DNA from: a virus | Lineage: Duplodnaviria; Heunggongvirae; Uroviricota; Caudoviricetes | Reading direction: 5' to 3' (one strand) | DNA length: 64,000 nucleotides | Virus record (IMG/VR): IMGVR_UViG_3300031555_004037 | In this document: positions 1 to 64,000 of the stretch, piece by piece | Layout: each line of letters begins with the position of its first letter | Numbering within the stretch: position 1 is the first letter of the stretch | The notes under the pieces: generated by a model | The model's input: the letters and a program-made list of their open reading frames with translations, nothing else | Told to the model about the DNA's origin: nothing | Databases searched by the model: none | Translations under genes and position numbers: made by a program

Positions 1-462
1 GTCAAGAAACACTCAAAAGAAATTGATGGTATTATCAATAAAATCAAGAAAAATTTAAGTAATCTTACTAATAAAGAACTGCAAGATTTAATGTTGCAAT
101 TAGGTGTAGAAACATATTACTTCTCTTATTATAAGGATATGTCAATTTTGAAACAAGAAATTGCATTAGCACTTGTAAAGAGTTCACAAGCAGAGGTATA
201 TAATAGTACAACAGGAACACAACAGGCTAGAACTAATCAAGCATTAGTTGATACAGTAGATAAGCAAATTGTAAATGTATTGTATAATGCGATTTCTAAT
301 AATATGAAATCAAAACTTGATGAAGCACATAGAATGTGTAACATTTTGTCTGGAGTTCTAATCAGTAAGAACGCAGAAGCAAAACTGAAAGGAATTAAAG
401 ACGATGGATATGACAAGCAAGGACAAGCCGATTTATACAATGACGGTGCTACAGAAAATTGA
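1..462 (+). CDS. hypothetical protein, 5-prime partial (open frame continues to window start)
   Basis: Frame 1 is open from nt 1 to TGA at 460-462; first in-window Met at 91; no recognisable motifs. Confidence 0.4.
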   Translation, partial: VKKHSKEIDGIINKIKKNLSNLTNKELQDLMLQLGVETYYFSYYKDMSILKQEIALALVKSSQAEVYNSTTGTQQARTNQALVDTVDKQIVNVLYNAISNNMKSKLDEAHRMCNILSGVLISKNAEAKLKGIKDDGYDKQGQADLYNDGATEN

Positions 463-739
463 CCGATTTTATGTCAATAAATTGGAATGGCTACCTGAAT
501 TTGGAGATAGAAGATGTGTTGGGTATTATTATGATTTAAATGACGCAATCAATTCAGTTATCCACAATAATCAAGATATTTATGAGGATATGTATGAATA
601 TTGTATCGTGGAAGAAGTTCCACAAGGTATCTGTAAACATACTCCAAACAGATATTTATTCAAATGGGTAGAAGATAAATATGTTCAAATTGATGAACCT
701 ATTGAACTAAATAAACTAACCAACTTTAGTATTGGTTAA
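404..739 (+). CDS. hypothetical protein (+1 frame, overlaps upstream ORF by 59 nt)
   Basis: 111-aa ORF; AAGGA 11 nt upstream of ATG 404; overlap could also reflect a frameshift in one longer gene. Confidence 0.4.
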   Translation: MDMTSKDKPIYTMTVLQKIDRFYVNKLEWLPEFGDRRCVGYYYDLNDAINSVIHNNQDIYEDMYEYCIVEEVPQGICKHTPNRYLFKWVEDKYVQIDEPIELNKLTNFSIG

Positions 740-741
740 AT

Positions 742-760
742 TAAGTGCTATTTAATTATA
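742..760 (+). promoter_or_regulatory. conserved intergenic motif TTAAGTGCTATTTAATTATA (copy 1)
   Basis: One of 6-7 copies of TTAAG(C/T)(A/G)CTATTTAATTAT, all same orientation, placed right after a stop codon and upstream of the next gene. Confidence 0.45.
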
Positions 761-815
761 CAGACAGTATAGTTTTAAATATGTAAGATATAAAAGAGAA
801 AAGGAGAAAACGAAA

Positions 816-2045
816 ATGGCAAGTGTATTAGACATTGCAAAAGGAATTAACAAAGCGTGGAAGAATGAAACTATTACATCAGGAGATGTACTTCCAGAAT
901 GTAAGAGATTTTCAATGGGAACTTTGAGTGCTGATTATGCACTTTATGGTGGTCTTCCAGAGGGAAAACTTATTGTTTATGCAGGAGAGAGTGGTTCTTG
1001 TAAGTCACTTTTGGCTTGTTTGGCTATGGCACAGTATCAGAAGGAACATCCTGATAGAACTTGTGTATATGTAGATGCCGAAGAAACACTTATTGGACAG
1101 ATTGAATGGTTTAGTAAGATGACAGGTCTTATTGTAAATGACCCTAACAAGTTTGTTCGTTATGATTGTTCTGGTAAGTCAGCAGAAGAAATTTTTGACG
1201 ATATTGTAACCATTCAGAAAGCAGATAATATTGGTATGATTATTATTGACTCTGCCCCTATGTTACTTTCACAGGCAGATATTGATAATGAGATTGCAAA
1301 GGATAATGGACAGAGAGCATCTATTGCAAAGTCAATGGGTAAATTCTTAAAGTTTATGGTCCCTGCTATTGCAAAGGCTGGAAATCCTTTACTTATTATT
1401 AATCATACTCGTGTTGCTGGAACAACATTTACAGGAGCAAAGATTTATACAGAGCCTTGTGGTTACGCATTGAATTTCTATCCTTGTATTAAGGTTAGAT
1501 TTGCAAATCGTAAGTTTACAAAGGGAGATAAGTTAGATTTATCTGCATCACAGACAGATGCCGATACTGATGGAATTTGTGCAACTTTCTCTGTTACAAA
1601 GAATAGATTAGGTGCATTAAATAGAAATGGTGCAAAGATTATCTTTAGATTTGAAACTGGTCTTGATACATTAACAGACCTTATTGAAATCATTACAAAG
1701 TATGAAATTGCAAAGAAATTAACTTCAATGACTTGGCAGTTAGTAAATCCTATTACAGGAGAAGTTTATTATGATAAGGAAACTGGCGAGGAATTAAAGT
1801 TTGCTGGTAAGCAGAAGATGATTGATTATATTCGTGACCACGATGAATTTAGAGCAGAATATGAAAAGGCTGTTTCTGATTATATCAATCATTCAAAGAG
1901 AGATATTTCACTTATTGATGAAGAAGATTTAGCACAGATTTTGGCTATGGAGAAAAATATTGAGGGTAGTGAAGAGTGGGATAGTGAAACCACAGAAACC
2001 ACAGAAGATACTACCGAAGATACAAATGGAGATAGTGAAGAGTAA
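816..2045 (+). CDS. RecA-family recombinase (RecA/UvsX-like ATPase) with acidic C-terminal tail
   Basis: Walker A-like GESGSCKS; Walker B-like MIIIDSAPML; RecA-like NPLLIINHTRV; acidic tail EEWDSETTETTEDTTEDTNGDSEE; strong RBS AAGGAGAAAACGAAAATG. Confidence 0.7.
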   Translation: MASVLDIAKGINKAWKNETITSGDVLPECKRFSMGTLSADYALYGGLPEGKLIVYAGESGSCKSLLACLAMAQYQKEHPDRTCVYVDAEETLIGQIEWFSKMTGLIVNDPNKFVRYDCSGKSAEEIFDDIVTIQKADNIGMIIIDSAPMLLSQADIDNEIAKDNGQRASIAKSMGKFLKFMVPAIAKAGNPLLIINHTRVAGTTFTGAKIYTEPCGYALNFYPCIKVRFANRKFTKGDKLDLSASQTDADTDGICATFSVTKNRLGALNRNGAKIIFRFETGLDTLTDLIEIITKYEIAKKLTSMTWQLVNPITGEVYYDKETGEELKFAGKQKMIDYIRDHDEFRAEYEKAVSDYINHSKRDISLIDEEDLAQILAMEKNIEGSEEWDSETTETTEDTTEDTNGDSEE

Positions 2046-2416
2046 TGGAATTTAGACAACATAGAGATACTGGTGGTAAAAAACCAACTCGTTTTTATTC
2101 CGATAGACAAGAAAAAACAGTTGCAAAGGCTATTAGGGGTAGACAAACCTCTAATAGTGGTGCAACACCATATGATAAGGGTGATGTAACAACTGATAAG
2201 GTTTTAGTGGAATGTAAAACAAAAACAACTGAATCTAAATCTATCTCTATTCAAAAAGAATGGTTAGATAAATTAAGAGAAGAATCTATTTTTATGAAAA
2301 AGCCATTTTATACATTAGTATTTAATTTTGGTGGAAATACAGATAATTATTATGTAATTCCTGAAAACATATATCTTCAATTACTAGAAAAGATAAATAA
2401 TGGAGAAATAGAATAA
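2045..2416 (+). CDS. PD-(D/E)xK Holliday junction resolvase-like nuclease (RecU/Hjc-like)
   Basis: SGATPYDKGDV...VLVECKTKT fits the G-PD...E-x-K resolvase pattern; TAATG start overlaps the recombinase stop. Confidence 0.5.
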   Translation: MEFRQHRDTGGKKPTRFYSDRQEKTVAKAIRGRQTSNSGATPYDKGDVTTDKVLVECKTKTTESKSISIQKEWLDKLREESIFMKKPFYTLVFNFGGNTDNYYVIPENIYLQLLEKINNGEIE

Positions 2417-3273
2417 TGTCAATGGGTATTTATAAAATAACTAATATTATAAATGGAAAATTTTATATAGGAAGTTCAGTACAAATTGAAATTAGAATTA
2501 AAAACCATTTTAAGTTATTGGAACAAAATAAACACCCAAATCCATATTTACAAAATTCGTATAATAAATATGGAAAAAATGCTTTTATTTGGTCTATTTT
2601 AGAATTAACAAATGAAGAAAATTTAAGAATAATTGAAGATAATTATATAAAATCAACTAAATGTTATGAACGAAATGTTGGATATAATATTGCTAAAGGG
2701 GCTATTAAATCTGGTAGAGATTATTTTACAGAAGAAACTATTAAAAAATTACAAAAACCAAAATCAGAATTAGCAAAACAACATATGAGAGATGCAATAC
2801 AAAAACGAGGTGGACATCACGGAGTTAATAATCCTAGATATGGAAAAACTTGGTCAAATGAGTGGAAAAAAGAACAGTCAAAAAGATTATCTAATAATCC
2901 TAAAATTTTAAACTCACCTAGATTTTTAGGACATAAACATTCAGAAAGTAGTAAACGAAAAACTAGACAAAAATTTAGAAATAATGCAATACAAAAATTA
3001 ACAAATTTTAATATAAATTTATTAAATAGTGATTGTTGGTTGTTTACTACTAATAATAGAGATAAAAATAAATCGTCAGAGGTTAAAATTTTAAAAAATA
3101 AACTTGAAATATTTATGGATGATTGTATTGCTGATAATAAATATGGTGCTTTTGTAGTACCTTTTAACAATACAGAAAAGACTAATGTATATATTGTTGA
3201 CGAGGCTACTTTTATTGAAATGAAAGAGGCATTAGAAGAAAAAAAATTCATAAGGGGGGGGAATTTAATATGA
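2416..3273 (+). CDS. GIY-YIG family homing endonuclease
   Basis: N-terminal GIYKITNIINGKFYIGSS is the canonical GIY-(10-11)-YIG motif; basic C-terminal DNA-binding-like region; free-standing between resolvase and next gene. Confidence 0.85.
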   Translation: MSMGIYKITNIINGKFYIGSSVQIEIRIKNHFKLLEQNKHPNPYLQNSYNKYGKNAFIWSILELTNEENLRIIEDNYIKSTKCYERNVGYNIAKGAIKSGRDYFTEETIKKLQKPKSELAKQHMRDAIQKRGGHHGVNNPRYGKTWSNEWKKEQSKRLSNNPKILNSPRFLGHKHSESSKRKTRQKFRNNAIQKLTNFNINLLNSDCWLFTTNNRDKNKSSEVKILKNKLEIFMDDCIADNKYGAFVVPFNNTEKTNVYIVDEATFIEMKEALEEKKFIRGGNLI

Positions 3274-3809
3274 CTACAAAAACTATTGTAGAAGCCATAT
3301 TATATTTAAACCCTAATACAGAAAAATTATTCAGAGCGTCACACATTCTATCAGAAGAACGAAATTGGAAAGCTACACCACACCCAGAATTACCTTTTAT
3401 AAATGCTTTTAAAAATCCTAAATTTTTAGTATTTGTATCAACACAAATACATTTATATTTAATAGGAGATGTAATAAAAGCAAAAGGTAGGGGAAGTGTA
3501 TATAATATTTTAAATTTAGAGGGTTTTACTGCTAATCATATGACATTGGGAAAAACCGACCTATTAAAAGAAATAAAAGAAACTCTAAAAGAGCCATTGT
3601 ATTTACCACATAATACAATGGATAGAATTATTTATATGACCGATGAAGAACTATTTATTTTTAATAGAATGGAAATGAAAAGTACAAATAAATATAAATT
3701 CTTTGGTAAATGGCATACTACAATGGGTGCTAATATTTACGATATGAATAATAAAATTTTTAACACTAAAGCAGAAGATATTGTAAAAGCAATTTTTAGT
3801 GAATTTTAA
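3270..3809 (+). CDS. hypothetical protein
   Basis: 179-aa ORF, start overlaps upstream stop; no motif recognised. Confidence 0.45.
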   Translation: MTTKTIVEAILYLNPNTEKLFRASHILSEERNWKATPHPELPFINAFKNPKFLVFVSTQIHLYLIGDVIKAKGRGSVYNILNLEGFTANHMTLGKTDLLKEIKETLKEPLYLPHNTMDRIIYMTDEELFIFNRMEMKSTNKYKFFGKWHTTMGANIYDMNNKIFNTKAEDIVKAIFSEF

Positions 3810-4071
3810 AAGGGAGGTTTACATAATGTGGAATGACGATTGGCGAGAAGAATTAGAAAAGGATTATTATGATTGTTATATAAGACTTTGTGAATGTAGA
3901 AATACTAAAAAAGATTTAAAAATCTTAACAAAGTTATTATATAAATATAATTCGTCTAAAACAAAAGAACAATGTTTAGATAGAATAATTGCTTGGGTAA
4001 CTGATTGGAATAATCAAGTAAATTTAGTTCCTGACGATGACGAGTATAAGAAATTATTAGAATGTTTATAA
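3799..4071 (+). CDS. hypothetical protein
   Basis: 90-aa ORF with RBS AAGGGAGG upstream. Confidence 0.4.
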   Translation: MNFKREVYIMWNDDWREELEKDYYDCYIRLCECRNTKKDLKILTKLLYKYNSSKTKEQCLDRIIAWVTDWNNQVNLVPDDDEYKKLLECL

Positions 4072-4072
4072 T

Positions 4073-4096
4073 AACTCAAACGATTGAGTTTTTATA
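4073..4096 (+). terminator. rho-independent terminator
   Basis: Stem AACTCAA/TTGAGTT, 4-nt loop, then TTTTTA. Confidence 0.55.
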
Positions 4097-4199
4097 TAGT
4101 AGGGTAATAGTATGACAATATCCGATTTTAAGCGTGTGTGTTAGCACGAAATTCAAAGTGAATGGTTGTCAAATTTTCTAAATAAAAGGAGAAAAAATT

Positions 4200-4358
4200 A
4201 TGAGTATGGATGTTACAAATACAACACAGAACACAAAGGTAGACGATGATATGAAGGCTTTTCAGGCAGACCTTGCAAGAGAAGAATTTATGCACCGTGT
4301 AGAAACAGGGGCTTTAACTCCAGAGGAACAGGCAGACTGGGATGAAATGATGAGTTAA
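4200..4358 (+). CDS. small hypothetical protein (52 aa), absent from ORF track
   Basis: AAAGGAGAAAAAATTATG; acidic MSMDVTNTTQNTKVDDDMKAFQADLAREEFMHRVETGALTPEEQADWDEMMS; GC-richer codons than its surroundings. Confidence 0.35.
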   Translation: MSMDVTNTTQNTKVDDDMKAFQADLAREEFMHRVETGALTPEEQADWDEMMS

Positions 4359-4390
4359 ATTAAATCTGCCCCTAGAAAAGAGGTAGGACA

Positions 4391-5437
4391 ATGGCACAAT
4401 TTGATGCAACAAGCAATATCCCTGTAGAAAGACAGATTAAATTCCGTGCTACAGGAGATAGAATTTGGGATATGGATGAACTTCCATTAACAAGAGTTCA
4501 TAGTGGGGATATGGATAATGGAAATTTTGTTTCATTTTTAGAAACTAACCCTACTATTAAGAAACAAATGTTACAAAAATACTGTAAGTATAACTTTGAA
4601 AAAGTATTAGAACAGAAGATTTTTGGACAAGATGTTACTGACGATGAATTAAGAAATATAAGTTTTATGCTTACAATTTATGATGCTTGTATTACAGTTC
4701 TTCGTGGTGGTGGTATTCTTTGTAGTACCGATGAAATGTATTTTGCAGCACTTGTAAATTACAACTGTTCAAAGGGAACAAGCAAAAATCGTATTCGTTC
4801 TTATGCAGCCTTAATGGAAATTAAACAAAGTGAAATGGCAGCAGGAGATGGTTCATTAAATTATAGTGAATATTTAATTATGGGTACAAATGGAGATTTT
4901 GATAATGAATATGTATCAATTAAACTTCCTACCAATAATGCGTATTCTTCTGATATTATGCTTGAATTACCTATTATTAAGTGTAGATTTGGTAGATTTA
5001 GATTTGCTACCGAGCGTATTCCAGGTATGATGAGTTGGGCTGATGACCCAGATAAGACAAAATTAACAGTTCCCCCTCATATTTGGATGGAAATGATTAA
5101 AGAAGGTGTATCTAATAGACTTACTGCTAAATTCTTTAACGGAGAGGCAAAGAGTTTGGCTAAAATTGTTGATTTAGACACTAAATATGTTGATGAAGTT
5201 TGTGATATGAATGATTTTAGAGTTGCATTAGCATTTATTAACGCATATCAAATGGAAATCAATGACGATAATGAACTTGAACTTCATAACACAAATGAAT
5301 TGCCTGACATCAATAAAGTAAATTCATTAAAGTGGGTTGAAATTAGAGAAGGTTCAGGTAGATGGGCATTAGCATCAAACACATTCTATGTAGTTAAATT
5401 AATTGGTACAACTATTCAAGTTAGAATGTATCGTTAA
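4391..5437 (+). CDS. hypothetical protein, probably strongly expressed (isolated unit)
   Basis: 348 aa; strong RBS AAAGAGGTAGGACAATGG; followed by a 14-bp stem hairpin; function not recognisable. Confidence 0.5.
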   Translation: MAQFDATSNIPVERQIKFRATGDRIWDMDELPLTRVHSGDMDNGNFVSFLETNPTIKKQMLQKYCKYNFEKVLEQKIFGQDVTDDELRNISFMLTIYDACITVLRGGGILCSTDEMYFAALVNYNCSKGTSKNRIRSYAALMEIKQSEMAAGDGSLNYSEYLIMGTNGDFDNEYVSIKLPTNNAYSSDIMLELPIIKCRFGRFRFATERIPGMMSWADDPDKTKLTVPPHIWMEMIKEGVSNRLTAKFFNGEAKSLAKIVDLDTKYVDEVCDMNDFRVALAFINAYQMEINDDNELELHNTNELPDINKVNSLKWVEIREGSGRWALASNTFYVVKLIGTTIQVRMYR

Positions 5438-5448
5438 TAAAAAATAAA

Positions 5449-5492
5449 TGACATATCTAGGTATTTACATAAAAAAATATCTAGGTATGTCA
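5449..5492 (+). terminator. terminator-like hairpin (14-bp stem with two G-U pairs)
   Basis: TGACATATCTAGGT ... ATCTAGGTATGTCA followed by CTTTGTCT; weak T-run. Confidence 0.4.
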
Positions 5493-5501
5493 CTTTGTCT
5501 A

Positions 5502-5530
5502 TGAACAGAATTAACAATTATTGTTATAAT
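5502..5530 (+). promoter_or_regulatory. sigma-A-like promoter (tGAaCA -17- TGtTATAAT)
   Basis: Extended -10 TGTTATAAT at 5522-5530, about 20 nt upstream of the 5551 start. Confidence 0.4.
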
Positions 5531-5550
5531 GATATATAGGAGATTTATTT

Positions 5551-5901
5551 ATGGCAAGAAAAGGAACAAATGACCAACAACATATAATTGATGCTTTAAT
5601 GACAAAAAATTATAAATATGTTTGGGAACAAGTTAAATATATTGGATATTTAAAAGTTGCAGACATAAATACCAGATATATGATTTTTTGTGATATAGTA
5701 GAAGAATTTGATTATGTAAAAAACAATAATTTCATTTGTTTTTATACAACTCGATTAGGATATTATACTGCTGACGAGTGTTCTACATATTATGTATCAA
5801 GAAATAGAAATGTAATTAACAATTTAAAATCCGAAAATATATCTCCAACAGAATGTAAGAAATCAAAAATCACAAGACAGTTAAAAGATTGGAGTAATTA
5901 A
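5551..5901 (+). CDS. hypothetical protein
   Basis: 116-aa ORF with RBS AGGAG. Confidence 0.45.
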   Translation: MARKGTNDQQHIIDALMTKNYKYVWEQVKYIGYLKVADINTRYMIFCDIVEEFDYVKNNNFICFYTTRLGYYTADECSTYYVSRNRNVINNLKSENISPTECKKSKITRQLKDWSN

Positions 5902-5903
5902 TT

Positions 5904-6629
5904 ATGTTTTTACACACAGTAGGATTTAGAAAAACGGTAACATTACCAGCATATGTTTTTGATGATGAAAGATTATCAATAGGTGCTAAAGGTCTTTTTG
6001 TGCAATTATATTATAGTAATGATAGTATATGTGCATTGAAAGACCTATGTTCCGTTACAAAAACAACAGAAGAAGAATTAAAAGTATATTTCAATGAGTT
6101 AGCAGAAAATGGTTATGTTGTTATTACAGATAAGAAATGTGAATTAAAGCACAAGGCTGTTTCTGAAAGAAAAGCAAAAGAAACTACAACAGAAGAAGTG
6201 GAAAAATATGCAGAAACCACACAACCTAAAAAGAAATCTGCTTATGAATTTATTGTAGATATTATCAATTCTTATGATTTACCTAATAATGTGAAAAACT
6301 TATTGATTACATATTTTACAAATTGGCTTGGTAAAAAGGGTAGATTTGCAGAGGCAGATGATTTACATAAAAATCGTGTTATGCAAATTATTGGAGAATT
6401 TATTTCATACCATTTATCAGAGCCAGATATGATTGATTGTGTACAACAGTCTATTGATAGAGGTTGGTATAAATTAGTACCACCAAAGAAAGAAACTAAT
6501 AATTCTACTCAAATCAATTCTTTTGATAAAACTACTTTAACAAGTGGTTCTTATACAAAGGCTGATATTGAAGAAATTAAACGTAAGGCAGAAGAATTAG
6601 AGAAAAATGGAGAGAAAGGAACATTCTAA
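5904..6629 (+). CDS. putative replisome organiser / replication initiator (wHTH-like N-terminus)
   Basis: Sits directly upstream of the DnaC-like, DnaB and DnaG genes (typical Firmicutes-phage order); assignment by context only. Confidence 0.3.
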   Translation: MFLHTVGFRKTVTLPAYVFDDERLSIGAKGLFVQLYYSNDSICALKDLCSVTKTTEEELKVYFNELAENGYVVITDKKCELKHKAVSERKAKETTTEEVEKYAETTQPKKKSAYEFIVDIINSYDLPNNVKNLLITYFTNWLGKKGRFAEADDLHKNRVMQIIGEFISYHLSEPDMIDCVQQSIDRGWYKLVPPKKETNNSTQINSFDKTTLTSGSYTKADIEEIKRKAEELEKNGEKGTF

Positions 6630-7294
6630 TGAAAAAATTAGATGATTGTATATATAATAAAATCTGTCAAAATGAATGTACTACTAATTGTATTAGATAT
6701 ATTCAAATGAATAGATTATTAGAATTAAGTAATTTACCTAAATGTTTTAAGAAATCATTTGTAATTTATTCTACTGACGCAGATAGAAATGAATATATTA
6801 AATTAAATGATATTAAGAATAATATTAAATCCTTTGTAGAAGAGGGTAAGAATTTATATATTTGTTCTTCTACTTGTGGAAATGGTAAAACCACTTGGGC
6901 AACTAAACTAATGATTAAATATTTTGATTTAACTTGGGATGGTAGTTATGATGTTACTAGGGGATTATATGTTCATACACCTACTTTATTATTAGATTTA
7001 AAGAATTTTAATAATAGACCAGAGTATATCAATAGAATTAAAGACGCAGATTTAGTAATTTGGGATGATTTAGCTTTTAGTGGTAAATTAACTGAATATG
7101 AACACGAACAATTACTTATGTTTATTGATACTAGAATAAATTCTGGAAAAAGTAATATTTATACTAGCAACCAAACTAAACTTGAAGATTTAACAAGATT
7201 TATTGGTGGTAGACTTGCTAGTAGAGTATTTAATGGCTCTCAAATTATTACATTCCATTCAAATGATTTTAGAGCAAATTTAGGAGGGAACTAA
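6629..7294 (+). CDS. DnaC/IstB-like helicase loader ATPase
   Basis: Walker A STCGNGKTTWATKL; Walker B DLVIWDDLAF; ATGA overlap with upstream gene. Confidence 0.7.
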   Translation: MKKLDDCIYNKICQNECTTNCIRYIQMNRLLELSNLPKCFKKSFVIYSTDADRNEYIKLNDIKNNIKSFVEEGKNLYICSSTCGNGKTTWATKLMIKYFDLTWDGSYDVTRGLYVHTPTLLLDLKNFNNRPEYINRIKDADLVIWDDLAFSGKLTEYEHEQLLMFIDTRINSGKSNIYTSNQTKLEDLTRFIGGRLASRVFNGSQIITFHSNDFRANLGGN

Positions 7295-7297
7295 TAA

Positions 7298-8611
7298 ATG
7301 ATACAGTTACAAGCATTAAATCATATTATTAAAAATAAAGATGAAGACTTTTTAATGTTGTATAATGATGAATTTTATTCAAATTATAAAGATGAATTTA
7401 ATTTTATTTTGCAACATTATAATAAATATAAAACTATTCCAGATGCTAGTACCGTTCTTGATAAATTTCAAGATTTTAGTATTATGGATATTTCAGAATC
7501 TCGTGATTATCTTATTCAAAGATTACACGAAGAACTTACATATAGTGCTACTGCAAAGGCAATTAACGAAACAGACTTTACAAAAGACGCTGTAAAGGCA
7601 CATCAAGATTTATTAAATAAGTTATTAAGTATTCCACAATCTAAAAGAGAATATGGTATTGATATTGTTAAATCTGCAAAAGAAAGATATGACACTCTTA
7701 TAGATAAACAGAATAATGAAGAGGCTTATATGTTTAGTACAGGTCTTAATGAATTAGATATGTCTATTGACGGTCTTCAAAGAGGGGAAGAATTAGTTGT
7801 AGTGTTTGCTAGAACTAATAACTGTAAATCTTGGATTGCTGAAAAGTTAGCAGTTTCAGTTTGGGAAGAGGGCTATAATGTTGGTTTCTTTTCTCCAGAA
7901 ATGAGTCCTTTATCTGTTGGTTATCGTTTTGATACTTTACACAAACATTTTGATAATAAGGGTATTTTAGGTTCAAATAGAGAATTTGACCCTACTGATT
8001 ATAAGAAATATGTGGATAAATTAACTAAAAAAGATACTGTTTTTAGTGTAACAACTCCTATGGATTTCAATAAAAATGTTACTGTATCAGCAATTAAACA
8101 ATGGGTAACAAGATTAAAGTTACAAATGATTGTTATTGATGGTATTACTTATATGAAGAACGAAAGAAGTAATGGTCGTCAAAATACTACTGAAAGACTT
8201 ACTGATATTTCAGAAGATTTAATGACATTAAGTGTTGAATTAGGTATTCCTATTGTTATTGTAGTACAAGCCAATAGAGAGGCTGCAAGAGATAAAGACG
8301 GAGAAGTAAATGATGACGCACCAGAACTTGATACAATTCGTGGTTCTGACGGTATTTCTCATAATGCAAGTAAAGTTATTTCAGTTGTACATAGAAAAGA
8401 AACTATCACATTATATATCAATAAGAATAGAAATGGTCAAGTAGGACAGAAACTTATTTATAATTATGATGTAAATACAGGTACATTTACTTATATTGAT
8501 AACCCTAAATCAGGTTTAGGAATTGATACAACTACTAACACAAATAATACTAACAATGAAATGCCAACGGAAGGACTTGCAAGTTTATTTAATGATAGTG
8601 GGGAATTATAA
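7298..8611 (+). CDS. dnaB: DnaB-like replicative DNA helicase
   Basis: RecA-fold C-terminal domain with GEELVVVFARTNNCKS (P-loop variant), Walker B MIVIDGITYM, and a DnaB-like N-terminal domain. Confidence 0.8.
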   Translation: MIQLQALNHIIKNKDEDFLMLYNDEFYSNYKDEFNFILQHYNKYKTIPDASTVLDKFQDFSIMDISESRDYLIQRLHEELTYSATAKAINETDFTKDAVKAHQDLLNKLLSIPQSKREYGIDIVKSAKERYDTLIDKQNNEEAYMFSTGLNELDMSIDGLQRGEELVVVFARTNNCKSWIAEKLAVSVWEEGYNVGFFSPEMSPLSVGYRFDTLHKHFDNKGILGSNREFDPTDYKKYVDKLTKKDTVFSVTTPMDFNKNVTVSAIKQWVTRLKLQMIVIDGITYMKNERSNGRQNTTERLTDISEDLMTLSVELGIPIVIVVQANREAARDKDGEVNDDAPELDTIRGSDGISHNASKVISVVHRKETITLYINKNRNGQVGQKLIYNYDVNTGTFTYIDNPKSGLGIDTTTNTNNTNNEMPTEGLASLFNDSGEL

Positions 8612-9549
8612 TGAAAATTGATACTTTAGAAATTCAAGCAACCACACAAGCAATTTTAGATAAACTATTTTTAGATTGTAAATTAAAGAAAAAGGTATTC
8701 TTTCAAAAGGGATATAAGGACATTGGCGATTATTATATGGTACAATGTCCTTATCATAAATTCGGACAAGAAAGAAAACCATCAGCACAGTTTAGAAAGA
8801 AAGATGCTTTATTTTATTGTTTTGGTTGTAAAGAAACACATTCTATTATGTCTGTAATTCAATATTGTTTAGACGAAAATGGTAGAAAATGGCTTTTAGA
8901 TAATTTTGAATATGCTAATGTAGAAGAAAGAAAAATTGAATTTAATATAGAAGATAAGAAAAATCCTAAAAAAGAATATATAGATAAAGATATATTAAAA
9001 CAATTTAGATTTACACATCCATATATGTTTGAGAGAAAACTAGATATTGATACTATTCGTAAATTTGACATTGGATATGATAAGGAAAGAGATTGTATAA
9101 CATTTCCTGTTAAAGATATAAATGGTAATATTTTATTTATTGCTACTAGAAATATTAAAAATAAATTTTTCCATTATCCAACAGATGTAGATAAACCTTT
9201 ATATGGTTATTATGAGATTTTAAGAGAAATTCGTAAAGGTAATGATATAAAGGAAATTTATATTTGTGAATCTATGTTAGACGCTTTATTTATTTGGAGA
9301 TGTGGTAAATATGCTATTGCTTTAAATGGAACAGGTTCTACTTATCAATATGATTTATTAAAGAAATCAGATTTTAGAGTATTGATTTTAGCAACAGATA
9401 ATGATGATGCTGGTAAAAAAGCAAGAGAAAGATTAAAGAAATCAATTAAAAATAAAATTATTAAAGAAATTGATTATTCTAGTTATGGAGATTGTAAAGA
9501 TATAAATGATATGACAGAAGAACAATTCCTTAATGCTAAAATCATTTAA
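8611..9549 (+). CDS. dnaG: DnaG-like DNA primase (CHC2 zinc finger + TOPRIM)
   Basis: CPYHKFG...FYCFGCKETHS zinc-binding motif; TOPRIM IYICESMLDAL ... LATDNDDAGKKA. Confidence 0.8.
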   Translation: MKIDTLEIQATTQAILDKLFLDCKLKKKVFFQKGYKDIGDYYMVQCPYHKFGQERKPSAQFRKKDALFYCFGCKETHSIMSVIQYCLDENGRKWLLDNFEYANVEERKIEFNIEDKKNPKKEYIDKDILKQFRFTHPYMFERKLDIDTIRKFDIGYDKERDCITFPVKDINGNILFIATRNIKNKFFHYPTDVDKPLYGYYEILREIRKGNDIKEIYICESMLDALFIWRCGKYAIALNGTGSTYQYDLLKKSDFRVLILATDNDDAGKKARERLKKSIKNKIIKEIDYSSYGDCKDINDMTEEQFLNAKII

Positions 9550-9561
9550 AAAGGAGATTTT

Positions 9562-10422
9562 ATGAAAAAGAGAATTTTATCTTTATTATTTGTATTTATT
9601 TTATTATTATGTGGTTGTAATAATACAAAAGAACAATTACCAACTACATCTTGGGTAGAAAATATTGAATGGTCAGAAATTGAAGAATTTGATAAGCCAT
9701 TACCTTATATGATTATGGGGGAAACTTATTATTTTCCATTGAATTATGAAGAATTATCAAATAATCAAGATATATATGTTTTAGATTATGTAAATAGTTA
9801 TTCTGATAATTATTACCATTTTATTCCATTTAATGAATTTTATGGTAGTAATATAGTAAATTGGCAACTACCACTTTTCCAATTAGTATCAGAGGGAAAT
9901 GTTGCATCAAACCAAACTCAATGTGTTGGAAAAATTAAAACCGATAATACTGAATATATATTTAAAACTATTGGTGTTTTAGCCTTTTTATATGACGGAA
10001 AATTTGATGAGAATAACATTCCGTCTTGTCAAGTTGGTGTAAATGGTTTAGCACAAAATGGTTTTATGATTACAACAGATATTACTTATGATAATATTGA
10101 AAGACATAATACAAATATGATACAATTACAAGATTTGATTAGTAATTATTTAGGAAAGCCGACTAAAATATATTGTTCTTGTGAATTAGCCGAAATTCCA
10201 AATCAAACAGAAATCATTACTACATATTTATTATGGGAATATGAAGATGGTCAAGTAGTAACTTTACAATGTTCAGAATTAAATACAACTGATGGTTTAA
10301 AATTACAAATTGGTGGTTTCACTTATACACCTGCAAGTTGGTCAGAAGAAGAAAGTTGGAAATTAGCAATCGAAGACTTAAATTCTAATTTTATAGATGT
10401 AACAGATACAATTTTACAGTAA
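9562..10422 (+). CDS. lipoprotein (signal peptide, lipobox LLCGC)
   Basis: MKKRILSLLFVFILLLCGC; shares a C-terminal domain with the next gene (LISNYLGKPTKIY...LLWEYEDGQVVTLQCSELNT). Confidence 0.6.
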   Translation: MKKRILSLLFVFILLLCGCNNTKEQLPTTSWVENIEWSEIEEFDKPLPYMIMGETYYFPLNYEELSNNQDIYVLDYVNSYSDNYYHFIPFNEFYGSNIVNWQLPLFQLVSEGNVASNQTQCVGKIKTDNTEYIFKTIGVLAFLYDGKFDENNIPSCQVGVNGLAQNGFMITTDITYDNIERHNTNMIQLQDLISNYLGKPTKIYCSCELAEIPNQTEIITTYLLWEYEDGQVVTLQCSELNTTDGLKLQIGGFTYTPASWSEEESWKLAIEDLNSNFIDVTDTILQ

Positions 10423-10437
10423 AGGAGAAATTTACCT

Positions 10438-11451
10438 ATGAGAAGAGAACTTATTTTGTTAGGCTTGATTACTGTATTATGTTTTACTATGTTAGTTGGG
10501 TGTAAAGACAATACAGTAATTGATGATAATGGACACGGAACAACAACAGAAATTGATAGTATTGTTATTGAGGCAACAACAGAAACATCAACAGAAGATG
10601 TTGTTGTAGAAGATACTAGACCAGGTATCAATGAATCAATAATTACAAAAATTGAATGGGATAATGCAAAAAGATTAGCATTTCCATATACTTATGTTAT
10701 TGGGGATTATAGTTATCCATTAAATTTAAACTCTTTACCTACTTTATATATTACTGATACCTTAACAGAATATCCAAATGAAAATGAATGGACAGTAATA
10801 CCTATTTCTGATTATTTGAGAAATTCAAATTTTAGTAATGGTAAAGGCGACCTTTTATGTGAATATGTTGAAGATGGAAATACAACTGATGAAAATTGTG
10901 AATTAGTTGCAGTTATTGAAAATCCAAATAAACCTAAAAAGAAAGGTTCAGATAAAGTATATATGAAATTTCATACTATTGCTATTGTGTATGACGATTT
11001 CAGACTTAATACAAAAAAATATGAAGATATTCCATCAAATATTTACTATAAAGTATCACTAAAAGAATTAGAGAAAAATGGTATTTATAATAAATGTGGT
11101 TCAGACGAAACAAAAATCAATAGTTCTGTAAATGCTATAAATGATTTAATTGTAAATTATTTAGGTATGCCATCTAATATTTATAGTACAGTACCATATA
11201 GTGAATTAGATAATACTGCAAATCAAAGTTTTATTATTGAATGGTTATATGATGACGGTAGTAGATGTACTTTAACTATTAGTGAATATAATACTAATTT
11301 AGATAAGAAGAAAGATAATGATGTTGGTATTGAATTTACAGTAGATAGTTTATATTTTTATGGAAATGGAGAATTATTAACACAGAAATATACTCACGAA
11401 AGAGTAGTTCCAGAAGAGTATAAATATAATATTATAAATGATATTAAATAA
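10438..11451 (+). CDS. lipoprotein, paralogue of upstream gene (lipobox MLVGC)
   Basis: MRRELILLGLITVLCFTMLVGC; shared domain LIVNYLGMPSNIY...IEWLYDDGSRCTLTISEYNT. Confidence 0.6.
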   Translation: MRRELILLGLITVLCFTMLVGCKDNTVIDDNGHGTTTEIDSIVIEATTETSTEDVVVEDTRPGINESIITKIEWDNAKRLAFPYTYVIGDYSYPLNLNSLPTLYITDTLTEYPNENEWTVIPISDYLRNSNFSNGKGDLLCEYVEDGNTTDENCELVAVIENPNKPKKKGSDKVYMKFHTIAIVYDDFRLNTKKYEDIPSNIYYKVSLKELEKNGIYNKCGSDETKINSSVNAINDLIVNYLGMPSNIYSTVPYSELDNTANQSFIIEWLYDDGSRCTLTISEYNTNLDKKKDNDVGIEFTVDSLYFYGNGELLTQKYTHERVVPEEYKYNIINDIK

Positions 11452-11454
11452 GGA

Positions 11455-12270
11455 GTGTTTATTGTGAAATTAAATCAAAATAATATTAAACCAGAAGATA
11501 AACAATTAGCCTTAAATGTTAGAAATTATCTTGTTGCAGGAAATAGAGTTATAGGCGACCCTGGAGAAGGGTTACGACAAACTTTAATGAAATTGGAATA
11601 TGAACGAGATAATAAGAATTATGGTATTACTGATTGGAAAATGAAAGATGCTGAATTAAATCAACAAATTTCTTTAACAAAAGCAGGAATTGAAGGGGAA
11701 ATTCAATTATGTGATTATCTTTCTACTTTAATTAAGTATGATGATAAATTAAATGGATTAGTAGCATTTGCAAGTTTATCTTATGATTTTGGAGATGGTG
11801 TAAATAAAGATTATATTCCTGATACTGATACATTATTAGTATATGGTAGACACGCATTAGTTATAGATGCCAAAAATCTAAAAACAAAACCTAATCAATG
11901 TCTTATGATAGTTGAGGGTGGATTTGTAATTGACGCTGATAAAGAAAAAGAACTTATATCTGTAAATCCGTCTACTCATATATGGAGAAAAGTAATGGAA
12001 GATGCAAATATTCAGTTAGATTCTATTGATGGATATGTATGTATTGTAAATGATACAGAAATTGAAATTATTAGAAATGAATATTGGTACGAATGTAATA
12101 CAAAACTCATCCATATAAGTGAATTAAAAGATATTTTAGAAGATTGGGTACAAGGAAAAGATAACACATTATATTTAGATATGTTGACCGAAATTTCAAA
12201 GGCACAAATTAAAAAAGAGAAAAATATTTCCTTTGATATTGACGCAATTAAAAGAAAATTTAATGTATAA
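11455..12270 (+). CDS. hypothetical protein, possible PD-(D/E)xK nuclease
   Basis: DTDTLLVYGRHALVIDAKNLK resembles a D...(D/E)xK motif; weak. Confidence 0.3.
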   Translation: MFIVKLNQNNIKPEDKQLALNVRNYLVAGNRVIGDPGEGLRQTLMKLEYERDNKNYGITDWKMKDAELNQQISLTKAGIEGEIQLCDYLSTLIKYDDKLNGLVAFASLSYDFGDGVNKDYIPDTDTLLVYGRHALVIDAKNLKTKPNQCLMIVEGGFVIDADKEKELISVNPSTHIWRKVMEDANIQLDSIDGYVCIVNDTEIEIIRNEYWYECNTKLIHISELKDILEDWVQGKDNTLYLDMLTEISKAQIKKEKNISFDIDAIKRKFNV

Positions 12271-12274
12271 TTCT

Positions 12275-12325
12275 TATATCAATATAAGTTAAAGTGTGAA
12301 CTTTTTAATGAAATATTGATATAAT
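12275..12325 (+). promoter_or_regulatory. 12-bp inverted repeat overlapping a TGaTATAAT promoter (operator candidate)
   Basis: TATATCAATATA (12275-12286) and its reverse complement (12313-12324); the -10 TATAAT at 12320-12325 lies inside the right arm. Confidence 0.4.
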
Positions 12326-12376
12326 GTATTATATAAAAAGCATATAAATACTGATAGATTAAAGGAGATTAAAATT

Positions 12377-12922
12377 ATGAACAGAAATGATGAATTTGAA
12401 AAGATTAAGATTACAAAAGCAAGTACAAATAAGGCGTGTACAAATGTTTATTATGACTCATTTGGAATCGAAAAGGTGCGTTTCTCAAATGCCTCATATA
12501 CGGATAAGACAAGCATTGATTGTTACCTCGACTTTGAGGATATAGCCTTACTTGCTACTGATGCTGCAAGTGGTAGGATTTTTAAGGAATTAGAATCTGG
12601 ACCTAAAACTATTACAATGGGTGGTAGCAAGTCCTCAAAGAGATTTGACGGTAAACCTGAATCAAGAGTAATGTCACTCGGTAAGTCAGGAGATAAGATT
12701 TTCATTAATATGACCGCTGGTAAGGGTAAGATTGGTGATACTGGTCTTATTGTACCTGATGGACAACCTGATAAGAAAATTTCAGTTGCTATGCCGATTG
12801 ACAAGTTCCGTTCTATGATTATTTACACAAATAATTGGGTAAATGGCTATCTTGCTCATATGACTACTCGTATGGTTCGTGAGGCAGAAGAGGCTCGTAA
12901 GAACGCAACAAATAAAGAATAA
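12377..12922 (+). CDS. hypothetical protein; isolated, probably highly expressed unit with GC-richer codons
   Basis: 181 aa; own promoter, strong RBS AAAGGAGATTAAAATTATG, strong downstream terminator; locally higher GC (a long antisense ORF appears only here). Confidence 0.5.
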   Translation: MNRNDEFEKIKITKASTNKACTNVYYDSFGIEKVRFSNASYTDKTSIDCYLDFEDIALLATDAASGRIFKELESGPKTITMGGSKSSKRFDGKPESRVMSLGKSGDKIFINMTAGKGKIGDTGLIVPDGQPDKKISVAMPIDKFRSMIIYTNNWVNGYLAHMTTRMVREAEEARKNATNKE

Positions 12923-12969
12923 AAATAAAAAAGTATATGTAAGAAATAATTAAATGGTATTTATATGCT

Positions 12970-13012
12970 GTGGGTAATGCTGACTTAAACTAAAGTGTTA
13001 CCCACTTTTTAT
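12970..13012 (+). terminator. rho-independent terminator
   Basis: Stem GTGGGTAA/TTACCCAC followed by TTTTT. Confidence 0.7.
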
Positions 13013-13032
13013 ATAAATTTTTATAAAACTGT

Positions 13033-13060
13033 ATACAAACAGATTAAAAAGTGTTATAAT
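13033..13060 (+). promoter_or_regulatory. sigma-A-like promoter (ATACAA -16- TGtTATAAT)
   Basis: -35-like ATACAA 13033-13038; extended -10 GTGTTATAAT 13051-13060; upstream of RNAP beta-like gene. Confidence 0.45.
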
Positions 13061-13096
13061 AATTTATAATAATGTGAAAAAAGGAGAATAATATCT

Positions 13097-15319
13097 ATGA
13101 CAATTCCAGAGTTATTTGAAAAAGAATTAGCCTTTTGGACTTCCGTAAATCAGTCATTTTTAGGTGTTACACCTATTGATGATACTTTAGATTTTGCAGA
13201 TATTCAAAAGGGTATTGATGAAGATTGTGCAAAATATTGGAATACGGATAATCCTTGTAAATTGGCTCGTAATTTGAATAATGGTCTTCTTAATAAAGAC
13301 GCAAGTAAGCAGACAAAACACTCTTATCAGTTAAAATTAAACTTTTATAATATGTGTATTGATGTGTATGGAGAATATGGGGATAAATTATTAAAAATTT
13401 GTGCCATTCCCACTCCTTGTAATGATTTATGTTGGATTATCAATAAATCTCATTATGTTACAAGAGTTACTGCAATTAAAGATTATTATGGTATAGTTGG
13501 TAAGCGTGATTTTGAAACTGTAAATGGAGAGGGTTGGATTTATAATATCCATAAAGATAGTTTTGAATGTATTGTTAAGAAAGATGAATATAAATTTGAA
13601 CCTACTATTGATGAAATTTATAGTAATCATTTATCAACTCGTTCAAGATTATTATTACAGTCTTGTCTTGGAGATGAAGAATTATCACTTGAAACATTTA
13701 CAAAGGCTTTAAGAAAATTACCTATCTTTGCTAGTGATAGTATTTTTAATTATAAGTTTGCTAGAATGGAATATTTTGAAGATATTGTACTTAATTCTAA
13801 CAAATATGCACAGCCTACAAAGAAGATTTTATTAGGTATTAACACAATTATTGCGTCCAAATCAAAACAGTATACAAAAACGGGAGAAAGAATTGAAGGT
13901 TGTTTAGTGCGTTCTGATAGTAAGATTTTCGCATTAGAGAACTTTAGAACTTGTGTAAATATTTATAAGGGAGAATCAGATTTCCAACCTGCATTTACTT
14001 ATGCAGATACTAATGGTTTTTTTGACTCCTTTAAAACTGTTACTTCAAAATCTGCTGGTCGTCAGAGATTACTTTTGGATAATGTAGTAATTAAGGGTGG
14101 TATGCTTTGGATTGTTGATGATGATGGTACTATGCACAATATGTATGAATATATGGATATGCCACAAAATAAGAGATTATCTTGTTTATCAGAATCTCCT
14201 TTCTGTAATAATGATAAGCCAAAGAGAATTATGATGAACGCAAAAATGACATCACAAGCAGTACCTCTTGTTGGAGAATCAGATGATTTAACTCATCGTA
14301 TTAAGGCTAGAGTAGGATTTACTGATATTGAGGGTTATACATCAGCAGATTCTATTATTATTAGTGAGTCTTTTGCAAAGAAATTAAGAACATTTGAATC
14401 AACTATTTTGTTCTTAAATAAGAAATCAAATTTATTTACTTTGTTAAATAATAATCCTATTTTCAATATAGAAACTTTAAAGGCTATTTTCCCTAATAAG
14501 AATGAAGCAATACTTTCTTCTTATGAGAATTTTCATATTGAAAGAATTGACGATGTTGATGTAAATAATGTTAGAGTATTTCTTGCTTGGGATATTCCTT
14601 TTAGACTTGGAGATAAAATTACAAATCTTCACGGTGCTAAAGGTACAGTAGGACTTATTCTTCCAGACGATAAAATGCCTACATTATTAAATAAAGTGGG
14701 TAATATGGATGCAGGTCCACTTGAAATTATTATTTCTGGTTTCTCTACAATTCGTAGAGGTTCACTTGGTCAGATTTTTGAGGCTTGGGCTTTAGCAAGT
14801 GGTATTGAATTAGATGGTAATGATTATATTGCAAATATGATTACTAAATATAAAGACCAAATGAAAGAATTTAGTGATAATTCAGTTGTAGAATACAATG
14901 GAGTAAAGAAAATTATTCCTGTTGGTATCAATAGTATTATGAGATTATACCATCACGCATCTACTCATATTTCTTGTTCTTCTGCTGATTTTGCTTATAA
15001 GAAGACTTTAAAAATGGGAGAAATGGAAAAATTAAATCTTGTGGCAAATGATTGTCCTAATATTCTTAAAGAATTAGGTATTAGAAGTATTAGTAAGTAT
15101 ATTGCATCTCATAGACATATTAATAATATGGAAAGAACGAGAGAATTACCGAAAAATACACATTTATCATTACAGTTTGTTGAGATTTTAAAATCTATGG
15201 GATATGAATTAATTGTAGATGATAAAAATTCTGTTGATTATTCAGATTTAGATGATGTCGATATTGCAAACTTTAATACTATTATAAAAGGAGAAGATGA
15301 CAATGAAGATAACGATTAA
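13097..15319 (+). CDS. multisubunit RNA polymerase beta-like subunit (C-terminal catalytic part)
   Basis: NLHGAKGTVGLILPDDKMP ~ beta GRHGNKGVISKINPIEDMP; SLGQIFEAWALASG ~ IGQILETHLGMAA; GEMEKLNL ~ GEMEVWAL. Confidence 0.75.
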   Translation: MTIPELFEKELAFWTSVNQSFLGVTPIDDTLDFADIQKGIDEDCAKYWNTDNPCKLARNLNNGLLNKDASKQTKHSYQLKLNFYNMCIDVYGEYGDKLLKICAIPTPCNDLCWIINKSHYVTRVTAIKDYYGIVGKRDFETVNGEGWIYNIHKDSFECIVKKDEYKFEPTIDEIYSNHLSTRSRLLLQSCLGDEELSLETFTKALRKLPIFASDSIFNYKFARMEYFEDIVLNSNKYAQPTKKILLGINTIIASKSKQYTKTGERIEGCLVRSDSKIFALENFRTCVNIYKGESDFQPAFTYADTNGFFDSFKTVTSKSAGRQRLLLDNVVIKGGMLWIVDDDGTMHNMYEYMDMPQNKRLSCLSESPFCNNDKPKRIMMNAKMTSQAVPLVGESDDLTHRIKARVGFTDIEGYTSADSIIISESFAKKLRTFESTILFLNKKSNLFTLLNNNPIFNIETLKAIFPNKNEAILSSYENFHIERIDDVDVNNVRVFLAWDIPFRLGDKITNLHGAKGTVGLILPDDKMPTLLNKVGNMDAGPLEIIISGFSTIRRGSLGQIFEAWALASGIELDGNDYIANMITKYKDQMKEFSDNSVVEYNGVKKIIPVGINSIMRLYHHASTHISCSSADFAYKKTLKMGEMEKLNLVANDCPNILKELGIRSISKYIASHRHINNMERTRELPKNTHLSLQFVEILKSMGYELIVDDKNSVDYSDLDDVDIANFNTIIKGEDDNEDND

Positions 15320-16547
15320 ACAAATTGAAATTGTGGAAGACCCAATGAATGAAGTTACTTCAGATAAGATTTTTATGCCTCGTAAGATTAAAGACGAGAA
15401 TAATAATTACTTATATGACAAAAATGGTATCTTCTCTGAAAGAATTTTTGGTAAATTCAATAAATGTACTTGTGGTAATTTAACAAGACCTGGAATTTGT
15501 CCAGATTGTGATTGTAGAGTTTTGGATAGAAAGAATATTCCAAATTTCTATGTAAAATTCAAATTTGATTTACCTAATAGAGTAATTGATTATTCTGTTA
15601 TTGAAGATAAGAAGAATATTGCTTTAATTAATGATTTAATCAATTTTAGAGGTTTCTTATATGACGGAAATTATGTAGAATTTAATCTTAAAGAAGATAT
15701 GTCAATTTATGATGAAGATAAAATTATCTTTGGTAAAGACGCTGTTTTAAGTACAGGTTTTGTAACAGAAGAGTGGTATGAAGAAAATGTACATAGACTT
15801 ATTAGTATTCCTCATACATCATTTAGAAAGATTACTTTCCAAAATGAGAAATACATTGTAGGTCAATTAAATACTCTCTATATCAATATTATTCGTTTAA
15901 ATAATAAATATGACAAATATAAGAAAGATGGTAAATTAAATTATCTTAATGAATTAAATCTTCGTCATATTGTATGTAGAGAATTAGAATCATTATATGA
16001 AGCATTATTTATGATTTTAGCAAAGAATAAGCGTAATGTAATCACTAATGAGTTACAAGGTCAGCCAGAAACAGGTATGATTAGAGCAGTTATGACTAAT
16101 AATTTTAGTCTTGATGAAGATATTTTACTTATTGGTAGTTATTTTATTGAAACTCTTTATCCTAGATTATATAATCAACATACAGATAAAGATGGAAATA
16201 CAGATATTGATGAAATCAATCGTATTTTAAGAGAAGAAGAGTATTTAGTATTATTTAACAGACAGCCTACTATTGGTGCTAAATCTATTATTGCTATGAA
16301 ACCTATATTCTCTAAATTAGATACAGAGCAGTTCGTTATTCAAGCAAATCCTATTGTTTATGACGGTCTTGCTGCCGATGTAGATGGCGATACATTAAAT
16401 GTTATTGCTTTATATACAAAGGAATCTTGTGAAGAGGCTAGAAAGTTATTAGCAAGTAATAATTATATTGAGGGTTCTAATGCGTCTATTAGAAATGGTA
16501 TGCTTGAAGAGTTTGATTATGTTCAAACTATTTTAGAGGGGGAATAA
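15297..16547 (+). CDS. multisubunit RNA polymerase beta-prime-like subunit, N-terminal part
   Basis: Zinc finger CTCGN...CPDCDC; FNRQPTIGAKSI...ANPIVYDGLAADVDGDTLNV ~ LLNRAPTLHR...NADFDGDQMAV (divergent catalytic Asp triad). Confidence 0.7.
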   Translation: MTMKITIKQIEIVEDPMNEVTSDKIFMPRKIKDENNNYLYDKNGIFSERIFGKFNKCTCGNLTRPGICPDCDCRVLDRKNIPNFYVKFKFDLPNRVIDYSVIEDKKNIALINDLINFRGFLYDGNYVEFNLKEDMSIYDEDKIIFGKDAVLSTGFVTEEWYEENVHRLISIPHTSFRKITFQNEKYIVGQLNTLYINIIRLNNKYDKYKKDGKLNYLNELNLRHIVCRELESLYEALFMILAKNKRNVITNELQGQPETGMIRAVMTNNFSLDEDILLIGSYFIETLYPRLYNQHTDKDGNTDIDEINRILREEEYLVLFNRQPTIGAKSIIAMKPIFSKLDTEQFVIQANPIVYDGLAADVDGDTLNVIALYTKESCEEARKLLASNNYIEGSNASIRNGMLEEFDYVQTILEGE

Positions 16548-16550
16548 TTT

Positions 16551-16964
16551 ATGGCAGAAGAAAATAATAAACCAACAAAACCTAAAAAGTCTAAAAGTAA
16601 ATCTAATATTAAATTAGATAATGGTACTATTATATTTTTTGCAGTTTTAATTATTGCCTTAATTGGTTTTACCATTTTAGTTTTAGTACAAGAATTGAAA
16701 ACAACTTATGTAGTTGATTTTGGAGAAGAAATCAATTCTACTGTTGAAATCAATGAAGATAGAACAAAAATTGATTTAATAGTCAATGTTCAAGGTGCTG
16801 AAACTAAACAACACGGTACATTAACTTTAATTGAAGATAATGAATATAAAGCAGAATTAAAAGTTGGAGAAGATACAACTGAAACTGTTACTGTTATTAT
16901 AGAAGAAAATCAATTAAAACTAATGTATGATGATGGAACAGAAATAATCTATAAGGAGAAATAG
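16551..16964 (+). CDS. small membrane protein (Lys-rich N-terminus, one TM) embedded in RNAP operon
   Basis: KPTKPKKSKSKSN then IIFFAVLIIALIGFTILVLV. Confidence 0.45.
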   Translation: MAEENNKPTKPKKSKSKSNIKLDNGTIIFFAVLIIALIGFTILVLVQELKTTYVVDFGEEINSTVEINEDRTKIDLIVNVQGAETKQHGTLTLIEDNEYKAELKVGEDTTETVTVIIEENQLKLMYDDGTEIIYKEK

Positions 16965-16965
16965 T

Positions 16966-17937
16966 ATGCGTAGCAGAAAAGAATTTGTAGAAAAATATCA
17001 CGAAATTGGAGAGTCAATGTTTGAACATTGTACTATTCCAACTGTTTCTGATTTTGCTAATGCTTTTGTAGATAATAACACAGAAGCAATGGATAAAATC
17101 ACAAAAATTACTTCATATACAGGTAATACAGATGATATTATTAAATCTGTTCAAAGAAGAAATAACAATTATTCAGAACAAGAGTCAAAGAAATTTATGC
17201 AATCTGTTATTGCAGCAAATGTAACTGATATTACTGAATCTGGTTATTTCTATAAAAAACTCATTTCTAGTTGTGACGATATGATTATCGAAATTGACGA
17301 TTGTGGTAGTGATGGTGTTGAATTTAAAATGCCTGTAGACGAAGATACATTTGAATATAAGATTAGAAATCATTGGGTTATGGAACTTAATAAATATGTA
17401 GAAGATTATTCCGAATTACCTAAAAAGGGAACAATTCGTGTTAGAAATTTCCTTTCTTGTAAGCACGGAATTAGAAAATTCTGTAAGAAATGTGCTGGTT
17501 TATATAGACGTTCTTATGATACAGAATTTACACCAAAACATATTGGTATTTATTCTACACTTATGATTACTGAACACGCAACACAAGCATCTTTGGATAG
17601 TATGAATAAGGGTACTGCTGAACCTATCAATGTTATTATTGAGCGTAGTAAGATGGACAAGTCTATTAAAACTATTGAAGATGCAAAAATTGAAATGTCT
17701 AAAATTATAGACAATATTGGTAATGTTGGTGTTGAATCAAGATTTTATGAGATTGCCTTATTATCAAGATGGAGAGATGGAAAGTTTTGTGCTTTACAGA
17801 CTTCATTTTTAAAGCAACCTGATTTATTAGGGGCATTTATTTATAAACCAGGTAAAACAACTTTTAGTAATTTATTACAAGGTGGAACATTTGAAGCAAA
17901 CTCCACAAAAACTAAAATTGCATTTGATAAATATTAA
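16966..17937 (+). CDS. possible RNAP beta-prime C-terminal-like fragment (trigger-loop region) / RNAP-associated subunit
   Basis: IYSTLMITEHATQASLDSMNKGTAEP loosely resembles beta-prime [24 protein letters not shown]; Cys cluster CKHGIRKFCKKCAG; tentative. Confidence 0.3.
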   Translation: MRSRKEFVEKYHEIGESMFEHCTIPTVSDFANAFVDNNTEAMDKITKITSYTGNTDDIIKSVQRRNNNYSEQESKKFMQSVIAANVTDITESGYFYKKLISSCDDMIIEIDDCGSDGVEFKMPVDEDTFEYKIRNHWVMELNKYVEDYSELPKKGTIRVRNFLSCKHGIRKFCKKCAGLYRRSYDTEFTPKHIGIYSTLMITEHATQASLDSMNKGTAEPINVIIERSKMDKSIKTIEDAKIEMSKIIDNIGNVGVESRFYEIALLSRWRDGKFCALQTSFLKQPDLLGAFIYKPGKTTFSNLLQGGTFEANSTKTKIAFDKY

Positions 17938-17946
17938 AAATATGAT

Positions 17947-17993
17947 AAGCAAGGTAAGATATAAATAAGTGTCTTGCCTTGCTTGTATTTGTA
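17947..17993 (+). terminator. rho-independent terminator (13-bp stem, one G-U)
   Basis: AAGCAAGGTAAGA ... TCTTGCCTTGCTT then GTATTTGT. Confidence 0.5.
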
Positions 17994-18010
17994 AAAAGGA
18001 GAAATAAAAA

Positions 18011-19045
18011 ATGGAAATTGTTACAGAAAATGGAAAAGATTATTTAGTTACTTATGTGGCTAAAATTGATAATAGCACTATTGACGCTAATGCTTTATTT
18101 ACAGATGTATCAGAAGCAGTAGCAAAAATTTTAAAAGCATATAATAATAAATTTAAAGCAAGAAATTTAGCCATTTATAAGGGATATGGCTCGAATTTAC
18201 AGTCTTTATTAAATAGATATAGTGGAGATTATTTTTCTCCGTCATTTATGAAAAATTATGTTACAAACCCTGCATTATCACTTATGTCAAATTTCTTTGT
18301 AGAACAAGCAAATGACGCAACTGCTATTGGTACAACATTCCATAAGGTATTAGAGGATTATTATAATTTACCACCAGAAGAAAGACATAGAGATAAATTA
18401 TGGGAATTAGAAAAACTTGCATTAACAGATGGTCAAGATAAAGAAATTCTTGACGAATATATAAAAGGTTATTATGATATTAAAGATTATTTACATCCTC
18501 GTTCAGAATTAGACGATACAAAGTTAAAGTGTGTTACTGAACATAGGGGTAGAATTGAAAATTTACACGCAAAATCTATTGATTATACTGTTCCTTGTGC
18601 TGTATCATATGTTGCTGATAGAGTAGATTATCGTGGGGATGATGTAATTATTCTCGATTATAAAACAGGACATCCAGAACCATCGTCAGTTACATTTGAT
18701 GGATATTTAGGTTCTATGATTTTATATAAATGGGCTATGGAACAAGAATTAAATACAACTATCAATAAAGGCTTTTTAATTTGTCCTGGTAATACAGGAA
18801 CTAAACGATATATGGAATTAGATTATTCTATTGAAAATGAAAAGAAGATGGCAGAAAAGATTGATAGATTTTATAGGTCATTTATGAGAGATAATAGAAG
18901 TAGAGAATATACATTCACAAATGATGGTTATTTTACTACTGATGATGCTAGAAATTATAAAGCAATTATGAATGATAATACAATTTGGATGAGTAAGATG
19001 CCTTTAAAGATTTATATAGGAGAACACGATGAATCTTATTTGTAA
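18011..19045 (+). CDS. PD-(D/E)xK nuclease of the RecB/Cas4 family
   Basis: VADRVDYRGDDVIILDYKTGH matches RecB-nuclease motifs II-III (D ... hhDYKTG). Confidence 0.5.
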   Translation: MEIVTENGKDYLVTYVAKIDNSTIDANALFTDVSEAVAKILKAYNNKFKARNLAIYKGYGSNLQSLLNRYSGDYFSPSFMKNYVTNPALSLMSNFFVEQANDATAIGTTFHKVLEDYYNLPPEERHRDKLWELEKLALTDGQDKEILDEYIKGYYDIKDYLHPRSELDDTKLKCVTEHRGRIENLHAKSIDYTVPCAVSYVADRVDYRGDDVIILDYKTGHPEPSSVTFDGYLGSMILYKWAMEQELNTTINKGFLICPGNTGTKRYMELDYSIENEKKMAEKIDRFYRSFMRDNRSREYTFTNDGYFTTDDARNYKAIMNDNTIWMSKMPLKIYIGEHDESYL

Positions 19046-19400
19046 TATTATATTAGTAATAAGTGCAATAGCAATTATTATATATGATTACAAAATTAAA
19101 AAAATTCCTATGTGGCTACTTATTATAAATTATATAAGTATATGCTTATTATTAAATAAGTGGCTACTATTTGGAATTGTATTTATACTATTGGCAAAAC
19201 TAAAAGATTTTCCTATTGATTTATTATATGTTTTGATTATGTGCTATTTAATTATAATAGTAAATAATTATTTTAGTTTACTAGGAATAATGATACTGTT
19301 ATTACATATACTAATATCAAAGGAAGAAAAAATTAGTTTTATGGTATCATTAGAGATAGCAATAGTTTTAGAAATTTTAATAAAGGAGATGGTAGTATGA
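19029..19400 (+). CDS. small polytopic membrane protein
   Basis: 123 aa, at least 4 predicted TM segments. Confidence 0.45.
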   Translation: MNLICNIILVISAIAIIIYDYKIKKIPMWLLIINYISICLLLNKWLLFGIVFILLAKLKDFPIDLLYVLIMCYLIIIVNNYFSLLGIMILLLHILISKEEKISFMVSLEIAIVLEILIKEMVV

Positions 19401-19636
19401 TAAGTACAATATTATCAAACCTAGTAGCATTTGCTATGTCTATGCCTACAAACATAATTATTCTTATAATTGTTTGTTTGATTATGAAAGTGCTAGGAAA
19501 ATCAGTAATGCAATGTGTTAAGGTAATCGTTGGTTATCTTCTTATTGGATTATTGTTAGGTATTTTTGGTATTACAATGCCTAGTTTTTTAGCAATAGGT
19601 CAATGGATTGTAGATGTCGCAAAGTCACTATGGTAA
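19397..19636 (+). CDS. small membrane protein (2 TM)
   Basis: 79 aa, two hydrophobic helices; ATGA overlap. Confidence 0.45.
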   Translation: MISTILSNLVAFAMSMPTNIIILIIVCLIMKVLGKSVMQCVKVIVGYLLIGLLLGIFGITMPSFLAIGQWIVDVAKSLW

Positions 19637-19652
19637 ATTAAAATGCGTGGGT

Positions 19653-19702
19653 AAATTATCTAATAACATATAAAATATTAACTAAACAAATTATTAGATA
19701 AT
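19653..19702 (+). promoter_or_regulatory. 13-bp perfect inverted repeat AATTATCTAATAA / TTATTAGATAATT
   Basis: Arms at 19653-19665 and 19690-19702, 24-nt spacer, upstream of the repeat-protein gene; AT-rich. Confidence 0.3.
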
Positions 19703-19745
19703 TCGTTATTTAATAATTTGTTTTTTATTAAAAAGGAGAATTTTT

Positions 19746-21065
19746 ATGAGTAAAATAGGAGAACAAAACAGAGCAACTAATGGTCAAATGATGACTATAG
19801 TTGATTATCGAAATTCCTATGATATTGATGTGAAATTTGAAGATGGTTGTATTGTTAAAAATAAGGCATATCAGTCTTTTAAGAAAGGTTCGATTAGAAA
19901 TCCAAGTTTGACAAAAGATACACCGAAACAATCTAATTTAAAAACACATAATAAAATAGGAGAAAGTAAAATTGCTAATAATGGTCAAAAGATGACTATT
20001 ATTGAATATTTTGCAGCAGACAACATAACAGTTGAATTTGAAGATGGTACGATTGTTAAAAATCGAGCCTATCAATCATTTAAAAATGGTTCTATTAAAA
20101 ACCCTACTACAAAAGCAAATTTTGATGCAACTCTTCAAAAAATGACTAATAAAAGAATTGGGGAAAAATCTATGAGTTCTTGTGGAATTGGTATGACTAT
20201 TATTGCATATCGTTCTGCAAAAGACATTGATGTAAAATTTGAAGACGGTACTGTGGTACAAAATGTTTGGTATAACAGATTTAAGTCAGGAAATGTTAAA
20301 CACCCTATTGCAGGTAAAGACGGTATTCGATTAGGTGCAACAAATACTAATAAGGATAATCGTAAAATGAAAATTGCTGAATATATCAATTCAAATAATA
20401 TTATAGTTGAATTTGAAGATGGTGTACGACTTAAAACCTCATATAAAGCATTTAAAGACGGTATTGCTAAACATCCTGCTGACGGTTCTTGTAGACATAT
20501 TGGAGAAATTGTAACTGCTAAAAATGGTCAAAAAGCAACTCTCAAAGAGTGGAAGAGCAATAGAAATATTGTGGTTGAATTTGAAGATGGAACAGTTATA
20601 AATACAAGTTATAGGTATTTTAAAGAGGGTAAAATTGGAAACCCTAATTATACTTTAAATGATAGATGTAGAGAAAAGAGAATTGGAGAAACATCTATAT
20701 CAACTAATGGACAGAAAATTACTATTATTGATTATATTAAGTCAAATGATATTAAAGTACAATTTGAAGATGGTGTAATTGTAGAACACGCACATTATAA
20801 TTCTTTTAAAAATGGTACTATTCATAATCCAAAAATGCCTTTAATTAAAAAGGGAAATAATAGTAAAATTCGTATGGGGGAAACTAAAAAAGCTAATAAT
20901 GGTATGAATATGACTATTATTGCTTATAGAAAATCTAACGATATTGATGTTAAATTTGAAGATGGTACTGTTGTAACAAATAAAAACTATCAAGATTTTA
21001 AATCAGGAGAAATTAGAAACCCTAATGTTTCCTTATCATCATATTCTAAAAAATATAATAAATAA
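19746..21065 (+). CDS. protein made of seven tandem ~60-aa repeats (unknown repeat family)
   Basis: Seven units of IGExxxxxNGQxMTIIxYxxxxDIxVxFEDGTxVxNxxYxxFKxGxIxNP. Confidence 0.6.
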   Translation: MSKIGEQNRATNGQMMTIVDYRNSYDIDVKFEDGCIVKNKAYQSFKKGSIRNPSLTKDTPKQSNLKTHNKIGESKIANNGQKMTIIEYFAADNITVEFEDGTIVKNRAYQSFKNGSIKNPTTKANFDATLQKMTNKRIGEKSMSSCGIGMTIIAYRSAKDIDVKFEDGTVVQNVWYNRFKSGNVKHPIAGKDGIRLGATNTNKDNRKMKIAEYINSNNIIVEFEDGVRLKTSYKAFKDGIAKHPADGSCRHIGEIVTAKNGQKATLKEWKSNRNIVVEFEDGTVINTSYRYFKEGKIGNPNYTLNDRCREKRIGETSISTNGQKITIIDYIKSNDIKVQFEDGVIVEHAHYNSFKNGTIHNPKMPLIKKGNNSKIRMGETKKANNGMNMTIIAYRKSNDIDVKFEDGTVVTNKNYQDFKSGEIRNPNVSLSSYSKKYNK

Positions 21066-21080
21066 GGAGTGTGATTTAAT

Positions 21081-21389
21081 ATGACACATTCTTTTGAAGA
21101 GAGATATGAATTGGTTACAAAGGCTATTGAATTACAAGTTTTCAAAACCTTAAAATATGATATTGACCACGCACAAGATGAAGAAAGTCAAAATTGTTTA
21201 AGAAATGTAGCAACTAAATTACAAAGAACAACAGGATATGATTATAATGAATTATATAGGTTTGTCTTATTTATTGATAATGAAGAAAAAGTTGCATATG
21301 TACCAAAACAATATCTCATAGATAGAATTGATGAAAATTGTGGATATGATATAGTTTTAGAAGAAATAAATCAAATATTAGGTGGTTAA
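21081..21389 (+). CDS. hypothetical protein
   Basis: 102-aa ORF with RBS AAGGAG. Confidence 0.4.
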   Translation: MTHSFEERYELVTKAIELQVFKTLKYDIDHAQDEESQNCLRNVATKLQRTTGYDYNELYRFVLFIDNEEKVAYVPKQYLIDRIDENCGYDIVLEEINQILGG

Positions 21390-21981
21390 TATGGCAAAAT
21401 TGTGGTTTAATTATGGTGCTATGGGTTCTAGTAAATCAGCAGTAGCACTTATGACAGTTTTCAATTATAAGGAAAAAGGTTTAAATCCATTATTATTACA
21501 ACCTAAAATTTCTAATCGTGATGGAGATAAAATTGTTAAATCAAGAATTGGTATATCTGAAAAATGTGAATATTTAGAAGATTATATTACTACTTGGAAA
21601 GAAACAAAGAATAAGGTCAAACAATATGATGCTATTATTGTTGACGAAGTTCAATTTATAACAGTAGAGCAAGTTGATTTACTATGGAAAATTGTTAAAA
21701 AATTAAATATTCCTGTATTATGTTATGGACTTGATACAGATTTTAAATTAAATTATTTTTCTGCTAGTGAAAGATTAAAACAACTTCATAAGAAATATCC
21801 AAAGAAATGTAAAATGAAAAGATTAAGAACAGTTTGTTGGTGTGGTAAGGGTGCTATTTGTAATACTCGTATTCATAATGGTAAAATTATTAAATCAGGT
21901 AAGCAAATTGAATTAGGTGCTAATGATAAATATATATCCTTATGTAAGAAACATTATAAATTAGAACAATTAGGAAACTAA
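21382..21981 (+). CDS. tdk: thymidine kinase
   Basis: P-loop YGAMGSSKS; VDEVQF; C-terminal zinc ribbon CWCGKGAICNTR...CKKHY. Confidence 0.85.
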   Translation: MVNMAKLWFNYGAMGSSKSAVALMTVFNYKEKGLNPLLLQPKISNRDGDKIVKSRIGISEKCEYLEDYITTWKETKNKVKQYDAIIVDEVQFITVEQVDLLWKIVKKLNIPVLCYGLDTDFKLNYFSASERLKQLHKKYPKKCKMKRLRTVCWCGKGAICNTRIHNGKIIKSGKQIELGANDKYISLCKKHYKLEQLGN

Positions 21982-21986
21982 TTATT

Positions 21987-22027
21987 AAGACGGTTACGAT
22001 TATTTTCGTTTCCGTCTTATTTTTTAT
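21987..22027 (+). terminator. rho-independent terminator
   Basis: AAGACGG...CCGTCTT with an inner ACGA/TCGT pair, then ATTTTTTAT. Confidence 0.7.
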
Positions 22028-22037
22028 AATTAAGGGA

Positions 22038-22179
22038 GTTTTATTGGACACATTGTTTGTTATAATACATACATAAAGATAAACCAAATATTTATAAAGT
22101 TATCAATGTCCGTTTTATTGGACTTATATATTGATATAATATAAAAAAGGTTTACAAATAATAAAAAGTGTGCTATATT
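22038..22179 (+). promoter_or_regulatory. tandem promoter cluster: two copies of GTTTTATTGGAC-N11-TATAAT plus TTTACA-17-TATATT
   Basis: Copy 1 22038-22066, copy 2 22102-22130 (64 bp apart, identical spacing); third promoter 22151-22179; all upstream of the HD gene. Confidence 0.4.
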
Positions 22180-22214
22180 ATATATAGTGAATAAAGAAAG
22201 ACGAGGTAAAGATT

Positions 22215-23009
22215 ATGAAGAATGAATTTATTAAGATGGTAGGAACAATTAAGAATGACGATTTAAGAAATGTAGCAATGGTTATGGTAGATGACGCACC
22301 TGACTATTTTTGGACATTAGCAGCATCTTCAACAGGTAAGTATCATCCCCAGTGTGATTTGGGTATGGGTGGTCTTGTTAGACATTCTATTATGGTTGCA
22401 CAGGCAGCTGTTGATTTTGTTCGTAGTGAGATTTTTGTAGAAGATACAGAATTGAATGTGGATATGGCAATTATTGCTGGTCTTTTCCACGATATTTTAA
22501 AGCACGGTATTGTAGCAGAAGATGGAACATACAATAAGTATACAGTATTTAACCATCCTATTCTTGGTGCTGAATTTGTACAGACACATTTTGATAATGC
22601 AAATATTGATGCTGATATTACAAAGGTTATTGTTGGGGCAATCAATTCTCATATGGGTAAGTGGAATACTGATAAGAGAAATCCTGATATTGTATTATCA
22701 GTACCGTCTACATCTTTCCAGAAGTTAGTACATAGTGCTGACTATGTTGCTAGTAGAAAGTATATTGGTGGTCTTTCCGATTGGGGATATATTAAGTCCG
22801 TAGAACATATTGACCTTACAACAGAAGAAAAGGATATTATTGAAAAGGCTATTACACTTGATACTGTTGATATGTCATCTGTTGAAGAGTTGGAAATTAC
22901 TAGAACAGAAGAAGAGATTAAGGATATTTGGAACTCAATTTACAAGCAGGGTTGGAAGTCCGAAAAGCAGAAGAAGTATATTGAGTTGGCAAAGAGAAAT
23001 ATTAAGTAA
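22215..23009 (+). CDS. HD-domain phosphohydrolase
   Basis: KYHPQCDLGMGGLVRHS ... IIAGLFHDILKHG (H...HD metal-binding motif). Confidence 0.7.
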   Translation: MKNEFIKMVGTIKNDDLRNVAMVMVDDAPDYFWTLAASSTGKYHPQCDLGMGGLVRHSIMVAQAAVDFVRSEIFVEDTELNVDMAIIAGLFHDILKHGIVAEDGTYNKYTVFNHPILGAEFVQTHFDNANIDADITKVIVGAINSHMGKWNTDKRNPDIVLSVPSTSFQKLVHSADYVASRKYIGGLSDWGYIKSVEHIDLTTEEKDIIEKAITLDTVDMSSVEELEITRTEEEIKDIWNSIYKQGWKSEKQKKYIELAKRNIK

Positions 23010-23024
23010 CTAACAATTTTACAA

Positions 23025-23459
23025 GTGAATAAGGAGAAATATATGAATTATATTATTGTAGTTATTATTATCGGTATTATTTTAATTATTGGTGCGGGAT
23101 ATTTAACAATGTCAATAAGTTATGACGACAACATTACAAGAATTGTTTTAGCCATTTGTTGTATATTGCTGATATTTGGAGTTTATTTTTCTGGAGATTT
23201 ATTTTTCAAAAAAGCAACAATGGTAAAAGTTATTGAAACATATGAACTTGTAGACGAAAACGACTCGAATTACATTAGTGTTTCAGGTGGTAGAAGTCGT
23301 GGTGCTTATGTGTGTTATTTAGATGACGGAGAATATAAAACATATAATGTTGGTAATGCTACCATTTTAAAAGATGACGGTAAATCTCGTATGGAAAAAC
23401 AGAAATATAAATGGGGATTTTTAACAGGAACTAAATATGTAATTTATTTAAATGAATAA
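23025..23459 (+). CDS. membrane protein (N-terminal TM helices)
   Basis: YIIVVIIIGIILIIGAGYL and LAICCILLIFGVYF. Confidence 0.45.
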   Translation: MNKEKYMNYIIVVIIIGIILIIGAGYLTMSISYDDNITRIVLAICCILLIFGVYFSGDLFFKKATMVKVIETYELVDENDSNYISVSGGRSRGAYVCYLDDGEYKTYNVGNATILKDDGKSRMEKQKYKWGFLTGTKYVIYLNE

Positions 23460-23467
23460 AAAGAAAA

Positions 23468-23500
23468 AGGGAGCATTATTAAAAATGTTCCCTTTATTTT
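23468..23500. terminator. bidirectional terminator between convergent genes
   Basis: AGGGAGCAT...ATGTTCCCT (one G-U) flanked by an A-run and a T-run. Confidence 0.55.
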
Positions 23501-23848
23501 TTATTTTTTATTTCTCGCTAATTCAAGTCCTTTTTCAATATTAAAGATAATAGGAATAAAATATAATAAATCTCCATCATCAATATCTAAATCTGAAAAT
23601 TCTATTTCATTTATATCCCCCTCTGTAATACATAACATTAGTTCTTCAACATTTAGTTTACATAATAATAAAAGTTCATCTTGATTTAATACTGAACACA
23701 ATTCATTTAAAGTAGACATAAAAATATCATCTTCTGCAAAATGAAACTCTAATTCATCTTTAATAATATTTTTTAAATCAACTCCACCCTTAAACATTTG
23801 TAAGGGTTCAACATTAACAGCAATAGTAATTTTTTTACGATAGTGCAT
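23501..23848 (-). CDS. acidic hypothetical protein (paralogue of 23932-24456)
   Basis: Shared N-terminal motif VNVEPLQMFKGGVDLKNIIKDEL; RBS AAGGAG 9 nt upstream on the minus strand. Confidence 0.5.
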   Translation of the reverse strand: MHYRKKITIAVNVEPLQMFKGGVDLKNIIKDELEFHFAEDDIFMSTLNELCSVLNQDELLLLCKLNVEELMLCITEGDINEIEFSDLDIDDGDLLYFIPIIFNIEKGLELARNKK

Positions 23849-23888
23849 AATAATATACTCCTTTCATATTTTATTATAATTAAATAGA

Positions 23889-23923
23889 ATAAAAAATAAG
23901 GGAGATATTTTAATTCTCCCTTA
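23889..23923 (-). terminator. rho-independent terminator for the minus-strand gene
   Basis: TAAGGGAGA...TCTCCCTTA; T-run on the minus strand. Confidence 0.5.
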
Positions 23924-23931
23924 TATATTAT

Positions 23932-24456
23932 TTATTTGTCTTCTTCAGAAAATATACCAATACCATTAACGAAGTCAAAAGCACCTTGATAATCCCATTC
24001 CATTTTATCCTTTGTAAAAAACAACTCTGCCTTGTTAAGATTTAAAGTAATAGGTATCATAACTGACATTGTACCATATATAAAATTGTCTACCTCTTCA
24101 TCAGTTTCTAAATCTTCCAAATCTTTCAATTCATCCACATTCAAGGTTAATTCATCTTCATTGTATCTGTCTAAATGAATATCATTTGGTTTTTCTACTG
24201 AAACATATCTCATACCCGTTTCCTTAACTTCTAAACATTGCATAAATTCGTCAAAAGTTAATTTAAGTGGTATATAATAATCCCTATTGTCTGTAAATTT
24301 TTCTGCAATAGCATTTGTTATTAAACCCCCTTGATTATAAAATTCATCTCGCAATTTTTCGGTAACTAAATCTTTTACCGTAATACCACCTTCAAACATC
24401 TGTGAAAGATTTACAGAAAAATGATACTGAAAGTCTACTAATTTGTCTTTGTTCAT
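23932..24456 (-). CDS. acidic hypothetical protein (paralogue of 23501-23848)
   Basis: VNLSQMFEGGITVKDLVTEKL; Asp/Glu-rich (DELKDLEDLETDEEVD). Confidence 0.5.
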   Translation of the reverse strand: MNKDKLVDFQYHFSVNLSQMFEGGITVKDLVTEKLRDEFYNQGGLITNAIAEKFTDNRDYYIPLKLTFDEFMQCLEVKETGMRYVSVEKPNDIHLDRYNEDELTLNVDELKDLEDLETDEEVDNFIYGTMSVMIPITLNLNKAELFFTKDKMEWDYQGAFDFVNGIGIFSEEDK

Positions 24457-24458
24457 TA

Positions 24459-24788
24459 TTATGAACCCTCCTTTAATTGTTTTTTATTTATATTATCAAT
24501 AAGTGCTTGTTCTTCTTCATAATTATCTTTATTTGTAAATGGTTCAGGTAAATGTGTCATTACATTATCCCAATCCACTTCTGTACCACAATTATGACAG
24601 AATTTTTCATTATTGCCTAAAATTCTAAAACTCTGTGAACAACAAGAACACTTATAAATAATTTCTTTATATGGATGCCACGATGTAATTTCTGTGGCAG
24701 TAGGTTTCATTTTTGATTTCATTTTTATCTCCTTATAAAAACATTTTGATTTAATTATTATATCAATATTATAAGTTTCTGTATACAA
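24459..24788 (-). CDS. zinc-ribbon protein
   Basis: CSCCSQSFRILGNNEKFCHNCG (Cys4). Confidence 0.5.
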   Translation of the reverse strand: MYTETYNIDIIIKSKCFYKEIKMKSKMKPTATEITSWHPYKEIIYKCSCCSQSFRILGNNEKFCHNCGTEVDWDNVMTHLPEPFTNKDNYEEEQALIDNINKKQLKEGS

Positions 24789-24862
24789 ATTTTTGATTTA
24801 TTTTAATGTTTTTTGGATATAACTACCTTTGAAATAATTAAAAGTTTGTTTATAATTAAAAA

Positions 24863-24881
24863 TTAAGCACTATTTAATTAT
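24863..24881 (+). promoter_or_regulatory. conserved intergenic motif TTAAGCACTATTTAATTAT (copy 2)
   Basis: In the divergent intergenic region, 66 bp upstream of the topoisomerase gene. Confidence 0.45.
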
Positions 24882-24946
24882 GTAAGTATACAAAAAATTA
24901 TTTTTTTGTTATAATAAATAAAAATTATAGAAAGGAAAATTAAATA

Positions 24947-26860
24947 ATGGGAAGTAATTTATACACAGAAAATAGTATTGTTACTGAATCTCCAAGAGAA
25001 TTTACGAGAAGAGTTCCATCTACTTATTTAGGTTCTAGCAAAAAGAATACTAACCTTGTTAAGGAAATCTTTGCCAATGCTGCTGATGAACACAGTATTG
25101 GAAACTGTGATTACATCAAAGTATCTGTAGATACAGATAAAAACATTTATATCGTTGAAGATAATGGACAAGGTTTTCTTGTAAATGCAGGTATTGATGA
25201 AGACGGAGAAACAATTTTACAGCGTTCTTTTGATAAATTAAATACATCAGGTAAAACAACTCAAGATGGTGTTTATCAAGGTACTGCTTTAGGACTAAAT
25301 GGTATTGGTGCAAAACTTACTAACTGGTTATCAAAATCTTTAAATGTAGTTACATATAGAGATGGAGAATTTGAAGAATTAAATTTTACAGATGGTATTT
25401 TTGTTAATAGAAAAGTTGGTAAGAAAGATAGACATTCTGGAACAGTAGTTACTTGGCATCCAGATGAACAATTCTTTGCTGAAAATATTCCTGACGATTT
25501 AGCATTAAAATCACATTTTGAAATTATTGCAGCATTATGTCCAAAATTAACTATTGAATACACTTATAATGGAAATAAAACTGTATATAAAGAGCCTAAT
25601 GGAATTACTGCTTATGTAGAAAGAAAAGTAAATGGGAAAGAATTATTTGCAAATCGTTTCATTATGGAAAGAAATATCGGTAAAGATGTTCTTAATATTT
25701 GTTTAACTTATACATCTGATTATTCAGAAAATATTGACGCTTATGTAAATTTAGGACATACAGATGGTGGAGAGCATATTAAGTCATTCCATACAGCATT
25801 TACAAAGGCTGTAAATAAGTATGCTACTGAAACAAATTTACTTAAAAAGAGTGATAAGAATTTTAGTACAGCCGAAATTTCAGAGGGATTATATGTAGTA
25901 TTTAATATGACTACAACAACTGCAAAATATGACGCACAGAATAAATCAAGAATTGATGATATTGACTCAAAGATTATCAATGCAGTAGTTGGTGGAGATT
26001 TTGCTACTTGGTTAATCAATAATCCTACTGACGCTAAAATTATTGTTGAGAGAGCCTTAACTGCAAGAAAAGCAAGAGAGGCTGCACAGAAAGCAAAGGA
26101 AAAGATTAGAGATGCTGGTAAAGTAAATAAGAAAACATTATTTGTAGATTTACCATCAAAATTATCTGACGCATATCCAAAGAATAAGAAAGATAGAAGT
26201 AATTGTGAAATTTATATCACAGAGGGAGATTCTGCTGCGTCTTCTATCAATGCGACAAAGGATAGTACATTCCAAGCCTGTTTCCCTATTCGTGGTAAGG
26301 TATTATGTTGTCAAAAGGCTACACCAGATAAAGTATTTGGAAATCAAGAAATTTCAAATATTGCAAAAGCACTTGGTCTTGAAATTGACAAATCAACTGG
26401 AAAACTTATTTATGATGCAAAGAAATTAAGATATGTAAGAATTATTATTGCAACTGATGCCGATGCTGATGGTGACGATATTTCTTCATTATTATTAACT
26501 GTGTTTAATTGGTTATGTCCAGAACTTATTGAAAATGGACATATTTATAGAGTATATGGTGCATTATTTAAGGCAACTTTTAATGATGGAACATATATAA
26601 CATTCCAAAACGATGTGGAATTTGAAAATTGGAAAAAGACTAATAAGAAAGCATATAAGTTATCTCGTGCTAAAGGTCTTGGAGAATTAACAAAAGAAGA
26701 AACCTATGAACAGTTAATCAATCCCGAAACAAGAGATTTAAGAAGACTTGTTGCGTCCGATATGGATGAATTTAATAAGTATCTTGAAATGTTTAAGGGT
26801 GCTGATATTGAACCTCGTAGAGCATATCTTGAAGAACATCATAATGATTATGAAGAGTAA
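24947..26860 (+). CDS. type IIA DNA topoisomerase, ATPase/TOPRIM subunit (GyrB/ParE/T4 gp39-like)
   Basis: GHKL ATP-binding FANAADEH; TOPRIM EGDSAASS and IIATDADADGDD. Confidence 0.85.
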   Translation: MGSNLYTENSIVTESPREFTRRVPSTYLGSSKKNTNLVKEIFANAADEHSIGNCDYIKVSVDTDKNIYIVEDNGQGFLVNAGIDEDGETILQRSFDKLNTSGKTTQDGVYQGTALGLNGIGAKLTNWLSKSLNVVTYRDGEFEELNFTDGIFVNRKVGKKDRHSGTVVTWHPDEQFFAENIPDDLALKSHFEIIAALCPKLTIEYTYNGNKTVYKEPNGITAYVERKVNGKELFANRFIMERNIGKDVLNICLTYTSDYSENIDAYVNLGHTDGGEHIKSFHTAFTKAVNKYATETNLLKKSDKNFSTAEISEGLYVVFNMTTTTAKYDAQNKSRIDDIDSKIINAVVGGDFATWLINNPTDAKIIVERALTARKAREAAQKAKEKIRDAGKVNKKTLFVDLPSKLSDAYPKNKKDRSNCEIYITEGDSAASSINATKDSTFQACFPIRGKVLCCQKATPDKVFGNQEISNIAKALGLEIDKSTGKLIYDAKKLRYVRIIIATDADADGDDISSLLLTVFNWLCPELIENGHIYRVYGALFKATFNDGTYITFQNDVEFENWKKTNKKAYKLSRAKGLGELTKEETYEQLINPETRDLRRLVASDMDEFNKYLEMFKGADIEPRRAYLEEHHNDYEE

Positions 26861-28936
26861 TTGGAGGAACTTATGTCAAAAAAAGTAGAAATTCCATTTA
26901 ATGTAATTGACCAAGATATTATTGGGGAATTAAAGAAAAATTATATTATCTATGCAAATGAGTTAAATAAACATAGAGCAATTCCTTATATCTTAAATGG
27001 TCTAAAGCCTATTGCAGCACATATTATTTGGGCTATGAAAGCAAATAATAGAACACATAATAAGAATTATACAAAATCTGCAAAGGTTACAGGAGAAATT
27101 ATGAATTATTCTCCACACGGAGATTCATATGACTCTTGTGTGAGATTAGCACAAGACTTTATTTATCATATTCCATATATTGATGGACACGGTTCTTTTG
27201 GTTCTGCCATTGGTGGACCTACTCCTGGTGCTTCAAGATATACGGAAATGAGATTAAGTAAATTTATTGAAGATGTATTATTATATAATACAGATTTATT
27301 AGATATGGGGCTTAATTATCTTGAAGAAGATGAAGAACCTATTATCAATAATTGGGTGGCATTATTACCTTTAATGTTTATTACTAATACAACAGGTATG
27401 GGATATGCTACATCACAAACTTGGTCATCTGGAAATTTATATGAATTTAGAGAACAATTATTAAATTATCTTAATAATGGAGAAGTTGATTGTTCTAATA
27501 TTTATCCAGATTTCCCTACTGGTGGTATTATTGTAAATAAATCCGATATGAAGTCCTTATATGAAAATGGTAAGGGTACAATTAAACTTCGTGGTAAGGC
27601 AGAAGTTGATGGTAATACAATTAGAATTTTATCATTACCATATCAGAAATATCCAGAACAGTTTATTGAAGATATTAAAAAGTATGTTGCAAATAATGCA
27701 AATACCATTAAAGATGTTGCGAATATGTGTGGTATGAATGGCTTTTTAATTGAAATTGAATGTGACGATGGAACTGCTGAATATACATTAGAAACATTGT
27801 ATAAGAAAACTTGTTTACAGATTAGTATTTCTGACGAACATAAAGCAGTTATGCCTAATGGAGAAATTAAATTAGTATCACTTAAAGACTATATTGAATG
27901 TTTTGTAAATGCTAATATTGAGTTGGTTAAGAAAGAAGCACAACTTAATCTTGATAAAATTAGTTCAAGACTTGAAATTGTAGATGGTCTTTTATCAGCA
28001 TTAGACATTATTGATGATATTATTAAAGAAATTAAATCATCTAAATCAATGGACGATGCAAAGAAAACTCTTATGACTAAAACAATTAAAGGTCATAAAT
28101 TTACAGAAAGACAAGCCGATGCTATTGTTCATACACCACTTGGTAGATTAGCAAATCTTGAAAAGGTTAAATTACAAGATGAAAAAGAAGAATTAGAGAA
28201 AAAGAAAGCAGAAAATGAAAACTTATTAGTTGATTATAATGCACAGAAAACATTCTTCTTAAATAGATTTAATTCCCTTATTGATAAGTATGCTTGGGAA
28301 AGAAAAACAGAAGTAATTGATGTTATAATTGATGAAGAAATTGCTGAAAAAATTAAGAAACCTAGACAGTTAAAAGTAAAGAAAGAATATATGATAGTAT
28401 TAACTGCTGAAAATTGCTTAAAACGAGTTGAGGTGTCTAAATTTAGAGCAACTTCGGAAGATGAAAAGACAGTTCGAGTACAAGGAAATGAAAGAATTGT
28501 TTTAGTATCAAATCGTGGTAATATGTATAAGGTATTTTCAAATAAGATTGATGTTTGTATGCCTGCTGCATCTGGAACTGATATTGCAACTATTAGACCT
28601 GAAATCAATGATGAAAAGATTATTGCTATTTATTCATCAGATGTAACAATTCCTTATGTGTATTTTGTTACAAAAGAGGGTATGGGTAAAAAGGTTAAGT
28701 CTAAAGATGTTATTCAGTTATCAAAGGATATTGGAACAACTGTATGTGGTATGAAAACTGATACTGATGAAGTAATTGCAATTAAGTTACTTAATGAAAA
28801 TGAAAATATTGAAATCACAACTACAAAGAGAAAGTTAGTAGTTGAATCAGGTAAGCCACAAGGTAGACCTGCTGTTGGACATAAAGTAATTGAGTTAAAG
28901 AAAGACGAAACTATTACAGAAGTCCATTCAATTTAA
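26861..28936 (+). CDS. type IIA DNA topoisomerase, DNA cleavage subunit (GyrA/ParC/T4 gp52-like)
   Basis: LNGLKPIAAHIIWAM ~ GyrA DGLKPVHRRVLYAM; active-site Tyr motif GASRYTEMRLS ~ AAMRYTEIRLA. Confidence 0.85.
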   Translation: MEELMSKKVEIPFNVIDQDIIGELKKNYIIYANELNKHRAIPYILNGLKPIAAHIIWAMKANNRTHNKNYTKSAKVTGEIMNYSPHGDSYDSCVRLAQDFIYHIPYIDGHGSFGSAIGGPTPGASRYTEMRLSKFIEDVLLYNTDLLDMGLNYLEEDEEPIINNWVALLPLMFITNTTGMGYATSQTWSSGNLYEFREQLLNYLNNGEVDCSNIYPDFPTGGIIVNKSDMKSLYENGKGTIKLRGKAEVDGNTIRILSLPYQKYPEQFIEDIKKYVANNANTIKDVANMCGMNGFLIEIECDDGTAEYTLETLYKKTCLQISISDEHKAVMPNGEIKLVSLKDYIECFVNANIELVKKEAQLNLDKISSRLEIVDGLLSALDIIDDIIKEIKSSKSMDDAKKTLMTKTIKGHKFTERQADAIVHTPLGRLANLEKVKLQDEKEELEKKKAENENLLVDYNAQKTFFLNRFNSLIDKYAWERKTEVIDVIIDEEIAEKIKKPRQLKVKKEYMIVLTAENCLKRVEVSKFRATSEDEKTVRVQGNERIVLVSNRGNMYKVFSNKIDVCMPAASGTDIATIRPEINDEKIIAIYSSDVTIPYVYFVTKEGMGKKVKSKDVIQLSKDIGTTVCGMKTDTDEVIAIKLLNENENIEITTTKRKLVVESGKPQGRPAVGHKVIELKKDETITEVHSI

Positions 28937-28943
28937 TTAAGAT

Positions 28944-28983
28944 AGAAATGAGATAAGTAGTTAAATATGCTTTTCTCATTTCT
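28944..28983 (+). terminator. terminator-like hairpin
   Basis: AGAAATGAGA...TCTCATTTCT, weak T-run. Confidence 0.4.
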
Positions 28984-29022
28984 TTGAATTAAACTAATAT
29001 ATAGTTTTATTGGAGGAAAATT

Positions 29023-30378
29023 ATGACAACAAAATACAACAAAAAGTGGTATAAACCAGAAAAGTTAAGTACCAAAATTTTATTAACTGTATTAATTTTA
29101 TTATTTATCAGAGTATGTTCTAATATTCCTATTCCTTTTATCAATAAGGAATATCTTGAAATTATGTTTGCTGATAATTCAGCATTTTCACTTATTAATA
29201 CATTTTCTGGTGGTTCATTTACTCAAATGTCCTTTATGGCATTAAGTGTAACACCTTATATTACTGCATCTATTGTTTTACAATTATTAACTATTGTATT
29301 TCCTAAATTAGCAGAAATTCCAAAGGGTAGTCCAGAAGATAAAAAGAAATGGGAAATTTGGCAATTTGTTGTTGGTATTATTTTAGGAATTACACAATCT
29401 ATTGGTGTAGCATTAACTTTTGGTAGACAAGGTTTAATTACACCTTATAATTTTGGAACAGTTGCTTTAACCGTATTATTATGGTCATTAGGTGCTATAA
29501 TTACTATTGGAGCAGGTACATATATTACTAAATGTTGTTTTGGAAATGGTATCTCACTTATTTTAACAATGAATATTATTTCTTCATTACCTGGAGATAT
29601 TCTTAATTTCTATAATATGTATATTAAGGGAGAGAATATTGGAAATATTATTATTGCTTGTTTAGTAGGTCTTTTAATTGTTTTAGGACTTATTTCAGCA
29701 ACAGTTATTCTTAATGGGGCACAGAAAGAAATCAATGTAATTTATTCTAAAAATGCTTATAAGAATGGTGGAAATAATAAATCTGTATCAACTATTCCAC
29801 TTAAATTGAATATTGCTGGTGTAATGCCTGTAATTTTTACATCAACATTATTCTCATTACCACTTATGTTTTTAACAAATTCTTCAAATAAAGTAGCACA
29901 AGCAATAGTACATATTTGTTCATCTACTTATTGGTTTGACGGAGAACATTGGTGGAGAACTATTGGATTTTTCTTATATGGTGCGTTAGTTATATTCTTT
30001 GCATATTTTTATACTGCTATTGTATTTAATCCATTTGAAATTGCACAGAATTTAAAGAAATCAGGTGCTTGTATTCCTGGTGTTCGACCTGGACAACCTA
30101 CCATTGAATATTTAACAAAGCAAAGTAAGTATTTAACTTTAATTGGTGCTGTTTATTTATTCTTATTAACTCAAATTCCTATGTTTATTATGCAATTTAC
30201 AGACTTGAGTTATTTATCATTTGGTGGTACTTCAATTATTATTATTGTTGGTGTAGTATTAGAAATTGCTACAACTCTTAAATCTGAAAGATTAAAATTT
30301 GCTTATACAAAAGCAACCTCAAGTAATTCATTTTTAGGTTTAAAAACAAATCAAAATGTAAGAAAGGGAGTATTTTAA
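29023..30378 (+). CDS. secY: SecY protein translocase subunit (mobile-element-encoded copy)
   Basis: FSGGSFTQMSFMALSVTPYITASIVLQLLT ~ FSGGAL...ALGIMPYISASIIIQLLT; GITQSIGVALTF ~ AIFQSIGIATGL; LKKSGACIPGVRPGQPTIEYL ~ [21 protein letters not shown]; 10 TM-like segments; not in spc-operon context. Confidence 0.9.
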   Translation: MTTKYNKKWYKPEKLSTKILLTVLILLFIRVCSNIPIPFINKEYLEIMFADNSAFSLINTFSGGSFTQMSFMALSVTPYITASIVLQLLTIVFPKLAEIPKGSPEDKKKWEIWQFVVGIILGITQSIGVALTFGRQGLITPYNFGTVALTVLLWSLGAIITIGAGTYITKCCFGNGISLILTMNIISSLPGDILNFYNMYIKGENIGNIIIACLVGLLIVLGLISATVILNGAQKEINVIYSKNAYKNGGNNKSVSTIPLKLNIAGVMPVIFTSTLFSLPLMFLTNSSNKVAQAIVHICSSTYWFDGEHWWRTIGFFLYGALVIFFAYFYTAIVFNPFEIAQNLKKSGACIPGVRPGQPTIEYLTKQSKYLTLIGAVYLFLLTQIPMFIMQFTDLSYLSFGGTSIIIIVGVVLEIATTLKSERLKFAYTKATSSNSFLGLKTNQNVRKGVF

Positions 30379-30537
30379 ATGAGAAGATTAAGAAATGAAT
30401 TAAAATCAATTAAATGGTTAAAGAGTGATGATGTAATGAAACAAACATTATTAGTGACAAGTGTGACAGTTTTAAGTGGTGCAATTCTATTAGGACTTGA
30501 CACTCTTGTACAATATATTATTGGAATTATCGTATAA
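30379..30537 (+). CDS. secE: SecE translocase subunit (52 aa; not in ORF track)
   Basis: MRRLRNELKSIKWLKSDDVMKQTLLVTSVTVLSGAILLGLDTLVQYIIGIIV ~ Bacillus SecE (K-x-x-W-P ... single TM ... LLD); RBS AAGGGAG; directly downstream of secY. Confidence 0.7.
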   Translation: MRRLRNELKSIKWLKSDDVMKQTLLVTSVTVLSGAILLGLDTLVQYIIGIIV

Positions 30538-30546
30538 GGAGATAAT

Positions 30547-31227
30547 ATGTTAATAACTGATGTTATGAAAATCTGTAAAATAAAATGGTTATACAAGGAT
30601 AATGAATTTTATTATTGTATGACCGACATAGTTACAGGTAAGGATATAATTATATATTCAAGTAATGACGAATATGATGAAGAAGATGATGAAGAAGATG
30701 AATATGAGGACGAATATGACGAAGATGAAATAGATATAGAAAATGTAGCTTGTTTTCGTGAAAGATTTTATGAAACATATATACAATGTTCAAAAACTTT
30801 AGATAATATAATACAATCTGTAATTCTTATTGGGGAATTTGAAGAAGATGTGGATTGTATTTATCTAAATGTAGCAAATCTTTGTATGTTTGCATTTGTA
30901 GATTGGATTTGTCACGCAGGATATTTAGAGTTAAATCATAGAAATCATACTGCCAAAATGAAAGATACAATTTCAAGAAAAACAATTACAGTAATGAATT
31001 GTTCAGATGAATGTGCTGAATCACTTCAAGATTTTGTAAATTTTATGGCAACAAATGAAAAAGTTGATTATTCTCTTAATGGTAAAAATACAATTTTATT
31101 TATGGGAACTAATTTAATGTATGACTTTGAAAAAATACAGTATGATAATATATCTAACGATTTGACTTTTGGAGATTTAGAACATCTTTATATGGAATTA
31201 TTTGAATATATGTTATATGATAAATAA
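30547..31227 (+). CDS. highly acidic hypothetical protein
   Basis: DEYDEEDDEEDEYEDEYDEDEIDIEN; between secE and the flotillin gene. Confidence 0.45.
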   Translation: MLITDVMKICKIKWLYKDNEFYYCMTDIVTGKDIIIYSSNDEYDEEDDEEDEYEDEYDEDEIDIENVACFRERFYETYIQCSKTLDNIIQSVILIGEFEEDVDCIYLNVANLCMFAFVDWICHAGYLELNHRNHTAKMKDTISRKTITVMNCSDECAESLQDFVNFMATNEKVDYSLNGKNTILFMGTNLMYDFEKIQYDNISNDLTFGDLEHLYMELFEYMLYDK

Positions 31228-31250
31228 AAAGAAAAAGGAGATTATTTAAA

Positions 31251-32780
31251 ATGAATGGACTAATTTCATTTGGAACAACTTTTGTTGTAATTGCTGTTAT
31301 TTTTGCAATTATTATTATTTTCACAAGTTATGTGAAAGCACCACCTGATAAAGCATATATTATTTCAGGTTTAAGAAGGAAACCAAAGATTTTAATTGGT
31401 AGAGCTGGATTAAAAATTCCGTTCTTTGAAAGAAAAGACGAATTGTTAATTAAGCAGATTTCTATTGATATTAAGACAGGCGATTATGTACCTACATTAG
31501 ATTTCATTGGTGTTAATATTGACGCTGTTGCAAAAGTCAAAGTTAGAACTGATGAAGAGGGTATTCAGTTGGCAATGAAGAACTTCCTTAATATGAGAGA
31601 AGACGCTATTATGAGTGCATTAGTTGATTCTTTACAAGGTAATATGAGAGAAATTATTGGTACTATTACTCTTAAAGATTTGTGTAATGATAGAAAGAAA
31701 TTCGGTGACGAAATTCAGAGTAAAGCACAGATTGATATGAATAATCTTGGTATTGAAATTATTTCTTGTAACATTCAGCACGTTGAAGACCAAAATGATT
31801 TAATCATTGCTTTAGGTCAAGATAATATGGCAAAAATTCAGAAAGATGCGTCAATCGCAAAGGCTATGGCTGATAGAGATGTTGCTATTGCACAAGCACA
31901 AGCAGAAAAAGAAGCAAATGACGCAAAAGTTCAATCAGATACAGAAATTGCTATTAAGCAAAATGAGTTGGCTATTAAGAGAGCAGAACTTAAAACTATT
32001 GAAGATGCTAAAAAGGCAGAGGCAGACGCTGCATATAAGATTCAAGAAGAAGAGCAGAGAAAGTCTATTGAGGTATCAACTGCTAATGCAGATATTGCTC
32101 GTCAAGAGAAAGAAATTGAATTAAAGAGAAAAGAGGCTGAAGTTCAAGAACAGGCACTTGACGCACAGATTAAGAAACAAGCAGAGGCAGAAAGATTTGC
32201 TAAACAACAAGCAGCAGACGCAGAATTGTATGAAAGACAGAGAAATGCAGAGGCAGAAAAGTTTGAATTAGAAAAACAAGCAGAGGCAAGAAAAGCACAG
32301 GCTGATGCAGACAGATATGCAAGAGAGCAAGAGGCAGAGGGTATTGCTGCTGTTGGTAAAGCAGAGGCAGAGGCTATTGCAGCTAAAGGTAAAGCAGAAG
32401 CAGAAGCACTTGAAAAGAAAGCCGAAGCAATGAAGAAATATGGACAAGCAGCAATTATTGAAATGATTGTTGATAAGTTACCAGATATTGCAGCATCAGT
32501 TGCTAAACCTTATGGAGATATTGATAACTTTACAGTTATTGACGGTGGAAATGGCGAGGGCAATAGTGTAGGTAATTTAGTACCACAGAATATTGCTAGT
32601 ACAAGAAAAGTAATCAATGATTTACTTGGTGTTGATATTGCTGATTTAGTTAGAGCAGATACATATGACGCTAAAGTAAATAAGAATGTAACAGTTAGTG
32701 GATTAGAGAATTTACAGTCTGTTACCGTAAATAATGAGTGTAATACTACACCAACAACTACAACAGTTGTAGAAGAATAA
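31251..32780 (+). CDS. flotillin-like SPFH/band-7 protein (FloT/YqiK-like)
   Basis: N-terminal TM; SPFH domain (YIISGLRRKPKILIGRAGLKIPFFE...); long Ala/Glu-rich coiled coil (AEAEA repeats) typical of flotillins. Confidence 0.8.
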   Translation: MNGLISFGTTFVVIAVIFAIIIIFTSYVKAPPDKAYIISGLRRKPKILIGRAGLKIPFFERKDELLIKQISIDIKTGDYVPTLDFIGVNIDAVAKVKVRTDEEGIQLAMKNFLNMREDAIMSALVDSLQGNMREIIGTITLKDLCNDRKKFGDEIQSKAQIDMNNLGIEIISCNIQHVEDQNDLIIALGQDNMAKIQKDASIAKAMADRDVAIAQAQAEKEANDAKVQSDTEIAIKQNELAIKRAELKTIEDAKKAEADAAYKIQEEEQRKSIEVSTANADIARQEKEIELKRKEAEVQEQALDAQIKKQAEAERFAKQQAADAELYERQRNAEAEKFELEKQAEARKAQADADRYAREQEAEGIAAVGKAEAEAIAAKGKAEAEALEKKAEAMKKYGQAAIIEMIVDKLPDIAASVAKPYGDIDNFTVIDGGNGEGNSVGNLVPQNIASTRKVINDLLGVDIADLVRADTYDAKVNKNVTVSGLENLQSVTVNNECNTTPTTTTVVEE

Positions 32781-32842
32781 AAAAATTATTAGTAGAGTAC
32801 GGTCTAAAAAGGTCGTACTCTATTATAATGTAAGGAGATAAT

Positions 32843-34651
32843 ATGTGGAAGAAAATTAGAGAATGGTTTAAAAAGAATAGGGGTTTAATTATTATTAGTT
32901 TTTTAGCCTCTATTATTACAATAACAATTTTACAAAATCGTCAATTATCTCAACAGCCTGAAATTAAAACCATTTCATATCAAGAATTTGAACAACTTGT
33001 AGAAGAAGAAAAAGTAGATAGTATCTATTATAATAAATCAAATGAATGGATGACTATTACTTTATTTAATGTTGAATCAAAAACATTAGATGCAAAAGAG
33101 AGATTAAATTATCAAGGATATACAAATGAAGATAAAAGAAATGTATCATATCCAGCATATGAAGAATTTAGGCACGATATGTTGAGTAATAATATAAATA
33201 TGATAATTGTAGACCCAAAAGTGTCTTTTATTGAAAAAGCATTATCAATCGTTTCTTTAATGTTTCCGTTATTATGGGTTTTTATTATTATGAGAATGTT
33301 AATTAGTTCTACTCAAGGAAATGTTAAAAGAAAAGAAATTATACAAACAAGTAATGTAAAATTTACTGATATTATTGGTCACGAAGAGATATTAGAAGAT
33401 GTTAAATTCATTACTGAACTTATTAAAAACCCTAAACTTGGAGATGATATAGGGGCAAAAGTTCCTAAAGGTATTTTATTAAGTGGAGAACCAGGTACAG
33501 GAAAAACTCTTATTGCAAAAGCAATCGCAGGAGAGGCAGGAGTACCATTCTTATATCAAAATGCGTCAAGTTTTATAGATAGATTTGTCGGTATGGGTGC
33601 AAAAAATGTTCGTGATTTATTTAAACTTGCAAAAGAAAATGCCCCTTGTGTATTATTTATAGATGAAATTGACGCTATTGGTGGAAATAGAAATAATGGT
33701 AAGGGTACATCTGAAAATGACCAAACAATAAATGCGTTATTACAAGAAATGGATGGTTTTACAGGTAGAGAGGGAATTTTTATAATTGCTGCTACTAATA
33801 GACCTGATATTCTTGATAGTGCTTTGGTTAGAGCAGGACGATTTGATAGACAAATTATTGTATCTGCCCCTAGAGATTGGGGAGTTAGAAAAGATTTATT
33901 TGAACATTATCTAAATAAATTTAAAGTTTTAGATGATGTAAATATAGTAAATTTAAGTAAACAAACAGCAGGATTTACTGGTGCTGATATTGCTGCAATT
34001 TGTAATGAGGCTAGTATTATTGCAGTTATGCAAGAAAAAGACGCTATTGATATGGATTGTATTGAAGAGGCTATTGATAAGAAAATCTTTAAAGGAAATC
34101 GTGCTAAAAAAGAGAAATACTTTGAAGATAAAAAGATTGTTGCTTATCACGAATCTGGACACGCTGTTATGAGTTATTTATTAGGAGAACCTATTGCTAG
34201 AGCAAGTATTCAATCTACTGTTTCTGGTGTTGGTGGTGTAGTATTTAATGAAGATAAAGATAGTGTATTTCAAACTAATATTGACTTTGAGAATAGAGTT
34301 TTGATATGCTATGCTGGTAGAGCATCAGAAGAAATTAAATTCAACTCTGTTACAACTGGTGCTTCTAATGATATTACACAAGCAACAAATGTTATGATGA
34401 ACTACATAGAAAAATTTGGTTTTGATAAAGAATTTGGTTTATTAGATATTGGTGTTTTAAGTAAGGAACATTTAATCAATAGTGAAGAAATTACTAATAA
34501 ATTAAGTAATATGTCTAGGAATTTATATGAAAAAAGTTTATCATTATTAAAAGATAACTATAAATTAGTAGAAACTTTGGCTAATAAATTATTAGATGTT
34601 GGAACATTATCTGGTGACGAAATTACAGAATTATTTAATAACTGTAATTAA
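32843..34651 (+). CDS. ftsH: FtsH-family membrane AAA+ zinc metalloprotease
   Basis: Two N-terminal TM helices; Walker A GEPGTGKT; Walker B VLFIDEIDAIG; second region of homology ATNRPDILDSALVRAGRFDRQ; HEXXH HESGHAV. Confidence 0.9.
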   Translation: MWKKIREWFKKNRGLIIISFLASIITITILQNRQLSQQPEIKTISYQEFEQLVEEEKVDSIYYNKSNEWMTITLFNVESKTLDAKERLNYQGYTNEDKRNVSYPAYEEFRHDMLSNNINMIIVDPKVSFIEKALSIVSLMFPLLWVFIIMRMLISSTQGNVKRKEIIQTSNVKFTDIIGHEEILEDVKFITELIKNPKLGDDIGAKVPKGILLSGEPGTGKTLIAKAIAGEAGVPFLYQNASSFIDRFVGMGAKNVRDLFKLAKENAPCVLFIDEIDAIGGNRNNGKGTSENDQTINALLQEMDGFTGREGIFIIAATNRPDILDSALVRAGRFDRQIIVSAPRDWGVRKDLFEHYLNKFKVLDDVNIVNLSKQTAGFTGADIAAICNEASIIAVMQEKDAIDMDCIEEAIDKKIFKGNRAKKEKYFEDKKIVAYHESGHAVMSYLLGEPIARASIQSTVSGVGGVVFNEDKDSVFQTNIDFENRVLICYAGRASEEIKFNSVTTGASNDITQATNVMMNYIEKFGFDKEFGLLDIGVLSKEHLINSEEITNKLSNMSRNLYEKSLSLLKDNYKLVETLANKLLDVGTLSGDEITELFNNCN

Positions 34652-34691
34652 AATAAAATAAAATAAAATAAAATAAAATAAAATAAAATAA
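34648..34691. repeat. (AAAAT)n pentanucleotide microsatellite, about 8-9 units
   Basis: TAAAATAAAATAAAAT... fills the spacer between the ftsH stop and the RBS of the giant surface-protein gene. Confidence 0.9.
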
Positions 34692-34708
34692 GAAAGGGAA
34701 GGTATTTT

Positions 34709-37700
34709 ATGAAAAGCAAAAGATTAAAAACTCGAATTTTGGCATTATTTTTAACTATGTTGCTTGTTACTAATTCTCCATTAGTTGCTATGGCTGAAAA
34801 TAATCCATCATTTGTAGAAGACGAAATAGTTACTACCGAAGAAACAACTACAGAAGAAGTAACTACGGAAGAGGTAACTACGGAAGAAATTATAACAGAA
34901 GAAGTAACAACAGAGGAAATCACAACGGAGGAAATCACAACAGAAGAAGTTGTAACCGAAGAGATTACGACAGAAGAAACAACTACAGAAGATGTAATAG
35001 AAGAAATACCTATTACATTTAATCTTAATAGAAATACTTTAGTTGAATATTGTGTTCCGTCTGAAGTAATAACTAAAATTGAATCTACTACATTTACACA
35101 TCAAACAACAGAATATAATAAATATGAATTGATTACAGATAATGCAGTAGATAATAACAATAATGTTTGGTATGTTTATTCTGTTAAGAGTGTTTTAGAC
35201 GATGAAGTAATAACTTTAGGTAATGTTATATTCCCTAAATCAGTTAAAATAGAAGATACCTTAATTATTCCTGCGTCTGTAACAGATTCCGAAACTTATT
35301 CAGTATATGGTGTAGGTAATAGTAGTTTTAAAGACGCAAATATAATTAACACATTAGAAATTGAATCTGGAATAAGGACTATTGAAGATTCAGCATTTGA
35401 AAATTGTGGTGTTTCAAACATAACATTATCAGATACAATTATATCTTTTGGTTCGTCAGTATTTGCTAATAATGATAATCTTACATCATTTACTTTTCCG
35501 ACAAATCCAGCATTTGTTGAAACAGGTTATAAAGTTTTATATGATTGTAATAATTTAACATCAATTACATTAGGAGAGAATATTAAAGTTATTTCAGCAG
35601 AATCATTCTATCAATGTAATAAATTGACTAATGTAGTCATTCCAGACGGTTTACAAGCAATATTATATAGAGCATTTGCAAAAACTGCTATAACAGAAAT
35701 CAATTTAAAGAATATAACTGGATTAGGTGCTCAATCATTTGAACATTGTTATAATCTTGAAACTATTGATTGGGGTGCTTGTTTATGGGGTGGAAAGATT
35801 GATTATAGAACTTTCTATATGTGTAATTCATTAAAAGAAATCAATATACCTGATAATGTTGAGGTTGTAGGAACTGACGCTTTTAATGGTTGTACATCTG
35901 TTACAAGCATTGACTTGAATAATGTTATTCAAATTGAATATTGTGGATTTGCTAATACAGGTATTACTGAATTGACAATTCCTGAATCCGTTAAATCAAT
36001 GGGTGCATTTTCATTTGGTAATACCACAAATCTTGAAACTGTAACATTTAAAAATGATATTAGAATTTATATTAGTGATGATTCAGCACCAAGTAAACAA
36101 TTATTTATAGTATTTGGTAAATTAACATATAATGAGCCTAGTGATACTTGGAATAATGACGGTGGTGCTTGGAAAAATGATGTTATTAAAAAAATAATAA
36201 TAGATAATGAAAATATTACAGATTGTACTTTTGTTCCAAATGGAATGTTTCAGTATATGGGAATTGAAGAGGTTATTCTTTCTGATAATATTTCCACATT
36301 AAATTATCAAGCATTTTTTGATTGTAAAAATTTAAAGACTATTAAAGCAAATAAATTAAATGCAATTCAAGATTCAGTATTTCAGAATTGTACTTCATTA
36401 GAAGAAATAAATCCAACTGACGATGTAAAAATTAACTTTCCAGATACACTTTATTGGATAGGTACTAATGCCTTTTTTAAGTGTAGTTCATTAGGAGATG
36501 TTACATTAGATAAAAACATTTTCCATATTGGTAATAGTGCTTTTTATAACTCTGGTATTACTAATCTTGTGATTGGTAATAATGTTACTGAAATCGGTTC
36601 TTCTGCATTTAAAGAATTAGTAAATTGTGAAAGCATATATATAGATGTTGAACCGTCTTTAGTAGAATATAGAGAATACGGAACAATGTTTTGGGGATGT
36701 ACTTCATTAGATACTTTAACTATTGGTAAAAATGTAACTACTCTTGAACCAAATTGTCTACAAAATATGGTCACAAAACATCTTATTTTTGAAGAGGGTA
36801 GCACAATTACTGAAATACCAAATCATTGTGTTTATGGAAATGCTAATCTTGAAAGTGTTGTTTTACCAGAAAATTTAATAACAATTAGTGAAGAGGCATT
36901 TCAAGCCTGTTATTCTTTAAAAAGTATTGAATTACCAAATACAATTACTACAATTAAAAGAAATGGTTTCTTTGGATGTCATTCACTTGAAACAATAACT
37001 GGTTTAGAGAATGTTGAGTATATTGGTAATCACGCTTTCTTTAACAATATAAATCTTAAAGAAGTATATATTGGGGAAAATGTTAATTATTTAGGTGCAG
37101 CATCATTCTTTAATACTTATTCACTTGAAAAAGTTACTATTGATAATAAGTATATGATTGATGAAACTACAGGAGAAACTATTTGTAAAACAAGTGAAAC
37201 TCAAACTGAACCACAAGTACAAAACTATCTTACTAGAGTATTTGGTAGAGATGATAGAAATTTTGACCATAATGGTTTAGCATCACATTTAAACTTTAAT
37301 AAAGAAAATTGTACACCACAACATTCATATTTTGAATTAATAATTACTGATAAAGTAGCACAATTACAAGATTATGAGTGTGAGGGTATGTATGTAAGTA
37401 AAGTTACTATTCAAGATAATGGAAAACTTACTGAAATTCCTTATATGTGTTTTAGTAATTGTGAATATTTAGAAACAGTTAATTTAGGTACAATAAATAA
37501 AATTGATAAATACGCATTTACTTGTTGTACAAGTCTAACTGAAATTGAATTACCAATGTCTGTAACTAATGTTGGAGAATATGCTTTTTCTGGTTGTGAT
37601 TCACTAGAAGAAATATATTTATGGAATCCTGATGTTAAAATAGAAAATTATGAGGGTAGTGAATTAAAACACGCTACTGAAATAGTAAATGGTGGTTCAA

Positions 37701-46911: not shown

Positions 46912-46958
46912 AAGAACTACAATATCTTTTTATAGATTATTGTAGTTCTTATTTTTTA
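46912..46958 (+). terminator. rho-independent terminator (13-bp perfect stem)
   Basis: AAGAACTACAATA...TATTGTAGTTCTT then ATTTTTT. Confidence 0.75.
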
Positions 46959-46961
46959 AAA

Positions 46962-46980
46962 TTAAGGACTATTTAATAAT
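46962..46980 (+). promoter_or_regulatory. conserved intergenic motif TTAAGGACTATTTAATAAT (copy 6)
   Basis: Immediately after the terminator; 130 bp upstream of the 47109 gene. Confidence 0.4.
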
Positions 46981-47108
46981 AAGAATATTAAAAATGAAAA
47001 AAAGTTACCTTTATTTAGATAATAAATAATAATATAATTATCATAAATACTACAATATAAATAATATGTTTGCAAAATTAAAAAAATATATAGAAAGGAA
47101 ATTAAACA

Positions 47109-48335
47109 ATGTATAATAAGACAAAAAAACATTTAGAAGACACAATGAAATTTGTTTTAATTTATAGTTATTGTACTGATAAAGAAGACGGACAAATTGC
47201 ATTAAATCAAAATGCCATTGGAAAATATTTAGGTCTTACTAAAATGACAATGATTAGACATTTCTCAAAGATGAGAGAATTAGGTTTAATTTCCATTAAA
47301 GATAAAACAAAATATACAACTAATAGTAATTCAAAGTGGTATTCAAATTTATATTCTGTAAATCAAGACGGAATAAATGAATACATTAAAAATAAGACTA
47401 ACTATGATGTATTAGATAACTTTGAAGAAGAATCAAAAGTATATTATGAATTTATGACATTGATTAAGACTTTATATAATGAGAAAAGATTATCCGAAAT
47501 GTCAGAAGAAGAAAAGGAATTAGAAATCAAGAAGATTGAAAAGAGAGAAAAGAGAGATAAAGAGAAATTAGATAATTTAAAGAATGAGAATAAGTATTAT
47601 TTAGATTTATTAAATGAAGTAAACAATGATATTATTCCTATGAATTATCTTAATGAAAATAGAAAAAGATTAACAAATGCGTTATGTGTAACCAAAAATC
47701 CAGAAATTCCTGGTCACGAAAATGATATGGTTAGAAAGAAAATGTTATCAAATTTCTTTAATACAGATAAAAATATAGTAGAATTTGATACAAATGCTAG
47801 TATTTATAGATTATCCTATGCTTTAGGAAATAATAAATTAGCAAACCATACAGACGATATATATAGATTAGTATTTAACGAATGTAATTTTAATGTATAT
47901 TGGGCAAAAACATTTAGAACTAATTTTAAAGAATTACTAATGCCTATATATATGAAAGAGGGTTCTATTGAATATACTTGTTTTGAATATAAAAAACAGC
48001 GTAGATGGAAATATTTTATCTCAAAAGAAATGGAAAAGAGATATAATTTCTATAAATATTTTGAAGATACCTTACAAATGGATTTAAAGGATATTTTAAC
48101 AACTGTTCAAAAGGCAATGCACAAGGTATTTAATATGGATAAATTCTATCAATCAAATATATTTATTCACGAATCTAATTTACATATTTTAATGTTAAAG
48201 AGATTTAAGGAATTAAATATTCAAACCATTGATGTATATGATGGATTTTATTTTATTGAGGGAACTATGACACAAGAATTATATAATGAAATTTATGATG
48301 ACGCATTAAATTCATTATTAGAAAATATGAGATAA
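47109..48335 (+). CDS. HTH-domain protein (possible DNA-binding regulator or initiator)
   Basis: N-terminal wHTH-like IGKYLGLTKMTMIRHFSKMRELGLISI; Lys/Glu-rich coiled coil. Confidence 0.35.
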   Translation: MYNKTKKHLEDTMKFVLIYSYCTDKEDGQIALNQNAIGKYLGLTKMTMIRHFSKMRELGLISIKDKTKYTTNSNSKWYSNLYSVNQDGINEYIKNKTNYDVLDNFEEESKVYYEFMTLIKTLYNEKRLSEMSEEEKELEIKKIEKREKRDKEKLDNLKNENKYYLDLLNEVNNDIIPMNYLNENRKRLTNALCVTKNPEIPGHENDMVRKKMLSNFFNTDKNIVEFDTNASIYRLSYALGNNKLANHTDDIYRLVFNECNFNVYWAKTFRTNFKELLMPIYMKEGSIEYTCFEYKKQRRWKYFISKEMEKRYNFYKYFEDTLQMDLKDILTTVQKAMHKVFNMDKFYQSNIFIHESNLHILMLKRFKELNIQTIDVYDGFYFIEGTMTQELYNEIYDDALNSLLENMR

Positions 48336-48348
48336 GAGGGAAATTATT

Positions 48349-48924
48349 ATGAAGTATAAATTTATAGGAAATGCTTATTTATTAGGGGTTAAATTAAATC
48401 AAGAAGAATTAATATTAGAATTTGAGAAAGAGAATGTAAGTTTAGCACAAGCAGTAAATTCTATTATTTTTGGTGTAAAGGGTAGAATTAAAACATATAC
48501 TGACTATACTAATTTTGTAGATGTAAATAGTTTTGTTATTTTAGACGGACAATTTTATTATGATGATATAAAATATGATATGTTTGAATTGCAAATTCCT
48601 AATACTATTGAGAAGATGGCAAAATTGAATAAGAATGGTACTTATACATTTTTTGAAATTCCAGAGAAAATTGAACAATTATATTATATGAAAGTCCTTA
48701 ATAAAAATACATTTAAAAAGGAAGAATATAAAAAAGCAACTATTGAAAATCATCATTTAGGACTATTCTATAATGATTATTTAACTTGTTGGAATTGGTA
48801 TCATTTGAATAAACAATTTAAATCTATGTATAATGAAAAATATCCTAAAAATTGGTTTAATTGGGATAGTAATAATAAAGTATATAGAATGTTTGATAAT
48901 GTTTTACAAGTTAAGGAAATTTAA
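48349..48924 (+). CDS. hypothetical protein
   Basis: 191-aa ORF with RBS AGAGGGAAATTATTATG. Confidence 0.4.
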   Translation: MKYKFIGNAYLLGVKLNQEELILEFEKENVSLAQAVNSIIFGVKGRIKTYTDYTNFVDVNSFVILDGQFYYDDIKYDMFELQIPNTIEKMAKLNKNGTYTFFEIPEKIEQLYYMKVLNKNTFKKEEYKKATIENHHLGLFYNDYLTCWNWYHLNKQFKSMYNEKYPKNWFNWDSNNKVYRMFDNVLQVKEI

Positions 48925-48929
48925 AATAT

Positions 48930-48957
48930 ATACAGAAAAATAAATTATTGATATAAT
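48930..48957 (+). promoter_or_regulatory. sigma-A-like promoter (ATACAG -16- TGaTATAAT)
   Basis: Same ATACA(A/G)-16-TATAAT architecture as at 13033. Confidence 0.4.
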
Positions 48958-48990
48958 AAATTTATATTTATAAGAAAGTAGGTAATTTAT

Positions 48991-49320
48991 ATGTCAAGAT
49001 TTATGCGTAAAAGTTATTATGAAGAATTAGTAATAGATATTCTTGATAATATTGAAGAGATTAAAGAAAATATAGAAATATATAAATATTATTTTCTAAA
49101 TGATTTAAAATATACTGATTCTAATTGGGTAGTTGTTCCATTAAAATTAAACACTTGGATAAAAGACACAATAAACGAATTGGTTATAATAACACCAAAA
49201 AATAAAGATTATAAAAAGATACAAAAAATGTATAATTTAGATGACATCTTTTTATATAATAATATAACTTATATGTGTACATTAAAATATAAAGATATGT
49301 ATTTAATTATACCCTATTAA
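48991..49320 (+). CDS. hypothetical protein
   Basis: 109-aa ORF. Confidence 0.35.
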   Translation: MSRFMRKSYYEELVIDILDNIEEIKENIEIYKYYFLNDLKYTDSNWVVVPLKLNTWIKDTINELVIITPKNKDYKKIQKMYNLDDIFLYNNITYMCTLKYKDMYLIIPY

Positions 49321-49352
49321 AGAGATGATTTTTAAGAAAGGAAATTAAAGTA

Positions 49353-51833
49353 ATGTTAGATTTAATTGCAAAAAACAAAGAAATGTTAGATGCAAAAGCA
49401 TATAATATAGCAGACACTCGTTTAATGATGAGAATTGCAAGTCTTAAAACTATAAATGATTATGATTTGTATTTAATTGCGTGTTGTTTATGTAATTATG
49501 ATATTGAAGAAAAATCAGATGCAAGAGAACTTCGTATGGAATATTTCCTTAAAACTAATAATGGTTCTATTGTTGGATTTGAACACGGAGAATCTGATTA
49601 TGGTATTGTTGGAAAATCTGATATTAAATGTACTAATACAGGTAATGTAAATAAATTTGGTTTATATGAATATGAAATCAATGTAAATAATAAAGACCTA
49701 GTTTCTGATTTATGGGAAAAGAAACCAAAGGATTGTCTTAAATATGTGGATAACAAAACCTATGAAGATAAACTTATTGTTTCTATTAGTAAATCTCAAT
49801 TAGATAATTTTATGGCTATGTTAGATGAATTAGTTATTGATTATGAAATTTCAGATTTACAAAAGGGTTTAATTTATACAAATAAATCAGGTAATGAATT
49901 GATTGATATTTCTACCTTAGATTTACCTTTTGAACCATATCAATATCAAATAGAAGACGCTAAAAGATTAGTAAGTAAAAAAAGAGCATTACTAGGACAC
50001 GATATGGGCTGTGTATCAGGAAATAGTATAGTTCGTATTAAAGAAAGAGGAAAAAAAGCAACACGAGAAATAACCGTTTCTAATTTATTTAATTTGTTTG
50101 AAGAAGATAATACTATTCAAATTAAATGTTTAGTAAATGGAAGATTTGCTTATATGCCTATCAAAGCAGTAATTGATAAGGGTGTTCGTGATACTATTAG
50201 ATTAGTTACAAAAGATACTAGACTTGAATGTACTACTGACCACGAAATTTATACAGAAAAGGGTTGGGTAGAATCAAAAGATTTACAAGTTGGAGATTAT
50301 ATTGTTACAAATGAATTTGGAATTGATATACCTAATCATTTGATTAATTCGATTAAAAACAATATTGATGTTAATAAAACAATTAATGAAAACTGTGATT
50401 ATATATATACATCAAAAGTAGGTATTTCAGAAATTATTAGCATAGAAACTTGTGATACTCAACAAGTTTATGATATTGCTATTGACGATGTAGAAATTCA
50501 TAATTTTGTTTGTAATAATATTGTTGTTCATAATTGTGGAAAGACCTTAATTTCAATTTTAATTGGTCAAAGTTTAGATATGCCTAAATTAGTAATTTGT
50601 CCAGAGTCATTAAGATTAAATTGGTTAAGAGAAATTAAACAAGTTAAAAATGACGCAGATGTACAAATTTTATTAAGTAATGAAACACCTCATTTTGGAG
50701 AAGATTGGACAATAGTTGGTTATCAAACTGCAAGTAAATTTATTGATAATTTAATGAAATTTGAGTGTATCTTTGTAGATGAATGTCACAACTGTAAGGC
50801 TGTAAATAATTGGGGAAAACCGTCAAGTAAGAGAGCCGATGCAGTAATTACATTGGCAAATAATGCAGAGTATTGTTATTTATTATCTGGTACTCCAATG
50901 CCATCACATAATAAAGATTTATTCAATATTCTTAAAATGTTAAAATGTGAAGCATTTGATTTTAATAATAAATGGGCATTTAAGAATTATGCAGATAAAT
51001 ATTGTGACCCTAAAGAAACATATTTTGGTATGGACTATTCTGGTAATAGTAATTCAGATATGTTACACGGATTATTAAATAAACTAATGATACGAAGATT
51101 AAAGAAAGATGTATTACCACATTTAACAAAGCAAAGACAGTTTATTCCTATTGCACCAAAATTCAAAAAGGAATATATGGATATTGAAAAAAGATTATAT
51201 TTTCCTGAACCAGACGATACTTATATGGGATTGGCTATGACAGGAAGAAAATTATCTAGTCAATATAAAGTACAAACTGCTATTGAATTAGCAGAATCTT
51301 TAATTAATTCTGATGAAAGTGTAGTTATTGTTACAAACTTTATTGAAACAGCAGATATATTAAAAAATCATTTTAAAGATAAGGCTTGTGAAATTCGTGG
51401 TGGTATGAGTGATAAAGATAAGCAAAAAGCCATTGATGATTTTCAAAGTAAAAAGAAAACTGTATGTATATTAAATATGATGGCTGGTGGTGTTGGTATT
51501 ACTTTAACAGCAGCACATACAATGATAATGGTTGATTATGCTTGGTTGCCATCAGATATGACACAGGTAGAAGATAGAATTTGTCGTAGTGGTCAGACAG
51601 AGAATTGTATGATTTATTATATTTATTGTGAAAATTCTATTTTAGATAATATATTTATTGAGATGATTTCTGATAAATCAGCAAATATAGACGCAGTTGT
51701 AGATAATGTAGAAAACACATTTAATTTAAGTGAGGAAAAGTTAGCCAATTCAACTTATATTGATTTACTTAAATCAAAGATTAAAGAAACTAAACCAAAG
51801 GCAAAGCGTGGCAGAAAAAAGAAGACTGAATAA
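49353..51833 (+). CDS. SNF2/Rad54-family helicase with a mini-intein inside the Walker A motif
   Basis: Host motif DMG|CGKT split by the intein; DExH box VDECHNCK; motif VI QVEDRICRSGQT; remaining helicase motifs intact. Confidence 0.8.
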   Translation: MLDLIAKNKEMLDAKAYNIADTRLMMRIASLKTINDYDLYLIACCLCNYDIEEKSDARELRMEYFLKTNNGSIVGFEHGESDYGIVGKSDIKCTNTGNVNKFGLYEYEINVNNKDLVSDLWEKKPKDCLKYVDNKTYEDKLIVSISKSQLDNFMAMLDELVIDYEISDLQKGLIYTNKSGNELIDISTLDLPFEPYQYQIEDAKRLVSKKRALLGHDMGCVSGNSIVRIKERGKKATREITVSNLFNLFEEDNTIQIKCLVNGRFAYMPIKAVIDKGVRDTIRLVTKDTRLECTTDHEIYTEKGWVESKDLQVGDYIVTNEFGIDIPNHLINSIKNNIDVNKTINENCDYIYTSKVGISEIISIETCDTQQVYDIAIDDVEIHNFVCNNIVVHNCGKTLISILIGQSLDMPKLVICPESLRLNWLREIKQVKNDADVQILLSNETPHFGEDWTIVGYQTASKFIDNLMKFECIFVDECHNCKAVNNWGKPSSKRADAVITLANNAEYCYLLSGTPMPSHNKDLFNILKMLKCEAFDFNNKWAFKNYADKYCDPKETYFGMDYSGNSNSDMLHGLLNKLMIRRLKKDVLPHLTKQRQFIPIAPKFKKEYMDIEKRLYFPEPDDTYMGLAMTGRKLSSQYKVQTAIELAESLINSDESVVIVTNFIETADILKNHFKDKACEIRGGMSDKDKQKAIDDFQSKKKTVCILNMMAGGVGITLTAAHTMIMVDYAWLPSDMTQVEDRICRSGQTENCMIYYIYCENSILDNIFIEMISDKSANIDAVVDNVENTFNLSEEKLANSTYIDLLKSKIKETKPKAKRGRKKKTE
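50010..50534 (+). mobile_element. mini-intein (175 aa, no endonuclease domain) in the SNF2 helicase P-loop
   Basis: Begins CVSGNSIV, block B TTDHEIYT, ends VYDIAIDDVEIHNFVCNNIVVHN followed by +1 Cys (CGKT); excision would restore DMGCGKT. Confidence 0.75.
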
Positions 51834-51834
51834 T

Positions 51835-51855
51835 GTAGTGCTATTTAATTATAAT
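51835..51855 (+). promoter_or_regulatory. conserved intergenic motif GTAGTGCTATTTAATTATAAT (copy 5, AGTGCT core)
   Basis: 2 nt after the SNF2 stop, abutting the RBS of the next gene. Confidence 0.45.
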
Positions 51856-51869
51856 AAGGAGATTATATT

Positions 51870-52718
51870 ATGGAAGAAAATAAAAACAATATATTAGACG
51901 AAAAGACTAATAAAATTGGTAAAGTCACAATTATTGTAGTTGGTGTTATTTTTACTATTATTTTTCTTGTAGTTGGTATTTATTATATTAACAAATATAA
52001 TGAAGCACAAAAAGCAATTAAAGAAGCACAACAATCAATTTATGCAATAAATCCAACAGAAGAACAAACTACTGAAACCAATAATACTACTACAAGTGAT
52101 ATTACAACTGTTGTAGAAACAGAAAATACAACAGAAACAACTGTTGTAGAATTACCTGAATATACATTTAATGTTGGGGAAGATGCAAATGCAGATAGAA
52201 CTGATATTGATTGGACTAATATTTCTATTGATGGAAAAATGGTAACATTTCCTTGTACCTATAGTGTATTACAACAAACATTTGGTACATTCTATACAAC
52301 TGATACAGTTGGTAGAGTGGATAAAGAAGTTATACCAAGTGAAATTGGATTAGTTACAAAATATACAGTAAAAGTAACTCCAACAACAGGAACAGGACTT
52401 ATTTATTTTATATTTACTGCTGACGAGCCTACTGAATTAACAAATTGTTTATGTACAGGTGTATCAGTAAGTTCTATGTCTACATCTAATGCACCTTTAA
52501 TTACAACAACATTAAGAGGTGGTATTCATTTTGGTAGTACAGCCGAAGAAATTTTAGACCCTAATGCTTATGAAAAAATAACAGAGAGTTATTCAAATAA
52601 GGGTGGAGATTTTGAAATTCATTATAAGAAATTAGGATATGAAATGAGTTTTTATGGTATAAATGGTGGTTTATATTCATTTGAATTTGATTTCAATGCC
52701 TACGAACCAAATAATTAA
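51870..52718 (+). CDS. membrane-anchored Thr-rich protein
   Basis: N-terminal TM VTIIVVGVIFTIIFLVVGIYYI; Thr-rich linker. Confidence 0.45.
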   Translation: MEENKNNILDEKTNKIGKVTIIVVGVIFTIIFLVVGIYYINKYNEAQKAIKEAQQSIYAINPTEEQTTETNNTTTSDITTVVETENTTETTVVELPEYTFNVGEDANADRTDIDWTNISIDGKMVTFPCTYSVLQQTFGTFYTTDTVGRVDKEVIPSEIGLVTKYTVKVTPTTGTGLIYFIFTADEPTELTNCLCTGVSVSSMSTSNAPLITTTLRGGIHFGSTAEEILDPNAYEKITESYSNKGGDFEIHYKKLGYEMSFYGINGGLYSFEFDFNAYEPNN

Positions 52719-52736
52719 AAAGGAGAGTGAGTATTC

Positions 52737-53861
52737 GTGATTAAGGGAATTATTAAAATGATTATTGTTGCCTTAATATTTCTAGGATTATTATGGTTAG
52801 GCGGGTACTCATTTTCATCTTTTCAACATTCAATAGACCTTAAAAATCCAGGAGAGGTTTATGAGCCATTAATAGATGAATTACCCGATTTGCCTAATGT
52901 AGATGTTCCAGATTTACCAGATGTGGAAGACCCATTAGTATCAAATGATGATAATAATTCAGAAGTTGCATCTGATACAGATACAAATTTACCAAATGTA
53001 GATATTCCAGATATTAGTGATTATCCTACTGAATTAGAGCCAGTAGATGTAAATTTACCACAAGCAGGAAAAGGCGAGTTAAGTGAAATCGAATTATCTA
53101 CTACAAGAAATATTAAATTAACAATAAATGGACAATCAATAGAATTAACTTCTACAACTACTGCAAAATTTGTTAAATGGTTAGCAACAAATTATAATGA
53201 AGACGAAGAAGTTGAATTTGAAGAATTAGCACCTATTGATGAAGAAACAAGTAGTGAAGAAACTAAAAATCAAATAGAATATGAAACTGTATTAACCTCA
53301 AAAGAAGATTTAGATACAATAGTTGCTACAATAACAACTGTTGAAAAATTAGAAGAATTAGATGGTTATGATAGAAATGAATATGAAAAACCAGTACAAT
53401 CTTATGAATTAAATGGGGAAACATATAATAGAAATGATTATTCTTGGAAGAATAGTGAATTTTTAATTAGTGAAGAACCATTTGAATATATTTGTCCTTA
53501 TACAGGAGAAACAATTACTGATGAAAGTAAATTAGATTTTGACCATATTGTTCCTTTAAAATCTACATATTTAAGGGGTGCTGATAAATGGACACAAGAG
53601 CAGAAAAATGAATATGCTTATGACCAATCAATAGGTATAGATGTATTAAATTCTGCAAATAGAAGTAAATCAGATAAAGGTCCTACTGAATGGTTGCCTA
53701 CTGAAAATATAGAAGATTATTGTTATAGTTGGATATATATTTGTAGTAAATATAATTTAGTTATGACCGAAGAAGAATTAGAAATTTGTATGGATGAGAT
53801 AAATACAGCATTAAACAATGGAGAAACAATTCAATTATTAGGAATTGTAAATATACAATAA
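52737..53861 (+). CDS. membrane-anchored protein with C-terminal His-Me finger (DUF1524/HNH-like) nuclease domain
   Basis: N-terminal TM; acidic Pro-rich linker; LDFDHIVPLKSTY...NSANRSKSDKGPTEW matches the D-H-x-x-P ... N ... K-x-D-K pattern of DUF1524-type nucleases. Confidence 0.4.
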   Translation: MIKGIIKMIIVALIFLGLLWLGGYSFSSFQHSIDLKNPGEVYEPLIDELPDLPNVDVPDLPDVEDPLVSNDDNNSEVASDTDTNLPNVDIPDISDYPTELEPVDVNLPQAGKGELSEIELSTTRNIKLTINGQSIELTSTTTAKFVKWLATNYNEDEEVEFEELAPIDEETSSEETKNQIEYETVLTSKEDLDTIVATITTVEKLEELDGYDRNEYEKPVQSYELNGETYNRNDYSWKNSEFLISEEPFEYICPYTGETITDESKLDFDHIVPLKSTYLRGADKWTQEQKNEYAYDQSIGIDVLNSANRSKSDKGPTEWLPTENIEDYCYSWIYICSKYNLVMTEEELEICMDEINTALNNGETIQLLGIVNIQ

Positions 53862-53875
53862 GGGGGAATTTAATA

Positions 53876-54634
53876 ATGAATACATTAGATAAAATGAAAT
53901 TCATTACAATATTTGTGGATGTGATAAAATATGATAAAAAAGTTCCTTGTAGTATGTCAGAAGTAGATGCTATTATTCCTTTAATTAAAGAAGATTATCT
54001 TAATAATTGGGAAAAGTATTTATATCATCAATCAGGATTACCAGAATTTGAAGATGAAGATGCTTGGGATGATTGGTATGATAATTTAGATTTTGAAGAT
54101 TTAGATGAAAGAGATATTAGACGTTATGATTTACCTACTGACAAAATTCAAGTAGAATTAGAAAATTCAAATATTTTAATGAGTAATATTCATAAAGTTG
54201 TAAAAGAATTTTTTAATGACGCTACTGATATTGTAAATAGTGATAAAAAAGAAAATCCTAAAAATTTCCATTTTTCATATTCAATGGATAGACAAGGTGT
54301 ATTTGCAGAAATTGGTGCAAATAATATAAGAAGTGGAAATAAGACTTATAAGCAATTAAAAGATAGATTTGATTTACTTATTAAGGATATTGATAAAGCA
54401 GTTGCCGATTATAATAAAGTATCAAAAAATAATACATTTTTGGCTATACTACCTAATAAGGATAAATATAGTAGTGTAAACACAATTCCAGGATATGAAT
54501 TAAGTAGAGAATTTGGATTTACTTCGGTACACTTAAATTCTTCTAATTCAGACGATGACGACTTTAATTCTTATTATTCTGAATTTGGTAATAAGATTTT
54601 TAGTATTATAAAAGACGAAAATAGTTTTAATTAA
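53876..54634 (+). CDS. hypothetical protein
   Basis: 252-aa ORF with RBS GGGGGAATTTAATAATG. Confidence 0.4.
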   Translation: MNTLDKMKFITIFVDVIKYDKKVPCSMSEVDAIIPLIKEDYLNNWEKYLYHQSGLPEFEDEDAWDDWYDNLDFEDLDERDIRRYDLPTDKIQVELENSNILMSNIHKVVKEFFNDATDIVNSDKKENPKNFHFSYSMDRQGVFAEIGANNIRSGNKTYKQLKDRFDLLIKDIDKAVADYNKVSKNNTFLAILPNKDKYSSVNTIPGYELSREFGFTSVHLNSSNSDDDDFNSYYSEFGNKIFSIIKDENSFN

Positions 54635-54654
54635 GAAAGGAAATTAAAAAACAG

Positions 54655-54825
54655 ATGAGAAATAGTGGAAGAAAGCCAACAAGAGAAGAGCGTAAATATA
54701 TCGAGGGAGCTGGACTTGATACTTGGGTATGGTTAGTACAGAAAAATACAACTGATTTTATGCAAGTAATCAATAAAGAAACCAATGAAGAATTTACGAT
54801 TGATAAGTCTACTATTGAAATTTAA
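54655..54825 (+). CDS. small hypothetical protein (56 aa; not in ORF track)
   Basis: AGAAAGGAAATT upstream; followed by a clear terminator. Confidence 0.3.
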   Translation: MRNSGRKPTREERKYIEGAGLDTWVWLVQKNTTDFMQVINKETNEEFTIDKSTIEI

Positions 54826-54831
54826 AAATGA

Positions 54832-54872
54832 GTGCCTATTATAAGTATTTTCTTATGTAGGCACTTTGTTTT
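54832..54872 (+). terminator. rho-independent terminator
   Basis: GTGCCTA...TAGGCAC then TTTGTTTT. Confidence 0.65.
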
Positions 54873-54896
54873 ATATAAAACAGTTATAAAAATTAT

Positions 54897-54924
54897 TTAC
54901 AAATTTGTTAAATTGTGTTATAAT
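54897..54924 (+). promoter_or_regulatory. sigma-A-like promoter TTACAA -16- TGtTATAAT
   Basis: -35 54897-54902; extended -10 TGTGTTATAAT ending at 54924; upstream of ligase N-terminal gene. Confidence 0.5.
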
Positions 54925-54958
54925 GAATATAAATTAAACTTGGAGGTAATTATATATA

Positions 54959-56053
54959 ATGAACAAAGAACAGTATATTGAAGCGATTAAGCAGTTAAAT
55001 TATTACACAAAGAAATATGATGAAGGTAATCCAGAAATCTCTGATGAAGAGTGGGATAATTTATATTTCAGTTGTATTGAATTTGAAAATGAAACAGGTT
55101 ATATTGACGAAAATTCTCCGTCAGCAACAATTCAGTTTGATGTGGTAAATTCTTTAAAGAAAGTAACACATTCACATCCTATGTTATCATTGGATAAGAC
55201 CAAAGATGTTAAGGAAATTGAAAAGTTTGTAAAGAAGAGTCCTTGTATTGTTATGGCAAAAATGGACGGACTTACTTGTTCTTTAACATATAAGAATGGA
55301 AAGTTAGTTTCAGCAGAAACTAGAGGTAATGGTGTTGTAGGAGAAGATATTCTTCATAATGCAAAGACTATTAAATCTATTCCACAGACTATTGATTGTT
55401 TAGATGAAATTATTATTGACGGAGAAGTAATTTGTACTTATAAGGACTTTGAAGAGTTTTCTAATGAGTATAAAAATCCTAGAAACTTTGCATCTGGTTC
55501 AATTAGATTAATTGACCCTAATGAATGTGCAAAGCGTAAGTTGACTTTTGTTGCTTGGGATATTATTTCAACTGATGTAGATTTTACTGAAAAACTTTCA
55601 ATGCTTAACAAGTTTGGATTTGTTGTAGTACCTTATCAGGCTGTTGTTATGGATAATCTTGAAAAACAGCAGAAAGAAATGAAAGATTATTGTGCTACAA
55701 TGAGTTATCCTATTGACGGACTTGTGTATCGTATCAATGACCAAAAGGTATGGAATGAGCAGGGAAAAACAGAACATCATTTTTGTGGTTCATACGCATT
55801 TAAGTTCTATGACGAAATGTATGAAACCACTTTAATTGATATTGAATGGTCTGTTGGTAAAACTGGTTTAGTAACACCAGTAGCAATTTTTGAACCTGTT
55901 GAAATTGACGGTACAACAGTACAGAGAGCGTCACTTCATAATCTTACTATTATGGAAGAAGTTCTTGGCACACCTTATGTGGGTCAGAAGATTTGGGTAT
56001 TTAAAGCAAATATGATTATTCCACAGGTAGCAAAGGCAGAGAAAATTTCATAG
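54959..56053 (+). CDS. ligA: NAD-dependent DNA ligase, N-terminal fragment (adenylation + OB domains only)
   Basis: KxDG adenylation motif AKMDGLTCSL; OB-fold end NMIIPQV ~ LigA GDVIPQV; ORF stops exactly at the OB/Zn-finger junction. Confidence 0.8.
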   Translation: MNKEQYIEAIKQLNYYTKKYDEGNPEISDEEWDNLYFSCIEFENETGYIDENSPSATIQFDVVNSLKKVTHSHPMLSLDKTKDVKEIEKFVKKSPCIVMAKMDGLTCSLTYKNGKLVSAETRGNGVVGEDILHNAKTIKSIPQTIDCLDEIIIDGEVICTYKDFEEFSNEYKNPRNFASGSIRLIDPNECAKRKLTFVAWDIISTDVDFTEKLSMLNKFGFVVVPYQAVVMDNLEKQQKEMKDYCATMSYPIDGLVYRINDQKVWNEQGKTEHHFCGSYAFKFYDEMYETTLIDIEWSVGKTGLVTPVAIFEPVEIDGTTVQRASLHNLTIMEEVLGTPYVGQKIWVFKANMIIPQVAKAEKIS

Positions 56054-56059
56054 AAAGGA

Positions 56060-56395
56060 ATGGAAATTATGAAAATACATCCAACAAAACAGAAAGTAAT
56101 TGATAGTATTATAACTTTTATTAGTCAATATGATGAAATTACAAAGATGGTTATTTTTGGAGATGTATTAGAAGAGAATATTTCCGAAGATACTTTTATA
56201 GATATTGCAATCAAAACAATTACAGAAGAATTAGCATTAGATGATGAATTTGCTTATAATATTGTAAAAGAGATTGATGATATTACAGACGGAAAATTTA
56301 GTTTTATCATAATGAATGAACCTAATATTAGTTCTAATACAATGGAATTAATTGAAAGGGGAATTACTGTTTATGAAAAGGCAAAAGAAATCTGA
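56060..56395 (+). CDS. nucleotidyltransferase-fold (MNT-like) protein inside the ligase split
   Basis: MVIFGDVLEENISEDTFIDIAI resembles the Pol-beta NTase hG[GS]...D-h-D-h motif (degenerate). Confidence 0.35.
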   Translation: MEIMKIHPTKQKVIDSIITFISQYDEITKMVIFGDVLEENISEDTFIDIAIKTITEELALDDEFAYNIVKEIDDITDGKFSFIIMNEPNISSNTMELIERGITVYEKAKEI

Positions 56396-56849
56396 TTTAG
56401 AATTAAAAGAACAAGGACTACTTTTAATACGAAATGGGTTAAAGGCTTATGAAATTGGAGAGCCTTTACTTACAGATTATAATACTAAAGAAGAAAAAAC
56501 AAAAGCAGATAGTGCTAATAAAAATTGGGGTTGTTATATGACACAACAATCCATTGAATTAATTATAAAGGGTTTAATTAAGTATTATGGTTGGAATTTT
56601 AGAGATGGTCATTTTATTAGTGGTAATGCTAAAATTCTATCTGAATTATCAGAAAGAAATTCCATCTTACGACAATTAGATGATACCCTTTATACACTAC
56701 AATCTAAATTTAGTTATGTCTTATATAAATGGGCTACTATTGGTAGATATGTTGATTTATATGTTTATGCTAAAAATATTGAAACAGCATTAGAACTAAA
56801 TAAAGATTTATATGATTTTATTCATAGAAATCATTTATTAGATGAATAA
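56352..56849 (+). CDS. hypothetical protein overlapping the NTase-like gene (possible HEPN-like partner; start may be 56373)
   Basis: 23-44 nt overlap with upstream ORF; C-terminal FIHRNHLLDE; pairing by analogy to MNT/HEPN modules, weak. Confidence 0.3.
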   Translation: MKGELLFMKRQKKSDLELKEQGLLLIRNGLKAYEIGEPLLTDYNTKEEKTKADSANKNWGCYMTQQSIELIIKGLIKYYGWNFRDGHFISGNAKILSELSERNSILRQLDDTLYTLQSKFSYVLYKWATIGRYVDLYVYAKNIETALELNKDLYDFIHRNHLLDE

Positions 56850-56855
56850 AATTAT

Positions 56856-56883
56856 TTACAAATATTAGATAATGTGTTATAAT
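56856..56883 (+). promoter_or_regulatory. sigma-A-like promoter TTACAA -16- TGtTATAAT
   Basis: Identical architecture to the 54897 promoter; drives the ligase C-terminal gene. Confidence 0.5.
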
Positions 56884-56914
56884 AATTATAGTTAAGTGAA
56901 AGTGAGGAAATTAA

Positions 56915-57706
56915 ATGAATTTTTTAACCATTCCTAATGAATGTCCTATTTGTGGGGCAACATTGATTAGAGAGAAAAAGAATAAATCAGAAATGTTGAT
57001 TTGCCCTAATTCTAATTGTGGTTGTAAATTAGAGGGTAAATTATTAAATCTCTTTGGTACTAATGGATTAGATATTGAATCTATTTCAGTTAAAACTGTA
57101 AATAAGTTAATTGAATTAGGTTGGCTTACAAAAATGAGTGATGTATTTAGTCTTAAAAATCATAGAGATGAATGGATTAATATTGACGGTTTTGGAGAAA
57201 ACTCCGTTGATAAAATTCTTGAAGCACTTCCAACATCCATTGAATTATGGAGAGCAATCGCAATTTCTGGAATTTCAGGAATTGAAAAGGCAACTGCAAA
57301 AGTAATTGCAAAGGAATTTAAGGATTGGAAAGATTTTAGAAATGCCATTGATACTAATTATGATTTCACTAGAATTTCTGGAATTGGTACTGTAACTGCT
57401 AATTCAATTTTAGAATTTGATTATACTGAAATTGATGATGTTATGTGCTATTTAACTATAAAAGAAGAAGTTGTTGGTGGAAAATTAGATAATCAATCAT
57501 TCTGTATTACAGGTAAGTTATCTATGAAGAGAGATGACCTTGTAAAAATTATTGAACAGAATGGTGGAAAATTTGCATCTGTCAATAAGAATTTAACATA
57601 TCTTATCTGTAATGATAAGGACTCAAATTCTGGTAAGTCTAAAAAAGCAAAGGATTTAGGAGTTACTGTTATTACCGAAGATGAGTTTATGGACTTAATT
57701 AAATAA
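56915..57706 (+). CDS. ligA: NAD-dependent DNA ligase, C-terminal fragment (Zn finger, HhH, BRCT)
   Basis: Starts at Zn finger CPICGATL...CPNSNCGC; HhH region; BRCT FCITGKLSMKRDDLVKIIEQNGGKFASVNKNLTYLICND. Confidence 0.75.
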   Translation: MNFLTIPNECPICGATLIREKKNKSEMLICPNSNCGCKLEGKLLNLFGTNGLDIESISVKTVNKLIELGWLTKMSDVFSLKNHRDEWINIDGFGENSVDKILEALPTSIELWRAIAISGISGIEKATAKVIAKEFKDWKDFRNAIDTNYDFTRISGIGTVTANSILEFDYTEIDDVMCYLTIKEEVVGGKLDNQSFCITGKLSMKRDDLVKIIEQNGGKFASVNKNLTYLICNDKDSNSGKSKKAKDLGVTVITEDEFMDLIK

Positions 57707-57719
57707 AGAATTTTTAATT

Positions 57720-57750
57720 GGTGTATTGATTAATTTCGATACACCTTTTA
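57720..57750 (+). terminator. rho-independent terminator
   Basis: GGTGTAT...ATACACC then TTTT. Confidence 0.6.
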
Positions 57751-57775
57751 TTATGGAATAAAAAGGGGGAAAATT

Positions 57776-58177
57776 ATGAGATTGTATAATTATACTTCAT
57801 TAAAAAATAGAGAGGCTAAAATTTATAATGTTGGTGGTTATAATTTAGCAGGTGGTATGTCTATTGAATTTTTAAAAGTAGTAGGACCATTTGCAGGAAT
57901 TGGAATTGTTTTAGGTATGATTTTAGGACTACCATTTGGTTTTAGTTTTTTCAATGTATTTAGTGAAAACTTTCATTGGCAATGGACAGTATTATGGTTA
58001 GCATTAGGTATTGGTACAGGTTGTTGTTTATGGTATATTCAATTTGCAGGTTATAGATTATATCAATATTTAGCAGCATATTTCAAACCAAAGAAAGTAT
58101 ATATGAATGATTTTAGAACTACAGAGTTTAAATTAACAACAGTAAAATTTAAAGGATTTGTGAAAAATATTTTATAG
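57776..58177 (+). CDS. small membrane protein (2-3 TM)
   Basis: Hydrophobic helices FAGIGIVLGMILGLPFGFSFF and VLWLALGIGTGCCLWY. Confidence 0.45.
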   Translation: MRLYNYTSLKNREAKIYNVGGYNLAGGMSIEFLKVVGPFAGIGIVLGMILGLPFGFSFFNVFSENFHWQWTVLWLALGIGTGCCLWYIQFAGYRLYQYLAAYFKPKKVYMNDFRTTEFKLTTVKFKGFVKNIL

Positions 58178-58187
58178 GGGGTAAATT

Positions 58188-59492
58188 ATGGCTAAAAAAG
58201 ATACAGCACCAAATTCAAATACATTAAATCAAAATAATATAAGTATTATTGGAGATAATATATTATTTAATAATGGTGTAATTACAGCATTTTATATTAT
58301 ACCATTAACAAATTATTCTACTGCATCTCCACCAGGTATTCATAATTCAGTTGAAGATTTAACTAATATGATTACTAACTTAACAACAAATAATCCTAAT
58401 TTAACTTTTACTATTGAAAGAATTGAAAAGGTTATTAAGGCAAAAGATGTTTTAAATAATTTAATAGAAACTATAAATATTTATAGACCTGATTATGAAA
58501 TGCCACCTGAATTTACTAGAAATGTAAAAGATGACATTCAATCATATTGTATGTTGGGGATTGATATTCAGCAATCTACTGTTACTGATGTTGAAGATTT
58601 AACTCTTATGGACACAGTTAAAGCAGTAACAAAACAAATGGCTAATTCATTTGCAGGTTTGGGTAATATGAAAGCAGACCCAGAACAATTACTTAAAATT
58701 GAAGAGAATATTTATAGAACTATTAACTATAAATGTTTAAGAGCATCTAAAGAATTAGTATTTTATAATTTTGTAAGTAAGGTATTTCCTTGTTATGAAA
58801 TCTCTTATGATAAATTATCATATATAAATGAAAAATCATTTGAATCAATTATGGGTGCAGTTACACAAACTGTTTCAGATAATTTTGGTTGGTTTGAAAT
58901 GCACAATGAGGGTATTGATATTTTTGGATTAGACCCACAAACAACTTATGGTTGTATGTTAGATGTAAAAGCATTTCCACCACAAATTAGTACAACAAAT
59001 TTCCCTATGGATTATCCAAATGTTGTAACTACAATAAATTGTATTAAGAAAGAAGACGCAATTCTTAAATTAAAAAGAACTAGAGCAAGTGATAGATATG
59101 AGCGTGACCAAGCTATTGAGGCTGGTGCTGAAATTGAACAAGTAGAATCTACACAAGCAAATATTGATATTGCTACTTATGCTATTGAGGGAATTGAACA
59201 AGGCGATATATTATGTAATTTTAATACAAGTATGTTAGTTTTTGGTTCAACAAAAGAAGAATTAAAGCAAAGAGTTATGTCTATTATTACAAGTTGTAAG
59301 GATAGAAATATTTTAGTATCTAAATCTTTAACTCAAGCATTAGATTTCTTAAATAATTATATCAATAAGAAACCAAAGAAATATGACCATATGACAAATT
59401 TAATGTTTCCATTAAGTTTCCAACAAAATGCTGGTGCGACAGTAGGAGATATTGATAGTATTTGGTCGCCATCTATAGGAGAAGATTTATAA
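58188..59492 (+). CDS. hypothetical protein upstream of secretion ATPase
   Basis: 434-aa ORF, RBS GGGGGTAAATTATG; no motif recognised. Confidence 0.45.
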   Translation: MAKKDTAPNSNTLNQNNISIIGDNILFNNGVITAFYIIPLTNYSTASPPGIHNSVEDLTNMITNLTTNNPNLTFTIERIEKVIKAKDVLNNLIETINIYRPDYEMPPEFTRNVKDDIQSYCMLGIDIQQSTVTDVEDLTLMDTVKAVTKQMANSFAGLGNMKADPEQLLKIEENIYRTINYKCLRASKELVFYNFVSKVFPCYEISYDKLSYINEKSFESIMGAVTQTVSDNFGWFEMHNEGIDIFGLDPQTTYGCMLDVKAFPPQISTTNFPMDYPNVVTTINCIKKEDAILKLKRTRASDRYERDQAIEAGAEIEQVESTQANIDIATYAIEGIEQGDILCNFNTSMLVFGSTKEELKQRVMSIITSCKDRNILVSKSLTQALDFLNNYINKKPKKYDHMTNLMFPLSFQQNAGATVGDIDSIWSPSIGEDL

Positions 59493-59495
59493 TAA

Positions 59496-60698
59496 ATGAA
59501 AATGCTTACTATATATTATTATAGTAAGCATTACTATTTAGAAAGGAAATTTTTTAATATGGCTATTAAATTAAACTTAAATGAGAAAAAAGAAGAAAAA
59601 GTAAATAATAATGAAGATATTAAATCTTTATATAGACAAAATATGTCTATTGACGATTTACTTATTTTTACTACTGAACATAATTGTTCTGACTTATATA
59701 TTAAAGTTTTTGAACAGCCTTATATTTCTCGTTATGGTAAAATCATAAAAGTTCCTTGTCAACCTATTACAAAAGATACTTGGGCTAAATTTTATGATTC
59801 GTATATATTAAACGAGTTAAATGCAGGTTATGTTAGACAAAAATTATTAGATACCTCTGTTTCTATTAGAGTTCCAGAAGATAGTCCTAATTATGGTAAA
59901 TATCTAAATAATTGCTATCGTTATAGAGTTTCTTTTGGTTTTTCAGAAGAAAGAAATATTGCTACTTTCCGTATGATTAAACCAGAAATGCCTACTTTCG
60001 ATACTATTAATTATAATCAAACTTGTGTTGAAGCACTTAAAGTGGCTTATGCAAAACCGTCTGGAATTATTTATACTACTGGACCTACTGGTTCTGGTAA
60101 ATCAACTACTATGGCTGCTTGTATAAATACTTTTACTCAACCATCTAATATTCTTGATAATAAAGTATTGATTACACTAGAAGACCCTATTGAAAATGTA
60201 TTTGAATGTACTGATAGTGTTAAAATCAATCAAAAAGAATTAGGTAAGGATTTTATTTCTTTTGATATGGGTATTAAAGCAAGTTTGCGTGAACACCCTA
60301 ATATGATTATTGTTGGTGAGTGTAGAGATAAAGAGGTTATTTGTGCTGCTATTGAGGCTGCTCGTACAGGACATATATGTTCTACAACTTTCCACGCATC
60401 TGATGTTGGTGGTACTATTAACCGTTTATTATATCATTTAGATAATGATAGAAATTTATCTATGGACTTAATTTTACAGTTGAATATTGTATTATCACAG
60501 AAAATGATTAAACAAGATAATGGATATTTAGTAGATACTCAATTTTTATTATTTGATGATGAAGTAACTAAAAGATTAGTTGAAATTATTGAATTGCCTG
60601 ATGCAAATATTGCAGTTGAAATCAATAAATTAATTGCTGACGAAAGATTACAAGCAAAAGGTGTAGTTAAAGATTGGGATTATAAAGAGTTACATTAA
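59496..60698 (+). CDS. PilT/VirB11/GspE-family secretion (type IV pilus-type) ATPase
   Basis: Walker A TTGPTGSGKSTT; Asp box ITLEDPIE; Walker B MIIVGECRD; His box GHICSTTFHASD. Confidence 0.75.
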   Translation: MKMLTIYYYSKHYYLERKFFNMAIKLNLNEKKEEKVNNNEDIKSLYRQNMSIDDLLIFTTEHNCSDLYIKVFEQPYISRYGKIIKVPCQPITKDTWAKFYDSYILNELNAGYVRQKLLDTSVSIRVPEDSPNYGKYLNNCYRYRVSFGFSEERNIATFRMIKPEMPTFDTINYNQTCVEALKVAYAKPSGIIYTTGPTGSGKSTTMAACINTFTQPSNILDNKVLITLEDPIENVFECTDSVKINQKELGKDFISFDMGIKASLREHPNMIIVGECRDKEVICAAIEAARTGHICSTTFHASDVGGTINRLLYHLDNDRNLSMDLILQLNIVLSQKMIKQDNGYLVDTQFLLFDDEVTKRLVEIIELPDANIAVEINKLIADERLQAKGVVKDWDYKELH

Positions 60699-60717
60699 TA
60701 TTAAGGAGATTTATATA

Positions 60718-61230
60718 ATGATATTAATTTTAATTGGAAATTTATTTTCATTTTTAGGTAGTATATGTAGTTTTTTATCAACTAAAGTCAAAACATATAA
60801 AATGACTTTAATAATTCAATCTTTAGATGCAACATTTTTTGCATTATCTTCAATATGTTTAAAGGGCTATAGTGGAATAATTGTAAATTGTGTAGCAATA
60901 GCAAGAAATCTTAGTTGTGCGTTTTTTAACTTAAACAAATATACTAAAATTGTATTTATAGGTTTAACTGTTATATTAGGCTTAATATTTATGGATAAAA
61001 CAATTTATGGATTTCTTCCAATAATTGCAAGTTCTTATTATGCTTTTGTTATGTTAAATACTAATGACGTATATAAGTTGAAAAAAGCATTAATGATAAA
61101 TAATTTATTATGGTTAATATACTCTATAATTATATTAGATGTTGTGGGCACAATATTTAAAATATTATCTATTATATCGTGTATTAAATATATTTCAAAA
61201 AAGGAGAAAATAGAAGATGTCAACAAGTAA
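60718..61230 (+). CDS. polytopic membrane protein (5-6 TM)
   Basis: 170 aa, mostly hydrophobic helices; immediately downstream of the ATPase. Confidence 0.5.
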   Translation: MILILIGNLFSFLGSICSFLSTKVKTYKMTLIIQSLDATFFALSSICLKGYSGIIVNCVAIARNLSCAFFNLNKYTKIVFIGLTVILGLIFMDKTIYGFLPIIASSYYAFVMLNTNDVYKLKKALMINNLLWLIYSIIILDVVGTIFKILSIISCIKYISKKEKIEDVNK

Positions 61231-61774
61231 TTCAAAATTTTTAGACTCATTTAGAGCATTAGAAACAGAGTTAAAATGTGAAGATAAAACAATACTAGAT
61301 TATGAAAATTCATTAGATGGCATTGACCAAGAAAGAATGAAAGTTTGTAGAATTATGAGAAATTATATTGCACATAATGATGCTACATTTTTAACACCTA
61401 GTAATGAACAGATTAAATTTTTAGAAACTCAAGTTTCTAATATTTTAAAATCTGCAAATACAGTAAAGAGTGAAATGAAGAAAATCAAATTAGTAAAAGA
61501 AACTGAATTGATTAAAAATCTTATTACGATTATTGATAAAAATGGATTTGTACCATTAGAATTAAAAAATGGTGGAATTTATTTAGTAACAAAAGATATT
61601 TTAGTACATCAATTAGCATTGGGTAATAAGAAAATTGTTATACCAACAAGATTACCTAAATATCAATATGTACATAAAGATATGAGATTAGATAAAATTA
61701 CTCATAATAATATTTATATTGTTACAGATAATGGTACGGATAATGGTAATTATTTAGGCATATTAAGTATATAG
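61217..61774 (+). CDS. hypothetical protein
   Basis: 185-aa ORF overlapping upstream gene by 14 nt. Confidence 0.4.
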   Translation: MSTSNSKFLDSFRALETELKCEDKTILDYENSLDGIDQERMKVCRIMRNYIAHNDATFLTPSNEQIKFLETQVSNILKSANTVKSEMKKIKLVKETELIKNLITIIDKNGFVPLELKNGGIYLVTKDILVHQLALGNKKIVIPTRLPKYQYVHKDMRLDKITHNNIYIVTDNGTDNGNYLGILSI

Positions 61775-61786
61775 GGGGATTTAATT

Positions 61787-62518
61787 ATGGGATTTGCATT
61801 AGGAAATTTAACTGTTGACGAACTAATACAAAGAACAGGATTTGATATGTCAAATGAAGATAAAGCAATCTTAAATAAATATAGACAAGATAATGCTACT
61901 ATTAGTCCATATGATGATGCACTTCATATATTTGATTTACCATTTTCAATATATATTTCCGAACCTATATATGACCTTATTTTTAAAATTTTATGTAAAT
62001 ATAATGATATAAATTCTTCAAAAGAACCATTACAAATAGTAAAAGTAGAAGAAACTGAAAAGCAAAAACAAAGAAGACTTGAAGAAGAACAATATGAAAA
62101 AGAAAAACAAGAAAGAAGAGATAACCCTAATTCAAAATGGTTAGTAAAATATCATATGTTAGTTCCTATAAAAGTAAATGATTATGACGCTTTTTATAAT
62201 TGTTTTATAAATGTGTATATAAAAGGATATTATAATATACCTAATATAGTAGACGGAACTTTAACTATTCGTATGGATGAAGATGGTTTTCACGGAACAT
62301 TTACATTAAATAATAAAGAAGATTATATATTAGAAGATGAATATAAGTATGTTATTGGTTCTGGATTTTCTAAAAAGAATGGTAATTGGGTAGGTCATAT
62401 TGATGACGCATATTTTGAAGATACTACATACTCAATTAAAAGTGGAATTTTAAATTATAGAGATATAGATTATCATAGTAGTGGAATGGAAATTTATCAT
62501 CAAGGTTATGTGAAATAA
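61787..62518 (+). CDS. hypothetical protein
   Basis: 243-aa ORF with RBS AGGGGGATTTAATTATG. Confidence 0.4.
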   Translation: MGFALGNLTVDELIQRTGFDMSNEDKAILNKYRQDNATISPYDDALHIFDLPFSIYISEPIYDLIFKILCKYNDINSSKEPLQIVKVEETEKQKQRRLEEEQYEKEKQERRDNPNSKWLVKYHMLVPIKVNDYDAFYNCFINVYIKGYYNIPNIVDGTLTIRMDEDGFHGTFTLNNKEDYILEDEYKYVIGSGFSKKNGNWVGHIDDAYFEDTTYSIKSGILNYRDIDYHSSGMEIYHQGYVK

Positions 62519-62588
62519 AAAATTAGATTAGAAAAAGTGTATACAAATAAAAAACATTTAGTTATAATAAATCAAGGAGGTTTTATAT

Positions 62589-62915
62589 ATGTCAAAATCA
62601 ATTTCAGGACTATCTCGTTGGGAACAAGAAACAGTTGTAAATTATAATAATGAGGAAAAAACTGCAACAGTTTATACTGCCGACCCTGTAGTTATGAGAA
62701 AGTTGGACAAATTAGTTGAGAAATATCCAGAAGATTATTTTATAATTAAAGAAGAAAAATATTCTAAAACCTATAAATTCTCAAAGAAATTAGTTCAATA
62801 TAGAAATCCTGTTCATTTAACAGAAGAACAGAAAGAAATAAATAGAAGAAATTTAGCAAAAGCAAATGCTAAAATAGAACAAAACAAAACAAATGTAAAA
62901 AAGAAAGGAAATTAA
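62589..62915 (+). CDS. hypothetical Lys-rich protein
   Basis: 108-aa ORF with RBS AAGGAGG. Confidence 0.4.
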   Translation: MSKSISGLSRWEQETVVNYNNEEKTATVYTADPVVMRKLDKLVEKYPEDYFIIKEEKYSKTYKFSKKLVQYRNPVHLTEEQKEINRRNLAKANAKIEQNKTNVKKKGN

Positions 62916-62917
62916 AA

Positions 62918-63667
62918 ATGAAAAGAAAATTAGTAGTAACTTTATTAGCATTAACATTAGTAACCTCATTAGTAGGTTGTGGTGATGGAGTATCATCAAA
63001 TAATGTAGGTCATCAAGATATTCTTGAACAGGTTGAAAATGGAGAATATGTAGCACCACCTACAATGGAAGAAATTGCATCTGACCAAGATGTACCAAGT
63101 GTATTAACAAATGAAATGGGTTGGGTTATTGAATCTGCAAACCTTGAAGATTGTGATGAATCAATTAAGGCATTAGTAAAAGATGTATCTTCCGAATATG
63201 CACCTTATTTATATGTGGGTTATACCGTAGAAGATAATACTATTAAATATGCTTTTAGTGGTTTTAAGGGCGACCAAAAATGTGCAATTTTTGTAATTCA
63301 AAGTACCGATAATAAGTTGACTTATGAGTATGATGATTATTCAGAGATTTTTGAAATTTTAGCACCTGCTGGACCTACAAATGAACTTGAACCTACACCT
63401 GCTGACCCTAGTACATTGATTACTGAACCTGGTTGGGAACCTGGTCAGAATAATTCAGAAGATGCGTCTGATACTGATGCAGTAGAAGATAATTCAGAAG
63501 AAACAACTGATGAAGAAACAGAAAGTTCTGATACAGAAGAAACTGATAGTGAAAATGTAGAACCATCAGAAGAAACATCAGATAGTTCAGAAGAAACAGA
63601 AGAAAATTCAGAAGATGTATCTGATAGAGTTGGTAGTTTAAAGAATATTGATAAGAGAGTTGGATAA
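62918..63667 (+). CDS. lipoprotein with very acidic C-terminal tail
   Basis: Lipobox LVTSLVGCGDG; C-terminal Glu/Asp/Ser/Thr-rich stretch. Confidence 0.5.
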   Translation: MKRKLVVTLLALTLVTSLVGCGDGVSSNNVGHQDILEQVENGEYVAPPTMEEIASDQDVPSVLTNEMGWVIESANLEDCDESIKALVKDVSSEYAPYLYVGYTVEDNTIKYAFSGFKGDQKCAIFVIQSTDNKLTYEYDDYSEIFEILAPAGPTNELEPTPADPSTLITEPGWEPGQNNSEDASDTDAVEDNSEETTDEETESSDTEETDSENVEPSEETSDSSEETEENSEDVSDRVGSLKNIDKRVG

Positions 63668-63684
63668 TTAAAGGAGATTTAATT

Positions 63685-64000
63685 ATGAGAGATTGGAAAT
63701 TAGAAAATATAAATAAAAATCAGTATAAAATAACTTTAAATGATAATTATGTAGAGTTTACTATTTCACACACATTTTCAAGTGATGTTGATATTAACTT
63801 ACATAATAAGAATATGTCAAAAGATGGAGTTATCTTTTTTAATGACGCATATGAAACACCACAAAATCAACCGATTGCAATTATTGGTAGAGCCTATCTA
63901 TATAATGATAAGGGAATTTGTGTAGAAGAGTCATTAGTAGATGCAACACCTTTTAATACAAATTGTGAATTTCCAAAAGAAATTATTGAGGGATATTTTC
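63685..64000 (+). CDS. hypothetical protein, 3-prime partial (runs off window end)
   Basis: RBS AAAGGAGATTTAATTATG; open to nt 64000. Confidence 0.45.
   Translation, partial: MRDWKLENINKNQYKITLNDNYVEFTISHTFSSDVDINLHNKNMSKDGVIFFNDAYETPQNQPIAIIGRAYLYNDKGICVEESLVDATPFNTNCEFPKEIIEGYF

What the first reader, a model, noticed from the sequence alone, without database searches (positions are those of the whole stretch)
59496..61230. PilT/VirB11-family secretion ATPase with adjacent polytopic membrane protein
All four signature boxes of the type II/IV secretion ATPase family are present (GPTGSGKSTT, ITLEDPIE, MIIVGECRD, GHICSTTFHASD), with closest resemblance to PilT. The gene is flanked by small membrane proteins (57776-58177, 60718-61230). 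Such ATPases are not typical phage genes. Together with the SecYE module, this suggests the element invests in envelope machinery: pilus-like, DNA transport, or a Tad-like system.
Basis: partly seen in the sequence, partly recalled or inferred. Interest (0 to 1): 0.6.

Follow-up and report, generated by a model that had tools for sequence, protein, structure and literature searches.

The report
Phage motor built from conjugation parts
A PilT/DotB-type secretion ATPase gene is real, but its conserved partners are two parts of a conjugation (type IV secretion) machine rather than pilus proteins, and the ATPase sits where that machine's own motor domain would normally be, in a group of very large gut phage-like genomes.

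Summary
The gene at 59496-60698 encodes a secretion ATPase of the T2SSE family (Pfam 121 bits). All four signature boxes are present and invariant among relatives. The true start is probably 59559.

The interpretation needs revising. The downstream membrane protein (60718-61230) belongs to the YgjV family and is not conserved next to the ATPase. No pilin or PilC/TadB platform gene was found.

The conserved unit is three genes:
- A TcpE/VirB3-like membrane hairpin protein (57776-58177).
It is a stand-alone VirB4 N-terminal domain with no ATPase domain. Foldseek matches only R388 TrwK/VirB4 (E 1e-12), and hhalign gives 99.2% to residues 4-423 of a 781-aa VirB4.
- The PilT/DotB-like ATPase.

This order holds in every related locus that reaches all three gene positions, from contigs of 130-467 kb, down to 36-54% identity. 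Relatives elsewhere show TcpE + full VirB4, and TcpE + VirB4-NTD + a separate AAA_10 ATPase gene.

Best reading: a type IV secretion-derived, membrane-anchored motor in which a PilT/DotB-type hexamer has replaced VirB4's own ATPase. Its substrate and role are unknown. This is a new variant of known kinds and moderately interesting.

The parts
57720..57745 (+). Terminator-like GC-containing hairpin followed by TTTTATTATG. It lies between the end of the ligase gene (57706) and the first gene of the module, and probably marks the upstream boundary of the transcription unit.
   Evidence: A strong ribosome-binding site, AAAAGGGGGAAAATT-ATG, follows at 57761-57778.
57776..58177 (+). TcpE-family (VirB3-like) small membrane protein, 133 aa, with two transmembrane helices forming a hairpin.
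   Evidence: Pfam TcpE scores 22.3 bits for the window protein itself, below the 29.9 cut-off. However, 20 of 24 family members match TcpE, with a best E of 2e-8. The AF2 model has helices at 30-51 and 68-103. The family profile also finds the small proteins directly upstream of a full VirB4 (L009, E 9e-11) and of a split VirB4 (L024, E 2e-11).
58188..59492 (+). Stand-alone homologue of the VirB4 N-terminal domain, 434 aa, with no P-loop and no ATPase domain.
   Evidence: AF2 model pLDDT 78, pTM 0.78. The top 14 Foldseek PDB hits are all R388 TrwK/VirB4 (E 1e-12 to 1e-9), and the next hit is at E 0.09. The family profile matches residues 2-423 of the 781-aa VirB4 P0357 (E 7e-27 in 1.84 billion proteins; hhalign 99.2%). 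In P0357 the AAA_10 domain follows at 442-723. 27 of 28 family members lack a Walker A motif.
59501..59562 (+). Two RNA hairpins in the spacer between the VirB4-NTD gene and the probable ATPase start. The second covers the ribosome-binding site.
   Evidence: dG -20.4 kcal/mol, z -4.4, and 0 of 200 shuffles fold as well. Conservation in relatives was not tested.
59559..60698 (+). PilT/DotB-type hexameric secretion ATPase (T2SSE family), 379 aa from M22. The longest ORF starts at 59496.
   Evidence: Walker A, Asp box, Walker B and His box are invariant. The nearest plasmid homologues are DotB (31% over 91%), TraJ (28%) and PilT (33% over 78%). Two homologues carry inteins inside the Walker A loop.

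Best explanation
Genes 57776-60698 form one conserved three-gene module derived from a Gram-positive-type conjugation (type IV secretion) system. A TcpE/VirB3-like membrane hairpin protein anchors a VirB4 N-terminal-domain protein to the cytoplasmic face of the host membrane. A PilT/DotB-type hexameric ATPase, encoded in the position where VirB4's own AAA_10 ATPase domain or gene lies in relatives, supplies ATP hydrolysis in its place.

The complex would act as a membrane-associated motor during infection by a very large phage-like element (related contigs 130-467 kb), moving or extracting a macromolecule (DNA or protein) at the membrane.

Shown: the identity of the three proteins, their strict co-occurrence and order, the absence of an ATPase domain in the VirB4-like protein, and intact catalytic motifs in the ATPase.

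Inferred: that the three proteins form one complex, that the ATPase docks on the VirB4-NTD ring, and what the substrate is.
For: 1. Identity of the parts. See the 'parts' list.

2. Synteny. The triad occurs in the same order in the window and in every related locus that extends across all three gene positions: L006/L007, L008 and six IMG/VR contigs, L014-L019. In L018 the ATPase is interrupted and lies about 1.7 kb further downstream. Contigs are 130-467 kb. Identity goes down to 36% (TcpE), 39% (VirB4N) and 54% (ATPase). Gaps range from -1 to 66 nt, and in L017 the stop and start overlap. Genes on either side differ between loci.

3. A graded series among the closest relatives of the VirB4N family.
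   - L009: TrbL/VirB6, then TcpE-like, then full VirB4 (NTD + AAA_10).
   - L024/L025: TcpE-like, then VirB4-NTD gene, then a separate AAA_10 gene, then TcpC/VirB8.
   - Window clade: TcpE-like, then VirB4-NTD, then T2SSE ATPase.

4. Purifying selection. The ATPase boxes are invariant, and inteins sit in its P-loop in two lineages. The disordered C-terminal tail of VirB4N (GDxD..W.P.IGEDL) is nearly invariant and aligns with the linker that precedes the ATPase domain in full VirB4.

5. Precedent for the contacts. In R388, VirB3 wraps around the VirB4 N-terminal domain and provides two transmembrane helices, and VirB11 binds VirB4 (PMC9259494). DotB, the best PDB match of this ATPase, docks on the VirB4 homologue DotO and opens an inner-membrane channel (PMC7029142).

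6. Precedent in phages of Bacillota.
   - Bacillus phage G gp153-156: TrbL_4, a 125-aa protein, a compact VirB4-like protein, and a HerA/TraG-like ATPase.
   - SPP1 early gp31.1/gp31.2/gp32 have been proposed to form a translocon (PMC6316719).
Against: - No physical interaction was tested, because the tools have no multimer prediction.
- In known systems VirB11 contacts the C-terminal ATPase domain of VirB4 (TraB residues 591-619). That domain is absent here, so docking on the NTD has no direct precedent.
- No channel-forming partner (VirB6/TcpH, VirB8/TcpC), coupling protein, hydrolase or relaxase was found in the 64-kb window or within 6-10 kb of the triad in related loci. A translocon role therefore lacks a visible pore. 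Most of each genome is unseen.
- The window TcpE and VirB4N proteins score below the Pfam cut-offs on their own.
- No virion gene lies in the window, so the 'phage' label rests on three things: a jumbo-phage-type RNA polymerase, matches to PHROG families, and inclusion in IMG/VR.
Confidence: 0.6

Rival explanations
1. The ATPase is a phage-borne PilT that acts on the host's own type IV or competence pili, for example retracting or blocking them to exclude other phages or DNA. On this reading the neighbouring genes are functionally unrelated.
For: The best NCBIfam model is pilT_fam at 183 bits. PilT structures are close second matches. No pilus genes of its own are needed under this reading.
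Against: - It scores below the PilT cut-off (319).
- Full-length coverage is better with DotB/TraJ (91-93%) than with PilT (78-83%).
- There is no AIRNLIRE-type motif. The sequence at the corresponding C-terminal position is EVTKRLVE.
- The ATPase is always found directly after TcpE-like and VirB4N genes across 36-54% identity, with overlapping or tightly spaced genes. That is not expected for unrelated neighbours.
Confidence: 0.12
2. The module is a decoy that poisons conjugation machines of the host or of rival mobile elements. An ATPase-less VirB4 N-domain plus VirB3 mimic would be incorporated into foreign type IV secretion systems and block them.
For: The VirB4-like protein lacks any ATPase domain, which is the shape expected of a dominant-negative subunit. 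The element carries many conflict genes, including HEPN proteins and homing endonucleases.
Against: A decoy needs no dedicated, catalytically intact ATPase, yet one is always present with invariant motifs. Identity to any real VirB4 NTD is only about 21%, which is low for a mimic that must fit into a foreign assembly. Stand-alone VirB4N genes also occur inside otherwise ordinary T4SS loci (L011, L012, L024), where they are presumably working parts.
Confidence: 0.1
3. The element is a conjugative megaplasmid or phage-plasmid rather than a strictly lytic phage. The triad would then be the visible part of a complete transfer apparatus whose other genes lie outside the window.
For: Megaplasmids over 300 kb with SecY/SecE/SecG and T4SS genes were recently separated from 'huge phage' collections (Hodors, PMC12934698). 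No virion gene was seen in the window, and related contigs have been binned as 'Bacilli bacterium' MAGs.
Against: - Hodors have 45-47% GC, come from the human gut and carry a normal VirB4. This element has 27% GC and comes from ruminant-type samples.
- It has a split RNA polymerase whose nearest database matches are jumbo-phage beta subunits.
- It has phage-type primase, homing endonucleases and PHROG families.
- No relaxase, VirD4, VirB6 or Rep/Par genes were seen in 64 kb or in the flanks of related loci.
Confidence: 0.12
4. The cluster is a decaying remnant of an integrated conjugative element, with no current function.
For: The set is incomplete: there is no VirB6, VirB8 or VirD4, and VirB4 is truncated.
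Against: The cluster is conserved in order and reading frame across the whole clade with no disrupted copies. Its composition matches the rest of the element. Catalytic motifs are invariant. A family-specific conserved tail is present on VirB4N.
Confidence: 0.04

Closest known systems
TcpE-TcpF (pCW3) / ORF17-ORF16 (Tn916) / VirB3-VirB4 pair of monoderm conjugation systems
   Same: A small two-helix membrane protein of the TcpE family lies directly upstream of a VirB4-type N-terminal domain. The closest full-length relative (P0357) scores best against NCBIfam TcpF and sits beside a TrbL/VirB6 gene.
   Different: The VirB4-like protein ends at the domain boundary and has no AAA_10/P-loop domain. 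No VirB6, VirB8, VirD4 or hydrolase gene accompanies it in the sequence seen.
DotB-DotO (Legionella Dot/Icm) and TraJ of IncI-type plasmids: PilT-like ATPases working with a VirB4 homologue
   Same: The ATPase belongs to the PilT/DotB/TraJ subgroup. DotB is its best solved-structure match and its best plasmid match. In both cases a PilT-like hexamer is paired with a VirB4-family protein.
   Different: DotO keeps its own ATPase domain and DotB docks on it. Here the VirB4 ATPase domain is missing altogether. Scores are far below the DotB/TraJ cut-offs (141 against 463 and 368). The host range is Bacillota-type rather than Proteobacteria.
PilT/PilU type IVa pilus retraction ATPases
   Same: Both share the T2SSE fold and the four signature boxes. 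pilT_fam is the highest-scoring NCBIfam model (183 bits).
   Different: The score is below the cut-off (319). No AIRNLIRE motif is present, and there are no pilin, PilC or PilM-Q genes. The conserved partners are T4SS proteins.
T4SS-like early modules of Bacillota phages: Bacillus phage G gp153-gp156 and SPP1 gp31.1/gp31.2/gp32
   Same: These are phage-encoded membrane proteins plus VirB4/TraG-type ATPases of unknown role. Phage G gp155 is the second-best viral structural match of the 434-aa protein (E 2e-9).
   Different: Those phages keep FtsK/HerA/VirB4-type ATPases. The present clade uses a T2SSE-type ATPase with an ATPase-less VirB4 N-domain.
Split VirB4 loci (L024/L025; L011/L012)
   Same: The VirB4 N-domain is encoded as a separate gene after a small membrane protein. 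In L024 the next gene is an ATPase of about 360 aa.
   Different: In L024 the next gene is the cognate AAA_10 domain and TcpC follows. In L011/L012 the locus also has TraG, TcpC, TrbL and a lysozyme. GC content is 51% in L024.

Membership tests
T2SSE secretion ATPase superfamily (PF00437) | Profile score above the curated cut-off | tested here: met
   121.2 bits against 24.9, E 5.4e-35
T2SSE secretion ATPase superfamily (PF00437) | Walker A, Asp box, Walker B and His box present | tested here: met
   GPTGSGKSTT, TLEDPIEN, GECRD and TGH..T..H are present and invariant in 12 relatives
PilT/PilU retraction ATPase (TIGR01420) | Score at or above the family cut-off | tested here: not met
   182.9 bits against 319.1
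PilT/PilU retraction ATPase (TIGR01420) | C-terminal AIRNLIRE motif (recalled from the literature on PilT) | tested here: not met
   No such string is present. The aligned C-terminal helix reads DEVTKRLVEII.
PilT/PilU retraction ATPase (TIGR01420) | Works with a type IV pilus system (pilins, PilC platform) | tested here: not met
   No prepilin motif occurs in six frames of the window. No PilC/TadB-like protein is among the window ORFs scanned or in the related loci. The host genome is not available.
DotB / TraJ (TIGR02524, TIGR02525) | Score at or above the equivalog cut-off | tested here: not met
   140.9 against 463.3 (DotB) and 141.1 against 368.3 (TraJ). DotB is nevertheless the best PDB and plasmid hit.
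VirB11 / TrbB (TIGR02788, TIGR02782) | Score at or above the equivalog cut-off | tested here: not met
   50.6 against 250 and 47.1 against 305
VirB4 / TcpF conjugation ATPase | VirB4-type N-terminal domain | tested here: met
   Foldseek hits only TrwK/VirB4 at E <= 1e-9. hhalign gives 99.2% to residues 4-423 of VirB4 P0357. 8 of 28 family members hit PF03135.
VirB4 / TcpF conjugation ATPase | C-terminal AAA_10 P-loop ATPase domain | tested here: not met
   The protein ends at the domain boundary, has no AAA_10 hit and has no Walker A in 27 of 28 members. It is therefore a VirB4-NTD homologue, not a VirB4.
TcpE family / VirB3-like (PF12648) | Profile match | tested here: inconclusive
   The window protein scores 22.3 bits against a 29.9 cut-off. 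20 of 24 family members match, with a best E of 2e-8. The fold search of the low-confidence model was uninformative.
TcpE family / VirB3-like (PF12648) | Small protein with two transmembrane helices encoded directly upstream of the VirB4 gene | tested here: met
   Helices at 30-51 and 68-103, a 10-nt gap to the VirB4N gene, and the same arrangement in L009 and L024, whose small proteins match the family profile.
Complete monoderm type IV secretion/conjugation system | VirB6/TcpH channel, VirB8/TcpC, VirD4/TcpA coupling protein, cell-wall hydrolase and relaxase present | tested here: not met
   None was found in the 64-kb window or within 6-10 kb of the triad in related loci. The remaining several hundred kb of each genome could not be read.
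Known anti-phage defence systems (PADLOC) | Match to a defence-system protein model | tested here: not met
   Only P-loop-level hits were found, at E >= 1.6e-4.

The most novel reading that the evidence does not exclude
These very large phages carry a self-sufficient minimal translocation motor: a VirB3 anchor, a VirB4-NTD adaptor ring and a PilT/DotB hexamer. It would move their own DNA across the host membrane, either pulling in the remainder of a genome of several hundred kb after the first genes are expressed, or exporting phage DNA or protein to neighbouring cells in a conjugation-like way. The VirB4 N-domain would thereby be shown to be a general adaptor able to couple unrelated hexameric ATPases to the membrane.
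Probability: 0.12. Interest if true: 0.85.

Novelty: new variant of a known kind. Interest (0 to 1): 0.6.

Why it matters
[quoted passage not shown] Here its N-terminal domain persists as a separate protein while its motor domain is replaced, at the same gene position, by an ATPase of a different superfamily. Intermediate forms (fused, then split, then swapped) are still present in the databases.

If the three proteins form one complex, that would show that the VirB3/VirB4-NTD anchor and the motor are separable modules. It would also give a small three-protein system for studying how secretion ATPases couple to the membrane.

The finding adds a conserved envelope machine to the gene set of a poorly known clade of phage-like elements from animal guts (related contigs 130-467 kb). 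The same window also encodes SecY, FtsH and flotillin. Two jumbo-phage reviews in the library mention neither VirB4 nor PilT.

Tried and rejected
- Nucleotide and protein searches of the cluster against GenBank phages found no true relative. The hits to the ATPase were about 30% identical bacterial-type PilT/GspE genes in contaminated or metagenomic records.
- The VirB4N profile found nothing in the PDB by sequence (best E 0.25, a chance hit to an ion channel) and nothing in plasmids. Only structure comparison and a profile search of 1.84 billion proteins revealed the relationship.
- The fold search of the TcpE model (pLDDT 62) gave only chance hits with E > 2.
- The afdb50 fold library was not available.
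- PilC/TadB/pilin reading: rejected for lack of any such gene.
- YgjV as a platform protein: rejected, because it belongs to a different family and is not conserved next to the ATPase.
- Readthrough fusion of VirB4N and the ATPase: both are in the same frame in the window and in L006, but not in L008, so this was rejected.
- Hodor megaplasmid identity: rejected on GC content, habitat and gene content.
- Known defence system: no PADLOC match.
- No Rfam family and no tRNA were found in the window.
- The contigs of the intermediate family members P0338 and P0342 end right after the VirB4N gene. The point at which the ATPase was swapped could therefore not be located more precisely.

Full report
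**What is at the coordinates.**

The window has 27% GC and nearly all its long ORFs lie on the + strand.

- It matches Pfam T2SSE at 121 bits, E 5e-35.
- Among solved structures its best matches are DotB (6geb, 5.7e-35) and then several PilT proteins.
- Against NCBIfam it scores highest with pilT_fam (183 bits), then TraJ and DotB (141 each), ComGA (115) and VirB11 (51). It is below every curated cut-off.
- Against plasmids the best full-length matches are DotB (31% identity over 91%) and TraJ. PilT aligns over only 78-83%.

It is therefore a divergent member of the PilT/DotB/TraJ subgroup, not assignable to one named family.

Relatives are 374-388 aa long and align from the second in-frame Met. 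A ribosome-binding site precedes that Met, so the gene most likely starts at 59559.

**The neighbours.**

*Downstream membrane protein (60718-61230).* This is an Imp-YgjV family protein (65.7 bits). From memory, that family belongs to the transporter-like PnuC/SWEET clan. In related genomes other genes take its place, so it is not a partner.

*Upstream small membrane protein (57776-58177).* This matches the TcpE family weakly on its own. However, 20 of 24 homologues match it, with a best E of 2e-8. From memory, TcpE is the VirB3-like protein of Gram-positive conjugation systems.

*The 434-aa ORF between them (58188-59492).* The finding did not mention this ORF.
- It has a faint CagE_TrbE_VirB match.
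- A profile of 28 homologues found only 55 proteins among 1.84 billion representatives. One of them is a 781-aa protein (P0357). Its residues 2-423 match the whole of the profile, and its residues 442-723 are an AAA_10 VirB4-type ATPase domain.
- hhalign gives 99.2% probability.
- P0357 scores as TcpF/VirB4 and lies after a TrbL/VirB6 gene and a small protein that matches the window's TcpE-like family.
- An AlphaFold model of the 434-aa protein (pLDDT 78) matches only R388 TrwK/VirB4 chains in the PDB (E 1e-12 to 1e-9; next hit E 0.09).
- The family has no Walker A motif.

The 434-aa protein is thus a stand-alone VirB4 N-terminal domain.

**Conservation.**

The same three genes, in the same order and tightly spaced, occur in the window and in every related locus that reaches all three gene positions. 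These are two Logan/ENA contig families (L006/L007, L008) and six IMG/VR contigs (L014-L019), from contigs of 130-467 kb. In L018 the ATPase is interrupted and lies about 1.7 kb further downstream. Identity goes down to 36% for TcpE, 39% for VirB4N and 54% for the ATPase. The flanking genes vary between loci.

In two lineages an intein sits inside the ATPase Walker A loop. That is typical of conserved, needed sites.

A terminator-like hairpin and a strong ribosome-binding site precede the first gene.

**How the arrangement arose.**

Among the nearest relatives of the VirB4N family there are three states.

| State | Locus | Gene order |
|---|---|---|
| Fused | L009 | TcpE-like + full VirB4 |
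| Split | L024/L025 (51% GC) | TcpE-like + VirB4-NTD gene + separate AAA_10 gene + TcpC/VirB8 |
| Swapped | Window clade | TcpE-like + VirB4-NTD + T2SSE ATPase |

More distant stand-alone VirB4N genes lie in T4SS-like loci with TraG, TcpC, TrbL and a lysozyme (L011, L012). The simplest reading is that VirB4 split, and the motor gene was then replaced in place by a PilT/DotB-type ATPase.

**Mechanism (inferred).**

- In the R388 structure, VirB3 wraps around the VirB4 N-domain and contributes two transmembrane helices. VirB11 binds VirB4 (PMC9259494).
- In Legionella, DotB docks on the VirB4 homologue DotO and opens an inner-membrane channel (PMC7029142).
- By analogy, the TcpE-like protein would anchor a ring of VirB4N at the membrane, and the ATPase hexamer would dock below it.
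- The nearly invariant but disordered C-terminal tail of VirB4N corresponds to the linker before the ATPase domain in full VirB4. It is a candidate docking peptide.
- What is moved is unknown. No VirB6-like channel, VirB8, VirD4, hydrolase, relaxase, pilin or PilC gene was found in the window or in the flanks of the related loci.

**What the element is.**

The window contains:
- UvsX/RecA-like, DnaB and primase genes.
- A split RNA polymerase whose nearest database matches are jumbo-phage beta subunits.
- Gyrase, SecY, flotillin and FtsH.
- A 1727-aa BspA-type surface protein.
- An intein-bearing SNF2 helicase, and homing endonucleases.

Relatives are listed in IMG/VR, and some have been binned as 'Bacilli bacterium' MAGs. 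The samples are goat and rumen-type metagenomes. No virion gene lies in the window, so 'huge phage' is probable but not proven. The recently described Hodor megaplasmids differ in GC content, habitat and gene content.

**Comparison with what is known.**

- T4SS-like genes in phages of Bacillota are on record. Bacillus phage G gp155 is annotated as VirB-like, and here gp153 is shown to be TrbL-like. SPP1 gp32 with gp31.1/31.2 has been proposed as a translocon (PMC6316719). All of those keep VirB4/FtsK-type ATPases.
- I found no description of a VirB4 N-domain paired with a T2SSE ATPase. Two reviews of jumbo phages do not mention VirB4 or PilT.
- The parts are members of known families and the combination is new: a new variant of a known kind.

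**Verdict.**

Interest is moderate (0.6). The architecture is unexpected and testable, but the function is unknown and the complex is inferred.

Noticed in passing
window 54959-57706: The NAD-dependent DNA ligase is split into two genes: 54959-56053 (adenylation + OB) and 56915-57706 (HhH/BRCT). A nucleotidyltransferase/HEPN pair (56060-56849) is inserted between them. Relative L008 has one intact 635-aa ligase that both halves match end to end.
   Followed up: partly
window 60718-61230: This is an Imp-YgjV family membrane protein (65.7 bits). It is not conserved next to the ATPase and is more likely a small-molecule transporter-type protein.
   Followed up: partly
P0112; L018 9039-11120: Two homologues of the ATPase carry inteins inserted inside the Walker A loop (GPTGSGK | intein | STT). 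One is a mini-intein of about 150 aa and the other is about 1 kb.
   Followed up: partly
window 49353-51833: SNF2-family helicase with an intein (Pfam Intein_splicing, residues 242-394).
   Followed up: no
window 59501-59562: Two stable RNA hairpins lie between the VirB4N stop and the probable ATPase start (dG -20.4 kcal/mol, z -4.4). The second pairs with the ribosome-binding site, so translational control is possible.
   Followed up: partly
window 61217-61774: This 185-aa protein has an R-x4-H (HEPN-like) motif, CRIMRNYIAH. It recurs within about 3.5 kb downstream of the triad in L006, L014, L015 and L016, separated from it by variable genes.
   Followed up: partly
window 52737-53861: This protein has an N-terminal hydrophobic segment. 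Its C-terminal 100 aa are 41% identical to the GmrSD_C-domain gene that directly follows stand-alone VirB4N genes in the T4SS-like loci L011 and L012.
   Followed up: no
window 29023-39892 and 62918-63667: An envelope gene set is present: SecY (259 bits), flotillin/SPFH, FtsH, a 1727-aa BspA-type LRR surface protein with an N-terminal signal and a C-terminal anchor, and a lipoprotein with an LVGC lipobox.
   Followed up: no
L021 (Bacillus phage G, JN638751) 7773-13337: gp153 is TrbL_4/VirB6-like. gp154 is a 125-aa protein. gp155 is a compact VirB4-like protein of 549 aa with a P-loop domain. gp156 is a HerA/TraG-like ATPase. Together these form a T4SS-like module in a cultured 498-kb phage.
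   Followed up: partly
L024 5133-9146; L025: In 51%-GC metagenomic contigs VirB4 is split into separate genes for the N-domain (419 aa) and the AAA_10 domain (about 360 aa). A TcpE-like gene precedes them, and in L024 a TcpC/VirB8-like gene follows.
   Followed up: partly
window 13097-16547: Split beta/beta'-like RNA polymerase genes give only weak Pfam matches. Their nearest database matches are RNA polymerase beta subunits of jumbo phages of Vibrio, Erwinia and Salmonella.
   Followed up: no
window 2416-3273: A GIY-YIG-type homing endonuclease (PHROG 314, E 7e-29) lies one gene downstream of the RecA/UvsX-like gene 816-2045.
   Followed up: no
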